Shown piece by piece: positions 1-64,000 of a stretch of DNA of 64,000 bases; position 1 is the stretch's first letter, and the number at the start of each line of letters is the position of its first letter. The translations under genes were made by a program, and so were the position numbers. This DNA is from an uncultured bacterium. GTDB taxonomy: Bacteria > Patescibacteriota > JACMRA01. The stretch is taken from NCBI GenBank assembly GCA_963784355.1, contig CAWAQU010000003.1:1-64000 (forward strand), written 5' to 3'. Under the pieces are notes generated by a model, which ran no database searches, was not told where the DNA came from, and saw nothing but the letters and a program-made list of their open reading frames with translations.

Positions 1-2915
1 GATTGTCATGACTTGCAAATGCGTTCGTGTGGTATAAATCTCGTTCCTAAAAGTACTAGAGATTGGGTTTACCTAGCTTTGGGCTGGCACTCGGGGAGCG
101 GAACTTTTCACTGGATTAGCCGAGGTGAAAAGATGACCGCTGGCGAATTCTGACTTTTTACCTTTGTATTGTTTTGCAAAGGAACTGTTCGATTGAGTTT
201 TGTGCTAACATGAGGTTGATTCAAAACTAGTTTAAGACACAAGTAAAGCAAAATTGTAATAACTTCGCCTTACATGACTCTATAGCATAAATTTTAACTC
301 ATGTCAAAACTATTATTGCGGAGGTAAAAAAGCTGTATATAACAAGCTAGTATCCCTCAGTTAGCTCTTGATTTGGATAGATTCGGTTTGCATACTTTGA
401 GGCATAAGTCTTGTTCTTACTTTCAAAAACACATATTTTAGTTAATGAAAGATTGATACTTTCCAAAAAGAGTCAGTATTTAGACTAAACTTTACACTGC
501 CGTTTTGCTGACTAATCTGAATAACATTATTCAAGATCATATCTTCCATGAAAAAGACCGCCGAAGTAATTTCTCGGATCAATCCCACGAGTTTTATCAG
601 GATTTAGAAAAGCGTCCAACCCATATTTTGAAGATACGGGTTATTGTCACTAGCACAAGCTTAAGAATTACGAGTTTCTGAATCTAGATCAAGATAAAAT
701 GACAAGCCCACTGCTGCAAGACAAGCTCTATATTCTTCTATTGCTTCGTAGTCTTCGCATTTTTTAGTTTCATCTAGTAACCAATCTCCACAAAAATGCC
801 CAATGTTATGAAGCTCAGTATGTAGTTTGGTTAAAAAATCTAGCTTTGGAAAAACCTTACTTTCGATGTACTGAAGAGTAATATCATAACAAACTTACTC
901 AAACCTTGGTCTGATATCTAAAATAGATTTTGTTAGAAAGGTAGAGTTTGATGACTAATAGTTGGTCAACATCTTTCTTAATTTCTTCACCTCCATAGTA
1001 TACTTGAAAGATTGCAAAATCATTAGTTTCTTCACTGCCCGAAATAACCTTCTTGCCATTTAGAAGTAGCTATTGTTGAGACATAGAGTAAAAAAGGTGT
1101 TAATTTTGGACATTTTAGTAGATCATCATTTGCAAATTTCGAATATGCGTTTTCGATCAATTGGCGTATTTGAGTCCATTTGCGAATCAAAATGACCAAC
1201 CATCCAAACATATTTCACGCTATCATTGTAAACTACAGGAAAAGCTATCCAAATGACTAAATTAGAGTATGTGGGTGGTAAGCCTAAACATCCATTTGTT
1301 CAGTGAATTTGAGTCTGTTAATCCTGATTTTAGAGCTTTGTAAAGTTCCAAATCAGATTCAATTTCCAGATCCAACAAACTAGTTGCTGAAATAAGGAAT
1401 TCTTCTTTTTTACCGTTTTCAAGCAATGTTAAAGCTGCAACCCAAGAATTGCTATCGTTAATCATCTAAGCAGCCTCACGATAATAGTTTTGGCTGTAAA
1501 AACATCTCTAGACAAAAAGTGAAAGAAATGACTAAATAAAGCATACAAATTAAATTTAGTAAAGCGTGTCTACTTTAAATATCCAATTAAAACCTCTTTC
1601 TCATCAGTGGAATACAGAGATGATATCTTAAAAGAAAACAAAGGTAATATAGCAGAATACTTTATACCATTTAAGTATAAATCAGAAGTTGAGAAATGGG
1701 TTGTTGCCCCATTGATACCATGCAAAAAGGAGTTAAGGTAGAAATTATTTACTGGATCAAGAACAGCAATCAATTTCACGGTATGGTTTCACCTAAGAGG
1801 GTTAGATACAGACACTCCTGAAGTTGGGTTGTGGATTAAGCAAGAGTCTCAAAACAAAGGTATTGCAAAAAGAGCTATGCAAATCTTATTTGATGAATTA
1901 TCCAAAAAACTGAATAGTAAAAGTGTTGTTTATGATGAATACAAAAATAATGTAGGAAGTAATAAACTAGCTTATCAAAAAGAGTTTGTTGATAATGGTG
2001 TGGTTCTTAATAGGTATTTAAAAGGTTTCTAATAAAGTCCAGAAATTTGACCCAGTAACAAGTGATCTTTTTCAGCTGGTCTTTTGTTATTCTACCGCCC
2101 ACCCTTTCAATTTTATGAATGGATTTTATTTACCCCACTCTTGCCGGGCTTTTTTTGTCTGGACTAGACGGTTCTATCAAGACGTATTTTCTATTTTCTC
2201 ACTCACATCACCACCCCTGCTGCTCACTTGAAAACTGTATTTTTTTATTACTTATAAAATAATCTATGACAGAACCTCGCTTTCATTTTACTATTAAGTT
2301 AATCTAGCTAGGGATTTTTACTTATTAATTATTATTATATTATGGATTGTTACAATTGCAGGCAAGTGCAAGTTTATGATTTGTTGCTGCTCAATGCATG
2401 ACTTAGGCGTGGCCTCTAATACCTAAAGCTAAGCAGGCTGAAGGGTTAAAAGAGGCTGGAATACAAAACTGCTGACTTTGCGATTCATGCAGGAATGGAA
2501 GTTTTTAAGTGACACTAGGTTGGGATTATAAAGAAACCCTGATATTTGCTGTATAGCCTATGATTATATTTTACAGAAAAATTAGGACAGAAATTGAAGA
2601 GAAAACAGGTATTGATATTTTAAATGATTTATACTGGGAAATTTCGGTACATGGGCCCCAGATGCTGCAGGAGCTTTGATTGGAAGCCAAAATGAGCCAA
2701 CTTAGAGGTAATAGTATAAAATACAAGTGGAAGAAGATATCAAAAGTTTTAAGGCTGGTTTTTTGATGGGTTTGGAGGGTATCACTTTGAGCCTGAGGTA
2801 TAGATCAATTACTCAAATTCTGTTAGTTTCTATTTAAAATCTATTTCAAGCCCTTTTTATGCTGAGTTAGGAACCTGTTTGAATACTTTCTAAAATTAAT
2901 CTGTAATAAGTCAGT

Positions 2916-3161
2916 ATGGCTTATCCATCTGATTTAACTCAAGCAGAAGACCAGGAAATAAAACACTATCTACCTGATAAAAAATGTACTAAACCTCTAA
3001 AATGGACAAAACATCAAATTATCAATGGAATGATGTATGTCTTGGTTTCCGGGTGTCAGTGGCAGGATATGCTCCCTAAAGTGATGCCGCCTTGGGAAAC
3101 AGTATATTACTATTTTAACACTCTGGAGGTAATCATTATTAATATCCCTTTTTGTCGGTAA
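2916..3161 (+). pseudogene. Mirror copy of IS5-family transposase N-terminus
   Basis: YPSDLT...W..LP..MPPWETVYYYF motif; lies in the fold-back arm. Confidence 0.75.
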
Positions 3162-3498
3162 AGGTTCTTTTTCCCAGCAATAGATCGATACTTTTATTTA
3201 CCAAGAAATTTTTTTAAAATCAGGTCTATTACTCCTGCTTTCTTCCATGTATTAAAATAGTAATATACTGTTTCCCAAGGCGGCATATCTTTAGGGAGCA
3301 TCCTCCACGACACCCGGAAACCAAGACATAAACATCATTCCATTGATAATTTGATGTTTTGTCCATTTTAGAGGTTTAGTACATTTTTTATCAGGTAGAT
3401 AGTGTTTTATTTCCTCGTACTCTGCTTGAGTTAAATCAGATGGATAAGCCATACTGACTTATTACAGATTAATTTTAGAAAGTATTCAAACAGGTTCT
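3121..3498 (-). mobile_element. IS5-family (IS427/IS1031-like) element, left end and truncated transposase
   Basis: ATG at 3452: MAYPSDLTQAEYEEI...PPWETVYYYFNTWKKAG, then an A-run and a degenerate PTKGII-DSQSV-like motif; putative IR AGAACCTGTTTGAA starting at 3498. Confidence 0.75.
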
Positions 3499-3687
3499 AA
3501 GCTCGCATAAAAAGGGCTTGAAATAGATTTTAAATAGACATTTGAATTTGAGTAATTGATCTATCCTCAGGCTCTAAAGTAATACCCTCCAATTTCATCA
3601 AAAAACCAGCTTAAAACTTTTGATCTGTCTTCCACTTGTATTTTCTGTATTACCTCTATAGTTGGCTCATTATCACTCCAATCGAAG

Positions 3688-4005
3688 CTACTGCACATAT
3701 AATTCCCATGTACCGAAATTTCCTAATTCTAAATTGTTTAAAATATCAATACCTGTTTTCTCTTCAATTTCTGTCCTAACTTTCTGTAGAATATAATCAT
3801 AGGCTATACAGCAAATATCAGGAGTTTCTTTATAATCCCAACCTATGTCACTTAAAAACTCATCTACATAAATAGCAAAGTCGCAGTTGCTTATTCCAGC
3901 CTCTTTTAAAATTTCAGTACGCCTTTTCATATCAAGCCACGCGTAGGGCATCCGTTGGCACAACAAATCATAAACTTGCACTTGCCTGCAATCGTAACAA
4001 TCCAT
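3688..4005 (-). CDS. Hypothetical acidic protein (3' end possibly frameshifted)
   Basis: 105-aa ORF; no family recognised. Confidence 0.55.
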   Translation of the reverse strand: MDCYDCRQVQVYDLLCQRMPYAWLDMKRRTEILKEAGISNCDFAIYVDEFLSDIGWDYKETPDICCIAYDYILQKVRTEIEEKTGIDILNNLELGNFGTWELYVQ

Positions 4006-4316
4006 AATATAATAATAATTAATAAGTAAAAATCCCTAGCTAGATTAACTTAATAGTAAAGGAAAAGCGAGGTTCTGTCATAGATTATTTTATAAGTAAT
4101 AAAAAAATTGCGGTTTTCGAGTGAGCAGCAGGGGTGGTGATGTGAGTGAGAAAATAGAAAATACGTCTTGATAGAACCGTCTAGTCCAGACAAAAAAAGC
4201 CCGGCAAAAGTGGGGTAAATAAAATCCATTCATAAAATTAAAAGGGTGGGCGGTAGAAATAACAAAAGACCAGCTGAAAAAGCTGGCTTGTTATTGGGTC
4301 AAAATTATGGACTTTA

Positions 4317-4794
4317 TTAGAAACCTTTTAAATACCTATTAAGAACCACACCATTATCAACAAACTCTTTTTGAAATTTAAAATCTAGTGCTAAAGCTAG
4401 TTTATTACTTCCTACATTATTTTTGTCTGCATCATAAACGACGCTTTTACTATTCAGTTTTTTGGATAATTCATCAAATAAGATTTGCATAGCTCTTTTT
4501 GCAATACCTTTGTTTTGAGACTCTTGCTTAATCCACAACCCAACTTCAGGAGTGTCTGTATCTAACCCTCTTAGTGAAACCATACCGTGAAATTGATTGT
4601 CTTGATCCAGTATAATCATTTCTACCTTAACTCCTTTTTGCATGGTATTAATAGCTTCAATCAACCCATTTCTCAACTTCTGATTTATCTTTAAATGGTA
4701 TAAAGTATTCTGCTATATTACCTTTGTTTTCTTTTAAGATATCATCTATCCACTGATGAGAAAGAGGTTTTAATTGGATATTTAAAGTAGACAC
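4317..4794 (-). CDS. GNAT (RimJ/RimL-like) acetyltransferase with a 1-nt frameshift near 4666
   Basis: EVGLWI..QNKGIA, N..S..LA..L.F motifs; upstream frame from GTG at 4794 (MSTLNIQLKPLSHQW) joins with one base removed. Confidence 0.8.
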
Positions 4795-4895
4795 GCTTTA
4801 CTAAACTTAATTTGTATGCTTTATTTAGTCATTTCTAGCACTTTTTGTCTAGAGATGTTTTTACAGCCAAAACTATTATCGTGAGGTTAGCTTAG

Positions 4896-6062
4896 ATGAT
4901 TAACGATAGCAATTCTTGGGTTGCAGCTTTAACATTGCTTGAAAACGGTAAAAAAGAAGAATTCCTTATTTCAGCAACTAGTTTGTTGGATCTGGAAATT
5001 GAATCTGATTTGGAACTTTACAAAGCTCTAAAATCAGGATTAACAGACTCAAATTCACTGAACAAATGGATGTTTGGCTTACCACCCACATACTCTAATT
5101 TAGTCATTTGGATAGCTCCTGTAGTTTACAATGATAGCGTGAAATATGTTTGGATGGTTGGTCATTTTGATTCGCAAATGATACAAATACGCCAATTGAT
5201 CGAAAACGCATATTCCAAATTTGCAAATGATGATCTACTAAAATGTCCAAAATTAACACCTTTTTTACTCTATGTCTCAACAATAGCTACTTCTAAATGG
5301 CAAGAAGCATATTCGGGCAGTGAAGAAACTAATGATTTTGCAATCTTTCAAGTATACTATGGAGGTGAAGAAATTAAGAAAGATGTTGACCAACTATTAG
5401 TCATGAACTCTACCTTTCTGACAAAATCTATTTTAGATATCAGACCAAGGTTAGAGCAAGTTTGTGATGATATTACTCTTGAGTACATCGAAAGTAAGGT
5501 TTTTCCAAAGCTAGATTTTTTAACCAAACTACATACTGAGCTTCATAACATTGGGCATTTTTGTGGAGATTGGTTACTAGATGAAACTAAAAAATGTGAA
5601 GACTACGAAGCAATAGAAGAATATAGAGCTTGTCTTGCAGCAGTGGGCTTGTCATTTTATCTTGATCTAGATCAAGAAACTCGTAAGGCTTTTGCTGTGC
5701 TAGTGACAATAACCCGTATCTTCAAATATGGGTTGGACGCTTTTCTAAATCCTGATAAAACTCGTCAGGTGATTCGAGAAATTACTTCGGCAGTCTTTTT
5801 CATGGAAGATATGATCTTGAATAATGTTATTCAGATTAGTCAGCAAAACGGCAGTGTAAAGTTTAGTCTAAATACTGACTCTGTTTTGGAAAGTATCAAT
5901 CTTTCATTAACTAAAATATGTGTTTTTGAAAGTCAAAACAAGACTTCTGGTCTAGCTGCTTTGTCAAAGTATGCAAGAGATGAGTATGCACGAATCTATC
6001 CAAATCAAGAGCTAACTGAGGATACTAGCTTGTTATATACAGCTTTTTTACCTCCGCAATAA
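4896..6062 (+). CDS. Putative Zn metallopeptidase-like protein (DPP-III/M49-like motifs)
   Basis: HTELHNIGH and downstream IEEYRA resemble the M49 HExxGH and EECRAE motifs. Confidence 0.5.
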   Translation: MINDSNSWVAALTLLENGKKEEFLISATSLLDLEIESDLELYKALKSGLTDSNSLNKWMFGLPPTYSNLVIWIAPVVYNDSVKYVWMVGHFDSQMIQIRQLIENAYSKFANDDLLKCPKLTPFLLYVSTIATSKWQEAYSGSEETNDFAIFQVYYGGEEIKKDVDQLLVMNSTFLTKSILDIRPRLEQVCDDITLEYIESKVFPKLDFLTKLHTELHNIGHFCGDWLLDETKKCEDYEAIEEYRACLAAVGLSFYLDLDQETRKAFAVLVTITRIFKYGLDAFLNPDKTRQVIREITSAVFFMEDMILNNVIQISQQNGSVKFSLNTDSVLESINLSLTKICVFESQNKTSGLAALSKYARDEYARIYPNQELTEDTSLLYTAFLPPQ

Positions 6063-6462
6063 TAGTTTTGACATGAGTTAAAATTTATGCTATAGAGTCA
6101 TGTAAGGCGAAGTTATTACAATTTTGCTTTACTTGTGTCTTAAACTAGTTAATGGAGAATATCCTCATGTTAGCACAAAACTCAATCGAATCCTTGACCC
6201 CCTTTGCAAAACAATACAAAGGTAAAAAGTCAGAATTCGCCAGCGGTCATCTTTTCACCTCGGCTAATCCAGTGAAAAGTTCCGCTCCCCTAAATCCTAG
6301 CCAAAGCTAGGTAAACCCAATCTCTAGTACTTTTAGGAACGAGATTTATACCACACGAACGCATTTGCAAGTAGTGTGGTTATTTCTTTTGGACAAATTC
6401 AAATGATGGCTGAGTGGTATCAGACTATAGAGTGTATTTAAAGCCTGAGTTTTAAAATGCAA

Positions 6463-6729
6463 CTACTTCTTTAACTTAGAAGCCAAAAACTCTATTAACT
6501 TTAGATTCTTCTGGTCTAGAGTTGTAACAAATTCATTAACTTTATTAATTTCTTCTTCTTTTTCAAGCTCTAAGCCTATTTCTGAGAATTTTTCAAAGAA
6601 ATTAAGTGCGTATTTTTTAGAATATTCTGAGTCCTTTATAACTTCAAGGATGTCAGTAAAATAGCTGGCTCCGATATGTTTGAGGTCTGCTATGATTTCT
6701 TGATTTGTCCTGTTAATAAAATCTGTCAT
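6463..6729 (-). CDS. Hypothetical protein
   Basis: 88-aa ORF. Confidence 0.6.
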   Translation of the reverse strand: MTDFINRTNQEIIADLKHIGASYFTDILEVIKDSEYSKKYALNFFEKFSEIGLELEKEEEINKVNEFVTTLDQKNLKLIEFLASKLKK

Positions 6730-6860
6730 ATATAGTCAGAATGAAATAGTATTTGTGCTGTTTAGTCAAAGTACAAATGCCCCCTACCCTATAACAGACT
6801 ATACCTACAATTTTTTGCTTAAACTTGCTAAATCATCAGTTGTGTGTTATTAGCTCAAGT

Positions 6861-7277
6861 ATGCAGATTTTTAAGACAAAAATAGGAAAAAAGATTACAC
6901 TACCGTATTTTTCGAGTTTAGTGCAGGCTGGCTTTCCCTCCCCTGCCGATGATTATATTAATGAAAAATTAGATTTAAATGAACGATATATTCAACACCC
7001 CTCATCAACTTTTTTAGTAAAAGTGGAAGGCGACTCAATGATTGGAGCTGGTATTTTCCCAAATGATACTTTGATTATTGATAGAGCTGAGAAGGTCAGA
7101 GATGGAGATGTAGTTTTAGCTATTGTAAATAATGATTTTACAATTAAGAGGTATAAAAAAGTGGGCAGTAAAATGTATCTACTTCCTGAAAATCCTGAAT
7201 TTGAAGCTATAGAAATCACTAAAGATATGTATTTTGAGGTCTGGGGTGTAGTCACTTTAGTAATGCATAAACCATGA
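6861..7277 (+). CDS. umuD: UmuD/LexA-like S24 peptidase (Pol V accessory subunit)
   Basis: VQAGFPSPA cleavage site, GDSM Ser, TIKR Lys; ATG at 6861 preferred over TTG at 6825. Confidence 0.95.
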
Positions 7278-7281
7278 TCTT

Positions 7282-8574
7282 ATGTCTAAGGCTATCGCTC
7301 TGATTGATTGTAATAACTTCTACGTTTCTTGTGAGCGAGTTTTTAGGCCAGACTTAAGAAATAAGCCAGTGGTGGTGCTTAGTAACAACGACGGCTGCAT
7401 AGTAGCTAGAAGCAACGAAGTAAAAAATGCAGGTATCCCAATGGGTATTCCTCTATTTCAAGTGAAAGATCAATTGAAAAAAATGGGCTGTGAGGTGTTA
7501 TCAAGCAATTATGCCCTCTACGGTGATATGAGCGATAGAGTAATGAAAACACTTGCTGAATTTGGTTCTAATTTGGAAGTATATTCCATAGATGAAGCAT
7601 TTTTAGACCTGAGTCATGTTCATCCTAGCCAATTATTAGATTTCGGGAAGGAGATTAAACAAAGAATTTACAAAGATACAGGTATTCCCGTTTCTGTGGG
7701 AATAGCCGAAACAAAAACCCTTGCTAAGCTAGCCAATGAAATAGCTAAAAAAGAAGCTAGAAAATCTGATGATGGAGTTGGTAAATACAAGGGTGTATTA
7801 AATCTATATCAAAATCCCTACAAAGATGAATTTCTTAAACAATTTGAAGTAAAAGATATATGGGGAATAGGAAGACAATACGCTAAGAAACTTAAGTCTT
7901 ACTACATAGAAAATGCATATAAGCTTACTCAGTGCAATAATGATTGGGTCAAGAAACACCTCACAATACAAGGTTTAAAAATGGTACAAGAATTGAGGGG
8001 AATTAAGTGTTTAGATATTGAGCAAGTGGCTGATCCAAAAAAAGGTATTGTTTCATCAAGAAGCTTTGGTACTAAAGTAACAGATTTTAATGAGCTAAGT
8101 GAAGCTGTAGCCACCTACACTACAAGAATTGGTGAAAAATTGCGTAAACAAAATTCTGCCGCAGGAGTTATCTACGTTTTCCTGATGGCTAACAGATTTA
8201 AAGACAATATGTATTACAATTCAGCAAGCCTGGCTTTGCCTATACAAACTGCTTACACCCCTACCCTAATAAATCATGCTATAAAGCTTTTAAAAAGTAT
8301 TTACAAAGAAGGCTACGAATATCAAAAAGCCGGTGTTATGGTGCAGAATATTACTGCTGATTCTTCTATTCAATTGAGTCTATTTGACGAGCCAAGTCCT
8401 GAGTTTCAAAGGCAGGATAAAATCATGCAAACAATTGATAAACTTAACAAAAAGTATGGTAAAAACAGTGTAAAACTAGCTGTACTAGGGAATAAACAAA
8501 AGTGGCAGATAAAAGCTGAGATGAGAAGTCCGAGGTATACTACTGTTTGGACTGAGCTGCTTAGAGTTAGTTAG
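7282..8574 (+). CDS. umuC: Y-family DNA polymerase UmuC
   Basis: [18 protein letters not shown]-terminal SPRYTT.W. Confidence 0.95.
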
Positions 8575-8581
8575 ATAGGAT

Positions 8582-8833
8582 TCATTTATCTCCATTATTT
8601 TTGCTAAAATATTTTTCATGTAGAACATTAGCATACTCTAAAGCTTTTTCCTTATTAGGGAATTCAACTTTTGGCTCAATTAGACCACCTTCCAGATCAT
8701 ATATACCTACGTACATTTGATTATATATTAGTAGCTCAATAGCAATTTCGTATTCCTCATTTTTAAAATATAGATAAGTAGTTATGTTGGTATTTTCATC
8801 TTTTACAGATTGAAAATCTGATATTGTAAGCAT
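8582..8833 (-). CDS. Hypothetical protein
   Basis: 83-aa ORF. Confidence 0.6.
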   Translation of the reverse strand: MLTISDFQSVKDENTNITTYLYFKNEEYEIAIELLIYNQMYVGIYDLEGGLIEPKVEFPNKEKALEYANVLHEKYFSKNNGDK

Positions 8834-8885
8834 AATATATTCTACTTAATAAATACAACTATTAGATATTTTGACAAATAAAATA

Positions 8886-9542
8886 CTAATTAATCTGATT
8901 CAGTAATTCTTTGGTATTATTCTGTGGACTATTTACAAGCCTACTTACTTCGTAAATGTCTAGTTTCTCATCACTAGGTTTAAGCAGACTATAGGCTGTT
9001 CCAACATCTGCTTCTAAATATTTTTCTTCATCCTTAGGCTCTATAATTACAGGCATTCTATCGTGTAAACTTCGCATTTCTTTATTTGCTTCTGTAGTGA
9101 TTATACTGAAAGTAGTTAGGGTTTGATTAGTTACTGGCTCAGTCCAGTAGTCGTAGATTCCTGCTAGAGAAATAATTGGTTGATCCTTGAAGTGGATAAA
9201 GTAAGGTATTTTATGCTTTTCATCTAACCTTTTCCACTCATAGAATCCTGAGATTGGTACTAAACATCTTTTACTTTTAAAAGGGTGCTTAAAGGAAGCT
9301 TTTTCGAGTAGTGTCTCGCTTCTAGCATTTATCATTTTATAGCCTATCTTGTCATCCTTACTCCAATGTGGCACTAGTCCCCACCTCATTATATCTAAGT
9401 TATTTCCCCCTTCAATTCTTACAACGACAGGTAGGTTCTGCCCTGGAGCAGCATTATAGTTTGGAGTAATTTCAATTAACTCGCCTGCTAGCCCGTAGCG
9501 AGCTTTCATGTTGTCTGGGATTAAAGCAAATCTACCGCACAT
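8886..9542 (-). CDS. SOS response-associated peptidase (SRAP/YedK/HMCES)
   Basis: MCGRF N-terminus, INARSET, GFYEW, HDRMPVI. Confidence 0.95.
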   Translation of the reverse strand: MCGRFALIPDNMKARYGLAGELIEITPNYNAAPGQNLPVVVRIEGGNNLDIMRWGLVPHWSKDDKIGYKMINARSETLLEKASFKHPFKSKRCLVPISGFYEWKRLDEKHKIPYFIHFKDQPIISLAGIYDYWTEPVTNQTLTTFSIITTEANKEMRSLHDRMPVIIEPKDEEKYLEADVGTAYSLLKPSDEKLDIYEVSRLVNSPQNNTKELLNQIN

Positions 9543-9615
9543 ATTTCACTGATTTAAATAGTACTCTAGAATTTTGAAAAGTCGGCCAATTGTCAACACC
9601 TTACACCAAAAAAGC

Positions 9616-9843
9616 TTACTCTGGTTTATTTTCGGTATTTGAACTTTGGTTAATTTGAGAATCTATACCTCTTTGTTGCGTGGAAGAAGTTAGTATACTT
9701 TGGATACCATTGTCATTGAAATTTTCAGTTTGACTAGTTAAAATTTTAGCTAAATCATCGGCTGCACTGTTATTAGGTTGTTTTGTAGTATCATTTGAGT
9801 TGGGTGACAAAATGCTAGCAAGTTTATCGGTTATGTCTGACAT
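9616..9843 (-). CDS. Small low-complexity hypothetical protein
   Basis: 75-aa ORF, 7 nt downstream of 9851 ORF. Confidence 0.5.
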   Translation of the reverse strand: MSDITDKLASILSPNSNDTTKQPNNSAADDLAKILTSQTENFNDNGIQSILTSSTQQRGIDSQINQSSNTENKPE

Positions 9844-9850
9844 AATAAAG

Positions 9851-10462
9851 TTAAAAACTAATCGTAATTCTAAAATCTGTAAAGTTCAAAAATAATATTG
9901 CAATAATAAAGTAGACCAATGAACAAATTAGAAGAGCAGTTTTTAGTCTAGTTATTTTTCTGCATACTTTTTGTAAATTAAAATATTCATTCTTTAAAGC
10001 TTTAAGCGTTGCTTCATATAAGTGTTTTGCTGGGTCTTGTTTTATCTCTGGATCTTGATGCTTGTTAAGGCTATCTAGTAATTTAGTACCAGCAATTGGA
10101 TCAAAGCCGACAGAAACTGCTTTGGAAAGGTTGAGATTTGTCCACAAAATTAAAATGAATAGCAAGAGCGTAAACAATATAAATTTTTGGAAATTATTTT
10201 GATTTAGTATATTCGATGTTAATAAAAAACCACTAAAAGCTATGACTCCGGTTATAGCATAGTTTGAAACACTGCGTATTTCAGTTATAGAAGAAAGTAA
10301 ACCTTGATGTTGGTCTTTTTGATATTCTATAAGAAATTTCAAATACTCAACTTTTGCATTACTGGATATATTATCTCTATTATTTATAAAAAGATTTACA
10401 ATGTTTGGGTAAACAGTTTCAAAAAAAAGATTTTTAAGTTTATTCTCAATTCGATTTTTCAT
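9851..10462 (-). CDS. Membrane protein (~3 TM)
   Basis: Hydrophobic segments; operonic spacing. Confidence 0.65.
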   Translation of the reverse strand: MKNRIENKLKNLFFETVYPNIVNLFINNRDNISSNAKVEYLKFLIEYQKDQHQGLLSSITEIRSVSNYAITGVIAFSGFLLTSNILNQNNFQKFILFTLLLFILILWTNLNLSKAVSVGFDPIAGTKLLDSLNKHQDPEIKQDPAKHLYEATLKALKNEYFNLQKVCRKITRLKTALLICSLVYFIIAILFLNFTDFRITISF

Positions 10463-10469
10463 ACCTATA

Positions 10470-11342
10470 TCATAGTTGTGTATTTATTCTCGCTTGGAGC
10501 CAATCTGGGCCAAGCCCAAAGCAATATAATGATCGGTCAAAATCATGGCCTACAACATTAAAAGTGGAGTGTTCTCTAAATTGACTAAAACTTTCTTGAT
10601 TCTCTTTGTAGAACTGCTCCCTTTCGCTTTCTTTCTTATAATCATATAAGCCTATTACGTTATAGCTCGAATCTGTTAAATAATTTGGAGAAGAATCGTT
10701 TTGGCCTAAATAAAAAGTTGTATAATTTGTTGGATTCCCACCATAATGTGATTCTTTGTATTCAAAATTTTTTACTGATAAATTTGCACTGATATTTGTA
10801 AAAATTGGATTAAAATCTAGTTTATTAAAAAAATCTTGGTTTATTTTATATCCAAAAACCACAGGTTTGAATTCAAGTTTTTTACTTGTAATTGAGTAAC
10901 CTTTTACGGTTTTAGTTTCATGTTCAACAACAGCCTGAACAAAAAACAAATCATCGTTAAAAATATATTCTTCCAGTTGGCCACAAGAATCTAAGTTTTC
11001 TTTGATAAAATTTGCATCAAGAAGCTTATCATTTAGATTTTCATCTTTGAATTTATTAATTATTGCAGGTTCACCCAATATACTTTTATAATAATCTACC
11101 TGCAATTCAATACTAAGTTTATCTATTTTTTCCTGAGCTATATCGTATTTTCTAAAGTGTGAATTAGCATTTTTATAGTAATCATAAATTTTTAAACTGT
11201 TCTCAACTAACGATACAATTGAGGAAAGAGTTATAATTATCAGAGAAATCAAAAATAATAATAAATTATTTTTGATATACTCATTTACCCTATTTACTAT
11301 ACTATCTTTTACCAGCTCATTAGTCCGCTCTAATTTTTTCAT
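10470..11342 (-). CDS. Membrane-anchored hypothetical protein (possibly ETEC_3214-like)
   Basis: Single N-terminal TM; ILGEP and FFVQAV motifs. Confidence 0.55.
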   Translation of the reverse strand: MKKLERTNELVKDSIVNRVNEYIKNNLLLFLISLIIITLSSIVSLVENSLKIYDYYKNANSHFRKYDIAQEKIDKLSIELQVDYYKSILGEPAIINKFKDENLNDKLLDANFIKENLDSCGQLEEYIFNDDLFFVQAVVEHETKTVKGYSITSKKLEFKPVVFGYKINQDFFNKLDFNPIFTNISANLSVKNFEYKESHYGGNPTNYTTFYLGQNDSSPNYLTDSSYNVIGLYDYKKESEREQFYKENQESFSQFREHSTFNVVGHDFDRSLYCFGLGPDWLQARINTQL

Positions 11343-11383
11343 ATCATTATTTACTTCCTACTAAAAAATAATATAAACGATCA

Positions 11384-12682
11384 CTAGCCTTCACACCCTA
11401 TCCCATCTTTATTATTTCCATCTAACCTATAGGGATCGGGAGGTAAAACTTTAATATTCTTCTTAGGTACATCTTTACAATCAAGATCAGGGCCACTTGC
11501 CGGTAAACAAACATCAGGGTATGACGGATTACAGTTTGAACTTGTGTCTACAGCAGGAATAGTTGCTGGTTTAGGAGCAACTGGCTGTGATGATCTCGGT
11601 GCTACTGACTTGGCAGGTGTTGAGGTAGGAGCCTTATTATTCACTGAAGCTTTATCTGCTGCTTTAGTGGTATCACCATTACAAGTACTCTCACCCCAAA
11701 AACCTCTATTATTTTCTCTAGCTTCTTTTTGAGCTTGGTTGAATTCATCTAATTTAGGGTGCGGAAATTTGGTATAGGAATGGGCAAAGCCGTCTTTTAC
11801 CATCTCTTTGTTATAGAAATAGCCGTCTTCTCTATAGGCGTAAGCTAAAGTTCTATTATATTTATCAATTCTATTAGCTGGATCAAATTCAAGATATATT
11901 TTTTTACCTGACAGCAGTTCTTTAGCTCTATTACTTGCTTCCTTACCAAAACATTGGACTGGTTTACGGGGGTCTTTAGTTTCAGGAGTATCCATACCAA
12001 TTAGGCGTAGTGTGCCTAATTCACTGACTTTAATTGTATCACCATCCACAACATTAATTACATCGAAAAGTTTTTGATTTTGAGTATTGAGGCCTAATTT
12101 AGCTATTGATTTATTAGCTGATACAGCCTCCTCGGCTTTTTGCTCTTCAAGATTACTTTCTACATCATAATTAGTATTGATTTTAGTAGCTTGAGCTAAT
12201 TTATCTTCAAGGTCTTTCTTTTCCTGTTCAACTTTTTTTAATTTTTCGGTTTGTTCCTTAGCTAGCTTGTCCGCTTCTTCCCTGTTTTTTTTCTCTTCCT
12301 CCAATTTCCTTTTAGATTCAGAATCTTCAACTTTTACTTCTTTAACTACTTCCTGTTTAGGTGTAGTTGATGGCTGCGCAGGTGAAGCAAATGACACTAA
12401 TGTAAAAAAGAATAGAGAAGTTATGAATCCCCACCCAAATGATACTAAAGTGTTAGAAATCTTTGCTATTTTTGGTGATAACTTTGATTTATCAATAATT
12501 TTATCAAGTTGCTGATGTATGTATTTACTTCTAGTAAAATAGATTGTAGTTAAAATAACCCCGAAAATTAAAAATGTGGTGCTACTTGTGAAGAATAGTA
12601 AAAATAAAAATATTAAACTAAAAAATGCAAATTTATCTTTATTATATAATGTTTTAATGTAGCTAAGAATCTTATTTTGCAT
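11384..12682 (-). CDS. Membrane-anchored thermonuclease (SNase) with C-terminal Excalibur-like Ca-binding domain
   Basis: VVDGDTI, RLIGMDTPE, DKYNRTLAY, A...NRGFW; C-terminal DLDC...YRLDGNNKDGIGCE. Confidence 0.9.
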   Translation of the reverse strand: MQNKILSYIKTLYNKDKFAFFSLIFLFLLFFTSSTTFLIFGVILTTIYFTRSKYIHQQLDKIIDKSKLSPKIAKISNTLVSFGWGFITSLFFFTLVSFASPAQPSTTPKQEVVKEVKVEDSESKRKLEEEKKNREEADKLAKEQTEKLKKVEQEKKDLEDKLAQATKINTNYDVESNLEEQKAEEAVSANKSIAKLGLNTQNQKLFDVINVVDGDTIKVSELGTLRLIGMDTPETKDPRKPVQCFGKEASNRAKELLSGKKIYLEFDPANRIDKYNRTLAYAYREDGYFYNKEMVKDGFAHSYTKFPHPKLDEFNQAQKEARENNRGFWGESTCNGDTTKAADKASVNNKAPTSTPAKSVAPRSSQPVAPKPATIPAVDTSSNCNPSYPDVCLPASGPDLDCKDVPKKNIKVLPPDPYRLDGNNKDGIGCEG

Positions 12683-12795
12683 AGAAATTTGAATTAAACA
12701 AATGAGCTTGATTATAGCATATTTGTCAATTTAAAGGTGTTTCGTTGGTTAGGCTAGCATGTTAAAAGTGGACTCTATACAACCTTTTTTAACGT

Positions 12796-13512
12796 TTATA
12801 AATTTGATGACAGTTCTTTTGTTACTTTTTCAAGATATTTTTCTATACCGTTTAAATAATTTTGAATCAATTTCTCATCAATTACCAAATCTGCATAATG
12901 TTTTAAATGGAATTCAAATGAAATTTTAAAATTCGACTTTTCATTATATATATTATTCTTGCCCATTTCGGTATTGATGTTAGATTCATAGCCTCCAATA
13001 ACCTCATTACGAGATATTTTTAAAGAGTATTCAGTTCGATTAGCATTATCTACAAACTCATGTATAGCACGCTCAACAGATTCAATTGTTAAATGCTTAT
13101 CATCTGATTCTAGTTCTATATCAAAGTCTAGATTCCAAGGTTGAAATTTTGTATATTCTTTTAATTTAGTAAAAGTAGTAATTATTTCGTTAGTACATGT
13201 TTCATTTAGATAATCAAGTTTTAAATCACCTTCTTTATCTTCAAAATTTTGTATTTCAAATTTAAATTTTGTATTACAAAAATTTATGGATTTTGTTTCG
13301 GCTTTATTAGTTAATTGAAATATACGAAAATCTATACCAGATATTGGCTGATCTTTTCTTAAATTTAAGTCCTGTACTACTTTACATGTTCCGTTGAATA
13401 TATCAGCTAATTCCTTATGAATTGATTCTGCTATAGTTTTTCTGTCATTTAATATTGGGCTATCATTTGTGATAACAGCAAAATTTGCAGCAATATATTT
13501 TAATTTAAACAT
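12796..13512 (-). CDS. Hypothetical protein
   Basis: 238-aa ORF. Confidence 0.65.
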   Translation of the reverse strand: MFKLKYIAANFAVITNDSPILNDRKTIAESIHKELADIFNGTCKVVQDLNLRKDQPISGIDFRIFQLTNKAETKSINFCNTKFKFEIQNFEDKEGDLKLDYLNETCTNEIITTFTKLKEYTKFQPWNLDFDIELESDDKHLTIESVERAIHEFVDNANRTEYSLKISRNEVIGGYESNINTEMGKNNIYNEKSNFKISFEFHLKHYADLVIDEKLIQNYLNGIEKYLEKVTKELSSNL

Positions 13513-13680
13513 AATTTGGAATTAATATAAGAATGGTAGTTCTTTTAAAAATATAAGTCAATTTTAATTATTATCAAGTTTTTTCGTTTTTTATATATTG
13601 CTAGTTTGTACAGTCAAACCACCCCTACCCCAGCATTGTTTCCTTTTTTTTGAAACTGCTCCTTCCATCTTGTTTCATTA

Positions 13681-13707
13681 GCTTCTCCCTAAAGGGGAAG
13701 TTTTTGT
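13681..13707 (+). repeat. 27-bp inverted repeat, left copy (partner 19762..19788)
   Basis: GCTTCTCCCTAAAGGGGAAGTTTTTGT is the exact reverse complement of 19762..19788. Confidence 0.9.
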
Positions 13708-13922
13708 TTTATATATTATATAATTATAAGTGAATTTTATTCCTATGTAACATTTATGCCTTTTGTGTAGCTGAGGCCTATATTTTAAATAAACCTGAAG
13801 CTGCACATTTTAACCAAATGTGTATTAGGATTTAAGCATTTTGTTTTTATTTAGGCCCTTTATTGTCATTTAATTTGTCCAAGTCCTGTTTCTAATTATC
13901 AACTTGAATAAATAATAACAAG

Positions 13923-13954
13923 ATTATAGTTTAAACTATAATAGTCTGGACTAT
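13923..13954. promoter_or_regulatory. Perfect 20-bp palindrome plus overlapping second dyad
   Basis: ATTATAGTTTAAACTATAAT followed by ATAGTC-TG-GACTAT. Confidence 0.6.
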
Positions 13955-14235
13955 AACTTAAAAATTAGTAAATAGCGTTATTAAAATTTAGAACGGGAAG
14001 GCCCTGGAAAATATCCCTTTTTCTCACTATTTTAGGTCATTAGTATTTTCATACTATCCTAAATCATCCCCCTACCCTAGTGTTTGTCTACAATATAAGC
14101 TATTTTCATAATGACTTAAAATAGTTATATTACGTCTTGACAATAAATTTGGAAGTATTTATCATGAGATTATATTAACCTTAAGGCTCTGAGATAAAAA
14201 TCGGAAATTTTATCCCTTAAGAAACTTATATATAC

Positions 14236-14676
14236 ATGACTGATTTTGTAAAAAACTTTGTGGGCTGGTTTAAATTAAAACCAAAATTAGATTCTCAAAA
14301 CCACCTACCTCCACTATTTAACGAAGGAGAAATTTGGTGGTGTAAACTTGGAGAAAATGTAGGGGGCGAGATTAGCGGTAAAGGAGAAGAATTTGCCAGA
14401 CCTGCTATCGTTCATACTAAACTATCTAAGTACATGCTTTTAGTAGTACCTCTAACAACTCGGCTATACCATGAAAATGGTACGCCTAAAGCTGGAAACC
14501 GCTTTATTAAATTTACTAGAAATAAAATTGATATGTTAGCCTGTTTGAATCAAGTAAAAGTAATTGATTATCGCAGACTTAAAAACAAACTCGGAGATTT
14601 AGCAGAAAATGATTTTAACCGTGTTTGCAAAGGATTTAAACTATTGTATGCAAACAAAAACTCAGGCAATAAATAA
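14236..14676 (+). CDS. PemK/MazF-family endoribonuclease toxin
   Basis: GEIWW..LGENVGGE..GK...RP.IV, VVPLTT, Q...D..RL. Confidence 0.85.
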   Translation: MTDFVKNFVGWFKLKPKLDSQNHLPPLFNEGEIWWCKLGENVGGEISGKGEEFARPAIVHTKLSKYMLLVVPLTTRLYHENGTPKAGNRFIKFTRNKIDMLACLNQVKVIDYRRLKNKLGDLAENDFNRVCKGFKLLYANKNSGNK

Positions 14677-14847
14677 GCCCTCTCTTGCGAGAGGGGCGTG
14701 GGAGAATCCCCAAATATGTATATATTTTAGAAGAAAATTAGATTTTTGTCAAGATAGAGTTTATTTGACAGTGAAATTTAAAAATAGAAATCCTTAGCGT
14801 TGTTTTTTTCCCAATTTCAACTCAGACCCCTAAATTAACGATCTAAT

Positions 14848-15450
14848 ATGCCCCAACCAACTATTGAAACCATTAAATACTTAACTACTGAAGAAGTAGA
14901 AAAAGTATTAAGTAAAATAGATGACGTGAGAAATAAAGCCATGTTCACCCTAATGTATTATTTAGGACTTCGCTGCATTGAACTAGTTAACCTTAAAATA
15001 GATGATATTAGATTAGAAGATAATAGGATATTTATTAGAGCAGCAAAGAATGGAGTAAGTGGAGAATATATTTTAAGTAAAGAATGTAAGAAATATATTA
15101 AAGACTACCTACCCTACCGTGACGCTAAAATTAAAAAGATGAGGCTTGATACCAGCGTACTATTTATTTCTAATAAAGGAGGTAAACTAATGACAAGACA
15201 AATAGGTAAATTGTTTGTACAATACTGTAAAAAAGCTAGAATTAAAGACCTCACAAAACACCATCCACACGTACTTAGACACTCTATCGCTGTACACATG
15301 GCTGATTCAGGTACTCCGGTAGAAGTAGTACAAATCCACCTGAGGCATCGTGTAATTCAAAATACGATGATTTACTTTCAAATAACTAATAAACGAAGAC
15401 ATGAATTACAGGAAAAAGCTTTAGGCGGAGCTTTTGTGGCTAGGATTTAG
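14848..15450 (+). CDS. Tyrosine recombinase, catalytic domain only (FimB/resolvase-like)
   Basis: GLR..E, K, HVLRH, HLRH, T..Y; 200 aa. Confidence 0.92.
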   Translation: MPQPTIETIKYLTTEEVEKVLSKIDDVRNKAMFTLMYYLGLRCIELVNLKIDDIRLEDNRIFIRAAKNGVSGEYILSKECKKYIKDYLPYRDAKIKKMRLDTSVLFISNKGGKLMTRQIGKLFVQYCKKARIKDLTKHHPHVLRHSIAVHMADSGTPVEVVQIHLRHRVIQNTMIYFQITNKRRHELQEKALGGAFVARI

Positions 15451-15591
15451 GCAACAATATACCGCATATATTATGCGGCTTAAAAATTTATAAAGGACAC
15501 CCCCAGCTTCCCTGAAGTTGATGCCTTCATCCAGTAACATAGCGTAATTTAGAGCTTTTGTCAAAGCTTGAAAGTGAGATATAATCATCAG

Positions 15592-15969
15592 AAATATTAT
15601 ACGAAGTCAATAAGAAAACTTAATAAACCCCCTCAAAATCTGCCCCTAAAGACGAAATAATTTGTTTTTATTAATTAGTTTAAGCAATAGCGTTAGGGAA
15701 AGAACAGATGTAAAAATGGGAGGTCATAATTGTCTATCTATACCAGTTTTATCTAGGAAACTTTAGTTTGCCATCAAAGATTTATCCTACTTTAATACCT
15801 AAACCAGAATTATTAATATTTGAGTAACTAAAGCTTAACCATTAATTATCCAATTAAATACTAAAATATTATACGAAGTCAATAGGAAAACATTGACAAA
15901 TTACTCAAGTATTGCTTATGTAATACATATGTAGAGGTTAATTATTGCTTATTTAATTACTTCGTATAA
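15592..15969. repeat. Xer/lox-like half-site cluster
   Basis: AAATATTATACGAAGTCAATA(A/G)GAAAAC at 15592 and 15864 (direct); ACTTCGTATAA at 15959 (inverted). Confidence 0.75.
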
Positions 15970-15993
15970 ACAATTTATATACTTTGCTTATTT

Positions 15994-16527
15994 ATGGATA
16001 CAGTTCTAGCAATTGATGTTGAATCAAATAAATATTATACTAAATATCAGGTCGCTTCTGCCTTAGAAATACCTGTGAGTACTTTTCAGAACTGGCTAAA
16101 TGAGCATAAAGCTAAGGATGAGGAGATTAAAATCGGGTAAAGCGGGAAAAAGAGTTATTTAATAGATTATATTAAAGATTTGCTTGATAAAGTTAATCGA
16201 AGCGAGCTTAAGCAAAAACTCAGTTTACTTAATCAGCAATTAAGCAATACTCAACCAGAGCTTAATCGTACTTTTCATGATATATCTCCAGTTCTTCAAG
16301 CAAAAGATGAAACTATTCAATTATTAGTAGGGCAGCTTAATGAAAAGGATGACCAAATCAGAAGGTTAAATGATGTTTTAGAGAAGAATCAAGCATTTCA
16401 TTATCAAGATAAACAAGAGTTAAAAAGCCTTAGAGAAGAAAAACAACAGTTACTTTTAATGCAAGAACAGATAAAAGAAGAGAAAAGTAAGGGTAGGGGA
16501 ATGTTTGGTTGGTTGTTTAAGTCGTAA
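15994..16527 (+). pseudogene. HTH + coiled-coil + C-terminal amphipathic helix protein (DUF536/RocS/KfrA-like) with in-frame TAA at 16138
   Basis: MDTV...YQVASALEIPVSTFQNW (HTH) in the same frame as the 16180 ORF, which ends GRGMFGWLFKS. Confidence 0.7.
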
Positions 16528-16606
16528 GCGGCCTTTTATAAATGCAGCTTTACCCTAAATTCTTATCTAACATTTGTCCTACCCTATTAATTTGAATCTA
16601 TCTACT

Positions 16607-17002
16607 TTAATTTTTTGGCCGTTTTATTCGTTTTCTTATACTTACCATTTCTTCTATTTTTTTATACCCAATTTCATCTCTTTTTTCTAAAATTATCTTA
16701 TCTAAAGCCTTACGTGCCAATTCTGTAACAGGAGTACCTTCAATACTACTGATAGCTTGTAGAATTTCATATTGATCGTCATAAATAGGTACATTATGCC
16801 TACGTTTATAAGCTGGTACTAAGTTTTCATCACTTACTGAATCAGTTGGTTTAATTGTATCAACATAAAAATTATTTTCATCTTCTAGTTCCTCGACTCC
16901 ATCAATTAAATTTAAGGACTTCTGAGTCTCTGCTAATTTTTTCATAGTTTCAGAATCAGCTAATCGTGATTTTTTTTCTAAAGGCATAATTTTATAATTC
17001 AA
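16607..17002 (-). CDS. Putative type Ib centromere-binding protein (RHH-like)
   Basis: Directly downstream of parA; HNVPIYDDQYEIL...PVTELARKAL ribbon-helix-helix pattern. Confidence 0.6.
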   Translation of the reverse strand: MNYKIMPLEKKSRLADSETMKKLAETQKSLNLIDGVEELEDENNFYVDTIKPTDSVSDENLVPAYKRRHNVPIYDDQYEILQAISSIEGTPVTELARKALDKIILEKRDEIGYKKIEEMVSIRKRIKRPKN

Positions 17003-17038
17003 TATTAAACATTGGTACTATGTGTTATTAACACTGTG

Positions 17039-17782
17039 TTATTTACTTATTTTTTTGTAAAATTCTTTCACAAAAGATTTATAGTCAGCTGCTCCATTAG
17101 ATTTCGGGCTATAGCTCATAACATCTTTACCTTCTGTTTGGGCTTCAGCAATAGAGATATTTTGCCTAATTATCGTTTCAAATAATAAACTTCCTAAAGT
17201 TTGTTGTAATTGCTCTTTAGATTCAACATGTATATTGATATTTGAAAAGTATCGAGTAATTAGTACTCCTAAAAATCTCAAATCAGGATTTGCCTTGTTT
17301 TGTACTTCTGCAATTTTTGCTTGTACCTCAACTAATCCACTTAAAGCAAATATTGAAGGTTCTAGGGGGCAAATAGCATAATCTGATGCAATAAGAGCTG
17401 AAAGTGTAAGATAGCCTAGAGATGGAGGACAATCTATGTTTATTTCATCATAATTTGCACTTATCTTATCCAAACTTTTTTTGAATTTAAAAAAATCTTT
17501 TTCGCCGCTTGCAGCAATTGCTTCTAAAGCTTTACTGCCTAACACAAGGTCTAAATTAGGTACTTTTGTTGGTACAACTGAGAAACCTCTGCCAGCATTC
17601 AGCTCTTTAGCTATATCTCCAGTGTTTTGGAAACCCATTCCTAGTGTAAGGTTATGCTGCGGATCGAGATCAACTAATAAAACTCTTTTACCATGCTCAA
17701 TTGCTTCAATTGCAGATGTGTTCATTGCTGTGGTAGTCTTTCCTACACCACCTTTTTTATTTAAAAAAGCTTTTATAGACAT
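17039..17782 (-). CDS. parA: ParA/Soj partition ATPase
   Basis: KGGVGKTT, VDLDPQ, IDCPPSLG; no N-terminal HTH (type Ib); likely ATG at 17782. Confidence 0.95.
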   Translation of the reverse strand: MSIKAFLNKKGGVGKTTTAMNTSAIEAIEHGKRVLLVDLDPQHNLTLGMGFQNTGDIAKELNAGRGFSVVPTKVPNLDLVLGSKALEAIAASGEKDFFKFKKSLDKISANYDEINIDCPPSLGYLTLSALIASDYAICPLEPSIFALSGLVEVQAKIAEVQNKANPDLRFLGVLITRYFSNINIHVESKEQLQQTLGSLLFETIIRQNISIAEAQTEGKDVMSYSPKSNGAADYKSFVKEFYKKISK

Positions 17783-17942
17783 ATTAAAATAATGAATATA
17801 CATTAATGTGTTATTCACACTGTGTCAAGTGTTATGTGTTATGTGTTAATAACACAGTATAACAGATTCCAAGTTAGATAAAGCTGGTGTTATTAAAACA
17901 CAAACTTTACAATATCTTCAATATTGGTCTATTTAGATTTAT

Positions 17943-18206
17943 ATGACTGATGCAAAAAATTATATTACCTATAAATCTTTGAATTCGTTTGCACAATCAG
18001 TTAATGGAAAGAGAGAGGTTTGGCGTGAGCTTTTTAAAAATCCTGAGTTTGGTAAATATTTTATAGTTGAAAAGAGAGGTGAGAAGCAAGGCATAAAAAT
18101 ATCCACAAATTTAACAGAAATAGAAATCAAAAAATTATTTTTGAAATATAAAAAATTTGTTTCTAAAAGAAGGTTTTTAAAAGAAGGAGAAATAGCAGAA
18201 ATTTAA
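17943..18206 (+). CDS. Small basic hypothetical protein
   Basis: 87-aa ORF between parA and rep. Confidence 0.6.
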   Translation: MTDAKNYITYKSLNSFAQSVNGKREVWRELFKNPEFGKYFIVEKRGEKQGIKISTNLTEIEIKKLFLKYKKFVSKRRFLKEGEIAEI

Positions 18207-18419
18207 ACCCTTATAAGTATTCAAAGTATAGACCCTTGTATTTAAAGGCTTAAAAGGTCAAACATCACACAGTGTTAATCACACAGTGTTATGTGTTATG
18301 TGTTATAATCTTGACCGAACATAAATTTTAGTTTAAAGAAAAGGTACCTAGAAATTTAGGTAAAAAAATTTATTATAAAAAAAATTCCCCGTTAGCGCGA
18401 GGAATATAAATGATGGTTT

Positions 18420-19667
18420 ATGGGAAACCTTACTATTGATGTTGCCAAAAATAATCAAAATTGTCAAGTATCAGATAAAAAAATACTAATAAGCTTTAAC
18501 CTTACGTTGGACTTACTAAGTTCAAATTGCAGAAGTAAACTCGAAGCACATAGGGAGCTTGTACTTAATCATTCGGTTAATAGAAAACCGATAGAAACAT
18601 TTTATAGATTTTCTAAGTTTACAAGATCTGCAAACACCATAGTTTTGACACGAGGGCAGTTTTTTACAACTTTAAGGGAATTATCCATAAAATGGGAGTG
18701 TACACCTAAAGCAGCTCGCTATCAACTTGCTAAATGGGAGAAAATTAATCTAATCAAAACAAGGAATATTAAGGACGGTAAAAACTTTGATTTAGGCATA
18801 GTAATAACGTATAACCCAGCAGTAAGTTTACCCAAAATTAGGGGCAACCGAGAAATGCCCAATTCAAGCCCCTCAAAGACACCAAAAAAGAGGGTAGGGG
18901 CAACCATAAGTATATTTACTTTAAAAACAACTAATAATAAAAAGTTTGAACAAAGTAATGTTGTTTTTTCTTTTTTAAATGATTCTAAAATCCCCCCGCA
19001 AGCCATAACAAAACTTTTAAAACTAGGATTCGGCAAGTATGAGATAGAGAAACTGTATAAAACATATTCATTTGAAGATATCTTGGATTACATCCAGCTA
19101 ACTAAATTATCCAAAATAGAAACCCCTAAAGCTTTCCTTAGAGCCGCTCTTAAAAATAAATATGATTTGAAAAAAGTATATGATTTTAAAGCGGAAATTG
19201 CCTATGCAATTAAAGATAAAAAGCTAAGTAAAAAAATCAAAGAACAGGATATAAAAGAAGTTGAAGTGCAGAAGTTAAATGAAGAAAAAGCTAAGAAAAA
19301 AGACGAGGCTAAAGTGTGGCTGGTAAACAATCCAAACAAAGCTAAAAAGTTCAAAGCAGAAGTGATTCAGAAGCTATATGAAAAATATAGCGTGCTGTTT
19401 AAACAGTACCAAAAAGGTGGCACACTAATCGAAAAAATTATAACTGGAATGGTCGTAGACTTAGTGCTAAGTGAAGTGGTAAATCTAAAAAGTGTTGAAT
19501 TGCAAAGTGGTGAATTAGAACAAAAAGAACAAATCCAAAACGAAGCAAAAAATCTAGATTATATTCAGCGTCAGCAACCACTTCATGGGCCAATTCGTGG
19601 GGGAAGCTGCAAGCTAGTGAATGTAAATGATACGGTACCCCACGAATTGGCCCATCCACTTCAATGA
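18420..19667 (+). CDS. Putative replication initiator (N-terminal wHTH)
   Basis: L.RGQF.T.LREL...W......RYQL..W...LI pattern typical of phage/plasmid initiators; adjacent to par locus. Confidence 0.6.
   Translation: MGNLTIDVAKNNQNCQVSDKKILISFNLTLDLLSSNCRSKLEAHRELVLNHSVNRKPIETFYRFSKFTRSANTIVLTRGQFFTTLRELSIKWECTPKAARYQLAKWEKINLIKTRNIKDGKNFDLGIVITYNPAVSLPKIRGNREMPNSSPSKTPKKRVGATISIFTLKTTNNKKFEQSNVVFSFLNDSKIPPQAITKLLKLGFGKYEIEKLYKTYSFEDILDYIQLTKLSKIETPKAFLRAALKNKYDLKKVYDFKAEIAYAIKDKKLSKKIKEQDIKEVEVQKLNEEKAKKKDEAKVWLVNNPNKAKKFKAEVIQKLYEKYSVLFKQYQKGGTLIEKIITGMVVDLVLSEVVNLKSVELQSGELEQKEQIQNEAKNLDYIQRQQPLHGPIRGGSCKLVNVNDTVPHELAHPLQ
19585..19655. mobile_element. 71-bp MITE-like element
   Basis: 18-bp perfect TIR ATGGGCCAATTCGTGGGG; 7-bp TSD CCACTTC at 19578 and 19656. 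Confidence 0.85.
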
Positions 19668-19761
19668 CAACTTCAAATTAGCCAAATATTATTTGGGTAA
19701 TATTTGGTAAAAAAATCAATAATGGGATTACTAAGCTAAACTAAATAATGGTTTTAACAAG

Positions 19762-19788
19762 ACAAAAACTTCCCCTTTAGGGAGAAGC
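19762..19788 (-). repeat. 27-bp inverted repeat, right copy; terminator-like hairpin plus T-run
   Basis: Exact reverse complement of 13681..13707. Confidence 0.9.
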
Positions 19789-19894
19789 CAATGGAATTAA
19801 CAATCAGGAGCAATAAATGAATAAAGCTACACTGATTGTTGTGGAAAGTAAGAAACCTTTGCAAGTCTCCTACTGTAAATTAATTTAGGAAAAA

Positions 19895-20569
19895 CTAATC
19901 ATTTGAGGATTCAGAAGAATCATTCATTGCATCTAATTTTTTTAGAATTAGGTCAATTTTTTTGAGTTGGTCGTCAGCTGGAATAATATCTTCCAACTCT
20001 TGTTTTAATCTTGTAACTTCAGCTTGCAGCTCGGCATTTGAATTTTTTAACTCAGTATTTTCATTTTCAAGAAACTGTTTTTCCTCCTGAAGTGGAATTA
20101 AATAACGTTCCAGTAAGCTAATCACTGGTGGTGCAAATGCGGCAAATTTATCAAATACCTCATTTTTAATTTCTGAAAATTCTACGCTAGGATTAACGTT
20201 AGAATAGGAACTACGTGGTGCTTGGGAATTAATATTTCCTGGCAATCCTGTAGCTGGATCTATTTGTTTTGCTAATTCATTGTCAATTAGTATGGCTAGA
20301 TGCCTTAATAATCCGTTGGATTTACCTTGAGGCTCTTCTTCTAAACCCCACGCGTAAAAAATTGAATTTCCCCGATTTTCATAACGGCCATTACCATAAT
20401 AAAGATAATTATCTCCATTATAGTATTTATCTACAACAAATTTAACCGAGCGAGTTCTCAAAAGGTCAACAAGTATGTGACCAAATTTTTCGTAATCTTT
20501 CGGAAATTTTTTTTGTAGAATATCCAAGTTATCTAAGATCTTCTCACAAATATATCCTGCTAATCCCAT
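19895..20569 (-). CDS. Hypothetical protein with C-terminal coiled coil
   Basis: 224-aa ORF. Confidence 0.65.
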   Translation of the reverse strand: MGLAGYICEKILDNLDILQKKFPKDYEKFGHILVDLLRTRSVKFVVDKYYNGDNYLYYGNGRYENRGNSIFYAWGLEEEPQGKSNGLLRHLAILIDNELAKQIDPATGLPGNINSQAPRSSYSNVNPSVEFSEIKNEVFDKFAAFAPPVISLLERYLIPLQEEKQFLENENTELKNSNAELQAEVTRLKQELEDIIPADDQLKKIDLILKKLDAMNDSSESSND

Positions 20570-20717
20570 GATATCCTCTCTTTTTTCCTAAACTGTAAAA
20601 TCGTGCTTTAAAGGAATTGATCCTTAACTAGACACTACCTTACTATTGCATAATTTTTAGGTTATGACAAATTTTTGTATTTACCAACATTAATTACCAT
20701 AAATTTCAAATTTTAGA

Positions 20718-23159
20718 CTATTTGAGATTGTAAAAAAAGTATTTTTCTGCATCACTAACTTTAGCTCGACGTTTTTCAAAAAGAACATTTTTGTCTTCAC
20801 CATATTCTTCAAGATTATCTGTTATAAGTTTTTTAATAACCTCTCTACTGTTAATTTCTTCAAACTCAGTTCGGTAATCCATTGTTTCAAAACTCATTAA
20901 TGCACGGCCTTGATTATTGTTTTTTAGAGTCCTCAGGAAACCTGAAAATGGAGGCAAATTAGAGATGTCTTTTTCTTCAATATCGCCACCATAGAGTCCT
21001 ACAATTTCTTTTATTTCTTTTTGATTTCCCATGTTAAAAATTAGAGTAGAGCCTACGTTTCCAAGTACTGAATTTAGAAATTTTTGAGATACTTGATTTA
21101 AATATTGATGGGCTAGAACTAGACTTACACCATATTTTCTAGCTTCAGATAGCATACGAGGAATTAGGGGGCTTTCAGCTTCTTGCATTTCATCAATAAT
21201 AATCTGCACTCTTTCAGCTTCATTATCAGGGTCGTAAATAAACTGGGCGTAAGACCAGATTTGAGCAAGAAGAAGCTTTGTAATCATTTTCTTTGAAACG
21301 TTTCCAAATACTGACTCTGATATTGGAATTAATATCTTTTTATTGTTTTTAATCAGCTCCCTGATATCAAAAGAATTACCCTCTAAGAGTGGTTGAGTAG
21401 TATCTGTGACTATGTTTGATAATCTATTATCAATACCGTCTAAAATTGCTTTATTAACTAAATAATCATCAAGCTCCTGTTGCCACCTTAAGGCTATGTT
21501 TTTGTTTCCGTAGTTACTGAATATTGTGAGTAGGGTGTCTTTAAAACTAGAGTTTTTCTTTAAGACATTACTTAAATCGGGTAGGGTGATTTGCCTTTCG
21601 TAGACAAGTTTTTCTGCTTGCTCAGGGCTTAAGGCTTTGACTTCAACTAGATATTTGTAATAGGCGTCTGCAAAATGTACTCCAGTAGAGATTAAAAACT
21701 TTAGCAGCTTTTTGATTGAAGTTCCTAAATCATTGTCTTTAGCTTCCTGTTCTAAAATATTTAAAATGTCTTCGGTTAATGTGTCCTTTTGTACATCAGT
21801 GGTGCGGAAACTAAAAAGCGGGTTAAAAGAGATTGTTCTGTCTGAGTTTTCAGCTCCTAGTTTGAAATATACCACATCGCTAAGGTCGGGTAGCCGTCTG
21901 GCGATCATCTCAAGATCAACTTCATGCGGATCGAAAAAGATTAATGATTTAGTTTTATCTTTACAGGCGGATAGTGCTGTGCGGATTAATACTGTACTTT
22001 TACCTGAGCCAGTTGAACCTAAAATGTATAAATGTCTGCGGAGATTTTCTACAGGTAAGTAAATACTTTTCTTTTCTCCTAATTTGTTATGTGAGGATCC
22101 AATCAATAGTTTATTCGCTTCTGCTTCAAAAAACTCAGGGCTACTTTCAATAATTACTGATTTAGTAGGTTTAAATATTCCTCTTTCTACGTCAGTTGGG
22201 TGGATCATTAAAGATAGTTCGTTTGAATTTAGATATGAGCCAAACCAGCCTCGAAGGTACCTTGTAAACAAATTTTCTTTTTGAAGGTGTCTATTACTTA
22301 ATTTAGAAGCATTTTTTCTGCCAAGAAGTGACTTACTCACAAACCTAGCTTTAGCATTCATTATTTTGAAAATAGAGGCTAGTTCCCGTGGTATTTGTTT
22401 CTTATTTCCTAAAACATAAACTTGAACTAAAAACATGTGATTTTTAGTCTTTTGGATTAGGTTCTCTGAATCTAGTGTTTGTTTAGTTGATCTAATACTA
22501 GAGGATTTTTGAGATTGATCGTTTTTGTTAATTAACTGATGAATTTGCCGGTCTTTATCACGTATTGGTCTGATAAAAAAAAGAATACTGCCTCTGGACT
22601 CGTTGTCTAGCGAAGCTAAATAATCTACAACTCTTGTAAACAAGCTTTTTTCCTCCAAATTAATAGTAAAGAAACTATAGTCTAAATACAATCTTTTAGC
22701 GTAGCTCTTCTCATAATTCTTTAGAGGTTCTTCTGTTGTTACCTGCATGCTAATGCCTTGTATACTAGTTAAATATTTCTTTAGTGTCTCTAAAATCTCC
22801 AATTTTGTGGTAGTTAGAATTATTGATATATTTTCATTTACTTTATGAATTTCAAAACTGAGCCTTTCTCTTTCGCAAACCGAGTGAACTGAAGAAAAAA
22901 AGGATTGCATTGATCTAATGTAATTAGCCTCATTGGTTTGGTCTGCTTTTGGAAAAATTAACTCTAGCTTGTAAATCTTCTTTCTTTTATCAAATATTGT
23001 ATCAATGAAAACATATCCAAGATAAAGTACAAAACAAATAGCTATTAAGCCTAAGGCTAGAATAAAATAGGCTTTAGTTTCCGGAGTTAAATTATTATAG
23101 ATATTTATAAAAAACTCAGGTATTTTTTCGTACTTGATTTCAAATAATGGTGAGGCCAT
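20718..23159 (-). CDS. virD4: Type IV coupling protein (VirD4/TraD-like ATPase)
   Basis: N-terminal TM, RHLYILGSTGSGKS, IIDE.Q, EARKYG..L.LAHQ. Confidence 0.85.
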   Translation of the reverse strand: MASPLFEIKYEKIPEFFINIYNNLTPETKAYFILALGLIAICFVLYLGYVFIDTIFDKRKKIYKLELIFPKADQTNEANYIRSMQSFFSSVHSVCERERLSFEIHKVNENISIILTTTKLEILETLKKYLTSIQGISMQVTTEEPLKNYEKSYAKRLYLDYSFFTINLEEKSLFTRVVDYLASLDNESRGSILFFIRPIRDKDRQIHQLINKNDQSQKSSSIRSTKQTLDSENLIQKTKNHMFLVQVYVLGNKKQIPRELASIFKIMNAKARFVSKSLLGRKNASKLSNRHLQKENLFTRYLRGWFGSYLNSNELSLMIHPTDVERGIFKPTKSVIIESSPEFFEAEANKLLIGSSHNKLGEKKSIYLPVENLRRHLYILGSTGSGKSTVLIRTALSACKDKTKSLIFFDPHEVDLEMIARRLPDLSDVVYFKLGAENSDRTISFNPLFSFRTTDVQKDTLTEDILNILEQEAKDNDLGTSIKKLLKFLISTGVHFADAYYKYLVEVKALSPEQAEKLVYERQITLPDLSNVLKKNSSFKDTLLTIFSNYGNKNIALRWQQELDDYLVNKAILDGIDNRLSNIVTDTTQPLLEGNSFDIRELIKNNKKILIPISESVFGNVSKKMITKLLLAQIWSYAQFIYDPDNEAERVQIIIDEMQEAESPLIPRMLSEARKYGVSLVLAHQYLNQVSQKFLNSVLGNVGSTLIFNMGNQKEIKEIVGLYGGDIEEKDISNLPPFSGFLRTLKNNNQGRALMSFETMDYRTEFEEINSREVIKKLITDNLEEYGEDKNVLFEKRRAKVSDAEKYFFYNLK

Positions 23160-23163
23160 ATGA

Positions 23164-24057
23164 CTAAATTTGTTTGTATAATTCTGCTAATTCAGGGCAA
23201 AAGCTTAATATTTTGTTTACAGTATCTTCTTTTGTGTATTGTTCAAATGGGGTGGTATATAGTCCTGAGTAAAGTTCTATTTTACCACTACTTAAAACTG
23301 AAAATAATTCTAAAATACTTAAAGAAGCATCCATTTTATCTTTCAAAAAGCGGATTCTTGAACCTTGCTCAAATAGAGGGTACAAAAAGCTTTTATCAAA
23401 CACGCTTTTCATTCTAGCTTCACTATTAAAACTAAAATATATTTTGATTTGCTCTATATTTTCTCGGTCGAAAGATTTGCTGGCTATTATTAAATATCTT
23501 AGGAGCTTGTCGAACAATCTCTTTACTTCTTCTATACCTGTATCTGACTCCAAAGCAATTAAATTGTAATAATTATCACTACTACTTGTGCTAGCTGGTC
23601 TAATTAAACAGTCAGGATAAGCAAAGTAGGTATGACTACCTATTTTTACTCCAATAGAACAATTTTTGTCATAGTCAGTTAAAATTGACTCAGGTATTTC
23701 GTTGCAATTCAAGTATTCTAAAATAAATCTGAAGGTCTGGTAGTGATGTAAACGGAAAATAGTCTCAGTTCTTTTTGGCCCCTTTGACCAATCTCTATAG
23801 ATATAACTGGCATTGATTTTCTGGGTTATTCTGCTGTAACCCTTCTTTGTCAGGTAAATAAATTTTTCTTCAGGGTATGTCTCTTCAATAGTTATCATAC
23901 CATCAGATACTGCATCATGAACCTTGTTTGTAAGTTTGGAATATTTTACACCATGACTGTTTCTGATACCATAAAACCAACGTAGAGGCAAAACTTTTAA
24001 TATTAATACTAGGGTAAGTAGAGTTTGTCTTGAAACGGTTAAAGGCTGTTTATTCAT
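23164..24057 (-). CDS. Replication-relaxation family (Replic_Relax) relaxase
   Basis: Y.LT..G, HH, PD, E.DTG.E motifs; adjacent to the coupling protein. Confidence 0.75.
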   Translation of the reverse strand: MNKQPLTVSRQTLLTLVLILKVLPLRWFYGIRNSHGVKYSKLTNKVHDAVSDGMITIEETYPEEKFIYLTKKGYSRITQKINASYIYRDWSKGPKRTETIFRLHHYQTFRFILEYLNCNEIPESILTDYDKNCSIGVKIGSHTYFAYPDCLIRPASTSSSDNYYNLIALESDTGIEEVKRLFDKLLRYLIIASKSFDRENIEQIKIYFSFNSEARMKSVFDKSFLYPLFEQGSRIRFLKDKMDASLSILELFSVLSSGKIELYSGLYTTPFEQYTKEDTVNKILSFCPELAELYKQI

Positions 24058-24111
24058 ATTATTAATTGAATTACTTCCTTACAATTTTTTTTCAAAAATC
24101 ATAAGGCTATA

Positions 24112-24747
24112 TTATTTCATATTAGACTTTAAGGATAAAACTAAATCATCAGCCTTCTTCAGTTCCTCATCAGTTAATTGTACTTTTAGATCATTAGATT
24201 CATATTTTATTGTTGTTTTGATTGTATAGTCATCCAGTTTTACAAGCAATGGTAATTCGTAAATGTAGGTATTTTTACCCTCCTGTTTAAGGTAGGAATC
24301 TTTATCAATTACAACCCAACTATTTTCTTGTTTGATTTTAGCTAGTTCTACATCATCTTTGTTTCCAACCACTACTGGATTTGCCTCTTCTGTGTATAGA
24401 AACTCTCTAGTTTCAGGTATGTATCCTGTATATACACTTTTGTTTTGAATACTTTTTAGAGTTAGAATGCTGACAGTTACTTTAATATTTCCATTTTTAA
24501 ATTCAATTATTTCATTGCTACTACTTTGCTGCTTTTCACTCTGTAATACTTCTTTGCTCCAGCCTTCACTTTCTGTACCAATGTAAAATATTTCTGGTTT
24601 TGTTGGTACAATAGAAACTAACTCTTTTTCAGCAATTTGTTGCTTTTTAGGCTCTAGTTTGGGTGTAAGGAAGTTGAGAAAGTAATAACCTGCTAATAAG
24701 GCTATTAATAATCCGAATCCTAAAATAATCAGCACTTTTTTATTCAT
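24112..24747 (-). CDS. Membrane-anchored hypothetical protein (T4SS operon)
   Basis: N-terminal TM; operonic. Confidence 0.65.
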   Translation of the reverse strand: MNKKVLIILGFGLLIALLAGYYFLNFLTPKLEPKKQQIAEKELVSIVPTKPEIFYIGTESEGWSKEVLQSEKQQSSSNEIIEFKNGNIKVTVSILTLKSIQNKSVYTGYIPETREFLYTEEANPVVVGNKDDVELAKIKQENSWVVIDKDSYLKQEGKNTYIYELPLLVKLDDYTIKTTIKYESNDLKVQLTDEELKKADDLVLSLKSNMK

Positions 24748-24752
24748 ATGTT

Positions 24753-25661
24753 CTAATTTGAAATTTCCATAACGTAGTTGACAGTCCAGCCAGTGTTTAC
24801 CTGATATAGAGCATTTTTGCCTTTGTAGCTGTAGCCAGAAGTACCACCTTGCACATTTTTATATGGGTCATTCATGACTAGTCTACCGTCCGCAGTATAG
24901 CCTTTGATTACAGAAATATGGCCTATAGGGGAAATAATTGAAACAATGAGTGGACGACCTTGATCTATAGAAGTTTTTACTTTTTCAAAGGTTAGGGTAC
25001 CGATTGAGTTTGTGTTTAAATTAAATCTACTCAGATAAGCTGAAATACCTGCAAAGCCACTCTGATTACAAGTTGTATCGTAAGCTGTCATGCCAAATGC
25101 TCCTCCAATGTTTTGATTAGCACATTTACTTGGTAGATTTAAACCCTCATCTCTATAAGCAAACCGTTTTAAATCATGTTCGTTGTTAGGATCATAAGGT
25201 AGTTTTCCAAAGTAACCTGCAACCATTACCGAACTCGCTGCTCCACATATTACGTTGCCCAAATCCCAATTTTCATTACCAACAGGTATTTTAGGTTCAG
25301 TAGGGGAATAAGTGCCATCTGGTTCGAGCCACTGATTAAAGTATGGTACATTGAGTACAGTTGCTGTAATTCCTTCAATATTGGTCTCTTGAGTATCTCC
25401 TCCGCCAGGTGTTTGGATGATATTTGAAGCGGTTTGGTCTGCTGACATGAAAACCAGAGCAATAATCAAAAATGGTGAGATGATTAAGGAAAATACTAGT
25501 CCCTTGTTATCATACAAATATTTGCCAAGTCTAGCAGTCTGAAAAGGGCCAAACCCAACTAAAGCACCAATAGTTCCGCTAATAATCTGGATTAGACCAG
25601 ATAAAATGTAATCACCGGTGTTAACTGTCAAATTATTAGTATCTTCTGTGTCCCTATTCAT
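24753..25661 (-). CDS. C39-like cysteine peptidase with TM anchor
   Basis: VPYFNQ...CGAAS, GH..VI.GY, NDPY. Confidence 0.85.
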   Translation of the reverse strand: MNRDTEDTNNLTVNTGDYILSGLIQIISGTIGALVGFGPFQTARLGKYLYDNKGLVFSLIISPFLIIALVFMSADQTASNIIQTPGGGDTQETNIEGITATVLNVPYFNQWLEPDGTYSPTEPKIPVGNENWDLGNVICGAASSVMVAGYFGKLPYDPNNEHDLKRFAYRDEGLNLPSKCANQNIGGAFGMTAYDTTCNQSGFAGISAYLSRFNLNTNSIGTLTFEKVKTSIDQGRPLIVSIISPIGHISVIKGYTADGRLVMNDPYKNVQGGTSGYSYKGKNALYQVNTGWTVNYVMEISN

Positions 25662-25664
25662 ACC

Positions 25665-27506
25665 CTAATCTTTAGTTGAGGAGTAACTGCTAGTATATAC
25701 TAAATCTTTCTCAAGCGGTAATACGAACATATCAATCCAAACTCTTTCATTTTGCCTGATTAAAAGTGCCTGACCTTTGTCTCGTGTAGGTAAAAGTTGT
25801 TCTTCTTGTTCAGTAAGAGGAAATACACCATTTTTTCTAATAAATGACATTGATGAGTAGCTTTGCTTTAGTGTAATACTAGTCTCTGCTTGAGTAATAA
25901 TTGTCTTGCCCCCATTGTCCTCTCTAAAATCCTCAAGATTTTGGGTAATGCAGACAAGCCCAGTGTTTCTTTTTCTCACTGTCTTAGATAAGTCTACTAA
26001 AAATTCTCTTGTAGCAGGGTATTTCAAGAATTTATGGGCCTCGTCAATATAAATCATTTTTCTCCTGTCTTTATTCTGCTCAATTAGATTATAAATAATG
26101 TTAGATAACAGGTACATTGTTGGAATTTTTAGTGTATCATCTTTAATGTCTGACAAATCAAATACTAATAAGTGAGAATCTAAATCGATTTCATTGTTTG
26201 AATTAAATAGTCCGCTCATAGAGCCGTCGTCAGAAAGAGTTGAAATGTCTCTTAAAAATATAGCATTATGCTTTTTGCAAAGATCAAGAAAATCATTTAA
26301 ATTTGGTTTCTCCTTATTTGTATAAAGTTCTACAAGCAGACTATCTAAAAGAGCACCGTCATATCTTTTAGGTTCGATAAAGAATCTAAAGAACTCTTTT
26401 AAAACAACAATGTGATTTTTCTTTGCGTCAACATCCTGTGAATCGGCAGCACCAGTAAAAAAAGGATTAATTCCACTGTTTCTACTAAACTTAATAGGTG
26501 TCTGTTTGAAACTAAGAGCTAAAGGTACGTACTCGCCTTCTGGGTCAATTACGATATTTTGTACTCCCCTTATTGCTAACCTACTCATCAATAATTTTGA
26601 AGTAACACTTTTACCTGAACCGCTCATACCCACGATATTGATGTTGGCATTAGCAGCTTTAAATATATCAACTAATACCATTGTAGAATTATAAGAGTTT
26701 AAACCTAGAAAAATCCCTGTAGGATCATTTAAGTTTCGACTAAGAAAAGGTAACAAATTTGTTACCGCAGAGGTTTGTAAAATATGTTGTTGTTCCTTTT
26801 GTTCTTGAAGAATTGGTAAAGCTGATAGTAAGGCACTTTTTTGTCTGGTCGTTGCTACATTAAAAGTAAATCCAATATCCTGAGATTTTTCTTGAAATAA
26901 TTTATCATAAGTTTTCAGCTCTTCCTCAGTATTAGCGGAAATAGTAACGTACAAACTAACATAAAAAGCTTTTTCAATATCATGAACTAAGTTATCAATA
27001 AACTCTTGAATTTCTTTTATTTCTCTGTCTAAAGCCTGATCCCTATTTTTCCCCTGCTTGTCTCTTATCGCCTGAGTAGATTCAAGTGAAGAGATTTTAA
27101 TATTTCCTTTATTTATCATGTCTTTTTGACTAGTCCCTTCAATATGATAAGAAAGTTTAAAAGGAATAGGTAAGTTGATTAATCTAAATAAAAAGCTTGG
27201 CAAAATTGAATTTGGAAGCTCAGCTAAGTAATAAACTCTAACTAATTTATCACTTATTTCTAGTTCTCTATTTCTAGCTATCAATCCATCCATTCGATAC
27301 CTATTAACTATTTTATCCAACCCTTGTCCTTTTATTTTGAAGAGCTTTTGAATATCTCTTTCATATCCATTTTTCTCATACCAATATTGAAATGCATTTG
27401 ATACATACTCAACTAAATTTTTACCCTTTTTGAATTTGGGTGAATATAGCTCATTAAAATTTTTTAAAACTTTACTTTGGAATTTTTTTTCTTCAAATTT
27501 ATTCAT
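25665..27506 (-). CDS. virB4: VirB4-like conjugation ATPase
   Basis: GMSGSGKS, IDPEGEY, YIDEAH, RKRN...ITQ. Confidence 0.92.
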   Translation of the reverse strand: MNKFEEKKFQSKVLKNFNELYSPKFKKGKNLVEYVSNAFQYWYEKNGYERDIQKLFKIKGQGLDKIVNRYRMDGLIARNRELEISDKLVRVYYLAELPNSILPSFLFRLINLPIPFKLSYHIEGTSQKDMINKGNIKISSLESTQAIRDKQGKNRDQALDREIKEIQEFIDNLVHDIEKAFYVSLYVTISANTEEELKTYDKLFQEKSQDIGFTFNVATTRQKSALLSALPILQEQKEQQHILQTSAVTNLLPFLSRNLNDPTGIFLGLNSYNSTMVLVDIFKAANANINIVGMSGSGKSVTSKLLMSRLAIRGVQNIVIDPEGEYVPLALSFKQTPIKFSRNSGINPFFTGAADSQDVDAKKNHIVVLKEFFRFFIEPKRYDGALLDSLLVELYTNKEKPNLNDFLDLCKKHNAIFLRDISTLSDDGSMSGLFNSNNEIDLDSHLLVFDLSDIKDDTLKIPTMYLLSNIIYNLIEQNKDRRKMIYIDEAHKFLKYPATREFLVDLSKTVRKRNTGLVCITQNLEDFREDNGGKTIITQAETSITLKQSYSSMSFIRKNGVFPLTEQEEQLLPTRDKGQALLIRQNERVWIDMFVLPLEKDLVYTSSYSSTKD

Positions 27507-27507
27507 A

Positions 27508-28329
27508 CTAAACTTGTCTAATGAATTCTTTTAAAAATAAATCCAGCTCCACATCTTTGACTTGTTTTGATTCAATTTTCGCTTGAGCAAGTAGATTACA
27601 AAGCCTATTACTAAACATTTCTAATGATTCAATAATTTCAATTGTTGATTTACTGTTTGAAGTATCACCCTTTTGCTCCATTAAGAAATAAAAGTCACGT
27701 ATTGGAATAATATTTTTATCTAATAGTTTGTGCATATCTTCTATATACTGTCCTAATTTATCATCTCTGAATTTAGTTAATTCTACGGAATTTAGGTTCA
27801 CTTCTTGATTAGCTATATTGTCAAAATGAGCTAAATAATCATTTTGTTCAGCCCCTCTGTTCCTCATTATAATTTGAGTGTGAATTCCTCGCTGGCTATT
27901 CAAGAAAGCTTGAATATCTTTAATAAAAATATTCTGATCCTGTTCTGACAATAACATCAAATCAATTGGCTCTAATTTGAAAACAGCTACAATTTTATCT
28001 TTAAAAATAAGCATGTTATCTACTAGATCAAAGTCAATTTCTTGCACTACTGCTTGCTTTTTATTGCTAATTAGATATTTTAAAAAAGGAATAATTAGGG
28101 TGTAAGCTGGTTGTCTATCTATCTCAGTGTTAATTGCAAAATAACTAAAAATGGCAACTAAACCTACAACCAATATTCTTAATTGTGTGGGTAGATTAGG
28201 AGTTAAAGTAATAGCTACTACAAAAACTGAGGCAGGCAGGCCAAACCTTAGAAACTCTTCTATATTAATCAATTGTCTTAGTGGATTTTGATTTATCTGT
28301 TTAATTTTTAAAATTCTAGCTGCTTTCAT
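27508..28329 (-). CDS. PrgI/VirB3-like protein fused to a VirB4 N-terminal-like region
   Basis: Two TMs, then IDLMLLSEQDQ..I...FLNS; directly upstream of virB4. Confidence 0.6.
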   Translation of the reverse strand: MKAARILKIKQINQNPLRQLINIEEFLRFGLPASVFVVAITLTPNLPTQLRILVVGLVAIFSYFAINTEIDRQPAYTLIIPFLKYLISNKKQAVVQEIDFDLVDNMLIFKDKIVAVFKLEPIDLMLLSEQDQNIFIKDIQAFLNSQRGIHTQIIMRNRGAEQNDYLAHFDNIANQEVNLNSVELTKFRDDKLGQYIEDMHKLLDKNIIPIRDFYFLMEQKGDTSNSKSTIEIIESLEMFSNRLCNLLAQAKIESKQVKDVELDLFLKEFIRQV

Positions 28330-28333
28330 GATT

Positions 28334-28723
28334 CTATTTTAATAGATTTACAATATCGTTTGCCAAATAATTAGCTTGTGCAGATTTACTGCTGGATTCA
28401 ATTAGAGGAAGAAGTTGATTGATATTAGTTTTTAGTCTATCGCATTCTACTTGATAAATTGAGTTAACTTTGTCGCACCTTACGCCACCTAAATCTTTAT
28501 TTGCTATGATTAAAGCTTGTTTTGTGGCTTCCTCTGTCTTTTGGCTCATTATTGTAGTTTTCAACGTTGTCTTAACATTTAAGTATTTATCAGTATCGTT
28601 TCTGAAAGGCTGAGCTGTAAACAAATAGGTCAGTATTAAAATTAAAGGAAGAATAAATAGAACAATATAGAAAACAAGAGTTCTTTTATGCAGCTTTAGC
28701 AGGCTATAAAATATATTAAACAT
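28334..28723 (-). CDS. Membrane-anchored T4SS operon protein
   Basis: N-terminal TM, two Cys. Confidence 0.6.
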   Translation of the reverse strand: MFNIFYSLLKLHKRTLVFYIVLFILPLILILTYLFTAQPFRNDTDKYLNVKTTLKTTIMSQKTEEATKQALIIANKDLGGVRCDKVNSIYQVECDRLKTNINQLLPLIESSSKSAQANYLANDIVNLLK

Positions 28724-28732
28724 AATTGAGTA

Positions 28733-30835
28733 CTAAGTATTATTTGTTTTATTAAGGTTTTTGGTGTAAACTGTTGTTTTTTGAATTCGAGGGGTATCTT
28801 TATTAATTTTTTCTTCACTACCCAATTTAGCTTTCTGATTTTTAGAAACTTGTGTTGTTGTTATTCCGTCTATCCCCTTTTCTTTGTTTTCAAATCGTGC
28901 TGATGTTAAACTTTTTTTCATGTTTGAATCAGTAGCATTTACACCTAACTCCACACCCGACCTTTCCTCATATACAGTTCGTCCAGCGTAATTACTGGTA
29001 TCCTGTAAATTAAATTTCCCTGATACTGGATAAATGTCACTTGCTGGTACTCTATCTTCTAAAGCATCTTCTTTGGAATTATATAAAGTAGTAATACCAT
29101 TTGATTGGTTATATGCCCACCAATTTCCCTCAACACCAATGACACCCTCTTCTTGATAAACTGGACTTACTGCATAATTATTTTTGCTGAAAGCTTGTGC
29201 TTGTTTGCTCTGTGTTATATCAGCTAATTGATTATGTTTACTATTAGTTGCAGAACCTGTATTGTTAGAATTAAAGTTAGATTTAGGTGTGGATACATTA
29301 GAGCTTCCAAACCCAGTAGATTTTGAACTTTTATTAAAACCGCTGGATTTATTGGTAGAGCCTGGTAGGAAACCAGTAAAAGCTTCTCTTTTAGATAAAC
29401 CTGAATTTTGAAGGTGACTTGTATTTCCTCCGCCAACACTTTGCATAGCTGCTTTTTGCCCAAATAAAACCGCTCCAATACTACCACCTGCTACGTCTCC
29501 AATTACCGCATTAATCGCATTACCTCCTCTATGTACCACTCCACCAATTATTTCACTAGAAAACGAATTCACATTATATAAAAATATTAATGAACCAATT
29601 AAAATTACAATTTGCTCTATACCAACACCATTTGCTAACATATTAAGCAGAAATCCTTGTATAATAGCATATCCGAAAATAAAAAAAGCTTGATGCAATA
29701 AAGTTGTAATCCAAGTATTCCAATACCTACCAACATAATCTGTCTTGATTGGACTGGCCATAAAAATGATAACTATTGGGTAAATAGCAGCCAAGAAATA
29801 CAACTTAATAAATCTAATAACAAATTGGCCAATTACAAGAATGTATAAAAGAGCAATCAATACAATCGGAAACAATGCCAAAAATGCTCTAAATCCATCA
29901 AATAATGTTTTCACTGGATTAGCGAAAGTTTGAATTCCGCCTAATAATATACTAAGTGGACTTTGATCGCTGTTTGGCTGAAATCCTTGCTGAATTTTGT
30001 CTAAAAACTCTACAAGAAAACTAGTTAAATCTTTACCTCCTAAAATGAACTGACAAAATGCATTTACACCAATTATTGAATAGCTTAATATGTATGGAGT
30101 TGAAATTAGGATTATAATAGTAAATACATGATTCATAACTATACTACCAATATCACGCTGTTTCTTTGTGTTAATATCTTTTAATATTATAATTCCTTCC
30201 AAAATTAAAAACAAAGTATACACAGAAATGACCAAACCCAACAATTTGTTACTAAATGTTTTTGCTGTGTCGAAACTACCAGTAGCAAAATTTACTTGAT
30301 TTGTGCTAATCCCAGTAACATCTGGGGTATTCGATACAAAAACATCTAAAATTGGTTTAAAGCCAGCTACTATATTTTTTAATGCATTTATTGTTTGATA
30401 AACCGAATCACCAAAATTACCACCAATAGGCTCAACTGTATCATCTAATTGTTGAATGTTCAACGTGCTATCTTGACTAAACGTAGGGTCATTTCTACTT
30501 TCCAATGTATGAATTTTAAGGCTATTTCTTGAATGCGAAATTGACTGTGCATCAAATTCTACATACTTTCTACTTCGATATACTGAGCTTGTATTGTTTT
30601 TATTTTGTAAATCAGAAGAATTAAAATTTGTTTGGTCACTCAATAACTGATTAGTTATTATAATAGAGAGTATAAATAAAAGAAATATTCCAATATATAT
30701 TAAAACTGCTTGTTTTTTATCTTTTAACCATAACTCATTTAATGCACTCAGATATCTTTTAAAAAGCATACCAATCAAATCTATCAAGCTATTTGTGTAA
30801 CTTGCTGTAGTCTCTTTGGCGTTTTTAAAAAACAT
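28733..30835 (-). CDS. VirB6/TrbL-like polytopic membrane protein
   Basis: Multiple TMs, R...L.FL...PI, W, then G/S-rich tail. Confidence 0.75.
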   Translation of the reverse strand: MFFKNAKETTASYTNSLIDLIGMLFKRYLSALNELWLKDKKQAVLIYIGIFLLFILSIIITNQLLSDQTNFNSSDLQNKNNTSSVYRSRKYVEFDAQSISHSRNSLKIHTLESRNDPTFSQDSTLNIQQLDDTVEPIGGNFGDSVYQTINALKNIVAGFKPILDVFVSNTPDVTGISTNQVNFATGSFDTAKTFSNKLLGLVISVYTLFLILEGIIILKDINTKKQRDIGSIVMNHVFTIIILISTPYILSYSIIGVNAFCQFILGGKDLTSFLVEFLDKIQQGFQPNSDQSPLSILLGGIQTFANPVKTLFDGFRAFLALFPIVLIALLYILVIGQFVIRFIKLYFLAAIYPIVIIFMASPIKTDYVGRYWNTWITTLLHQAFFIFGYAIIQGFLLNMLANGVGIEQIVILIGSLIFLYNVNSFSSEIIGGVVHRGGNAINAVIGDVAGGSIGAVLFGQKAAMQSVGGGNTSHLQNSGLSKREAFTGFLPGSTNKSSGFNKSSKSTGFGSSNVSTPKSNFNSNNTGSATNSKHNQLADITQSKQAQAFSKNNYAVSPVYQEEGVIGVEGNWWAYNQSNGITTLYNSKEDALEDRVPASDIYPVSGKFNLQDTSNYAGRTVYEERSGVELGVNATDSNMKKSLTSARFENKEKGIDGITTTQVSKNQKAKLGSEEKINKDTPRIQKTTVYTKNLNKTNNT

Positions 30836-30841
30836 AAACTA

Positions 30842-31168
30842 CTATTTCTTCAAAATACCAGTTAACCAGCTTGTAATTGCTTCTGCTCCAAAGATTAGAA
30901 TATTCGCACCAACTAATACTGCCATTGCTTCATAAAATTGTGTTCTTTTATTTGCATTAGACAAATCCATTAACGATCTAACACCAAAAAAAACAAATAC
31001 TAAAGCATCTATCGCGTAAACATACTCTCTAATTGTATCAATTAAAGACTGTAAAATATTGCTTAAACCAGGAATTGGTATGACTTCTGCAAAGGTAAAT
31101 ACGGGCAGGCAAAGCAAAGCTAATATTAAAAATATTGATAATTGTGAAATACGTTGTAATTTAGACAT
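30842..31168 (-). CDS. VirB2/TrbC-like pilin
   Basis: Signal peptide plus two hydrophobic helices, 108 aa, first gene of the operon. Confidence 0.7.
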   Translation of the reverse strand: MSKLQRISQLSIFLILALLCLPVFTFAEVIPIPGLSNILQSLIDTIREYVYAIDALVFVFFGVRSLMDLSNANKRTQFYEAMAVLVGANILIFGAEAITSWLTGILKK

Positions 31169-31295
31169 AATATATAGTAAAGTTAATTGAATATTGTGAT
31201 TTATATTGTGATGAGCTTATTATTTAGTAGTAACAAAGCATAGTTTTAGGCTTTTTGCAAATGTTGCTTATAAGTATCATTTTAAGATGAAATTT

Positions 31296-31523
31296 TCAGT
31301 CATCCAGAAAGTTAAGCAAAATCAAAGCCCTAATATCTAGTGCATCAGCAAAATCTATTATTTTTGTCAGTGTTGGATTACCTTTACCTTTTTCAATTGC
31401 TACTATATAGTTACGATTAGAACCCATTTTACTTGCTAAAGCAGCCTGAGTCATATTTTTTTGTAATCTGAGAAGTTTTACAGATTGTCCGAATAATGAA
31501 GTATATTTATAGTACTTAGTCAT
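31296..31523 (-). CDS. XRE-family HTH regulator (cassette A)
   Basis: LR....TQ..LA......YI..IEKGK.NPTL. Confidence 0.9.
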   Translation of the reverse strand: MTKYYKYTSLFGQSVKLLRLQKNMTQAALASKMGSNRNYIVAIEKGKGNPTLTKIIDFADALDIRALILLNFLDD

Positions 31524-31693
31524 TTATAAATTAAGTTAATATTTTGTGTTGTTAGTTTAAAATTTAAATGCTTTTATTTAGTGTTTAATTTCTCAACATC
31601 AGTATCAGTAAAATACTTTATACACTTAACTCGTATTGTATCTATATAGTGATCTGAGTAATATTTTAAACAGTAGTCTTTCTCACTAAGCAC

Positions 31694-31903
31694 TTATAAA
31701 TCATTATCTTTTGTGTTATAATAGTTTTTTGTATTAATAGCTGAGGGTATTAGAAACCAAAATATTCCCCAAATTAAAAAGACCCAAACTGCTACATGTA
31801 ATAAAATATTAAATAATAATTCAAATGCTTCTGTGAAGGCTCTAAAGTCTTTATTTGAAAATTTAAAAGACTTTAGTTTACTAGTTAAATCAGAAAAGTT
31901 CAT
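31694..31903 (-). CDS. Small membrane protein; frame continues past TAA to ~31574
   Basis: One TM; in-frame continuation VLSEKDYCLKYY... Confidence 0.5.
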   Translation of the reverse strand: MNFSDLTSKLKSFKFSNKDFRAFTEAFELLFNILLHVAVWVFLIWGIFWFLIPSAINTKNYYNTKDNDL

Positions 31904-31907
31904 ATTA

Positions 31908-32063
31908 TTAATTAATAAAGAGTTTATAAAAATTGAAATGTCCGTTGGGTGAAAATAGTAAGGCTAAAATAACAGCAATAATAATTATCAAAACCCAATG
32001 AATTAATTTGAATGACTTAATTATCTCAAGTTCTGATTTTATGAAATTAATAGTTTTTGACAT
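31908..32063 (-). CDS. 51-aa single-TM protein (cassette A)
   Basis: MSKTINFIKSELEIIKSFKLIHWVLIIIIAVILALLFSPNGHFNFYKLFIN; paralog at 51579. Confidence 0.75.
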   Translation of the reverse strand: MSKTINFIKSELEIIKSFKLIHWVLIIIIAVILALLFSPNGHFNFYKLFIN

Positions 32064-32212
32064 AAGCTTGTAATTATGGTAGTACCTTTAGATGTCTTAG
32101 GTTTTGACAATACATACTATTTGAAGTTTGAGTCATTTAATCAATTTTGCTAGTTGATTAGTACCTACACTTTTTTGAAGTAATTAAGATTATCAGACTT
32201 TGAATATCAAGA

Positions 32213-32380
32213 TTATTTTTTTGGTAATTTTTCTTGATTAAATATTGTTAATATTTTCTGCCTTAATTTATTTATTTGCTTCAAACTGAGTTTTGGACTC
32301 AACTTAAAGCTTAGTTCAAATTCTAAGATAGACCCATAAAGGTTTTTATAAACGCTTGAAAGCTTAGAATTTTTAGACAT
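32213..32380 (-). CDS. 55-aa basic protein (cassette A)
   Basis: EFELSFKLSPKLSLKQIN matches EFELMYNLSPKLTVKQIN in 51366..51554. Confidence 0.7.
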   Translation of the reverse strand: MSKNSKLSSVYKNLYGSILEFELSFKLSPKLSLKQINKLRQKILTIFNQEKLPKK

Positions 32381-32486
32381 AGTTAATCTAACCTACTTTT
32401 AATTAAGGTTTAATTATGAATCAAAGCTAAATTTTAGAATTTTTTGTACTAAAATTTAAAGCGATATAACCTTATAAAATTTTATA

Positions 32487-33707
32487 ATGTTGTCAATGAC
32501 TTTTTTTAAAACACAATACATAACAAATAAGTTTAATGTTAGCACAACCACAGTTTATAACTGGATAAAGGGTGCAATAAATAACGAAAACCTTTTAAAA
32601 TTAGAAAAGGTAAAAGACAAATATTATGTTATAAATTCTGAAGCAAATCTGTTTGAGATGAAAAGATTAAGCGATCAAGGAAGAAAAAACAAGCCAAGAT
32701 TTAATTCTGTAAAATTGACTGCAAATCCCGACTTTTATAATATTTTTACCCCTACTCAAGTAATTGAAATTATACATGATTTAAATAATTACAATGAAAT
32801 TCAACACAAATTTACATATCTTGGTATTGGAGCGAAAAGGTGGGGTCAATACGTTGAGGATACAGTAAATAAAAAAATAAGTGTTGGAACAACTAATACA
32901 ACCAAAGCTTTAGAAACAGTAAATCAATTTCTACAGAATAAACTGAGTGATTCTAAAATAAACATTTTTGATATAGGTCTGGGTGATTGTTTCCCAGTTA
33001 AAAATTATTTAAACAGCTTAATTCAAAGAAACTCACTAAATGCTTATATAGGATTGGATATTAGCCAAGACATAATTAATATGGGACTAGCTAATATCAA
33101 AAAATGGTTTGGTGATTCAATTGAAGTAGATAGCCAATCTGTTGATATTGCAGGTAGTCATTTTAGAGAAATTTTGGCTAAACATGAAGATCAAGGAAGA
33201 AATGTAGTATTATTTTTGGGTTTCACAATTGAGAATTTAAGAAACAAAATTGAAACTTTATTGAATATCAAAAATTCAATGAACAATTCTGATATTCTAG
33301 TTGTTACCTATAGTTTAGATATTGATTCATCAAAACCTATTCGTTTTCCTGATTTAAAAGATTCACCTGACGAAAAATTAGGCTTAAAGAAAAGATGGAT
33401 ACCAGAATTGCTTGGAATAATGCCTTCAATGTATGATGTGTTGGATGAATACAATTATGAGTCACGAGAGCGTAGAAAATATATAATTTTCAATCATGAT
33501 ATAGAAATTGAATTTAATACAAATCTTGGTATTAAAAATGTATATTTTAGAGCAGGTGACAAATTGTTAATCTGGAGACATACTCACCACTTGTTACATG
33601 AGTTAATCAAAGATTTAGACGATTTTGGATTCAATATTGACGCCTCTATTACATCTGATGATAGAGAAGAAGTTACCCTAGTTTTAAGTATGAAAAGTAA
33701 AATTTAG
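32487..33707 (+). CDS. N-terminal HTH + EgtD-like (histidine-specific) SAM methyltransferase fusion
   Basis: KFNVSTTTVYNWI HTH; KFTY..G...W, DIGLGD, LDIS, LFLG.TI.N. Confidence 0.75.
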   Translation: MLSMTFFKTQYITNKFNVSTTTVYNWIKGAINNENLLKLEKVKDKYYVINSEANLFEMKRLSDQGRKNKPRFNSVKLTANPDFYNIFTPTQVIEIIHDLNNYNEIQHKFTYLGIGAKRWGQYVEDTVNKKISVGTTNTTKALETVNQFLQNKLSDSKINIFDIGLGDCFPVKNYLNSLIQRNSLNAYIGLDISQDIINMGLANIKKWFGDSIEVDSQSVDIAGSHFREILAKHEDQGRNVVLFLGFTIENLRNKIETLLNIKNSMNNSDILVVTYSLDIDSSKPIRFPDLKDSPDEKLGLKKRWIPELLGIMPSMYDVLDEYNYESRERRKYIIFNHDIEIEFNTNLGIKNVYFRAGDKLLIWRHTHHLLHELIKDLDDFGFNIDASITSDDREEVTLVLSMKSKI

Positions 33708-33745
33708 GTTTTTTAAAGTACAAACTAATATAATGCGCTAATTAT

Positions 33746-33777
33746 AAAAAAAGTGGGCTTAAACTTGTTAAACCCAC
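33746..33777 (-). terminator. Rho-independent terminator (cassette A)
   Basis: GTGGGTTTAAC-AAG-TTTAAGCCCAC-T7; near-identical to 50011..50041. Confidence 0.8.
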
Positions 33778-33801
33778 CTAATTATAAATTGCTAGACTAA
33801 T

Positions 33802-33969
33802 TTACTTGATGTTCATGTAATTAAAAAGAAATACGATTATTACAAATATAAATGTAACTATATTTGCCAACCAAATCTTATCTTTAGTTTTTTTATATTT
33901 TACAATTGCATTGATGACACCAAACAGTCCTACTAGCAAACCTATAATTTGAATAACTTGAGAATACAT
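33802..33969 (-). CDS. 55-aa two-TM protein, putative orphan immunity protein
   Basis: MYSQVIQIIGLLVGLFGVINAIVKYKKTKDKIWLANIVTFIFVIIVFLFNYMNIK (below ORF-track cutoff). Confidence 0.7.
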   Translation of the reverse strand: MYSQVIQIIGLLVGLFGVINAIVKYKKTKDKIWLANIVTFIFVIIVFLFNYMNIK

Positions 33970-33975
33970 AATGTT

Positions 33976-34146
33976 TTATGTATTCTGCTTTATATACCAT
34001 ACTGTAAAAGCATAGATTATACCTACTGTTGCAAGACCTATCCGATGATACCAAAGTTTGTATTTTTCAGGAACAAGTAACTCACCTATCAATAGAAGAT
34101 TTAGTACTAGTATAAAGTTTTCATTAATAAACTTGATTAATTCCAT
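33976..34146 (-). CDS. 56-aa two-TM protein, putative orphan immunity protein
   Basis: MELIKFINENFILVLNLLLIGELLVPEKYKLWYHRIGLATVGIIYAFTVWYIKQNT. Confidence 0.7.
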   Translation of the reverse strand: MELIKFINENFILVLNLLLIGELLVPEKYKLWYHRIGLATVGIIYAFTVWYIKQNT

Positions 34147-34220
34147 AAAATTTTAAATTTTATCTTTGGCCTGTATAAAATCAACTCGTATACGAAATAT
34201 TGAACTCGAATTCATATGAC

Positions 34221-34412
34221 CTAGTTAACATTCCAATTGTTTTTTACCGACAGTACAATCCAAAATGACCAAAAGAATAAAATTAAAGCCACTCCAAGAA
34301 AATCTAAATAACCTAGTTCTTTTTTATTAATAATAGCTTTATTATAAAGTTGTTTAAGTATTATCACAGTAGCAAAAATAACTCCTGGAGTATAAATCAT
34401 TAAAGGTAACAT
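34221..34412 (-). CDS. 63-aa two-TM protein, putative cognate immunity protein
   Basis: 12 nt downstream of the precursor; TM-basic loop-TM. Confidence 0.7.
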   Translation of the reverse strand: MLPLMIYTPGVIFATVIILKQLYNKAIINKKELGYLDFLGVALILFFWSFWIVLSVKNNWNVN

Positions 34413-34424
34413 AAAATATAATTA

Positions 34425-35795
34425 TTAACATCTTGAACCTACCCACCAGCCAGAATTCCAAGTTCTGTATAATATTGCTCCATTTCCACAAACGGAATCA
34501 TTAGCGGAAATAAACGCGGCTAGTACACCAGAATAAGCCGAAACTAACCAGCCAAAAGGCCCAAATGCAGATGCTCCAATTGAAACTAAAGTAAACCCAA
34601 GAGATACTTTAACAGCACCACAATGATCAAGTATTGTTTTAATTCCCCACCAATAAGTTTCATTTATGGTGTAAGCGTTACAAATTATAGCCTCAGTTTT
34701 AACTCCAGTAACCAAACCATCAACTAAAGCCGCTTTGCTATTAGTTGCACTAGCAATATTTCTACCCTCTACTTTTAAAAGATTACTTAGATTATTCTTT
34801 TCTGCAATAGATAGTTTATTAAACTCACCAATAGCTAACTTAACTGTTTTTTCATCGTCTTTATCTAGCTTCAATTTATTTAACTTATCTTGAGATAAAA
34901 CTATATTTCCAGTACTTTCATCAATAATTCTAATTGATTCTACATTGGTGATTACATTTTGAGATAATGGCTTTTGACTTTGTAATTCTTTAAGTTTAGC
35001 CTGCTCTTCTTTAGATAATTTTGATATTAACTCTTCAGCTACTTCTTTTGTAGCTTGCTCTTTGGATTTCTTTTCTTTAGTTACTTTATCATTAATCTTA
35101 TCATCAAATTGTTTTTGCTGAGTTTTTAACTCCTGAGTAGTTGTATATTGAATATCAACTATAGCTTTATTAAAGTCTTTACTAATTTGAGTTTTAATAG
35201 ATTCAAGTGTTTTGAGACTACCTTGCAATGATAAAGAACTAATTTTTATACTATTTGAGCCGTTATTCAATAACTTCTCCAGTAAATTCTTTTTCTTAAC
35301 ATCTTTCTTAGCTTCTTGGAGTTTAGTATTATCTGTGTTTTTCAGTACAGGTTTGATTTGTTTAGCTTTGTCTGTATTTTTGTTGTTATTTAAATTTTCT
35401 AAAGCTAACAACTGGTTGTAAAAATTATCACTGCAATAATCTGTTATTTCAGATATTACTTTAGGTGTTTCCGAATCACAAGCTAGGTTTAGCGTTTCAC
35501 CCTTAATAATACCATTAACTGCAATGATGAGTCCACTTATTGCATAATCAGTTGTAACAGGTAATTTACTAGCTAAATAACCATAACTAGCATATCCTTC
35601 TACTGTACTATTTGAATTTGTTTTACCATTAACAGTTAAATATGCTTCAGGGCTGTTAATAGCTGACAAAGTATCTGCTTGAGTTTGAACTGAAAACAAA
35701 CTTGATACTGGGGCTGTCAGGGTTGTAAAAGCAAGGAAAACCGCTGTAACTGCTGTTGCGAGCTGGAGTGGTTTGAAAGTTTTGGGTATGAACAT
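34425..35795 (-). CDS. Secreted prepro-protein with Cys/WWG bacteriocin-like C-terminal domain (cassette A)
   Basis: Start moved to 35795 by alignment to the 48373 paralog; signal peptide; VKTEA followed by an 87-aa hydrophobic tail. Confidence 0.7.
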   Translation of the reverse strand: MFIPKTFKPLQLATAVTAVFLAFTTLTAPVSSLFSVQTQADTLSAINSPEAYLTVNGKTNSNSTVEGYASYGYLASKLPVTTDYAISGLIIAVNGIIKGETLNLACDSETPKVISEITDYCSDNFYNQLLALENLNNNKNTDKAKQIKPVLKNTDNTKLQEAKKDVKKKNLLEKLLNNGSNSIKISSLSLQGSLKTLESIKTQISKDFNKAIVDIQYTTTQELKTQQKQFDDKINDKVTKEKKSKEQATKEVAEELISKLSKEEQAKLKELQSQKPLSQNVITNVESIRIIDESTGNIVLSQDKLNKLKLDKDDEKTVKLAIGEFNKLSIAEKNNLSNLLKVEGRNIASATNSKAALVDGLVTGVKTEAIICNAYTINETYWWGIKTILDHCGAVKVSLGFTLVSIGASAFGPFGWLVSAYSGVLAAFISANDSVCGNGAILYRTWNSGWWVGSRC

Positions 35796-35963
35796 ATGTA
35801 TAAAACAAATATATTTTTTAAAAGCTAAGAATCTGTACAGAAATTCAAGCTGATTGTGCCTATTTGTTATAAATCCTCTTGTCAAGATACTTAAAAGTAT
35901 CATTTTGGGTAAAATGTGCATGAAAGACCTTTAAAATTGTGTATGTTACTCATACTAGCTTTT

Positions 35964-36251
35964 TTATAGGAAGTTGGATAAAATATTAAAAATGAAAGAA
36001 AATCTACCGGAAGTCTTTGACTCTAAAAATCTATCTCTATAAATTTCAAATTCAGGATATTTTTCCGAAAACTCATTTAATATAGCCAACTGCTCCTCGT
36101 CTGTAAGATTTTGAACTTGATCTTTAATAAAGTCTTTACCATTTTCTGCACTATCACTTTCTTTAATACCTTTTATACTCTTAATTATAGCAATTAAATA
36201 TTGCTGCTGCTCTTCAGTTAAGTTAGGTAAATTGTCTATTGATATGCTCAT
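35964..36251 (-). CDS. 95-aa hypothetical protein (paralog of 52084..52371)
   Basis: Clearly alignable over its full length. Confidence 0.8.
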   Translation of the reverse strand: MSISIDNLPNLTEEQQQYLIAIIKSIKGIKESDSAENGKDFIKDQVQNLTDEEQLAILNEFSEKYPEFEIYRDRFLESKTSGRFSFIFNILSNFL

Positions 36252-36498
36252 ACCGAGTATCTAATAATAAAAATTATATGTGATCAAGCTGCATAACGGG
36301 CCTTTAAACCCGTTTAACTAAATTCACAACTTGCAATTTATCTGAGTCAACTAAAAGTGACTTTACAAAGCTCATTTCTCCGTCATTATCGTTGGGGCTA
36401 AAACTAACCATTCCAGCTATAATATGAGCATTATTTATTACATTTATAAAAGCTTTAATTAGTCTAAATGATAAAATCTTGCCGTTATCTGCATATTA

Positions 36499-37534
36499 AC
36501 CCAAATCACGAAAATAAATTAATCCAACAAATTCAATCAATCTTAAAACAATCTTAGAACAACCATCTTTACTTCAAACTTAAATTTGAACTCTTAGACT
36601 CCTATACTTTTACTTCAAACTTTACTAAATTAAGACAACAAAAAAGGGTGCAAGTACATGACTACAAACACCCAAAATCAATCTACGGAAATTTTACAAA
36701 TCAGACAAGTACATAATTTCTTTCTTCAGTTTTATCAGGAAAAGAAGTGGAAAAACAAAGGTAGGCCATTAACTTTAAAACCTCCGGATATAGCTACAAT
36801 TACCCTAATCCAAAAACATTACCAGATTAAAACTCTTAAATCACTTCACAATTTACTGAAAGAAAAATATACAGATATATTTCCAAAACTTCCGGCATAT
36901 CAAAACTTTGTAATCATAATGAATAAAAGTAGTACTTTTCTCCTAAGCATATTGCTTTTAGTTTTACAAGCAGGTAAGCCTTATCTTACTAAGGTCAAAT
37001 TCATTGACTCAACTCCTGTACCGGTCTGTAAAGTATATAGAAGTAAAGGGCATAAAACAATGAAACTATTAGCCAGTAAGAAAAAGAGTACTACAGGCTG
37101 GTTCTATGGATTAAAACTACATCTAATTTGTGATGAGAATTATCATTTAGCGTGTTTTAAATTCACAACAGGATCAGTTGATGATAGAATAGTTTTAAAT
37201 GAGTTTATGGAAAAAATTAGGTTTACAAATTCAACTTTAGTAGCAGATGCAGGATATGTATCAAAGCAGTATGAAAGTAAGTTTTGGAATTCAGGAACAT
37301 ATTTTCTAACAGCAACAAAAGCTAATATGAAAGTATTGGCTAGTATATACCAACAAAAGCTAATGAATATGAGATCAAAGATAGAGACAGTATTTTCAAT
37401 ATTAAAAGATAAGTATCAGTTGATTACTTCAGTACCAAGATCAATAAACGGGTATTTAGCTCATTACGTTAGAAGTTTGTTTGGGTATGTATTTTGTGGA
37501 ATAGAGGGGTTTTTGGTAATTTCGTGATTTGGGT
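36499..37534 (+). mobile_element. IS982-family insertion sequence
   Basis: TIR ACCCAAATCACGAAA at both ends, 1036 bp; no target duplication visible. Confidence 0.9.
36658..37527 (+). CDS. IS982-family DDE transposase
   Basis: IDSTP.PVC, GWFYGLKLH, ADAGY, R..IETVFS.LK. Confidence 0.92.
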   Translation: MTTNTQNQSTEILQIRQVHNFFLQFYQEKKWKNKGRPLTLKPPDIATITLIQKHYQIKTLKSLHNLLKEKYTDIFPKLPAYQNFVIIMNKSSTFLLSILLLVLQAGKPYLTKVKFIDSTPVPVCKVYRSKGHKTMKLLASKKKSTTGWFYGLKLHLICDENYHLACFKFTTGSVDDRIVLNEFMEKIRFTNSTLVADAGYVSKQYESKFWNSGTYFLTATKANMKVLASIYQQKLMNMRSKIETVFSILKDKYQLITSVPRSINGYLAHYVRSLFGYVFCGIEGFLVIS

Positions 37535-38183
37535 TAGTATCCAAAAACTCTTGGTTAATTTCTTCAATTTTTGGAAACATGAAATAAATTCCTGGATTAT
37601 TTTCTCGCTCTTCTCTAAAGTTTGAAGGATATCTTACAAACCTACGATTACTATCTACATAGTTAGCAGGATAATAAAATTGTGACTTTTGATTGTATAG
37701 GGTTTTAAAGAAATTTACTTTCTGAAATTCAAATTGCTCAAGTAAATCATGATATGTCGACATTGCTATTTTGTAATGCTCCCGACTGTTACAAGTACTA
37801 GGATTTGCTAATGCCTTCCAAGCTTTAATAGCATTTCTGAGGTGGTCCATATAATCCAGCACTCTAATAATATAAAATAGGTCTTCATTTAGAAATTCAT
37901 ATGGGATATTTTTAAGTTCTTTTGGAGCCAGCTTTGTCCGGATTTCATCGTCATGATACCAAGCAACATACTCTTTATCTTTAAGCTTTGGTTCTGGATA
38001 TGGAAATTTCCATTCGGTCGATACAAATTTTTCATTAGAATCTAAGTCTTTTATATCTTTTTCTATCCATTTAGCGGGCAGCCTATGTGTACCTGAATTA
38101 TCATGAGTTGCTGCTTTAATCTCTTTTTTTGGCATTTGCTTTCTATCAAGAGATGAAACCCATTTTTCAGCCTTTCCGTTCAT
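37535..38183 (-). pseudogene. Hypothetical protein truncated by IS982
   Basis: ORF runs into the IS right end and stops inside it at 37464. Confidence 0.6.
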
Positions 38184-38325
38184 ATTGCTATAAAAATTAA
38201 TATTTTCTTATTATAGCATAATTTTAAGCTCTTGTACAAAACTGAGTAAAAGAGTGTATTGGATGGTTAGGAGTTCGTGTTACCAACTAACTATAAATCA
38301 ATTATTTCACATTATGACTTAGTAT

Positions 38326-39057
38326 TTACTCTGCTAAGGCTAAATCTTCTACTTTCCTGTCTTTGTAGACTATTTGTGCACCCAGCAAACTAGCATCACT
38401 ATATATATTTATATTACGGTCAAACTCTAGTCTTACAAAACTTACACCTTTATCTTGAACAATGAAATCCAAGAAATATTTTTTAACAGCTCCATGAACC
38501 ATGACCCTATCTCCTGGGTCAATTGCTTTTTCAATCTCAGAATAAATCATATTTTTTTTAAGTAACTTGAATTGTTCAACTTTCCTTCCAGCATATTTAG
38601 TACCACTTGGAGAAGCTAAGTCTGAATTATCATCTTGATCTTGTTGCCCCTCAAACTCAATATCACCACTATCAGGATTATTCTGTGATAAGTCTTGTTT
38701 TTTTGCTAACTTTACTGTCTCTTCAAAAGAATATTTTGTTGTTCCTCCTGTTACTGAATTTTGTTTGTCTATATTCCAAAGTAGTAATTTATCTCTGTGT
38801 AGCTGATATATTAGTATTATTCTTTGACCTTCAGGTGTTGGTTCGGGAGTATTGTAAATCAATGTATATTTTGGATTGAACAGATCAAATTTGGAAAGCA
38901 CTATTTCCTGTTTATCACTAAAGTTTTCTAGGTACTTTAGTTGATCATTGTCCATATATTTTATAAAATAGGGAGCATAAACTAGTGGGATGAAAGTTAG
39001 TAATAATGCTATGAGAACTACTAGGGTTAATAATATAATTGTTATTTTTTTAGACAT
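38326..39057 (-). CDS. Membrane-anchored extracellular protein, candidate immunity partner of the giant protein
   Basis: MSKKITIILLTLVVLIALL anchor; starts 16 nt after the giant ORF stop. Confidence 0.65.
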   Translation of the reverse strand: MSKKITIILLTLVVLIALLLTFIPLVYAPYFIKYMDNDQLKYLENFSDKQEIVLSKFDLFNPKYTLIYNTPEPTPEGQRIILIYQLHRDKLLLWNIDKQNSVTGGTTKYSFEETVKLAKKQDLSQNNPDSGDIEFEGQQDQDDNSDLASPSGTKYAGRKVEQFKLLKKNMIYSEIEKAIDPGDRVMVHGAVKKYFLDFIVQDKGVSFVRLEFDRNINIYSDASLLGAQIVYKDRKVEDLALAE

Positions 39058-39073
39058 ATGGGTTAATTTTTTA

Positions 39074-42000
39074 CTATTTTGGATAGTAAGTGCTTTCTCT
39101 ATCATTTATGATTACTTTAAGCTGATCAATACTGTTCGGTTTGTTAATGATTAAAGATCCATTATGACCATCATAAGCTTGTTTTTTGCATTCATAGGGT
39201 ATGATAACAAATTTGTAACACGTGTCAATTTTTTCTTTTTGCCAGTTATTATGTAAATCAAAATCTTTTATATCAAGAACTAGGTCTATGTCACCTAGTA
39301 TTGCTTTCTCCCTATTCATTCTTTGCCAGCTTTGCACCACCCAGCCATGTTCGCTCCCTGTATCATATAAACTCCCAAAGTCCATTCTGAAAGATTCTGA
39401 AGCTGATTTAGCGTATTCTTGATTTCCAGCTAAGCTCCTTTTACCTACAAAGGCCCTACTAAAATCAGAATATTCTTTAAAATCTTTCCTTTTCTGATCT
39501 GGATTTAAATATACGTTATATTTTCCTGCCACCTCAGCTGGCGGGTCAAGAGCTATTAAATCAGGTTTTTTACCAAATCTCTCAGCCATTTCCCCACTCA
39601 AGATAGACCCTAAAGAATGCCCGACAACCTTTAGATTATCTCCATCACTCAACCCCCATTCTCTTAGTTTTTCCACTGTTTTATCTGCCACAGGACCAAT
39701 CCAAGTAGCAGCCCTTGCCACCCCAGTTGGACAATTTGTACCAAATATACATTGACCTTTATCATTGTTTGAAGCTTCAGACCAGTCAAGTAATAGCACA
39801 ATATCATCCGGATATTCAGCTTTAATATTTCTACCTATTTTTTCAAATTCTCCCACAGGCTCATCATCCCATCCATGGGTAACAACCCAGACTTTTTTAC
39901 CCTGCTCATAACCAAAATTATACATATTTCTATCTTCATCATCCAAAAACTTAAGTTTGATACGTCTTTGATTTCTATCTACTATATCTCCCTCACGGCC
40001 TATATTACTATCTCCGTTTTTTAATACCCCGCCTGTATCACTTCTATCTCCTTTCACTGTAAAAGTACGCTCCACGCCCTCCCCATATTCAGGCAATCTA
40101 CTCAAATCTTTATCTAGCCTAATTCTGTTGCTGGATTTCTCATTTTTCCAATAAGTACTTCTATCAGGCAACTTACAACTACCTCCAAAACACTCAGTTT
40201 CATGGAAAATTTTTGAATCAAACCAAATCTCATCTTGCATAGTTACTTTGTCACCTCTATTATTTGGATCGCTGGACCATCTCGTCTCTACATCGAAACT
40301 GAATCTACCACTAGAGTTTGTATTTTCTTGCTCAGAAGTTATATTTTCGTCAAATAGCTGTATAGTATTTTTCCTACCAATCCATTTACTGCTTTGCAAT
40401 TTCTCATATTTTTCCTCAACAATTTTATCCTTATCAAATAATCTTATTTTAATTTCTTGATCTTTAGCGGGAGCTACTGCAAAAACTCTATATTTTGCTG
40501 AACTTTCTCCTGTGATTTCAGAAACTTTAACTACTTTGGTAATTTTAGGAGCCGGGAAATCAATTCCCCTAAAAGTACCGCCTGATCCGAGCCAATTTTT
40601 ATCAAAGTCAACAGTAATAACATCTGCACCCTTATTATCATAAAACCAATTTTCCAAATCCTCTTGACCACCTTCTCCAGCTTTAACACAAAATTTTTGG
40701 AACTGTTCTGGAGTCAAATTATCTTTTTCCTTTCCTAGATAAGTAGTAGGGTTTACGGCACGATTTTTCTTTCTAATTTCAAAATGCAAGTGGGCTCCTG
40801 TAGAATTACCGGTGTTCCCTACCCGACCAATAATAGTGTTTGTATCTACAACATCGCCAGGTTTTACTAAAGGATTTTTTTCATGCTGTAAATGCACATA
40901 CAAGCTGGTAATATTATTTCCATGATCAATTAAAACGTAATTTGCTGTGTCTATAAGTCTACCCGTGTCATCGTACTGCCCTTTGTCAGATTCGGTAAAA
41001 CCAAAAACAGTTTTCAAAACTACTCCGGCCGCGGCAGGATAAACAGGTTCACCTGGCAAAACTCCGTTATAGTCTACTCCTGTATGGTATTTTGTTTTAT
41101 TAAAATACTGTTGGCTGTATCCATATGGAAAACCAACGTAAGCGTCTTCACTGTGCAGCGGTTTTTTATAAACCCCGTCGTTACCTCCATATCCACATTT
41201 GGGACATTCTTTTGTAGTAATTTTCTTTACTGATTCATCAGAAATATTTCCGGCCCTATCTATAAGTTTCACTGTAATAACATACTCAGTTTTACCACAT
41301 TGTAGTTGGCCAACTAAATCAGTATTTTCATATATCCCTTGATTATTTAAAGTTACATTTAGATTAGATACTCCGCCTTTGGAATTAGTTATAGCTATAT
41401 CAGCCTTAACATCTTTCTCGCCTTTAATCTGTAGGCTAATAAATTGTGCTAAAATATCTCCAGTAGTGTCCAAATCAAGCGTGGGCTTTCTGGGAGCAAC
41501 AGTATCTCTTTCTAATCTAGTCTCCAGCCAACTTCCTGCATTCCCGGCTGTATCTACTGCTCTCATTTTGACCAAATAATTGCCGTCCTGACAGATCCCA
41601 AGTCTACGGGTATCTATAATTCTGGTACAATTACTCACTTCATCGTCGCGCCTTTGTAAACCTAAATTTAAAACAGCATTACCATATCCGTCAGCACCAT
41701 TTCTAAAAACAGTTTGCCTCATTCTATCATTTTCTTGTCTAATAATTTCATACTCCATATCAGCCTGTCTTTCACCTTCATGATCCAGTTTTATTTGTAT
41801 ATCTCGAGTGATTCCTTTTTGTGGGTAATCAATGATCGGACCGAAATTTACCGAAGTAATATTTTTCATCAGGTGATTTTTTGGTGCGTCGGCATCGTGG
41901 TAAATTGTCAAAGATTTATTAAAATCGCTTGTATTCCCGGCCAAATCAATTACCTGTCCTTGAAGGACATACCAGTTCTGAGGAATTCCTAGTGGAGACA

Positions 42001-45000
42001 AACCATTATCCGCAAATTTAAACTCATAATTCCAACGGCAGTTTCTGTTAAACTTTACAGTCAGCCCTCCTAGTATTTTATCCTGCCCGTTTTGTCTGCT
42101 ACAGCCCTGGGGGCCAATTTCAATGATCGGTAGTTTTATTTGAGTTTGATTTTTTTGCACTAAATACAATTGCAATCTTTGATTCCTCTCTCCATACCCA
42201 CCCAAAGTGATATAATCTTTTCGTATTACAAATGTATCTACAAGCCTATCTTTTTCCGGAAATTCACCATCAGCCTCTATTCCATTTTTATTATCGCCCC
42301 AATTGTCCAAATTAAACTCAGAAACATCCGGCCTGGTGTTATCAATAAATAACCTGAAATCAAGACTATCTTCTCTAGCTTTTGAACTATAATTTAAAAC
42401 TCCTACAGGATAAATTACTACAGGGGCTCCATCCAATAAAGTTCTATTTTTATCATTAGTAAATATTGTGCTATTACCCGCTAAATCGCTACACTGTATA
42501 AGTGGTTGATAAATCCCTTCACTTTTACGCTCAACATTTATAGACTCTTGAAAAATTTTGGAATCAGTGGAAATTAGAGTTTGAATAAAACTATCTTCTT
42601 TAATCAAATCACAATAATCCATGTATTCTTTAGCTACTAATTTGAAGTCAACTCGATCACCCGTAAATACCCAAGGATTTATACCTTTGTCCGGTACAGA
42701 AGTTTTTACAGACTCCAAACCTAAATTTGTTTTATCGTATACTACCTGTAGTGGTTCGAGAGATTTAGTTGAAGCTTTATCCGACAGGCTAGCCTCTAAA
42801 TCCAAATTATACAGATTTTCAACATCAGGTAAATTAAGTTCTACTTGCCAGATGCCCGTTACAGGTACGATAATCTCAGTAAATAATTTACTACCTGAAT
42901 ATATTTTTAATTTAGCCTCAGGATCAGCCACCCCTGTAAGTCTGATTCTAGTAGAATTTGTATAAAATTTATTTTGAAACTCTTTCATTTCGTAATATTT
43001 ACCCTCACCACTCTTTTTCTCTTGTCTAAGAACCCTGGGGGCTGAGGTAATTCTACCATCCAAAACAAATCCTGCACTTTTTTGATTTATGCTCTCACCT
43101 TTGTAACCTGAAGCCATAACTTCATATTGTCCGCCGCTAAAGAAAAATGGTATGGGATAGTTTTTAATCCAGACACATTCAGTTTGATTGCAATTATTTG
43201 GTTCCAAATCTTTTGGTTTTTTAGGACTATGATCTTTTTTCACTCTAGCATCATTTAATGGATTGAATTTTATATCGTCTTCAACCTGATTATTTATAAC
43301 AGCAATCCGGCCAGTAGGATCAAAAACATCCGTATAGCCCGTACGTTTATCGGTGCCTGGCAATTCCGGCAGATTAGTGTAATCAGCATATTCCAACTTA
43401 AGAGCTTCAGTATTTTGCGATACGGTTGATTTTAGTTGTAGACTACGAATTTGACTGAGGCTAATTTTACCACTCAAAAAATCATCAATTTCCTGCTTAC
43501 TATTTAGGCCCTGAAAAGTAGGAGTAATATTGAAATTTTTTATGCTTTCGGTAGTATCCAAAATAATTTTAATTTCATCAGATTTGGGTGTCTGATTACC
43601 ATAAGCATCTTTAGCTATAGCAGAAATGAAGTAAATTTGATTTGTTACTGAGCTACTAGGCAACACAACAACAGTACTGAAAAAACCGTTTTCATCAACA
43701 TCAGCCGTTTTTACCAAATCACAACTAACTGTATTAGGGCTTAATACTATATCAATGCAAATATCTACAATGGTTTTTCCTCGCAAATAACCACCATAAC
43801 CTGAATTTGGAGTATTCACCGGTGCTTGCCCTTGTATATTAATTACTCCACGTGTGGTAACATAATTATTTCTAGGAGAAGTGATTACAACTTTATCTAA
43901 TAGTTTTGTGTAAGCACTAAAGGTCTGATCCGGCACTTTCACCCGCACTCCATCCGTAGTTTCAACCTCTAAGTCGTAGTCGTAATTTCCATCACTAATC
44001 CAATTATTGTTCCCGTCTTTACCATCAAATTCAATCATAGGTGGAAGAGCGTTTCCTGTAAATTCCCGGACCACTTTATTGGTTGATTTATTGCTGATTT
44101 TCAGATTGTATTTCTGAATTTGAGCTATATCAGCCGGGTTGTTCGGATTTACTAAGTTGGTAGCAAAAAATATTCCATCTTGTCTTCCGTCGCCATTTGG
44201 AGATATATTAGTTAAATCAGGGTTAATACTTAAATTAATGGAATACAAATCTACATTTAAAATAATCTCACTTTCCAAAGCATTGGAAGCAGGATCAATT
44301 AATTTAACAAGGTTCCTATTTATAGCCTTTTTAGGTGAATTATTAGGGTTTATTGTACTACTAGTGTAATTAGTCTTTTGCAGTAAGTTAATTTTGAATT
44401 TACAAACAGATACCGGGCTAGTTTCCGGATTTTGATCGATATCTAATAAATCGTCGCAAATTACCGACAGTTTTTCAGACTCTGTAGTGAATGTTCTTAG
44501 ACTAACATTTTTATCATTCAAATCAAATTCGTTCGGTAAAGTATTATTTGCCTCAGGTTCTAATTTAAACACAATTTTCCTACCCAATAGGTCATTGCTG
44601 ATTTCAACTGTAGAGCCTTTCTCACCTGCTCCTTCAAAACCATTTAAACTATGATTTACAATAGCTTGATTTATTGGAGATTTATTTTGTAGATAGGTGT
44701 GAGTATCAATTACAAATTCGTTATCTAAATTTTGTATTTTATCAGCCACAGGTTGATTTTCAGGGTTACATTTAAACTCCGGTAAAATCGCAGTGTATTG
44801 TTGGTCGTTTTTGTTGCAAACAGCATTCCCGGCTTTATCTTTAATTTTCAGATAAACTTTGTACTTACCGTCAGGCTGCAGATTATTTAGTTGTATCTGG
44901 CAGTTTACTAAATTCTGAGTACCACCAGCTTGCACACAATTTAAATCATCAGCCAACTTCGGATTGCCATTTGTTAGATTGTTTCCGTCATTATATAAGG

Positions 45001-48000
45001 GTATTTCCTTCCAAGTTTGCCCATCTAAATTTTGCAACAGGGAAACATGATAGCCTTTTGGATTTGTTCCTAAGTGAAAACCTGAAGTTTGAGACAAATC
45101 ACCAATCAGATCGGGATCTTGAATTTGAAACTGGATTTTCGGATTTTTATTATTATCTGCATTTTTTAATAGACCACTTGGTTCAATTTTCAAAATTTCC
45201 GGATTGATTTGCTCAAAATTTATTTTTAACTCAGTTTCAGGATTTGCAACAGGGTTACCTATTTTATCAATTTTATTACCTGTTCCATCGGTAGTTCTAA
45301 ATTTAAAAACATTTTGCCCGAACTCAAGTACTTTTGAAATATTAAAATTTTTGTATTCATCCACTTTTTCAGTAATATCTTGCCAAATTTCGAGTAAATT
45401 TCCGCTTACATCCGATTTAGCTATTTCCAATTTAGCTCCCTCTTCGATCACAAAATCTTTATCTTGTTTATCAGGCTGATTAAACCCTGCTACAGCTCCC
45501 TGAATATTCTGATCAGGATTATTGACCCAGGAATTGTTTTTTGGCTCCACAATAGCAATGTTGGCCCCTGTATCGTCTAAAACTAGATTGAGATTGGCTT
45601 GGGATTGAGTGGTGTCATTTGTTTGCCCTGCTTTGTCGTAAACTACAATTTGTAAATTATATGCACCATCAATCGCAAAATTGCCATCATCTCTTTTTCC
45701 GTCCCATACAAAAGAAATATTTCCTGTTGTAGAGTTGGCTGGAGCAAAGTTTGGATCACTGAAATCGCAGTTTTGTAATTGTTTTTCGTTAATATTACAA
45801 ATGGTAACAGTTTTGATAATGTTGTTTTGACTATCCTTGATTTTCAACTCACTTCGGGCAAAGTTTTTTTCGCTATATTCGAAATTTACATTTATTTTAT
45901 CTTTTATACCACTACTGGTAGTATTGCCCGGTGAGAATCTCTGCAAATCCAGCTTGGAGTCGGTAATTACAGGTAAAGTTGCATCTTGGGTAGAACTCAC
46001 TACTTTGGACCATGCTGAAATGTTGCCGTAATTGGGGGAATTATTCAGGCTTCGATCTCTGGCTTTTGCTCTATAATAGTAAGTTTGCGCATCCTCAAGC
46101 CCCGGAATTTCAAAAGAAACAGGCTGTGATACACCGTTAATTATACTTCCGTTTGTTTGGAATATACCTAATTTTTTGCTGTTATCTTGGAAACTTGAAT
46201 CCTGAGACACTTCTAAAAAATAGACAATATTGTCCGGTGAAGCTATATTATCACTAGAATTTTTATTCAATTTAAGCTCAATTTGATTCCCGGGTGAAAA
46301 TTCAGGCAAATTCGGCACATCCGGAATTTCCGGCGGAGTAGTATCAACTTTGATAAATTTAGAAGGAGTGGAATTTGCATTACTTTCAGTATTGTATTCA
46401 TCTCGTAAAACCGGACGCCAGTAATAACTTCCATCACCCACAACACGCCCAAAATCAGCCTGATTATAGTAGTATCCTGGTTGCCACAAATAGGGGTTGT
46501 TCAAATCCCACCAATTTTGGTTATTCTGAGATAATTGGATTTTTGCAGTAGCTTTGTTATTAATGTCATTATTTTGATGATCTCCATCTTGAATATTTCC
46601 TACCCTAAAATTCACTTGCATGTTTCCACCACATTGCCCACTAGCTGGATTGACAGATTGATCGCAATTTCCTATTAAATCAGAGTTATTATCAGGCGTA
46701 ATAGGTTGTGCCGGAGCCGGGGGGAAATTGGATTCATATTCTAAAACAGGTGGAGTACTAAAACCATTACAGGGTGCCAAATCAGTATTTTTCTGACAAA
46801 AGACTACACCTTTATACTCATCTTCGTTGTAAGATTTCAAGCCCAAAACCACTTTATTTGTGCCCAGTTGGGTATTTACTAAATCTTTAATATCACTACT
46901 TTCTCGCACAGATATTTGAGCGTTGCTATTGTATTGAGGAAAATTTAAATTGCCGTAACTTGAACCTAAACTAGGTTGATTTGCCCAGCTAGTACTATTT
47001 TCAGAAAAATTATCTCCATTTACTCTAAAAATACCTGCACTAAAAGGACCACTGGTAGTACCGTAATGACTTACCTTTAACTTTGCCGAGATTACAGGAA
47101 CTTCCGGACCTGCAAATTTTAGAAAAGTTCGGCTGTCCATATACCACGGCTGTCCAGGAACTGTCACTTCATGATAATTTCCAACTACTCTAGGTTTTTT
47201 GAAATATTGTGGCGTGGTAGCCGTTGAACTCACAAAAGTATCTTCAGTTGGTGTTTTTACCTCAATTCCAGGATCAATCACAATCGGAAATGTTCTATCT
47301 TTGGAATATAAAAACTCTTGATTTGGCATGATACTCAAACTTTTACTAGTCTGATCAAACTCTATCTTTTCCTCTTTGCTATCAAGCTTTCCATCAAAAA
47401 TGACTGCCTGATTTAACTTTATTTCTTGAGCAAGATTATTGAATTTAAGGTTATTTTGTTTTGAAAAATCCAATTGCTTGTTTGTAGTTATTTCAAATAC
47501 CAACTTACTCAAATCATTATTTAAAGCTTGGAAGTTATTCAAAATTAATTCTTTGACAAACCCTTCAGACTGAACAGTAAATTTTAAATCAATATCAGGC
47601 AAAACTTGCTTATAAACAATGCTATTTTTGGTAATTATGGGAGGTTGTTGGCTTATCAATTGCTGTTTACCCACAAAAATTTTAGAAATATTGTACTCTA
47701 AATCTTGAGTTTTGAAACTTACCCCATTTTCTAGATTATTACTGAAGTAAACTTTAAAGTCATTGGCTTTGTTTTCAAAATCCCAGTTTTTTTGACTACT
47801 TGGCACAATGGAATTATCAACCTCCAACCAATTAGTATTTGATTTGAAGTGAACTTTGTCAGCAAAAGACTGAGTTTTATATCTGTAACCAAGAGGCTTG
47901 CCGGTATCTACAATTTTAAAAATTTTAGTAGTAGAAGTCCGCAACTCCAAAATTTCTTCCTGTACCCCTTCCAAAGATTTTTGATTGGCAAATACTGGTA

Positions 48001-48097
48001 AATTTGGTAGAAAGATTTGACCTAAGAGCAAAACTGATATCAAACTTAATAGTACCGATTTTAATATATTCTCGGTGCTCTTTTTTAAAGCAAACAT
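39074..48097 (-). CDS. ~3000-aa secreted protein: WapA/Rhs-like N-terminus, DNRLRE-like, Ig/FN3/FlgD-Ig repeats, M23 peptidase, C-terminal alpha/beta lipase
   Basis: Signal peptide; FPIVIDP..DTFV; many D.AGN/DT.P.P; ISPNGDG; HTGVD...HLHFEI; THGW, DWS, GHSLG, LDP. Confidence 0.85.
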   Translation of the reverse strand: MFALKKSTENILKSVLLSLISVLLLGQIFLPNLPVFANQKSLEGVQEEILELRTSTTKIFKIVDTGKPLGYRYKTQSFADKVHFKSNTNWLEVDNSIVPSSQKNWDFENKANDFKVYFSNNLENGVSFKTQDLEYNISKIFVGKQQLISQQPPIITKNSIVYKQVLPDIDLKFTVQSEGFVKELILNNFQALNNDLSKLVFEITTNKQLDFSKQNNLKFNNLAQEIKLNQAVIFDGKLDSKEEKIEFDQTSKSLSIMPNQEFLYSKDRTFPIVIDPGIEVKTPTEDTFVSSTATTPQYFKKPRVVGNYHEVTVPGQPWYMDSRTFLKFAGPEVPVISAKLKVSHYGTTSGPFSAGIFRVNGDNFSENSTSWANQPSLGSSYGNLNFPQYNSNAQISVRESSDIKDLVNTQLGTNKVVLGLKSYNEDEYKGVVFCQKNTDLAPCNGFSTPPVLEYESNFPPAPAQPITPDNNSDLIGNCDQSVNPASGQCGGNMQVNFRVGNIQDGDHQNNDINNKATAKIQLSQNNQNWWDLNNPYLWQPGYYYNQADFGRVVGDGSYYWRPVLRDEYNTESNANSTPSKFIKVDTTPPEIPDVPNLPEFSPGNQIELKLNKNSSDNIASPDNIVYFLEVSQDSSFQDNSKKLGIFQTNGSIINGVSQPVSFEIPGLEDAQTYYYRAKARDRSLNNSPNYGNISAWSKVVSSTQDATLPVITDSKLDLQRFSPGNTTSSGIKDKINVNFEYSEKNFARSELKIKDSQNNIIKTVTICNINEKQLQNCDFSDPNFAPANSTTGNISFVWDGKRDDGNFAIDGAYNLQIVVYDKAGQTNDTTQSQANLNLVLDDTGANIAIVEPKNNSWVNNPDQNIQGAVAGFNQPDKQDKDFVIEEGAKLEIAKSDVSGNLLEIWQDITEKVDEYKNFNISKVLEFGQNVFKFRTTDGTGNKIDKIGNPVANPETELKINFEQINPEILKIEPSGLLKNADNNKNPKIQFQIQDPDLIGDLSQTSGFHLGTNPKGYHVSLLQNLDGQTWKEIPLYNDGNNLTNGNPKLADDLNCVQAGGTQNLVNCQIQLNNLQPDGKYKVYLKIKDKAGNAVCNKNDQQYTAILPEFKCNPENQPVADKIQNLDNEFVIDTHTYLQNKSPINQAIVNHSLNGFEGAGEKGSTVEISNDLLGRKIVFKLEPEANNTLPNEFDLNDKNVSLRTFTTESEKLSVICDDLLDIDQNPETSPVSVCKFKINLLQKTNYTSSTINPNNSPKKAINRNLVKLIDPASNALESEIILNVDLYSINLSINPDLTNISPNGDGRQDGIFFATNLVNPNNPADIAQIQKYNLKISNKSTNKVVREFTGNALPPMIEFDGKDGNNNWISDGNYDYDLEVETTDGVRVKVPDQTFSAYTKLLDKVVITSPRNNYVTTRGVINIQGQAPVNTPNSGYGGYLRGKTIVDICIDIVLSPNTVSCDLVKTADVDENGFFSTVVVLPSSSVTNQIYFISAIAKDAYGNQTPKSDEIKIILDTTESIKNFNITPTFQGLNSKQEIDDFLSGKISLSQIRSLQLKSTVSQNTEALKLEYADYTNLPELPGTDKRTGYTDVFDPTGRIAVINNQVEDDIKFNPLNDARVKKDHSPKKPKDLEPNNCNQTECVWIKNYPIPFFFSGGQYEVMASGYKGESINQKSAGFVLDGRITSAPRVLRQEKKSGEGKYYEMKEFQNKFYTNSTRIRLTGVADPEAKLKIYSGSKLFTEIIVPVTGIWQVELNLPDVENLYNLDLEASLSDKASTKSLEPLQVVYDKTNLGLESVKTSVPDKGINPWVFTGDRVDFKLVAKEYMDYCDLIKEDSFIQTLISTDSKIFQESINVERKSEGIYQPLIQCSDLAGNSTIFTNDKNRTLLDGAPVVIYPVGVLNYSSKAREDSLDFRLFIDNTRPDVSEFNLDNWGDNKNGIEADGEFPEKDRLVDTFVIRKDYITLGGYGERNQRLQLYLVQKNQTQIKLPIIEIGPQGCSRQNGQDKILGGLTVKFNRNCRWNYEFKFADNGLSPLGIPQNWYVLQGQVIDLAGNTSDFNKSLTIYHDADAPKNHLMKNITSVNFGPIIDYPQKGITRDIQIKLDHEGERQADMEYEIIRQENDRMRQTVFRNGADGYGNAVLNLGLQRRDDEVSNCTRIIDTRRLGICQDGNYLVKMRAVDTAGNAGSWLETRLERDTVAPRKPTLDLDTTGDILAQFISLQIKGEKDVKADIAITNSKGGVSNLNVTLNNQGIYENTDLVGQLQCGKTEYVITVKLIDRAGNISDESVKKITTKECPKCGYGGNDGVYKKPLHSEDAYVGFPYGYSQQYFNKTKYHTGVDYNGVLPGEPVYPAAAGVVLKTVFGFTESDKGQYDDTGRLIDTANYVLIDHGNNITSLYVHLQHEKNPLVKPGDVVDTNTIIGRVGNTGNSTGAHLHFEIRKKNRAVNPTTYLGKEKDNLTPEQFQKFCVKAGEGGQEDLENWFYDNKGADVITVDFDKNWLGSGGTFRGIDFPAPKITKVVKVSEITGESSAKYRVFAVAPAKDQEIKIRLFDKDKIVEEKYEKLQSSKWIGRKNTIQLFDENITSEQENTNSSGRFSFDVETRWSSDPNNRGDKVTMQDEIWFDSKIFHETECFGGSCKLPDRSTYWKNEKSSNRIRLDKDLSRLPEYGEGVERTFTVKGDRSDTGGVLKNGDSNIGREGDIVDRNQRRIKLKFLDDEDRNMYNFGYEQGKKVWVVTHGWDDEPVGEFEKIGRNIKAEYPDDIVLLLDWSEASNNDKGQCIFGTNCPTGVARAATWIGPVADKTVEKLREWGLSDGDNLKVVGHSLGSILSGEMAERFGKKPDLIALDPPAEVAGKYNVYLNPDQKRKDFKEYSDFSRAFVGKRSLAGNQEYAKSASESFRMDFGSLYDTGSEHGWVVQSWQRMNREKAILGDIDLVLDIKDFDLHNNWQKEKIDTCYKFVIIPYECKKQAYDGHNGSLIINKPNSIDQLKVIINDRESTYYPK

Positions 48098-48227
48098 AAA
48101 CTGTAACAAAAAATTAATTGTACATATTAAGCACAAAAAAACATTCTTTGCAACACCCTAAGTGTAGCATTGTATAAATAAAATAGATTTTTTGAAGTGT
48201 AAAATAAAATTCACAAATTCAAACACC

Positions 48228-48372
48228 CATATTTTTAAAGCCTGCTCACACACATTTCACTTAAAATGATACATATATATGTCTTGACAAGAGATTATAT
48301 AATAAATAGGCACAGTTAGCTCGAATTTCTGTACAGATTCTTAGCTTTTTATAATATATTTGTTTTATACAT
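48228..48372 (+). promoter_or_regulatory. Conserved precursor upstream region (paralog ~35796..35945 on - strand)
   Basis: TTGACA and the palindrome TCTGTACAGA (48328 / 35832) are conserved in both copies. Confidence 0.65.
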
Positions 48373-49746
48373 ATGTTCACACTCAAACCTCTCAAGCTCG
48401 CAACAGCGGTCACCGCATTTTTTCTTGCTTTTTCCACCCTTGCGGCTCCAGTATCAAGTTTGTTCTCAGTTCAAACTCAAGCAGATACTTTATCAGCTAT
48501 TAACAGCCCTGAAGCATATTTAACTGTTAATGGTAAAACAAATTCAAATGGTACAGTGGAAGGTTATGCTAGCTATGGTTACTTAACTAGTAAATTACCC
48601 ATTAGTACTGATTATGCAGTAAGTGGATTATCAATTGCAGTAAATGGTATTATTAAAGGTGAGACGCTTAACCTAGCTTGTGATTTAGAAACACCTAAAG
48701 TAATATCTGAAGTAACAGATTATTGTAGTGATAATTTTTACAATCAATTATTGGCTTTAGAAAATTTGAATAATAACAAAGGCTTAGATAAAGCTAAACA
48801 AATCAAACCTGTACTGAAGAATACAGATAGCAACAAACTCCAAGAATCCAAAAAAGATGTTAAGAAAAAGAATTTATTAGAGAAGCTACTCTCAAACAAC
48901 AGCTCTTCAAACAGTGTAAAAATCAGCTCTTTGTCACTTCAAGGAAGTATTAAAATACTTGAAACAATTAAAACACAAATTAGTAAAGATTTTAATAAGG
49001 CTACAGTAGAAATACAATATACTACTACTCAAGAGTTAAAGATTCAACAAAAACTTATTGAAGATAAAATTAATGATAAGGTTACTAAAGAAAAGAAATC
49101 TAAGGAGCAAGCTACAGTAGAAGTTTTAGACCAGTACTTAAAACAATTTTCAGCAAATCAGCAAAATGGTAACTTAGGTAATATTTCTAAAAAAACAGTA
49201 GAAAAGGTAGAATCTATTAAAACTATTGATGAGAACACAGGTAATGTTGTTTTATCTCAAGATAAGCTAAACAAGCTGAAATTAGCTAAAGTTGAAGAAA
49301 ATTCTGTAAAACAAGCTATTACTGAATTTAATAAGTTATCAATAGCGCAAAAAAGTAATTTAAATAATGTTTTAAATGAAGAGGGTAAGAATATTACTAG
49401 TGGAGTTAATAACAAAACAGCTTTAGTAAGTGGTTTGGTTGGTGGGGTTAAGGCTGAAGCAGGCTGGTGTAGTAGTTATGTACCTTTGTATTGGTATTGG
49501 TGGGGCGTAGATGCTCATATTACACAATGTAATATTGATACGTTTAATTGGGTTGGTGGTGGATATGCTACCATTATGGGTGCATTAGCCGCAACACCAT
49601 GTGGATGGTTTTGTGGTACACTAGCCATTATAATGGGTTTGGAATTAGGATATATTAACTGGTTAAATAGTAGATGTGGTGGAAATGGAGTTATGCTACA
49701 CTATGTATATAGAGGCCCTGTTTATTGGTTCTGGACTGTTTGTTAA
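48373..49746 (+). CDS. Secreted prepro-protein with Cys/WWG bacteriocin-like C-terminal domain (cassette B)
   Basis: Pro-region near-identical to 34425..35795; VKAEA followed by a different 94-aa tail. Confidence 0.7.
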   Translation: MFTLKPLKLATAVTAFFLAFSTLAAPVSSLFSVQTQADTLSAINSPEAYLTVNGKTNSNGTVEGYASYGYLTSKLPISTDYAVSGLSIAVNGIIKGETLNLACDLETPKVISEVTDYCSDNFYNQLLALENLNNNKGLDKAKQIKPVLKNTDSNKLQESKKDVKKKNLLEKLLSNNSSSNSVKISSLSLQGSIKILETIKTQISKDFNKATVEIQYTTTQELKIQQKLIEDKINDKVTKEKKSKEQATVEVLDQYLKQFSANQQNGNLGNISKKTVEKVESIKTIDENTGNVVLSQDKLNKLKLAKVEENSVKQAITEFNKLSIAQKSNLNNVLNEEGKNITSGVNNKTALVSGLVGGVKAEAGWCSSYVPLYWYWWGVDAHITQCNIDTFNWVGGGYATIMGALAATPCGWFCGTLAIIMGLELGYINWLNSRCGGNGVMLHYVYRGPVYWFWTVC

Positions 49747-49773
49747 TAATCTTTCATTATCTTTTATATTATT

Positions 49774-49974
49774 ATGTCTGAATTTTTTCTTTATTTCTTT
49801 ACTGATGGCATGCCATTTACTATGATAATAGCTATAAATGTCTTAATCACAATTCCGTTGCTACCTAGATTTAAAAATGATAAAGACAAACAGATACAAA
49901 TCTACAGATTAGGTTTACCTATGTTAACCTTTTTGTATGTAGTTTACTTCGGAGTAAAGGCTTTTACAAAATAA
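49774..49974 (+). CDS. 66-aa two-TM protein, putative cognate immunity protein
   Basis: Directly downstream of the precursor; TM-RFKNDKDK-TM. Confidence 0.7.
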   Translation: MSEFFLYFFTDGMPFTMIIAINVLITIPLLPRFKNDKDKQIQIYRLGLPMLTFLYVVYFGVKAFTK

Positions 49975-50010
49975 AGAGTAGGTAAAGTATAACCTTGCAT
50001 AGATATTGAG

Positions 50011-50041
50011 GTGGGTTTAACACGTTTAAGCCCACTTTTTT
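50011..50041 (+). terminator. Rho-independent terminator (cassette B)
   Basis: GTGGGTTTAAC-ACG-TTTAAGCCCAC-T6. Confidence 0.8.
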
Positions 50042-50060
50042 GTATTGTAGAGATTTTATC

Positions 50061-51272
50061 CTAAATTTTTTTTGCTTCAGATAAAATTAGTACATGTGAC
50101 AAATCTCTTTCTAAAGCAACATTAATTATTTGTAAGTCCGATTTATCAAAATCAGAAACAACCTCCTCCAAATGGGTCATTTCATGCTTCCAAATATTAA
50201 TTTCTTGCCCTTTTGTTAATGATACTCTCTTTTCTTTGTTAAATACTTTGAAATGAATAGTATAATCTTTATCTAATTTCAAATTAAGCATTCTATTATT
50301 TGTGTTGTTATCAAATTTTGAAATTAATTCGCAATTTTTTATATCAATACCCAATAATTCTGGTATCCAAGTATTTTGACTATCTGCCTTTGGATTTTTT
50401 ACATAGCTAAAATCAACTCGATTTGATAATGAATCTAAAGTATTACTAATCATCAGTAAATCATATCGATCCATGCCTTGTCGAAAATTTTTGAGTACTT
50501 TGAGCTTATCTTCATGCATTCCGATCATACTACCCAAGTACAGCACTATATTTATATTTTTGGATCCATCTAGCTCTTCTTTTAGTGGGGTAAATATACC
50601 GTCAAAATAGGTCTTTTCTACGTCACATTCATAGCTTATAAATTCTATTTCAGGAAACCATTCGTTTATATTCCTTTTGGATATTTCATTCATTTGATTA
50701 CTTACATCAACTGCAATATATCTTTTTACTACGATATTTTTAGTTAATTGTGTAAGCCACTTTTTAACAGGATGTGAATTGCCTTGTCCGATATCAATAA
50801 TATTGATACTTTCAACGTCTTTAAGTTTGTATTTAAGATAATCTAGAGTACTGTCTAATAAATTCATTACTCTTCTAGGTGTAGGATAATCCCCGTCTAT
50901 AGCATTTAAATTGTAGTAATTATCCCAAACTTCTGCACCATCGTCAACAAAGGTAAATTTGTTTGGAATTTCACATTTTAATTCAAGATGATTTATCATC
51001 TCCCATATTGCTTCATTGCTGAAAATATCGAAAAACTTTTGATCTGGATGAACATCAAAATGTAAATCACCTCTTCTATGTTTTCTACCTTCCTCGCGAA
51101 GCTTAGATAATTCTAAATCATTATGGATATTGTCTATAATATAAACTTTATTGTTCACCTTCTCAAGTTGTAAATTATTTTTTTTATCTATACTTTTTTG
51201 TATCCAAATTGCTACTGTTGCTTTAGAAACGTTATATTTTAGTGCTACATCAGTATTCTTAATTATGCTCAT
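50061..51272 (-). CDS. N-terminal HTH + EgtD-like SAM methyltransferase fusion (cassette B)
   Basis: KYNVSKATVAIWI; KFTF...G...W; DIGQGN; VDVS; LYLGSMIG. Confidence 0.75.
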   Translation of the reverse strand: MSIIKNTDVALKYNVSKATVAIWIQKSIDKKNNLQLEKVNNKVYIIDNIHNDLELSKLREEGRKHRRGDLHFDVHPDQKFFDIFSNEAIWEMINHLELKCEIPNKFTFVDDGAEVWDNYYNLNAIDGDYPTPRRVMNLLDSTLDYLKYKLKDVESINIIDIGQGNSHPVKKWLTQLTKNIVVKRYIAVDVSNQMNEISKRNINEWFPEIEFISYECDVEKTYFDGIFTPLKEELDGSKNINIVLYLGSMIGMHEDKLKVLKNFRQGMDRYDLLMISNTLDSLSNRVDFSYVKNPKADSQNTWIPELLGIDIKNCELISKFDNNTNNRMLNLKLDKDYTIHFKVFNKEKRVSLTKGQEINIWKHEMTHLEEVVSDFDKSDLQIINVALERDLSHVLILSEAKKI

Positions 51273-51365
51273 ATTATTATTAACTTGACAAAAGATAAAT
51301 TTTTTAGTTTATGTTATACGCTTAAATTTTAAGTACAAATTTTTTAAAATCAACTTTTAATCACT

Positions 51366-51554
51366 ATGCCTATTAAAGGGTTAGGCGTAACTTTGCTCAA
51401 AAAAGCCGAAAGTAAAGCTAAAAAAACTAGTTCTTTGATGACTATGCTTAAAGAATTTGAGCTAATGTATAATTTGTCTCCAAAACTAACTGTAAAACAA
51501 ATCAACACACTAAAACTACACTTTAAGCAAATTGTCAAAGGTAGAAACAACTAA
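51366..51554 (+). CDS. 62-aa basic protein (cassette B)
   Basis: Paralog of 32213..32380. Confidence 0.7.
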   Translation: MPIKGLGVTLLKKAESKAKKTSSLMTMLKEFELMYNLSPKLTVKQINTLKLHFKQIVKGRNN

Positions 51555-51578
51555 AACAAGTATCATATTTAGCAGCTT

Positions 51579-51734
51579 ATGTCAAAAAACTTTTATATCA
51601 TAAATGAAGGACTCGAGATAATCAAATCATTTAGATTAATCTACTGGGTTTTGATAATCGTTATTGCTGCTATTTTAGCCCTTTTGTTTTCCCCAGATGG
51701 ATATTTCAACATTTATAAACTATTTACTAATTAA
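51579..51734 (+). CDS. 51-aa single-TM protein (cassette B)
   Basis: MSKNFYIINEGLEIIKSFRLIYWVLIIVIAAILALLFSPDGYFNIYKLFTN. Confidence 0.75.
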   Translation: MSKNFYIINEGLEIIKSFRLIYWVLIIVIAAILALLFSPDGYFNIYKLFTN

Positions 51735-51738
51735 ACGC

Positions 51739-51966
51739 ATGCCTAAGTATTACAAATATACTTCTTTATTTGGACAATCTGTAAAACTATTAAGGTTACA
51801 GCAAAACCTGACTCAGGCTGATTTAGCAAATAGAATGGGTACTAATCGCAATTATATAGTAGCAGTTGAAAAAGGGAAAGGTAACCCCACCCTTACAAAA
51901 ATTATAGATTTTGCATATGCTTTAGAAATTAGAACTTTAATTCTGCTTAGTTTTTTAGATGATTGA
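51739..51966 (+). CDS. XRE-family HTH regulator (cassette B)
   Basis: 75 aa from ATG at 51739; paralog of 31296..31523. Confidence 0.9.
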   Translation: MPKYYKYTSLFGQSVKLLRLQQNLTQADLANRMGTNRNYIVAVEKGKGNPTLTKIIDFAYALEIRTLILLSFLDD

Positions 51967-51988
51967 GGGGCTGTTTTATTTGGTGCTG

Positions 51989-52559
51989 TAGCATTTTGTA
52001 GACTAAGCTTGACATCTATCATTTAAACACGCTTTTTTATGATAATAAGTAGAGTAGAAAATTTTAATCTAAAGTGAATAAACATGAGCATAAATATAGA
52101 CAATTTACCTAATTTATCTAAAGACCAACAACAATATTTGATTGAAGTTATAGAGAGGACAAAGAATATTAAAAGAGATGCTGGCGAGGAGGAAAATAAA
52201 GACTTTATTAAAAATCAGGTTCAAAATCTAACAGATGAGGAGCAGTTAGTTATATTGAATAAGTTTTCGGAAAAATATCCTGAATTTGAAATATTTAGAG
52301 ACAGATTCTTGGAGTCAAAAACTTCCGGTAGAATTTCCTTTATACTTAACATATTATCCAGCTTTTTATAAGAAACAGCAAAAACAAAATAGGTTTTTTG
52401 AAGTTCAAAATAAAATTAGTAATGCCATGATCAACCGCCTGCTGTACCAATGTTTCACTATCTTGTTGGAAGTTAATTTTAGATAATAGTCAGTAGATTT
52501 TTGCTACATATAAATAGCATTTTGTAGACTAAACTTGACAGCTATCATTTAAACACGCT
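51989..52559 (+). repeat. 45-bp direct repeat pair (51989..52033 and 52515..52559)
   Basis: TAGCATTTTGTAGACTAA(G/A)CTTGACA(T/G)CTATCATTTAAACACGCT, 2 mismatches. Confidence 0.9.
52084..52371 (+). CDS. 95-aa hypothetical protein (paralog of 35964..36251)
   Basis: Full-length similarity. Confidence 0.8.
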   Translation: MSINIDNLPNLSKDQQQYLIEVIERTKNIKRDAGEEENKDFIKNQVQNLTDEEQLVILNKFSEKYPEFEIFRDRFLESKTSGRISFILNILSSFL

Positions 52560-52583
52560 CTCTTTGCATACTAAAATATACTT

Positions 52584-52991
52584 ATGTCTACTAATGTTTT
52601 TATTAATTTACCCGTAAAAGATTTGGATAAATCTATTGAATTTTTTACTAAATTAGGTTTTCAATTCAACCCTCAATTTACTGACAAAAATGCCACTTGC
52701 ATGATTATCAGTGACAAATGTTTTGTAATGCTTTTAGTAGAAGATTTTTTCAGCACTTTTACCAATAAGCAAATCATTGATGCTACAAAAAATATTGAGG
52801 TAATTAACTCTCTGTCTTTTGAGAGTAAGGAAAAGGTGGATGAAATAGCAGAAAAAGCCATTGCAGCCGGTGCAATTATTCCAAAAGAGGCTGATGATAA
52901 AGGTTTTATGTACCAGAGAAGTTTCTTGGATTTGGACGGACACTTATGGGAAGTCTTTTACATGGACCCTAGTGCAATAAATAGCCAGTAG
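52584..52991 (+). CDS. VOC/glyoxalase family protein
   Basis: FINLPVKDL..S..FF, MY.RSF.DLDGHLWE. Confidence 0.9.
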   Translation: MSTNVFINLPVKDLDKSIEFFTKLGFQFNPQFTDKNATCMIISDKCFVMLLVEDFFSTFTNKQIIDATKNIEVINSLSFESKEKVDEIAEKAIAAGAIIPKEADDKGFMYQRSFLDLDGHLWEVFYMDPSAINSQ

Positions 52992-53017
52992 TATTTCTAG
53001 TAATTAGAGATGAATTA

Positions 53018-53043
53018 GAGCAGTTTCTGACTGTTCTTTTTTT
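53018..53043 (+). terminator. Rho-independent terminator
   Basis: GAGCAGT-TTCTG-ACTGTTC followed by a T-run. Confidence 0.6.
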
Positions 53044-53209
53044 ATGTTTTAAAGTTGGCAAATGTAAAATTTCCTGTAGATCTATAAATTTGGAGATTAC
53101 TATGATTATTTTATGTCCTTGATTGAAAGTATGATGCTCCCTCCGCTTCGTAGGACCCCTAAGATATTAACAATCTCAGGCCTAGTGACAAAATCCTCAC
53201 TACCAAAGA

Positions 53210-53229
53210 AAAACACCCCTAAAAGGGGC
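53210..53229 (-). terminator. Probable tRNA terminator
   Basis: GCCCCT-TTT-AGGGGT then GTTTTT on the minus strand. Confidence 0.55.
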
Positions 53230-53284
53230 AAAGCTACAAGCTTTTTGAAAATTTTTATTTATGTATAACGCATGTTGTATTACA

Positions 53285-53360
<76 letters not shown>

Positions 53361-53417
53361 ACAGTACTAATATTAAACTGAATATTTTTATTTTAGTCAA
53401 GATTATTTTTTGATGAG

Positions 53418-53828
53418 TTAAGCAGACAGTTTTAACGAGTTGAGGTTTTTTCTAAAAACTAAGCTAGGGTTTACTTTCACCACTACTTTACCCCAGGTTT
53501 TATAAGCATAATACAATATTATTAGACTTAAACCAAAAGTAATTACCCTAAATAAATTAGTATATTCTCCAAACATTCCACCCCAAAAACTATTATCCTC
53601 CAAATCTATTCCACCGGCTTTAGTTGCAAGATAATTATTTAGAGTCGTGACAGGGCAACCATTAAAAATTGACTGAAGCACACCCACGGTGCCAATAAAA
53701 ATTGCAGAGTAAGAAGTGTGTTTATAAATAAAAAACCTCACTAGCGAAATCGTAAATAAAATAAAAATCGTGTAGTGCAATATAATCGAGCAGCTATATA
53801 AAATATAGTAAATTGTATTGAAAATCAT
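53418..53828 (-). CDS. Membrane protein (DUF2784-like)
   Basis: H in TM1, GCPVT.L.N.L motif. Confidence 0.6.
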   Translation of the reverse strand: MIFNTIYYILYSCSIILHYTIFILFTISLVRFFIYKHTSYSAIFIGTVGVLQSIFNGCPVTTLNNYLATKAGGIDLEDNSFWGGMFGEYTNLFRVITFGLSLIILYYAYKTWGKVVVKVNPSLVFRKNLNSLKLSA

Positions 53829-53978
53829 AGTGGACTTTCATTAACAAATATTTCATTACTTGACAAGATTAAAAAAAATATCCTTAGTGGGCCACCTGGA
53901 TTGCTTTGACAAATTTGGCGCCAAAGAAAAAAGAGCAGAAGGGCTTATATATTTTCAAATATTATTGAATAAATTATT

Positions 53979-54113
53979 ATGTCTAACCTAGCTTTGGTAG
54001 CACGAATGGATGTGCTCAACACTAACTTAACTCCAGCTCTTTTTGCATTAACTTCATTTGCAGTACTCGCAGCAGCAGTGTACACACAAGTGAAACTTAA
54101 CTCAGAAAAGTAA
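53979..54113 (+). CDS. 44-aa single-TM small protein
   Basis: MSNLALVARMDVLNTNLTPALFALTSFAVLAAAVYTQVKLNSEK; followed by a strong hairpin. Confidence 0.55.
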   Translation: MSNLALVARMDVLNTNLTPALFALTSFAVLAAAVYTQVKLNSEK

Positions 54114-54140
54114 TTAAGTTTATCACAATTACTAATAAAA

Positions 54141-54167
54141 GGCCGCCTGTAAAAGGGCGGTTATTTT
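54141..54167 (+). terminator. Rho-independent terminator
   Basis: GGCCGCCT-GTAAAA-GGGCGGTT followed by ATTTT. Confidence 0.7.
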
Positions 54168-54191
54168 GTGCAATAAAAAAGATTGATTTGA

Positions 54192-54614
54192 TTATATCTT
54201 GTATGCAGACTCCTGAGATTCAAAATACCCTTTATCACTTGGCATAGTTTGTTTGCTAGTGGAAGGTTGTGGCTGTTTTTTAGTTACACTTGGTTGGGTT
54301 GTAACTGTAGGAGTAACAGTTATATTTTGAGATGAGGAAGTATCTGGGGTTGATTTAGTTGTAGTTGCTTTTGATTCTTCAGGTTGCTTTTGATTATTCT
54401 GACTATCGTCGGTAGGATTTTCTTGTAGATAGACACTAACTTCTTTATTTTGTGGACTTATTGAATTAGTTTGAGTTATGGTTGTTTTTGTCCTAGATTC
54501 AAAAATACGTGGTAAAAGAAATGTATTCAAAAACCAGAAAAATATTATGAGAATTATTATACCACCACCAACGGCGATTAAAATTTTTAAAGTCTTATTC
54601 ATAAAAAGTAGCAA
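54192..54614 (-). CDS. Membrane-anchored T/Q/S/P-rich protein
   Basis: N-terminal TM, low-complexity tail. Confidence 0.65.
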   Translation of the reverse strand: MLLFMNKTLKILIAVGGGIIILIIFFWFLNTFLLPRIFESRTKTTITQTNSISPQNKEVSVYLQENPTDDSQNNQKQPEESKATTTKSTPDTSSSQNITVTPTVTTQPSVTKKQPQPSTSKQTMPSDKGYFESQESAYKI

Positions 54615-54707
54615 GTTATTTTATAAAGCAATTTTCCTACATTATTAGACAGGTATTGTCAAATTGTAATATTTCAATTAGCATATTTTTAAATTAAATA
54701 TATTTAA

Positions 54708-55304
54708 ATGTCCAATAAAAGTAGCAAGTTTTTAGTTATTGATACAGAAACCACGGGATTGAGTCCAACAAAACATGGTTTGATCCAAATTGCGGCCCTC
54801 GCACTGGATGTAAAATTGAATATTAAAGATACTTTTGTAATGGATATTTGCCCGCCTGATGGGTACGAAGTGAGTGAGGAAGCAATGAAAATAACAGGCT
54901 TTACGCTTGAAAGAATTGAAAAAGGTGCAAGCTATAAAGAGTTTTGTGATAAATTTTCTCAATTTGTTAAAAATAATTTTGATGAGGAGCCTACTGCCAT
55001 CGGGCAATTTTACCCTTTTGACTTTGCTGTGCTAGATAATGTTTTTACTCGCTGTGGTTTTGCTGAAACAATGAGTCGAGATATATTGACCAACAAATTT
55101 ATTGATACAAAAAGTCTAGTTTTGAGCATCAACCTCAAGGCAAGTATGGCAGGCAAAGAAATACCCTTCCCTGTGGCTAGCTTATCGAAGCCTGGGGGGT
55201 TAAAAGATAAATTTGGTATCTATGATAAGTTTCAAGCACATGACGCGCTAGGAGACGTTATGGCTACTAGAGAGGTTTTGATCAATTTGCTCAATTTCAT
55301 CTAA
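54708..55304 (+). CDS. DEDDh 3'-5' exonuclease
   Basis: DTETTG, PFD, HDALGD. Confidence 0.9.
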   Translation: MSNKSSKFLVIDTETTGLSPTKHGLIQIAALALDVKLNIKDTFVMDICPPDGYEVSEEAMKITGFTLERIEKGASYKEFCDKFSQFVKNNFDEEPTAIGQFYPFDFAVLDNVFTRCGFAETMSRDILTNKFIDTKSLVLSINLKASMAGKEIPFPVASLSKPGGLKDKFGIYDKFQAHDALGDVMATREVLINLLNFI

Positions 55305-55889
55305 ATTTTTTAGGACCATTAAATTATCAAGTAACTGTGACTCAGGCAGAACAGTTTGTAACAATTTTTTGGAATGATACCCCCAAGTAGCACCGTAGAT
55401 TTGATTTTTACTTAAAATCTCACTGGCTTCCACTACATCGCCAACCGTGTCAGTAACAAATACAGTATTTTCTTTCTCAAAACCATATTCATTAAAAAGT
55501 AAATGTAGTCCGGCAACTTTAGTATTTGCTTCTTTATCACCAAGAATTACATCAAACATATCCGACTGCGGACCTAGTAGCTTTTTGCACAGTGAGCTAT
55601 AGTTATTTGTTAAGATTGCTTTTTTGCCCGGTAAATCTTTTATTTCTTCAAGGTGCTGAGAAAATATCAGATCAAATTTACCTTTGTCCAAAAACCTTTC
55701 AAAACCGATAGAAGCCCAATTTTTTATAAAGGATTCAATAAAATTTTCCTTGTGATTACTCATCATGTAATTGGTTATCCGCTTTTTTGTGGATTCCTCT
55801 GATCTAAAGGTAGCTTTAGCAAGATATTTTACAAGAGGTGCAAAAGTATTTCCAAGAACCCCGTCGAAATCAAAGACAAAATTGTTCAT
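55248..55889 (-). CDS. HAD-family hydrolase
   Basis: FDFDGVL, LTN, K, TDTVGD, WGYH. Confidence 0.85.
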   Translation of the reverse strand: MNNFVFDFDGVLGNTFAPLVKYLAKATFRSEESTKKRITNYMMSNHKENFIESFIKNWASIGFERFLDKGKFDLIFSQHLEEIKDLPGKKAILTNNYSSLCKKLLGPQSDMFDVILGDKEANTKVAGLHLLFNEYGFEKENTVFVTDTVGDVVEASEILSKNQIYGATWGYHSKKLLQTVLPESQLLDNLMVLKNLDEIEQIDQNLSSSHNVS

Positions 55890-55966
55890 TCACTTAAGCT
55901 TAACTTTTGACACAGATTTTGTAAAGGTCAGTTGACAAGTTTTGGCTTATTTACCATTGTTTTAGT

Positions 55967-58594
55967 ATGTCATCAGAAGATATTTTTAATTCCAATACAG
56001 ATGGGTTGGATTTTGATAATGAAAACACAAATCCTGAATCAAAAGAAAATGATAATGAAGCTGTCAACGAGACTACTATTGTAGAAAGTGGTGGTGTGTT
56101 TACGCTTGAAGATCAGATCGAAGCCAGAGTTTTGGAAGAAGAAATGCAGGACTCATACCTAAAATATGCCATGAGTGTAATCGTTTCTAGAGCACTCCCT
56201 GATGTAAGAGATGGACTCAAACCTGTACACAGACGTATTTTATATACCATGCACAAATTAGGCCTTACTCCCGGTGCAAAATACATGAAATGTGCTAGAG
56301 TTGTAGGAGAAGTACTTGGTAAATACCATCCCCACGGAGACATGTCCGTGTACAATGCCTTGGTACGTTTGGCTCAAGAGTTTAGCATGAGATATCCGCT
56401 TATTGATGGACAAGGAAATTTTGGATCTATTGACGGAGACTCAGCGGCGGCCATGCGTTATACTGAAAGCAAGTTGAATAGACCTGCAGTATTTTTGGTA
56501 GCTGATATTGAAAAAGACACAGTAGATTTTGTAGACAACTACGATGGAAGTCAGAGTGAGCCTTCAGTTTTGCCTACCATTTTACCTAATTTGATTATCA
56601 ATGGACAAACCGGAATTGCCGTAGGTATGGCTACCGAAATACCTCCACATAATTTGGACGAGGTAAGCAAAGCCATTTTACATTTACTGCAACACCCCGA
56701 TACCACTATAGAAGAATTGATGGAGTTTATTCCAGGACCTGATTTACCTACTGGAGGTATAATTTACGGTAAAGCAGATATTCTAAGCGCTTATAAAACA
56801 GGAAGAGGTAAATGTTTGATCAGAGCTAAAACAGAAATCAGTGAAGACAGAATTATTGTCACAGAAATCCCGTACCAGGTAAATAAAGCGGACATGCTTG
56901 TAAAAATTGCCGAGTTTATTAAAGATAAAAGGATTGATGGTATTAAAGATATCCGCGACGAGTCCAACAAAGAAGGTATCCGAATTGTAATTGAAACTAA
57001 ACGTGAAGCTAGTCCTGAAATCGTATTAAACCAACTATATAAACTCAGTGATTTACAGACAAATATTTACTTTAATCTTTTAGCCCTTGTAAACAAAGGT
57101 AGACAGCCAAAACTACTCAATTTAAAAGAGATTTTAGTTGAATTTATCAATCACAGATACGACGTTATTACCAGACGTACAAAATATGATCTCAAGAAAA
57201 CTCAAGATGAATTACACATTTTAGACGGTTTGAAAATTGCTTTGGATTTCATTGATGAAGTAGTAGCTTTAATCCGTAGCTCCGATGATAAAGAAGATGC
57301 AGCTATCAAATTGCAAGAAAGATTTAAGTTGAGCGACAGACAGACAGAAGCAGTACTGCAAATGAGATTGCAAACTTTAACCAGTCTTGATAAAGCAAAA
57401 ATTGAAGTTGAAAGAGAAGCTAAAATAAAGTTGATTGCTGAATTGCAAAATATTTTAGAGCACCAAGAGGTAAAAACTAAGTTGATATCTGATGAAATTC
57501 AGGAAATGACTGCTAAATTTAATTCCCCTAGAAGAACCAAAATTTTCGAGCAGGTAATCACTGAATACAACAAAGAAGATTTTATTGAAAATGAAGAGGT
57601 TTTGGTACAACTTACTAATGAGCAATATATTAAAGTCTTGCCTATCAGTAACTTCAGACAGCAAAATCGAGGTGGACGAGGTGTAACTAGCTTTAACCCT
57701 AAAGAGGAAGATTTAGTAAAAACTAGCATCATCTGTAATGCTCATGACTTTTTCTTTGCCTTCACAAACACAGGTAGAGTATTCAAAATTCGAGTATTTG
57801 ATTTACCAAGTGGCAGTCGGACAAGTAGAGGTCAGGCTTTAGTAAATTATTTAGATCTTAAACCCGGTGAGAAAATTACCAATATTTTAACCCTAACTAA
57901 GGATCAAGAAAAGAGCGACAATGTATATCTAGTCTTCTCTACAAAATTAGGATGTGTTAAAAAGACCAATTTACAAGACTTCGCCAATATCAGAAAAACC
58001 GGTATTATTGCGCTCAGTTTGAAAGAAAATGACCAATTGATGGAAGTAGCCTTCAACGCAAATGAAAATGACAAAATCATACTATCAGCTTCTAACGGTA
58101 AAACTGTAATCTTTGATGCAAGTAGTCTAAATCCTTTGGGAAGAGCTGCTCAAGGTGTCCGTGGAATCAAGTTGAAAAAAGGTGATGAAGTAATTAGTTT
58201 GCAAATTTCCAGCTTTGATTTTGCTCAGGGTGATGAAGAAGGCGATGGAGCATTGATTGAGGACAATTCTACCAAGTCAAAAGCTAAAATATACCCTTCC
58301 CTATTAGTTATTACTGAAAAAGGTTTCGGAAAGCAGTCTCATCTTGGAGAATACAGAAAGACCAGTAGAGCTGCCAGTGGTGTGAAGACCCTCAACATGA
58401 CTAAAAAGACCGGAAAGCCAATCCTAGTTAGAATTTTGGAAGGTAACGAGGAAAACTTAATTGTCACTACAAAAAATGGTGTCACAATACGTATTACACC
58501 AGAAGATATCTCACAACTTGGTAGAAATACTCAAGGAGTCAAAACAATTCGCTTGGATGATAATGATATGGTAGTATCAGGCGGAGTGAGCTAA
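55967..58594 (+). CDS. gyrA: DNA gyrase subunit A
   Basis: HPHGD, AAMRYTE, GyrA-box-like QNRGGRG, beta-pinwheel repeats. Confidence 0.95.
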
Positions 58595-58702
58595 TAATTG
58601 GTAGTCAAACTAACTAGGTTTCAAAGTCTAATTATAGCACAATTTTTAGGTTTGCACAACAACTTGCTTAATTCCTAACGGAATACTAACAATGAAGCTT
58701 TG

Positions 58703-59095
58703 CTACATCTTTTTAAATTTCATGGCAGACCAAGTATCATCAACGGCAAATTGCCTATTGGCTTTCCAAGCGTAGTTTTCTTGCATAAATTTCCACAAAA
58801 TATCCCTATTTAAATCGGATTTTATGGTACCTGTTTGCTTTGGATAGCTAATCCATAATCGTATTTCAGGAGTTAGAAATTCCTTAATTTTATCCATATA
58901 TTGAATACATTCTGCTTTATCCTTGGCAAAAAAATGGATTGTCTCAGGTTTGGTTTTATTGGCAATATCAGTAATAACGTCGATTTCAGAAGTTACGGGA
59001 TCTAATATTTCTAGGTAATTTTTGGGATTGTTAAGTAGTAGTATATTTGAGCCTGGCTTGAAACCTAGTTTTTTAGCTAGTGGTGATAACGACAT
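58703..59095 (-). CDS. DUF3052-like hypothetical protein
   Basis: LAKKLG.K, W.SYPK...SDLNRD, VDDTWSA. Confidence 0.75.
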   Translation of the reverse strand: MSLSPLAKKLGFKPGSNILLLNNPKNYLEILDPVTSEIDVITDIANKTKPETIHFFAKDKAECIQYMDKIKEFLTPEIRLWISYPKQTGTIKSDLNRDILWKFMQENYAWKANRQFAVDDTWSAMKFKKM

Positions 59096-59126
59096 AGTAA
59101 TTGTGTATTATTAATTTAAATTGATT

Positions 59127-59552
59127 TTAAAAGTTCTTCCACTCAATCATTAATTCATCTCCCTCAGCTATTTTACCACCCAAACTTTCATAAAACTTAA
59201 CAGCCGTTGGATTTGATTTATTAGTAAGTACCCATGGGCATTCTAACCCTTCTTTTTTTGCTAATTCCAAAATATATTTTAACATCATACTACCAACTCC
59301 CTGTCTTCTGTAGTTCTCATCTACCTCTACTTCATAAATAAATAGTTCCGTCACTTTATTCTGAAAAAGCGGCAATCTATAAGCCGACAAAAATCCCACC
59401 GGAGTTTGCTGATCAAGAGCCACAAGTAAATATCCCTGAACTAAAAATTGTTTGAAATGCTCTACAGTAGTTTCAGATTCACATAAAAGTTTACTAGCTT
59501 GATTACAAAGCCCAAAGTCGGTTTCAGTAAGTTGTTTGATAGTTATAGACAT
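59127..59552 (-). CDS. GNAT acetyltransferase
   Basis: V...YRRQGVG, N..A..FY...G. Confidence 0.9.
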   Translation of the reverse strand: MSITIKQLTETDFGLCNQASKLLCESETTVEHFKQFLVQGYLLVALDQQTPVGFLSAYRLPLFQNKVTELFIYEVEVDENYRRQGVGSMMLKYILELAKKEGLECPWVLTNKSNPTAVKFYESLGGKIAEGDELMIEWKNF

Positions 59553-59700
59553 GTATTTTACATTTCAGCTTAAAATATACTTTTGAATTTGTTAAATTAG
59601 CTTTTAATATAAGATTGATTCTATAATTTGCAAAGCTTCTGAGTCGTCCCCTTTACATATAAAATTTAAAAATGTACTAGATATTCTATATCAATATGAT

Positions 59701-60261
59701 ATGTCTATATTTATTTCTCTTTTGCGTGGTATAAATTTAGGTAGCAGAAATCGTATCTCTATGCCGGATTTGGCTGCCCTGTATCAAAAACTTGGCTTTG
59801 ATAATGTAAAAACCTATATCCAAAGTGGAAATGTAGTATTTGAAACTGACCAAAAAATGAATTCTAAAGATTTGGAAGTTTTATTGAAGCAAGCAATTTT
59901 AGATAATTTTAACCTTCAAGTACCGGTAATTATTCGTTCATTAGATGAAATTGAGAAAATTTGCAGCCAAAACCCATTTTTAGATAAAGAAGACATGTCT
60001 AAAGATAAATTACACGTAACTTTTTTAGCCGATTTGCCAGAGCTTGTCCACACTGAAGTAGTAAAAAATCTGGACTACAAACCTGATAAATGTATTATTT
60101 TGAACAAAGAGGTTTACCTATATTGTCCCATTAATTACGGGGAAACCAAATTTTCCAACACATTTTTGGAGAAAAAGCTAAAAGTTACAGCGACTACCCG
60201 CAACTGGAGAACAGTAAGTGAATTATATAAATTGGGTTTGGAACTTGGCAAAGAAAACTGA
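59701..60261 (+). CDS. DUF1697 family protein
   Basis: LLRGIN.G, V.TYIQSGNVVF, T.RNWRTV. Confidence 0.9.
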   Translation: MSIFISLLRGINLGSRNRISMPDLAALYQKLGFDNVKTYIQSGNVVFETDQKMNSKDLEVLLKQAILDNFNLQVPVIIRSLDEIEKICSQNPFLDKEDMSKDKLHVTFLADLPELVHTEVVKNLDYKPDKCIILNKEVYLYCPINYGETKFSNTFLEKKLKVTATTRNWRTVSELYKLGLELGKEN

Positions 60262-60262
60262 T

Positions 60263-60925
60263 TTAAAACAACTCCTCGCTACCTGAATCGGTGTTTGCAA
60301 ATTCAGCTGGAATTGGTTCAGGAATCACTAAATCACTTTCCAAAAACTGCTTGATTTTCATAAAATCTGCTTTGATTTGATCTTTTTGTTCAGGAAATCT
60401 GTGGGCATTTGCCGGATGAATCAATGTTAAAACAGGAGCTGCAAAATCTGTAAATAAGGGTACTTCAAAAATTCTTCCTCGTATTTCAGTCAGTTTCGCC
60501 CGAGGTAAAAAATATTCCATGGCATATCTACCCATTGTGACAATCAATTTTGGCCTAACCATAGCAATTTCCATAGGTAAAATCGGATTCCAGTAGGTGA
60601 TTAATTTGACTGGGAGAGGCTGGCCTAACTGCTGGCTATTTTTAACTACATTTGTCAGATAAATATTTTTGCGATTTAGCCCTACCCCAGGTAAAAGCTC
60701 TTGATTAAAAATTTGACTATATGGACCGCTAAAAGGCTCGCCGTTTGCTGCATCATTTGGACCTGCAGCTTCCCCGATAAATAATACTCTACTACTTCCG
60801 TCACCGAGTGGACCTAAAACTTTTGAGTCTTCAGGCAAATTTAACTTGGCTCCCAAATTTCGGATTTCTTGAATAACCTCTTCATAGCTAACTTCTGGCA
60901 TCTGCCCTGCAAATAAAGATGACAT
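60263..60925 (-). CDS. Uracil-DNA glycosylase superfamily protein (family-4-like, no Cys cluster)
   Basis: IGEA.G..D...GEPF.G, Y.TNVVK, HPA. Confidence 0.85.
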   Translation of the reverse strand: MSSLFAGQMPEVSYEEVIQEIRNLGAKLNLPEDSKVLGPLGDGSSRVLFIGEAAGPNDAANGEPFSGPYSQIFNQELLPGVGLNRKNIYLTNVVKNSQQLGQPLPVKLITYWNPILPMEIAMVRPKLIVTMGRYAMEYFLPRAKLTEIRGRIFEVPLFTDFAAPVLTLIHPANAHRFPEQKDQIKADFMKIKQFLESDLVIPEPIPAEFANTDSGSEELF

Positions 60926-61111
60926 GATCTAATTTACAAACAGCAGTCCAATTTTGTAAAGATTTTTATAGTTTTATGGATTCTTTTTTAAAAGAATGAA
61001 TTTTAGAGTATTAAATTTTATGACGATTTATTAATTTAAACCATTTTTTCCAAAAGAAAAACCACCCACATCGATCTAGTAAGTAGCTTTCAAAATAAAA
61101 GACTAAATAAA

Positions 61112-61384
61112 CTAGTCGGGAAGGATGATTACGTCGGTAACAACTTTATTTACCCTAACTTTACGCAAAAGAGTTTGACCGGCAACCTGAATTAGATCGC
61201 CTTTTTCAATACTATTAGTAGTTTTGGGCAGGCCTGTTATAACAGCGTACGTCTCAACTAGGTAATAAGACTCTGGAGGATAAATAGCTATCAGCTTTAA
61301 GCCTAAGTCCTCTCCTTTCCTTAGGAGATCTCCATTAGGTAAGAGCTGGTATTTAGTGCCTGTACTGAATGTTATTTCCAACAT
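61112..61384 (-). CDS. Hypothetical protein
   Basis: 90-aa ORF. Confidence 0.55.
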   Translation of the reverse strand: MLEITFSTGTKYQLLPNGDLLRKGEDLGLKLIAIYPPESYYLVETYAVITGLPKTTNSIEKGDLIQVAGQTLLRKVRVNKVVTDVIILPD

Positions 61385-61529
61385 GATCTAATCCTTTGCA
61401 TCAAAATTGCAATAAACTTGGACTAATTTTATATATAGCACGTTTTTATAGTTCTGGCAATTCAATTTGTGGCAAACTTAAGATTGTTATACAAGTTTTA
61501 AAAAGTGAACGCTTTGTATTTTCAGCATA

Positions 61530-64000
61530 TTACAGCTGTTCCAAATACCCTTTTAACTCACTTAAAAGTACTTTTTCCTCCTTTTCCTTAGTACGCACGC
61601 TAACTTGATCATTTTCAGCATCTTTTGGTCCTACAATCAAAATTACAGGCACTTTCTCCATTTCAGCCTCCCTGATTTTTTTACCTAAAGACTCACTTCT
61701 GTCATCCAGCTCATAACGCAATTCGTTATATTTTAAAGGCTTCATCAAAACCACTTCTGAGAGTACTTCCTGCACCTTTGCCACATAGTCATTTACTTTG
61801 TCATTTATTGTTAAAATTTTAACCTGAGTTGGAGCCAGCCACAGTGGAAATCTACCACCGTAAAATTCTACTAGAAAAGCGAATAATCTTTCTATTGCTC
61901 CAATTGATGAGCGATGAACTACTACAGCTTCTTTTTCATTTTGCTCACTATCAAAGTACGATAAATTAAATCTTTTAGGCATTACAAAATCGTACTGCAC
62001 AGTAAATGCTGTGTCTTCTTTGCCATTTACATTTGTCATCTGAATATCAATTTTTGGACCATAGAAGGCAGCTTCAGCTTCAGCTTCATAAAAAGGCGCA
62101 CTTCTTTCAACTAATACTTCCCTTAATGCCTGTTCAGCTGTACCCCACGCATTATCATCCTTAAAGTATTTTTTATCATCATTTCTATCTCCAAGAGACA
62201 ATCTGTAACGGTAATTCTGGCCTTTTGTAAGTCCAAAAACTTCAGCGCAATACTCGATTAAATCTAAAGCCCCGTTTACTTCTTGTTTTACTTGTTCAGG
62301 AGTGCATACAATATGTGAATCTGCTAAACAAAAACTTCTTACCCTGATTAATCCAGATAACGCTCCAGAATCTTCATAGCGATACAATTTAGCAAGCTCG
62401 GCAATACGCATTGGTAACTCTCTGTAGCTTCTTGGTTTATCTAAATAAATTTGAAAATGATGTGGGCAAGTCATCGGCCTCAACATGTATTTGTCATTAT
62501 CTATTTCAATTGGAGCATACATTGAATCTTTATAGTATGGATAGTGTCCTGACTTTTCGTAAAGCCCAAGATTTGCCATGTCTGGAGTGTAAACATGTTT
62601 ATAGCCTCGTCTTATTTCCTCCTCTACAATAAATCTTTCCAAAACTCTACGTACAGTAGCACCTTTTTCTAGCCAAAGTGGCAATCCTGCACCAACAATA
62701 TCTGAAAAAGTAAATAGTTCAAGTTGTTTTCCGACTACTCTATGATCCCTCTTTTTAGCTTCTTCCCTGTTGTTAATAAATTCCTGCAATTCTACTTCAG
62801 TGTCATAAACTAAAGCGTAAATACGTTGCATTTGAATATTTCTATCTTGATCCCCACGCCAATAACTACCACTAAATTTATCTAGTTTGAAGCCAAATGA
62901 ATTTTTTTCTGCAATTTCTTTAATTTTCTCTTTTTTCATTACCAATTCTATATTTTCCACTTCATTAATTTGCTCAGGGAAAAATTTGATCTTTGATTCT
63001 TTACCGGTTAATTCAAAACCTAAACTCTGATAAAACTTTAATGCTTGCTCATCTTTTTGCCTTCCAGTCTCTAATTTAATTACTTTTTTATCACTCAGTA
63101 CTCTAATAGCCATAGTAACAAGCTCTTTACCTATGCCTTGAGATTGATATTCAGGTTTTATCCAAACAGTCCTTATAATTCCGTCATTTGGTGCAGAACT
63201 TACGCCAATAATTTTGTTCTCATATTCAGCAACAAAGTATTTACTTGTTTTAAAATACTCAATCAGTCTATTTGCTTTTTCTTCAGTATAGTCCTTTTCT
63301 ATCATTTCTTTAGTAATACCATAGTTTTCCCCAACAAAAGCATCAACCATAGCCGCTTTTTGCACTTCGAGAATGTTAGGAATATCTTCTATTTTAGCTG
63401 TTCTTAGCTTAATTGTTTTACCCTCTTTAGAAATATAGTTTTTTAAATATTCAATTTCACCAATATCAGCAATATGCGGACCTTTACACAGATCCTCAAA
63501 CAAAATTTCCCCTGTGTTTTCATCTACTATTCTGTAAACTGTGATTTTTGGTAACTTTGTATTAATATTAATATTTTCCTTTTTTAAGATCATTCTTTGT
63601 ATAGGCATGAATTTATTCCCCACTGGAAAATTTTCTGCTTTTTCTAAATACTTAAACCCGAGTTTTTCATAAAATTTGATTGCCTGATTATTATAACTAA
63701 CTACATCTGCGATCATGTCTTTTTGATTCCCAAAATACTCAACAGCTTTGTCCATAAGCCTGGAACCCACACCCTGATTTTGGAAATTAGGATCAACATA
63801 TAATGCATGTGGCTGATTCCAAGGAGCTTGGGGATCATTTTTTAAGATTATAAAACCAACAATCTGACCGTTTTTTTCAGCTACAAAATAAGTAAAGCTA
63901 TTGTCTACAGCATCTTTTCGAAATTTATCCTGCCATCTTTGCAATTTCTGACTCCAATCCTTATTTTCAATATCTTCAACGGTAATATCATGTTCTTCAT
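61530..64000 (-). CDS. thrS: Threonyl-tRNA synthetase with two inserted GNAT domains (5' end outside the window)
   Basis: DLCKGPH, YWRGD, RDHR, RPMTCPHH, YRYE, AFYGPKID, VHR, anticodon-binding domain. Confidence 0.95.
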   Translation of the reverse strand, partial: EEHDITVEDIENKDWSQKLQRWQDKFRKDAVDNSFTYFVAEKNGQIVGFIILKNDPQAPWNQPHALYVDPNFQNQGVGSRLMDKAVEYFGNQKDMIADVVSYNNQAIKFYEKLGFKYLEKAENFPVGNKFMPIQRMILKKENININTKLPKITVYRIVDENTGEILFEDLCKGPHIADIGEIEYLKNYISKEGKTIKLRTAKIEDIPNILEVQKAAMVDAFVGENYGITKEMIEKDYTEEKANRLIEYFKTSKYFVAEYENKIIGVSSAPNDGIIRTVWIKPEYQSQGIGKELVTMAIRVLSDKKVIKLETGRQKDEQALKFYQSLGFELTGKESKIKFFPEQINEVENIELVMKKEKIKEIAEKNSFGFKLDKFSGSYWRGDQDRNIQMQRIYALVYDTEVELQEFINNREEAKKRDHRVVGKQLELFTFSDIVGAGLPLWLEKGATVRRVLERFIVEEEIRRGYKHVYTPDMANLGLYEKSGHYPYYKDSMYAPIEIDNDKYMLRPMTCPHHFQIYLDKPRSYRELPMRIAELAKLYRYEDSGALSGLIRVRSFCLADSHIVCTPEQVKQEVNGALDLIEYCAEVFGLTKGQNYRYRLSLGDRNDDKKYFKDDNAWGTAEQALREVLVERSAPFYEAEAEAAFYGPKIDIQMTNVNGKEDTAFTVQYDFVMPKRFNLSYFDSEQNEKEAVVVHRSSIGAIERLFAFLVEFYGGRFPLWLAPTQVKILTINDKVNDYVAKVQEVLSEVVLMKPLKYNELRYELDDRSESLGKKIREAEMEKVPVILIVGPKDAENDQVSVRTKEKEEKVLLSELKGYLEQL

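Follow-up and report, generated by a model that had tools for sequence, protein, structure and literature searches.

Why should one bacterial genome encode several proteins with related bodies and signal-peptide-like N-termini, but with widely different C-terminal ends? The question is raised by the window analysed here, a stretch of 64,000 nucleotides from an uncultured bacterium (Patescibacteriota; JACMRA01; assembly GCA_963784355.1, contig CAWAQU010000003.1), in which an earlier note had recognised two long open reading frames with tails of 87 and 94 aa. Both frames were found. Precursor A (34425..35795, minus strand; 456 aa) starts at the ATG that matches its paralogs, the longer frame extending to 35921, and precursor B (48373..49746, plus strand) consists of 457 aa. 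Each is composed of a signal-peptide-like N-terminus, a pro-region, a junction (GVKTEA in A, GVKAEA in B) and a tail of its own type, recognised by the tail HMM at E=1.8e-30 and E=1.5e-47, respectively. A third precursor paralog, copy C, is located on contig C12 of the same genome. By reading, A, B and C each have a K-rich n-region, a hydrophobic core and VQTQA at the N-terminus, where RR is absent. Overall, A and B are 64% identical. To call the pro-regions near-identical, as was done before, is an overstatement: among the three copies they share 74-83% protein identity and 78-83% DNA identity (dS about 0.72-0.76), and the identity drops to 40-53% at residues about 240-300 of A. The dN/dS ratio of the pro-regions, 0.14-0.22 (0.18-0.22 for precursor A), indicates that the precursors are real genes. 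The two cassettes represent an inverted and rearranged duplication, with one arm at about 31.3-36.25 kb and the other at 48.2-52.4 kb.

The difference among the three proteins begins past the motif GV(K)xEA, and the tails within the genome show only 28-35% mutual identity. Tail A (34425..34688, minus strand; 87 aa plus stop) carries C..WWG..C, a hydrophobic helical hairpin, CGNG and a terminal C, and is 28-29% identical to tails B and C. Tail B (49462..49746, plus strand; 94 aa plus stop) was modelled as a beta-hairpin, two helices and a second beta-hairpin. The features by which the two tails had been characterised (C3, W13-W14-G15, C23, CG(G)NG and a terminal Cys) were confirmed in both and are invariant across 6 full-length relatives. 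Between tail B and that of P0004 the identity is 72%, against only 44% for the pro-regions; for P0006 the corresponding values are 51% and 30%. P0004 and P0010, on the other hand, have pro-regions of 91% identity and tails of 37%, and P0012 and P0021 share a common head of 38 aa through GVEV, after which they are wholly different. As judged from these alignments, the tails are shown to be swapped at a conserved junction (G.V.GV.xEA in the source lineage) while the pro-regions stay lineage-specific, so that one genome would carry three candidate toxin types. The arrangement, a variable C-terminal domain behind a conserved junction on a conserved body, is that of polymorphic toxin systems, and the polymorphic nature proposed for this locus is thereby borne out.

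A tail profile was searched against 1.84e9 (1.84 billion) cluster representatives, a step suggested in the earlier note, and matched 106 at E<=1e-3 and 16 at E<=1e-10. By this measure the conservation of the tail is far beyond chance, and the tail is a real domain. The family thus comprises 106 clusters at 50% identity from at least two distant phyla. The domain forms the extreme C-terminus in 109/109 proteins checked; P0060 (636 aa, 6 weak stretches) was left out of all 109-protein counts as a likely false positive. Within one class, 20/169 genomes carry the tail. Counted among them is the unpublished genome G526, whose locus L034 also belongs to the 25 precursors used below and was scored there as a miss; it enters no other result. 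A profile search with the smaller alignment A7 detected one Ktedonobacteraceae locus; profile scans of metagenome contigs (alignments A1 and A6) and genome contigs (A6) gave no relative. No match to the tail was obtained in Pfam, NCBIfam, PADLOC, PDB sequences or Foldseek, no similarity to characterised toxins was found by sequence or fold, and the ESM Atlas returned for P0018 only unnamed clusters with scores of 0.85-0.88. A literature search with a few terms found no description of the tail family; Zhang et al. 2012 or Makarova et al. 2019 might list it in their supplementary tables.

The cysteines of the tail are lost together, from which disulfides are predicted: 87 sequences have C435 as well as the terminal Cys, 17 have neither, and 3 have one without the other. 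Of the middle cysteines, 63 sequences carry two, 12 carry one and 33 carry none. AlphaFold2 predicted the same tail for two distant members, a two-helix hairpin capped by two beta-hairpins in the order beta-hairpin, helix, helix, beta-hairpin (pLDDT about 90); the linker ahead of the tail has low confidence and appears flexible, which is an indirect sign of proteolytic release. For precursor B as a whole (pLDDT 81.5, pTM 0.78), the pro-region was modelled as a long folded alpha/beta plus helical domain. The co-loss of cysteines and the hydrophobic helical hairpin of the models support the earlier view that the tail is disulfide-bonded and membrane-active, which we regard as probable. The AxA-like cleavage site proposed in the earlier note is present in only 27/104 family members and thus is not family-wide. 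No obvious N-terminal signal was recognised in 57/109 members by a crude test that overlooks some true signals, and a subgroup of 13 members ends in HQ and is devoid of the last disulfide, indicating that one story of export and disulfide formation does not fit every member.

The same models could be read as those of a structural envelope protein, the tail being the C-terminal membrane anchor of a surface coiled-coil protein and the small downstream genes its assembly partners. The two hydrophobic helices are long enough for a membrane, and the long folded pro-region would suit such a protein. Anchors, however, are not normally exchanged among unrelated types on a constant body, nor are conserved cysteine pairs and beta-hairpin caps usual in them; moreover, the pro-region varies across the family from about 40 to about 400 aa against a tail of constant length. 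We consider an envelope anchor rather improbable.

Downstream of each of the three precursors, one or more small membrane proteins are encoded. Precursor A is followed after 13 nt by the gene for a 63-aa two-segment membrane protein (34221..34412, minus strand), unique to this locus and the candidate cognate immunity protein, and then by the genes for a 56-aa membrane protein of the MELIKF type (33976..34146, minus strand), with a 75-76% identical copy at the C12 locus, and a 55-aa two-segment membrane protein (33802..33969, minus strand), the last gene of operon A. Precursor B is followed after 28 nt by a single gene for a 66-aa membrane protein of the MSEFF type (49774..49974, plus strand), also a candidate immunity protein, of which the C12 copy is 73% identical. 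The gaps within the operons are 13-28 nt, and a strong terminator is located solely behind the last small gene: a hairpin with a 12-bp stem plus T run for operon A (33751..33779, minus strand), and one of nearly the same sequence with a 13-bp stem plus T run for operon B (50008..50038, plus strand). This layout supports the prediction that each precursor forms one operon with its downstream small membrane genes. The claim that each tail has its own small membrane gene stands insofar as such genes lie downstream of both tails; one gene per tail is not the rule, however, since A has three and the C12 copy four, and the 56- and 66-aa types recur.

The association extends beyond this genome. A small same-strand ORF with at least two membrane segments, starting within 450 nt downstream, was detected for 14/25 precursors, compared with 2/25 for the upstream control (both being the preceding cassette of a tandem array) and a genome background of 23/789 to 43/789 (3-5%) for small multi-segment membrane ORFs; these counts overstate the significance because kin among the precursors are non-independent. 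By eye, a downstream membrane gene accompanies 20/23 precursors, including those for four-segment proteins of 144-174 aa, and 3/23 have none. The pairing is also observed in the Ktedonobacteraceae genome and its class, and in one relative three units of tail plus small gene stand in tandem. Membrane genes are thus enriched behind the precursors. Covariation is clear for the two tail pairs of highest identity (68% and 59%), which also have the most similar downstream proteins (59% and 49%), but the overall correlation of tail identity with downstream-protein identity is weak (rho 0.26 over 78 non-independent pairs). The HMM of the small membrane proteins of Ktedonobacteria retrieved none of those encoded here, its best match being an unrelated ORF at E=0.03, and a single cross-phylum immunity family was dropped for this lack of detectable homology, the loop motifs being alike by eye. 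Complex prediction for tail B with its 66-aa downstream protein, run without controls, gave no verdict (score 0.00).

Polymorphism and paired membrane genes also fit with a system of self/non-self recognition or adhesion, in which tail and membrane partner would serve kin recognition or attachment, not killing. The organism would suit such a role. The genome of 1.14 Mb, with phylum-mates listed at 0.5-2 Mb, is that of a probably epibiont-type small-genome bacterium, in agreement with, without proving, the CPR epibiont assumed in the earlier note; furthermore, the cassettes flank a giant surface protein of 3020 aa (39074..48136, minus strand; CBM96, Ig-like and M23 peptidase domains), which lies between the inverted copies and is given here as context only. 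Against recognition or adhesion, the tandem arrays and the additional small-gene copies resemble immunity collections, and a hydrophobic helical hairpin is atypical as a recognition surface. We consider this alternative unlikely.

Independent support for a toxin role comes from the Rhs proteins. In P0081 an Rhs-associated core end (TIGR03696) lies right upstream of the tail (E=9.4e-14; 51.7 bits against a cut-off of 32.5), and in P0104 the last 23 positions of the TIGR03696 core abut the first Cys of the tail at E=4.3e-4, below the cut-off. The link was thus detected in 2/109 members, and in P0081 alone does it exceed the curated cut-off; no TIGR03696 core is present in the three precursors of this genome. 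The slot behind an Rhs core end belongs to toxins, which argues against a recognition module, and membrane anchors are not normally found there either. In Rhs/CdiA-type systems, a constant body and a conserved junction motif precede a variable C-terminal toxin, the cognate immunity gene follows immediately downstream, and orphan modules and arrays occur (PMC3482391). The present cassettes share the constant body and the variable tail, and are followed by candidate immunity genes, and P0081 adds the Rhs core end itself. The window proteins differ in the absence of Rhs, filamentous haemagglutinin or other delivery repeats, and in the presence of a Sec-type signal, a pro-domain of their own and the new junction motif GV.xEA. 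In the accessible text of Zhang et al. 2012 (PMC3482391), Tox-WTIP is the sole two-helix domain given as pore-forming. This small and very hydrophobic C-terminal toxin domain has two predicted membrane helices; it is restricted to proteobacteria and has neither cysteines nor a WWG motif. Its Wx[ST]IP motif is present in 0/109 members of the present family, and RxxR in 7/109.

Secreted precursors of antimicrobial peptides offer the second comparison. The protease-activated antimicrobial peptide of Propionibacterium jensenii is made as a Sec-secreted inactive pro-protein, of which the C-terminal peptide becomes active after extracellular cleavage, and the peptide of halocin C8 is cysteine-rich. 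The pre-protein of closticin 574 in Clostridium tyrobutyricum measures 309 aa, of which about 27 form a general signal peptide, and further extracellular processing frees an 82-aa antimicrobial peptide from it (PMC10888436). Compared by description only, this layout of general signal peptide, long pro-region and C-terminal part of about 80 aa fits A and B; immunity pairing and tail swapping are not described for closticin 574 in the accessible part of that source. In haloarchaea, the hydrophobic C-terminal peptide of 76 aa known as halocin C8 is cut from the secreted 283-aa precursor ProC8, and homologues are also fused to RHS repeats in a Chloroflexota bacterium (bioRxiv 10.64898/2026.07.27.741052). 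The present family shares this double role of prepro-peptide and Rhs cargo. ProC8, however, is exported by Tat, with its own N-terminal part as the immunity protein, whereas the proteins of the window have no twin arginine and are accompanied by separate small membrane genes. The halocin C8 model TIGR04449 matched none of 13 family proteins (A, B and C at E<=1; 10 others at E<=0.1) and 0/169 genomes of the class in which 20 carry the tail, the control Haloferax volcanii being matched. The earlier note was thus right to treat closticin 574 and halocin C8 as analogies only. Pfam bacteriocin families, among them the class II types with double-glycine leaders and lactococcin 972 (E<=0.1), gave nothing beyond noise for A and B and 0 relevant families in the 109 members, and no bacteriocin family of NCBIfam was matched.

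Two further alternatives are suggested by the neighbouring genes. VirD4-like, VirB4-like, TcpE-like and weak VirB2-like genes are located at 20718-31168, 3-14 kb away, so the precursors could be substrates or pilus-associated components of a type IV secretion system. The weak VirB2/TrbC pilin match (PF04956), however, is to a separate gene at 30842-31168; A and B have a Sec-type N-terminus and match neither PF04956 nor any other pilin family. For the C12 copy, the nearest VirB4-like gene is about 117 kb away, and no such genes flank the loci of relatives or of Ktedonobacteraceae, making this explanation very unlikely. The conjugative element proposed earlier is likewise upheld only in part: besides the type IV secretion genes, an integrase, ParA and tRNA-Asn lie near the cassettes, but neither a relaxase nor att repeats of tRNA-Asn were found when sought, and the third copy and those of relatives sit in other settings. 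Convergent on each operon is a gene for an HTH plus Methyltransf_33-like protein (32487..33707, plus strand, 406 aa, for A; 50061..51272, minus strand, 403 aa, for B; both context only). Since such a gene adjoins 5/5 cassettes in the source genus, a RiPP-like peptide with its tail methylated by this EgtD-like enzyme was considered. The genome contains 8 paralogs, of which 3 adjoin a precursor; the methyltransferase is therefore not locus-specific, and its role as tail-modifying enzyme was dropped. It was not seen at L008, L007 or the Ktedonobacteraceae locus, and a cytoplasmic enzyme with a DNA-binding-type N-terminus would hardly meet a tail that folds outside the cell. A modified peptide is the most improbable of these alternatives.

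Based on the tail swaps, the Rhs core link, the tandem arrays and the downstream membrane genes, we favour a toxin: each cassette is fairly probably an operon of toxin and immunity genes, bacteriocin-like and of the polymorphic type, and the tail looks like a new toxin-domain family inside the known logic of polymorphic toxins and prepro-bacteriocins. For such an operon we infer export, disulfide formation, release, membrane action and immunity as follows. The precursor would be exported by Sec, as its N-terminal signal-like segment suggests, and the last 87-100 residues would fold outside the cell into a compact domain, in which two hydrophobic Gly/Ala-rich helices form a hairpin with two beta-hairpin caps. 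Two or three disulfides would hold this domain together, joining C1 to C2, C5 to the terminal Cys and, optionally, a middle pair. The conserved pro-module (..V..A[IV]..[YF]N.LP..) and the flexible linker probably hold the tail soluble or inactive until its release or exposure. The tail may then enter the membrane of the target cell and damage it, pore formation or depolarisation being a guess, and the small membrane proteins encoded just downstream would protect the producer.

If the tails are toxins, they represent a new membrane-targeting toxin fold together with a new design of pro-domain and junction among polymorphic toxins, and one and the same module would serve both as Rhs cargo and as a secreted prepro-bacteriocin, a parallel to what is reported for halocin C8. 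Being small (106 clusters) and yet spread over at least two distant phyla, the family is tractable for expression and structure work. Taken all together, an undescribed cross-phylum toxin family with a stapled fold unseen in the PDB, its own pro-module and junction, and use both as Sec pro-toxin and as Rhs cargo in the arsenal of an epibiont, the reading is put forward only tentatively. If true, it would provide the first candidate bacteriocin-like arsenal of bacteria with such ultra-small genomes, with three toxin types and eight small membrane genes, the latter as spare immunity genes, and with a giant lytic surface protein and a cluster of type IV secretion genes as neighbours; the arsenal might act on the host cell or on rival epibionts. 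It would also offer a testable system of weapon and antidote in small-genome, probably epibiotic bacteria, of which the competition and host interaction are poorly known.

The window (contig C3:1-64000) holds two paralogous precursor genes with an overall identity of 64%, A (34425..35795, minus strand, 456 aa) and B (48373..49746, plus strand, 457 aa). A third paralog, C (461 aa counted from the common start), is located on contig C12 of the same genome (1.14 Mb in 13 contigs, G+C content about 32%). The N-termini of all three proteins are signal-peptide-like, consisting of a basic n-region, a hydrophobic core and the sequence ..VQTQA followed by D; residues 1-32 of B were modelled by AlphaFold2 with pLDDT below 50. 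As far as the motif G.V.GV(K)xEA, the pro-regions of A, B and C are 74-83% identical, indicating that their description as near-identical in an earlier note was overstated, and show dN/dS of 0.14-0.22 with dS of about 0.72-0.76. Past this junction, the identity of the C-terminal tails is 28-35%. The coordinates and the tail features noted for A and B proved to be correct.

A word-based search of 5.8 billion proteins detected only six full-length relatives, three of them from the studied genome itself. The profile constructed from the six tails (alignment A2) was then used for an exhaustive search of 1.84 billion cluster representatives, which recovered 106 proteins at E≤1e-3, of which 16 also passed E≤1e-10. 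With the six seeds included and P0060 left out as a likely false positive, the family set is composed of 109 proteins, ranging from 76 to 497 aa in length (median 221), and in all 109 no more than 10 residues separate the end of the tail domain from the C-terminus. The conserved positions (B numbering) include the cysteines C366 (98%), C386 (99%) and C435 (83%), the terminal cysteine, W376-W377-G378 (91-96%), N384, G439 (97%) and W452 (82%). Upstream from the tail, the pro-motif ..V..A[VI]..[YF]N.LP...[RK] is conserved, its N being present in 83% of sequences. The tail is a real and well-delimited feature. No relevant Pfam family was detected in the 109 members, neither NCBIfam profiles nor PADLOC recognised the tail family, no PDB sequence matched it at E≤10, and Foldseek comparison of two models (B and the distant member P0018) with PDB gave no hit at E≤0.001.

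An obvious N-terminal signal is missing in about half of the family members. In one subgroup (n=13), the sequence ends in HQ and the last predicted disulfide is lacking; P0031, P0045, P0055, P0065, P0066, P0076, P0088, P0092, P0101 and others terminate with ..WHQ without the last cysteine pair. The N-terminus of this HQ-ending subgroup is helical without a signal peptide and carries the motif ..YE.AI..ME.HL..DGT..LDV.., features that point to a different route of export or a different use.

Based on the comparison of pro-regions and tails, exchange of the tail between different precursors can be recognised. Tail B shares 72% identity with the tail of the relative P0004, whose pro-region is only 44% identical to that of B, and 51% with the tail of P0006, whose pro-region is only 30% identical; P0004 and P0010 share pro-regions of 91% identity with tails of 37%. 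In two metagenomic proteins of 141-142 aa, P0012 and P0021, the first 38 aa are the same in both as far as the junction motif GVEV and are followed by unrelated tails; they look like orphan tail modules retaining the junction. The end of the Rhs-associated core (TIGR03696, positions 28-76 of 76, E=9.4e-14, above the cut-off) opens the relative P0081, with the tail lying farther downstream, and in P0104 the last 23 positions of the same core (E=4.3e-4, below the cut-off) are directly followed by the first cysteine of the tail. Rhs proteins have their toxins at this position (Zhang et al. 2012, PMC3482391). The tail may be read as a toxin because its modules are swapped between pro-regions, because in these two relatives it is placed behind the end of the Rhs core, the toxin position in Rhs proteins, and because small membrane-protein genes are paired with the precursors.

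Downstream from A are genes for 63, 56 and 55 aa, downstream from B a single gene for 66 aa, and downstream from C genes for 80, 56, 78 and 66 aa, all including hydrophobic segments. The gaps measure 13-28 nt, and the only strong terminator stands past the last small gene. The terminator hairpins of operon A (33751-33779, minus strand) and operon B (50008-50038, plus strand), each with a 12-13-bp stem, are nearly identical. The earlier note assigned to each tail its own small membrane gene; this holds for the first gene downstream from each of the three tails, which is unique to that tail, but A has three such genes and C four, and the 56- and 66-aa types are repeated at the C12 locus with 73-76% identity. 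These recurring genes behave as spare immunity genes would.

The same layout was observed in relatives within the same family of organisms, one short contig carrying three consecutive tail and small-gene units, and in a Ktedonobacteraceae genome, in which a 213-aa precursor is followed 81 nt on by a 63-aa two-segment protein. Under a strict rule (a small ORF with at least two hydrophobic segments within 450 nt downstream of the precursor), a match was found downstream of 14/25 precursors and in 2/25 of the upstream controls, both of the latter being the preceding unit of a tandem array; the corresponding background rate in the studied genome, taken over all ORFs of 150 aa or more, was 2.9-5.4%. 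By eye, a membrane gene follows 20 of 23 precursors, four-segment proteins of 144-174 aa included, and is absent downstream of the other three. The two pairs with the most similar tails (68% and 59% identity) also have the most similar downstream proteins (59% and 49%); for the full set of 78 pairs, which are not independent, the correlation of the two identities is weak (rho 0.26).

AlphaFold2 gave pLDDT of 81.5 and pTM of 0.78 for B, and pLDDT of 83.2 for P0018 (215 aa). Both tails were modelled alike with pLDDT of about 90, as a beta-hairpin, a helix of about 22 residues, a helix of about 24 residues and a beta-hairpin, behind a linker of low confidence; in P0018 a pro-module, about 60 aa long, was also modelled as compact (pLDDT 95-98). 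C435 and the terminal cysteine occur together in 87 sequences, are jointly missing from 17 and disagree in 3; C366 and C386 are nearly always present together, and the number of inter-helix cysteines is two in 63 sequences, none in 33 and one in 12. From these patterns disulfides are predicted (C1 with C2, the two middle cysteines with each other, and C5 with the terminal cysteine), with the pairing deduced from co-loss only, and the patterns point to folding of the tail at an oxidising, extracytoplasmic site.

An AxA-like motif ahead of the first cysteine, a candidate cleavage site, was found in only 27/104 members, being conserved in the low-G+C branch, and the others carry Gly-rich or variable linkers. 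By reading, a similar string, VQ[TA]QA, occurs at the putative signal-peptide site in A, B and C, and just ahead of the tail in P0049, P0064 and P0070, an anecdotal hint at signal-peptidase-like recognition.

The logic of the A, B and C cassettes, each a precursor gene with its small membrane-protein genes, matches that of polymorphic toxin and immunity systems. It also matches that of prepro-bacteriocins cut from secreted precursors, as described for closticin 574 (PMC10888436), likened by description only, and halocin C8 (bioRxiv 10.64898/2026.07.27.741052). In profile tests the tail did not match the halocin C8 family, and by motif it was likewise placed outside Tox-WTIP. Judged from sequence, the most probable reading of the tail, held with moderate confidence, is a new toxin-domain family deployed in polymorphic pro-toxins that would be exported by Sec and paired with immunity proteins.

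The tail domain was detected in 5/27 genomes of the order of this organism, all of one family, and in 4/401 genomes sampled across the phylum, once more all from that family; many of these genomes are incomplete, and the remainder should be read as "not found" and not as "absent". In the class of the Ktedonobacteraceae genome, it was detected in 20/169 genomes, a tally including the unpublished genome G526.

Upstream from the cassettes, VirD4-like, C39-like peptidase, VirB4/TraG-like, TcpE-like and weak VirB2-like genes are located at 20718-31168, with ParA and a tyrosine integrase farther out (14848-31168 in all). The integrase, ParA, this Gram-positive-type type IV secretion set and a distant tRNA-Asn (53285-53360) suggest an integrated element, but neither a relaxase nor an att repeat of the tRNA-Asn was found in the surroundings, and the C12 cassette and those of the relatives do not adjoin type IV secretion or integrase genes. 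Since the other cassettes lack such neighbours, the cassette is, as judged from gene context, an independent mobile unit that does not form a fixed part of a conjugative element.

Elsewhere in the window are a Y-family polymerase (IMS and DUF4113) and an SRAP peptidase gene (7282-9542), a staphylococcal-nuclease-domain protein near them (11384-12682), and an 804-aa protein with two GNAT acetyltransferase domains, a class II aminoacyl-tRNA synthetase core and an anticodon-binding domain (61530-63944, minus strand).

The protein with HTH and EgtD-like (Methyltransf_33) domains was considered as a component of the system, but was assigned no role because the genome encodes eight paralogs, only three of which lie beside precursors. 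The genes are at 32487-33707 (plus strand) and 50061-51272 (minus strand) in the window, and at C3:166380-167588, C12:6983-8194, C12:34380-35579, C10:32464-33645, C9:45894-47153 and C11:21544-22743. Several adjoin an XRE-type regulator and a 55-62-aa ORF, and the set looks like an expanded module.

An inverted duplication, rearranged in part, holds copies A and B in its two arms, and its longest arm pair (506 nt, 87% identity; 35271-35776 and 48383-48888) lies within the 5' halves of both genes. Both arms additionally hold an XRE-type regulator, two small ORFs and the HTH and Methyltransf_33-like gene. Between the arms are an IS transposase gene, two genes of unknown function and a gene for a 3020-aa secreted protein (39074-48136, minus strand) with CBM96, Ig-like and M23 peptidase domains. 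Near the C-terminus of this protein, a GHSLGS motif of lipase type can be seen by eye, and a 4157-aa paralog is encoded at C12:187242-199715. Recombination across the 506-nt inverted repeats would flip the 12.6-kb segment bearing the giant gene, and would also homogenise the pro-regions of the precursors.
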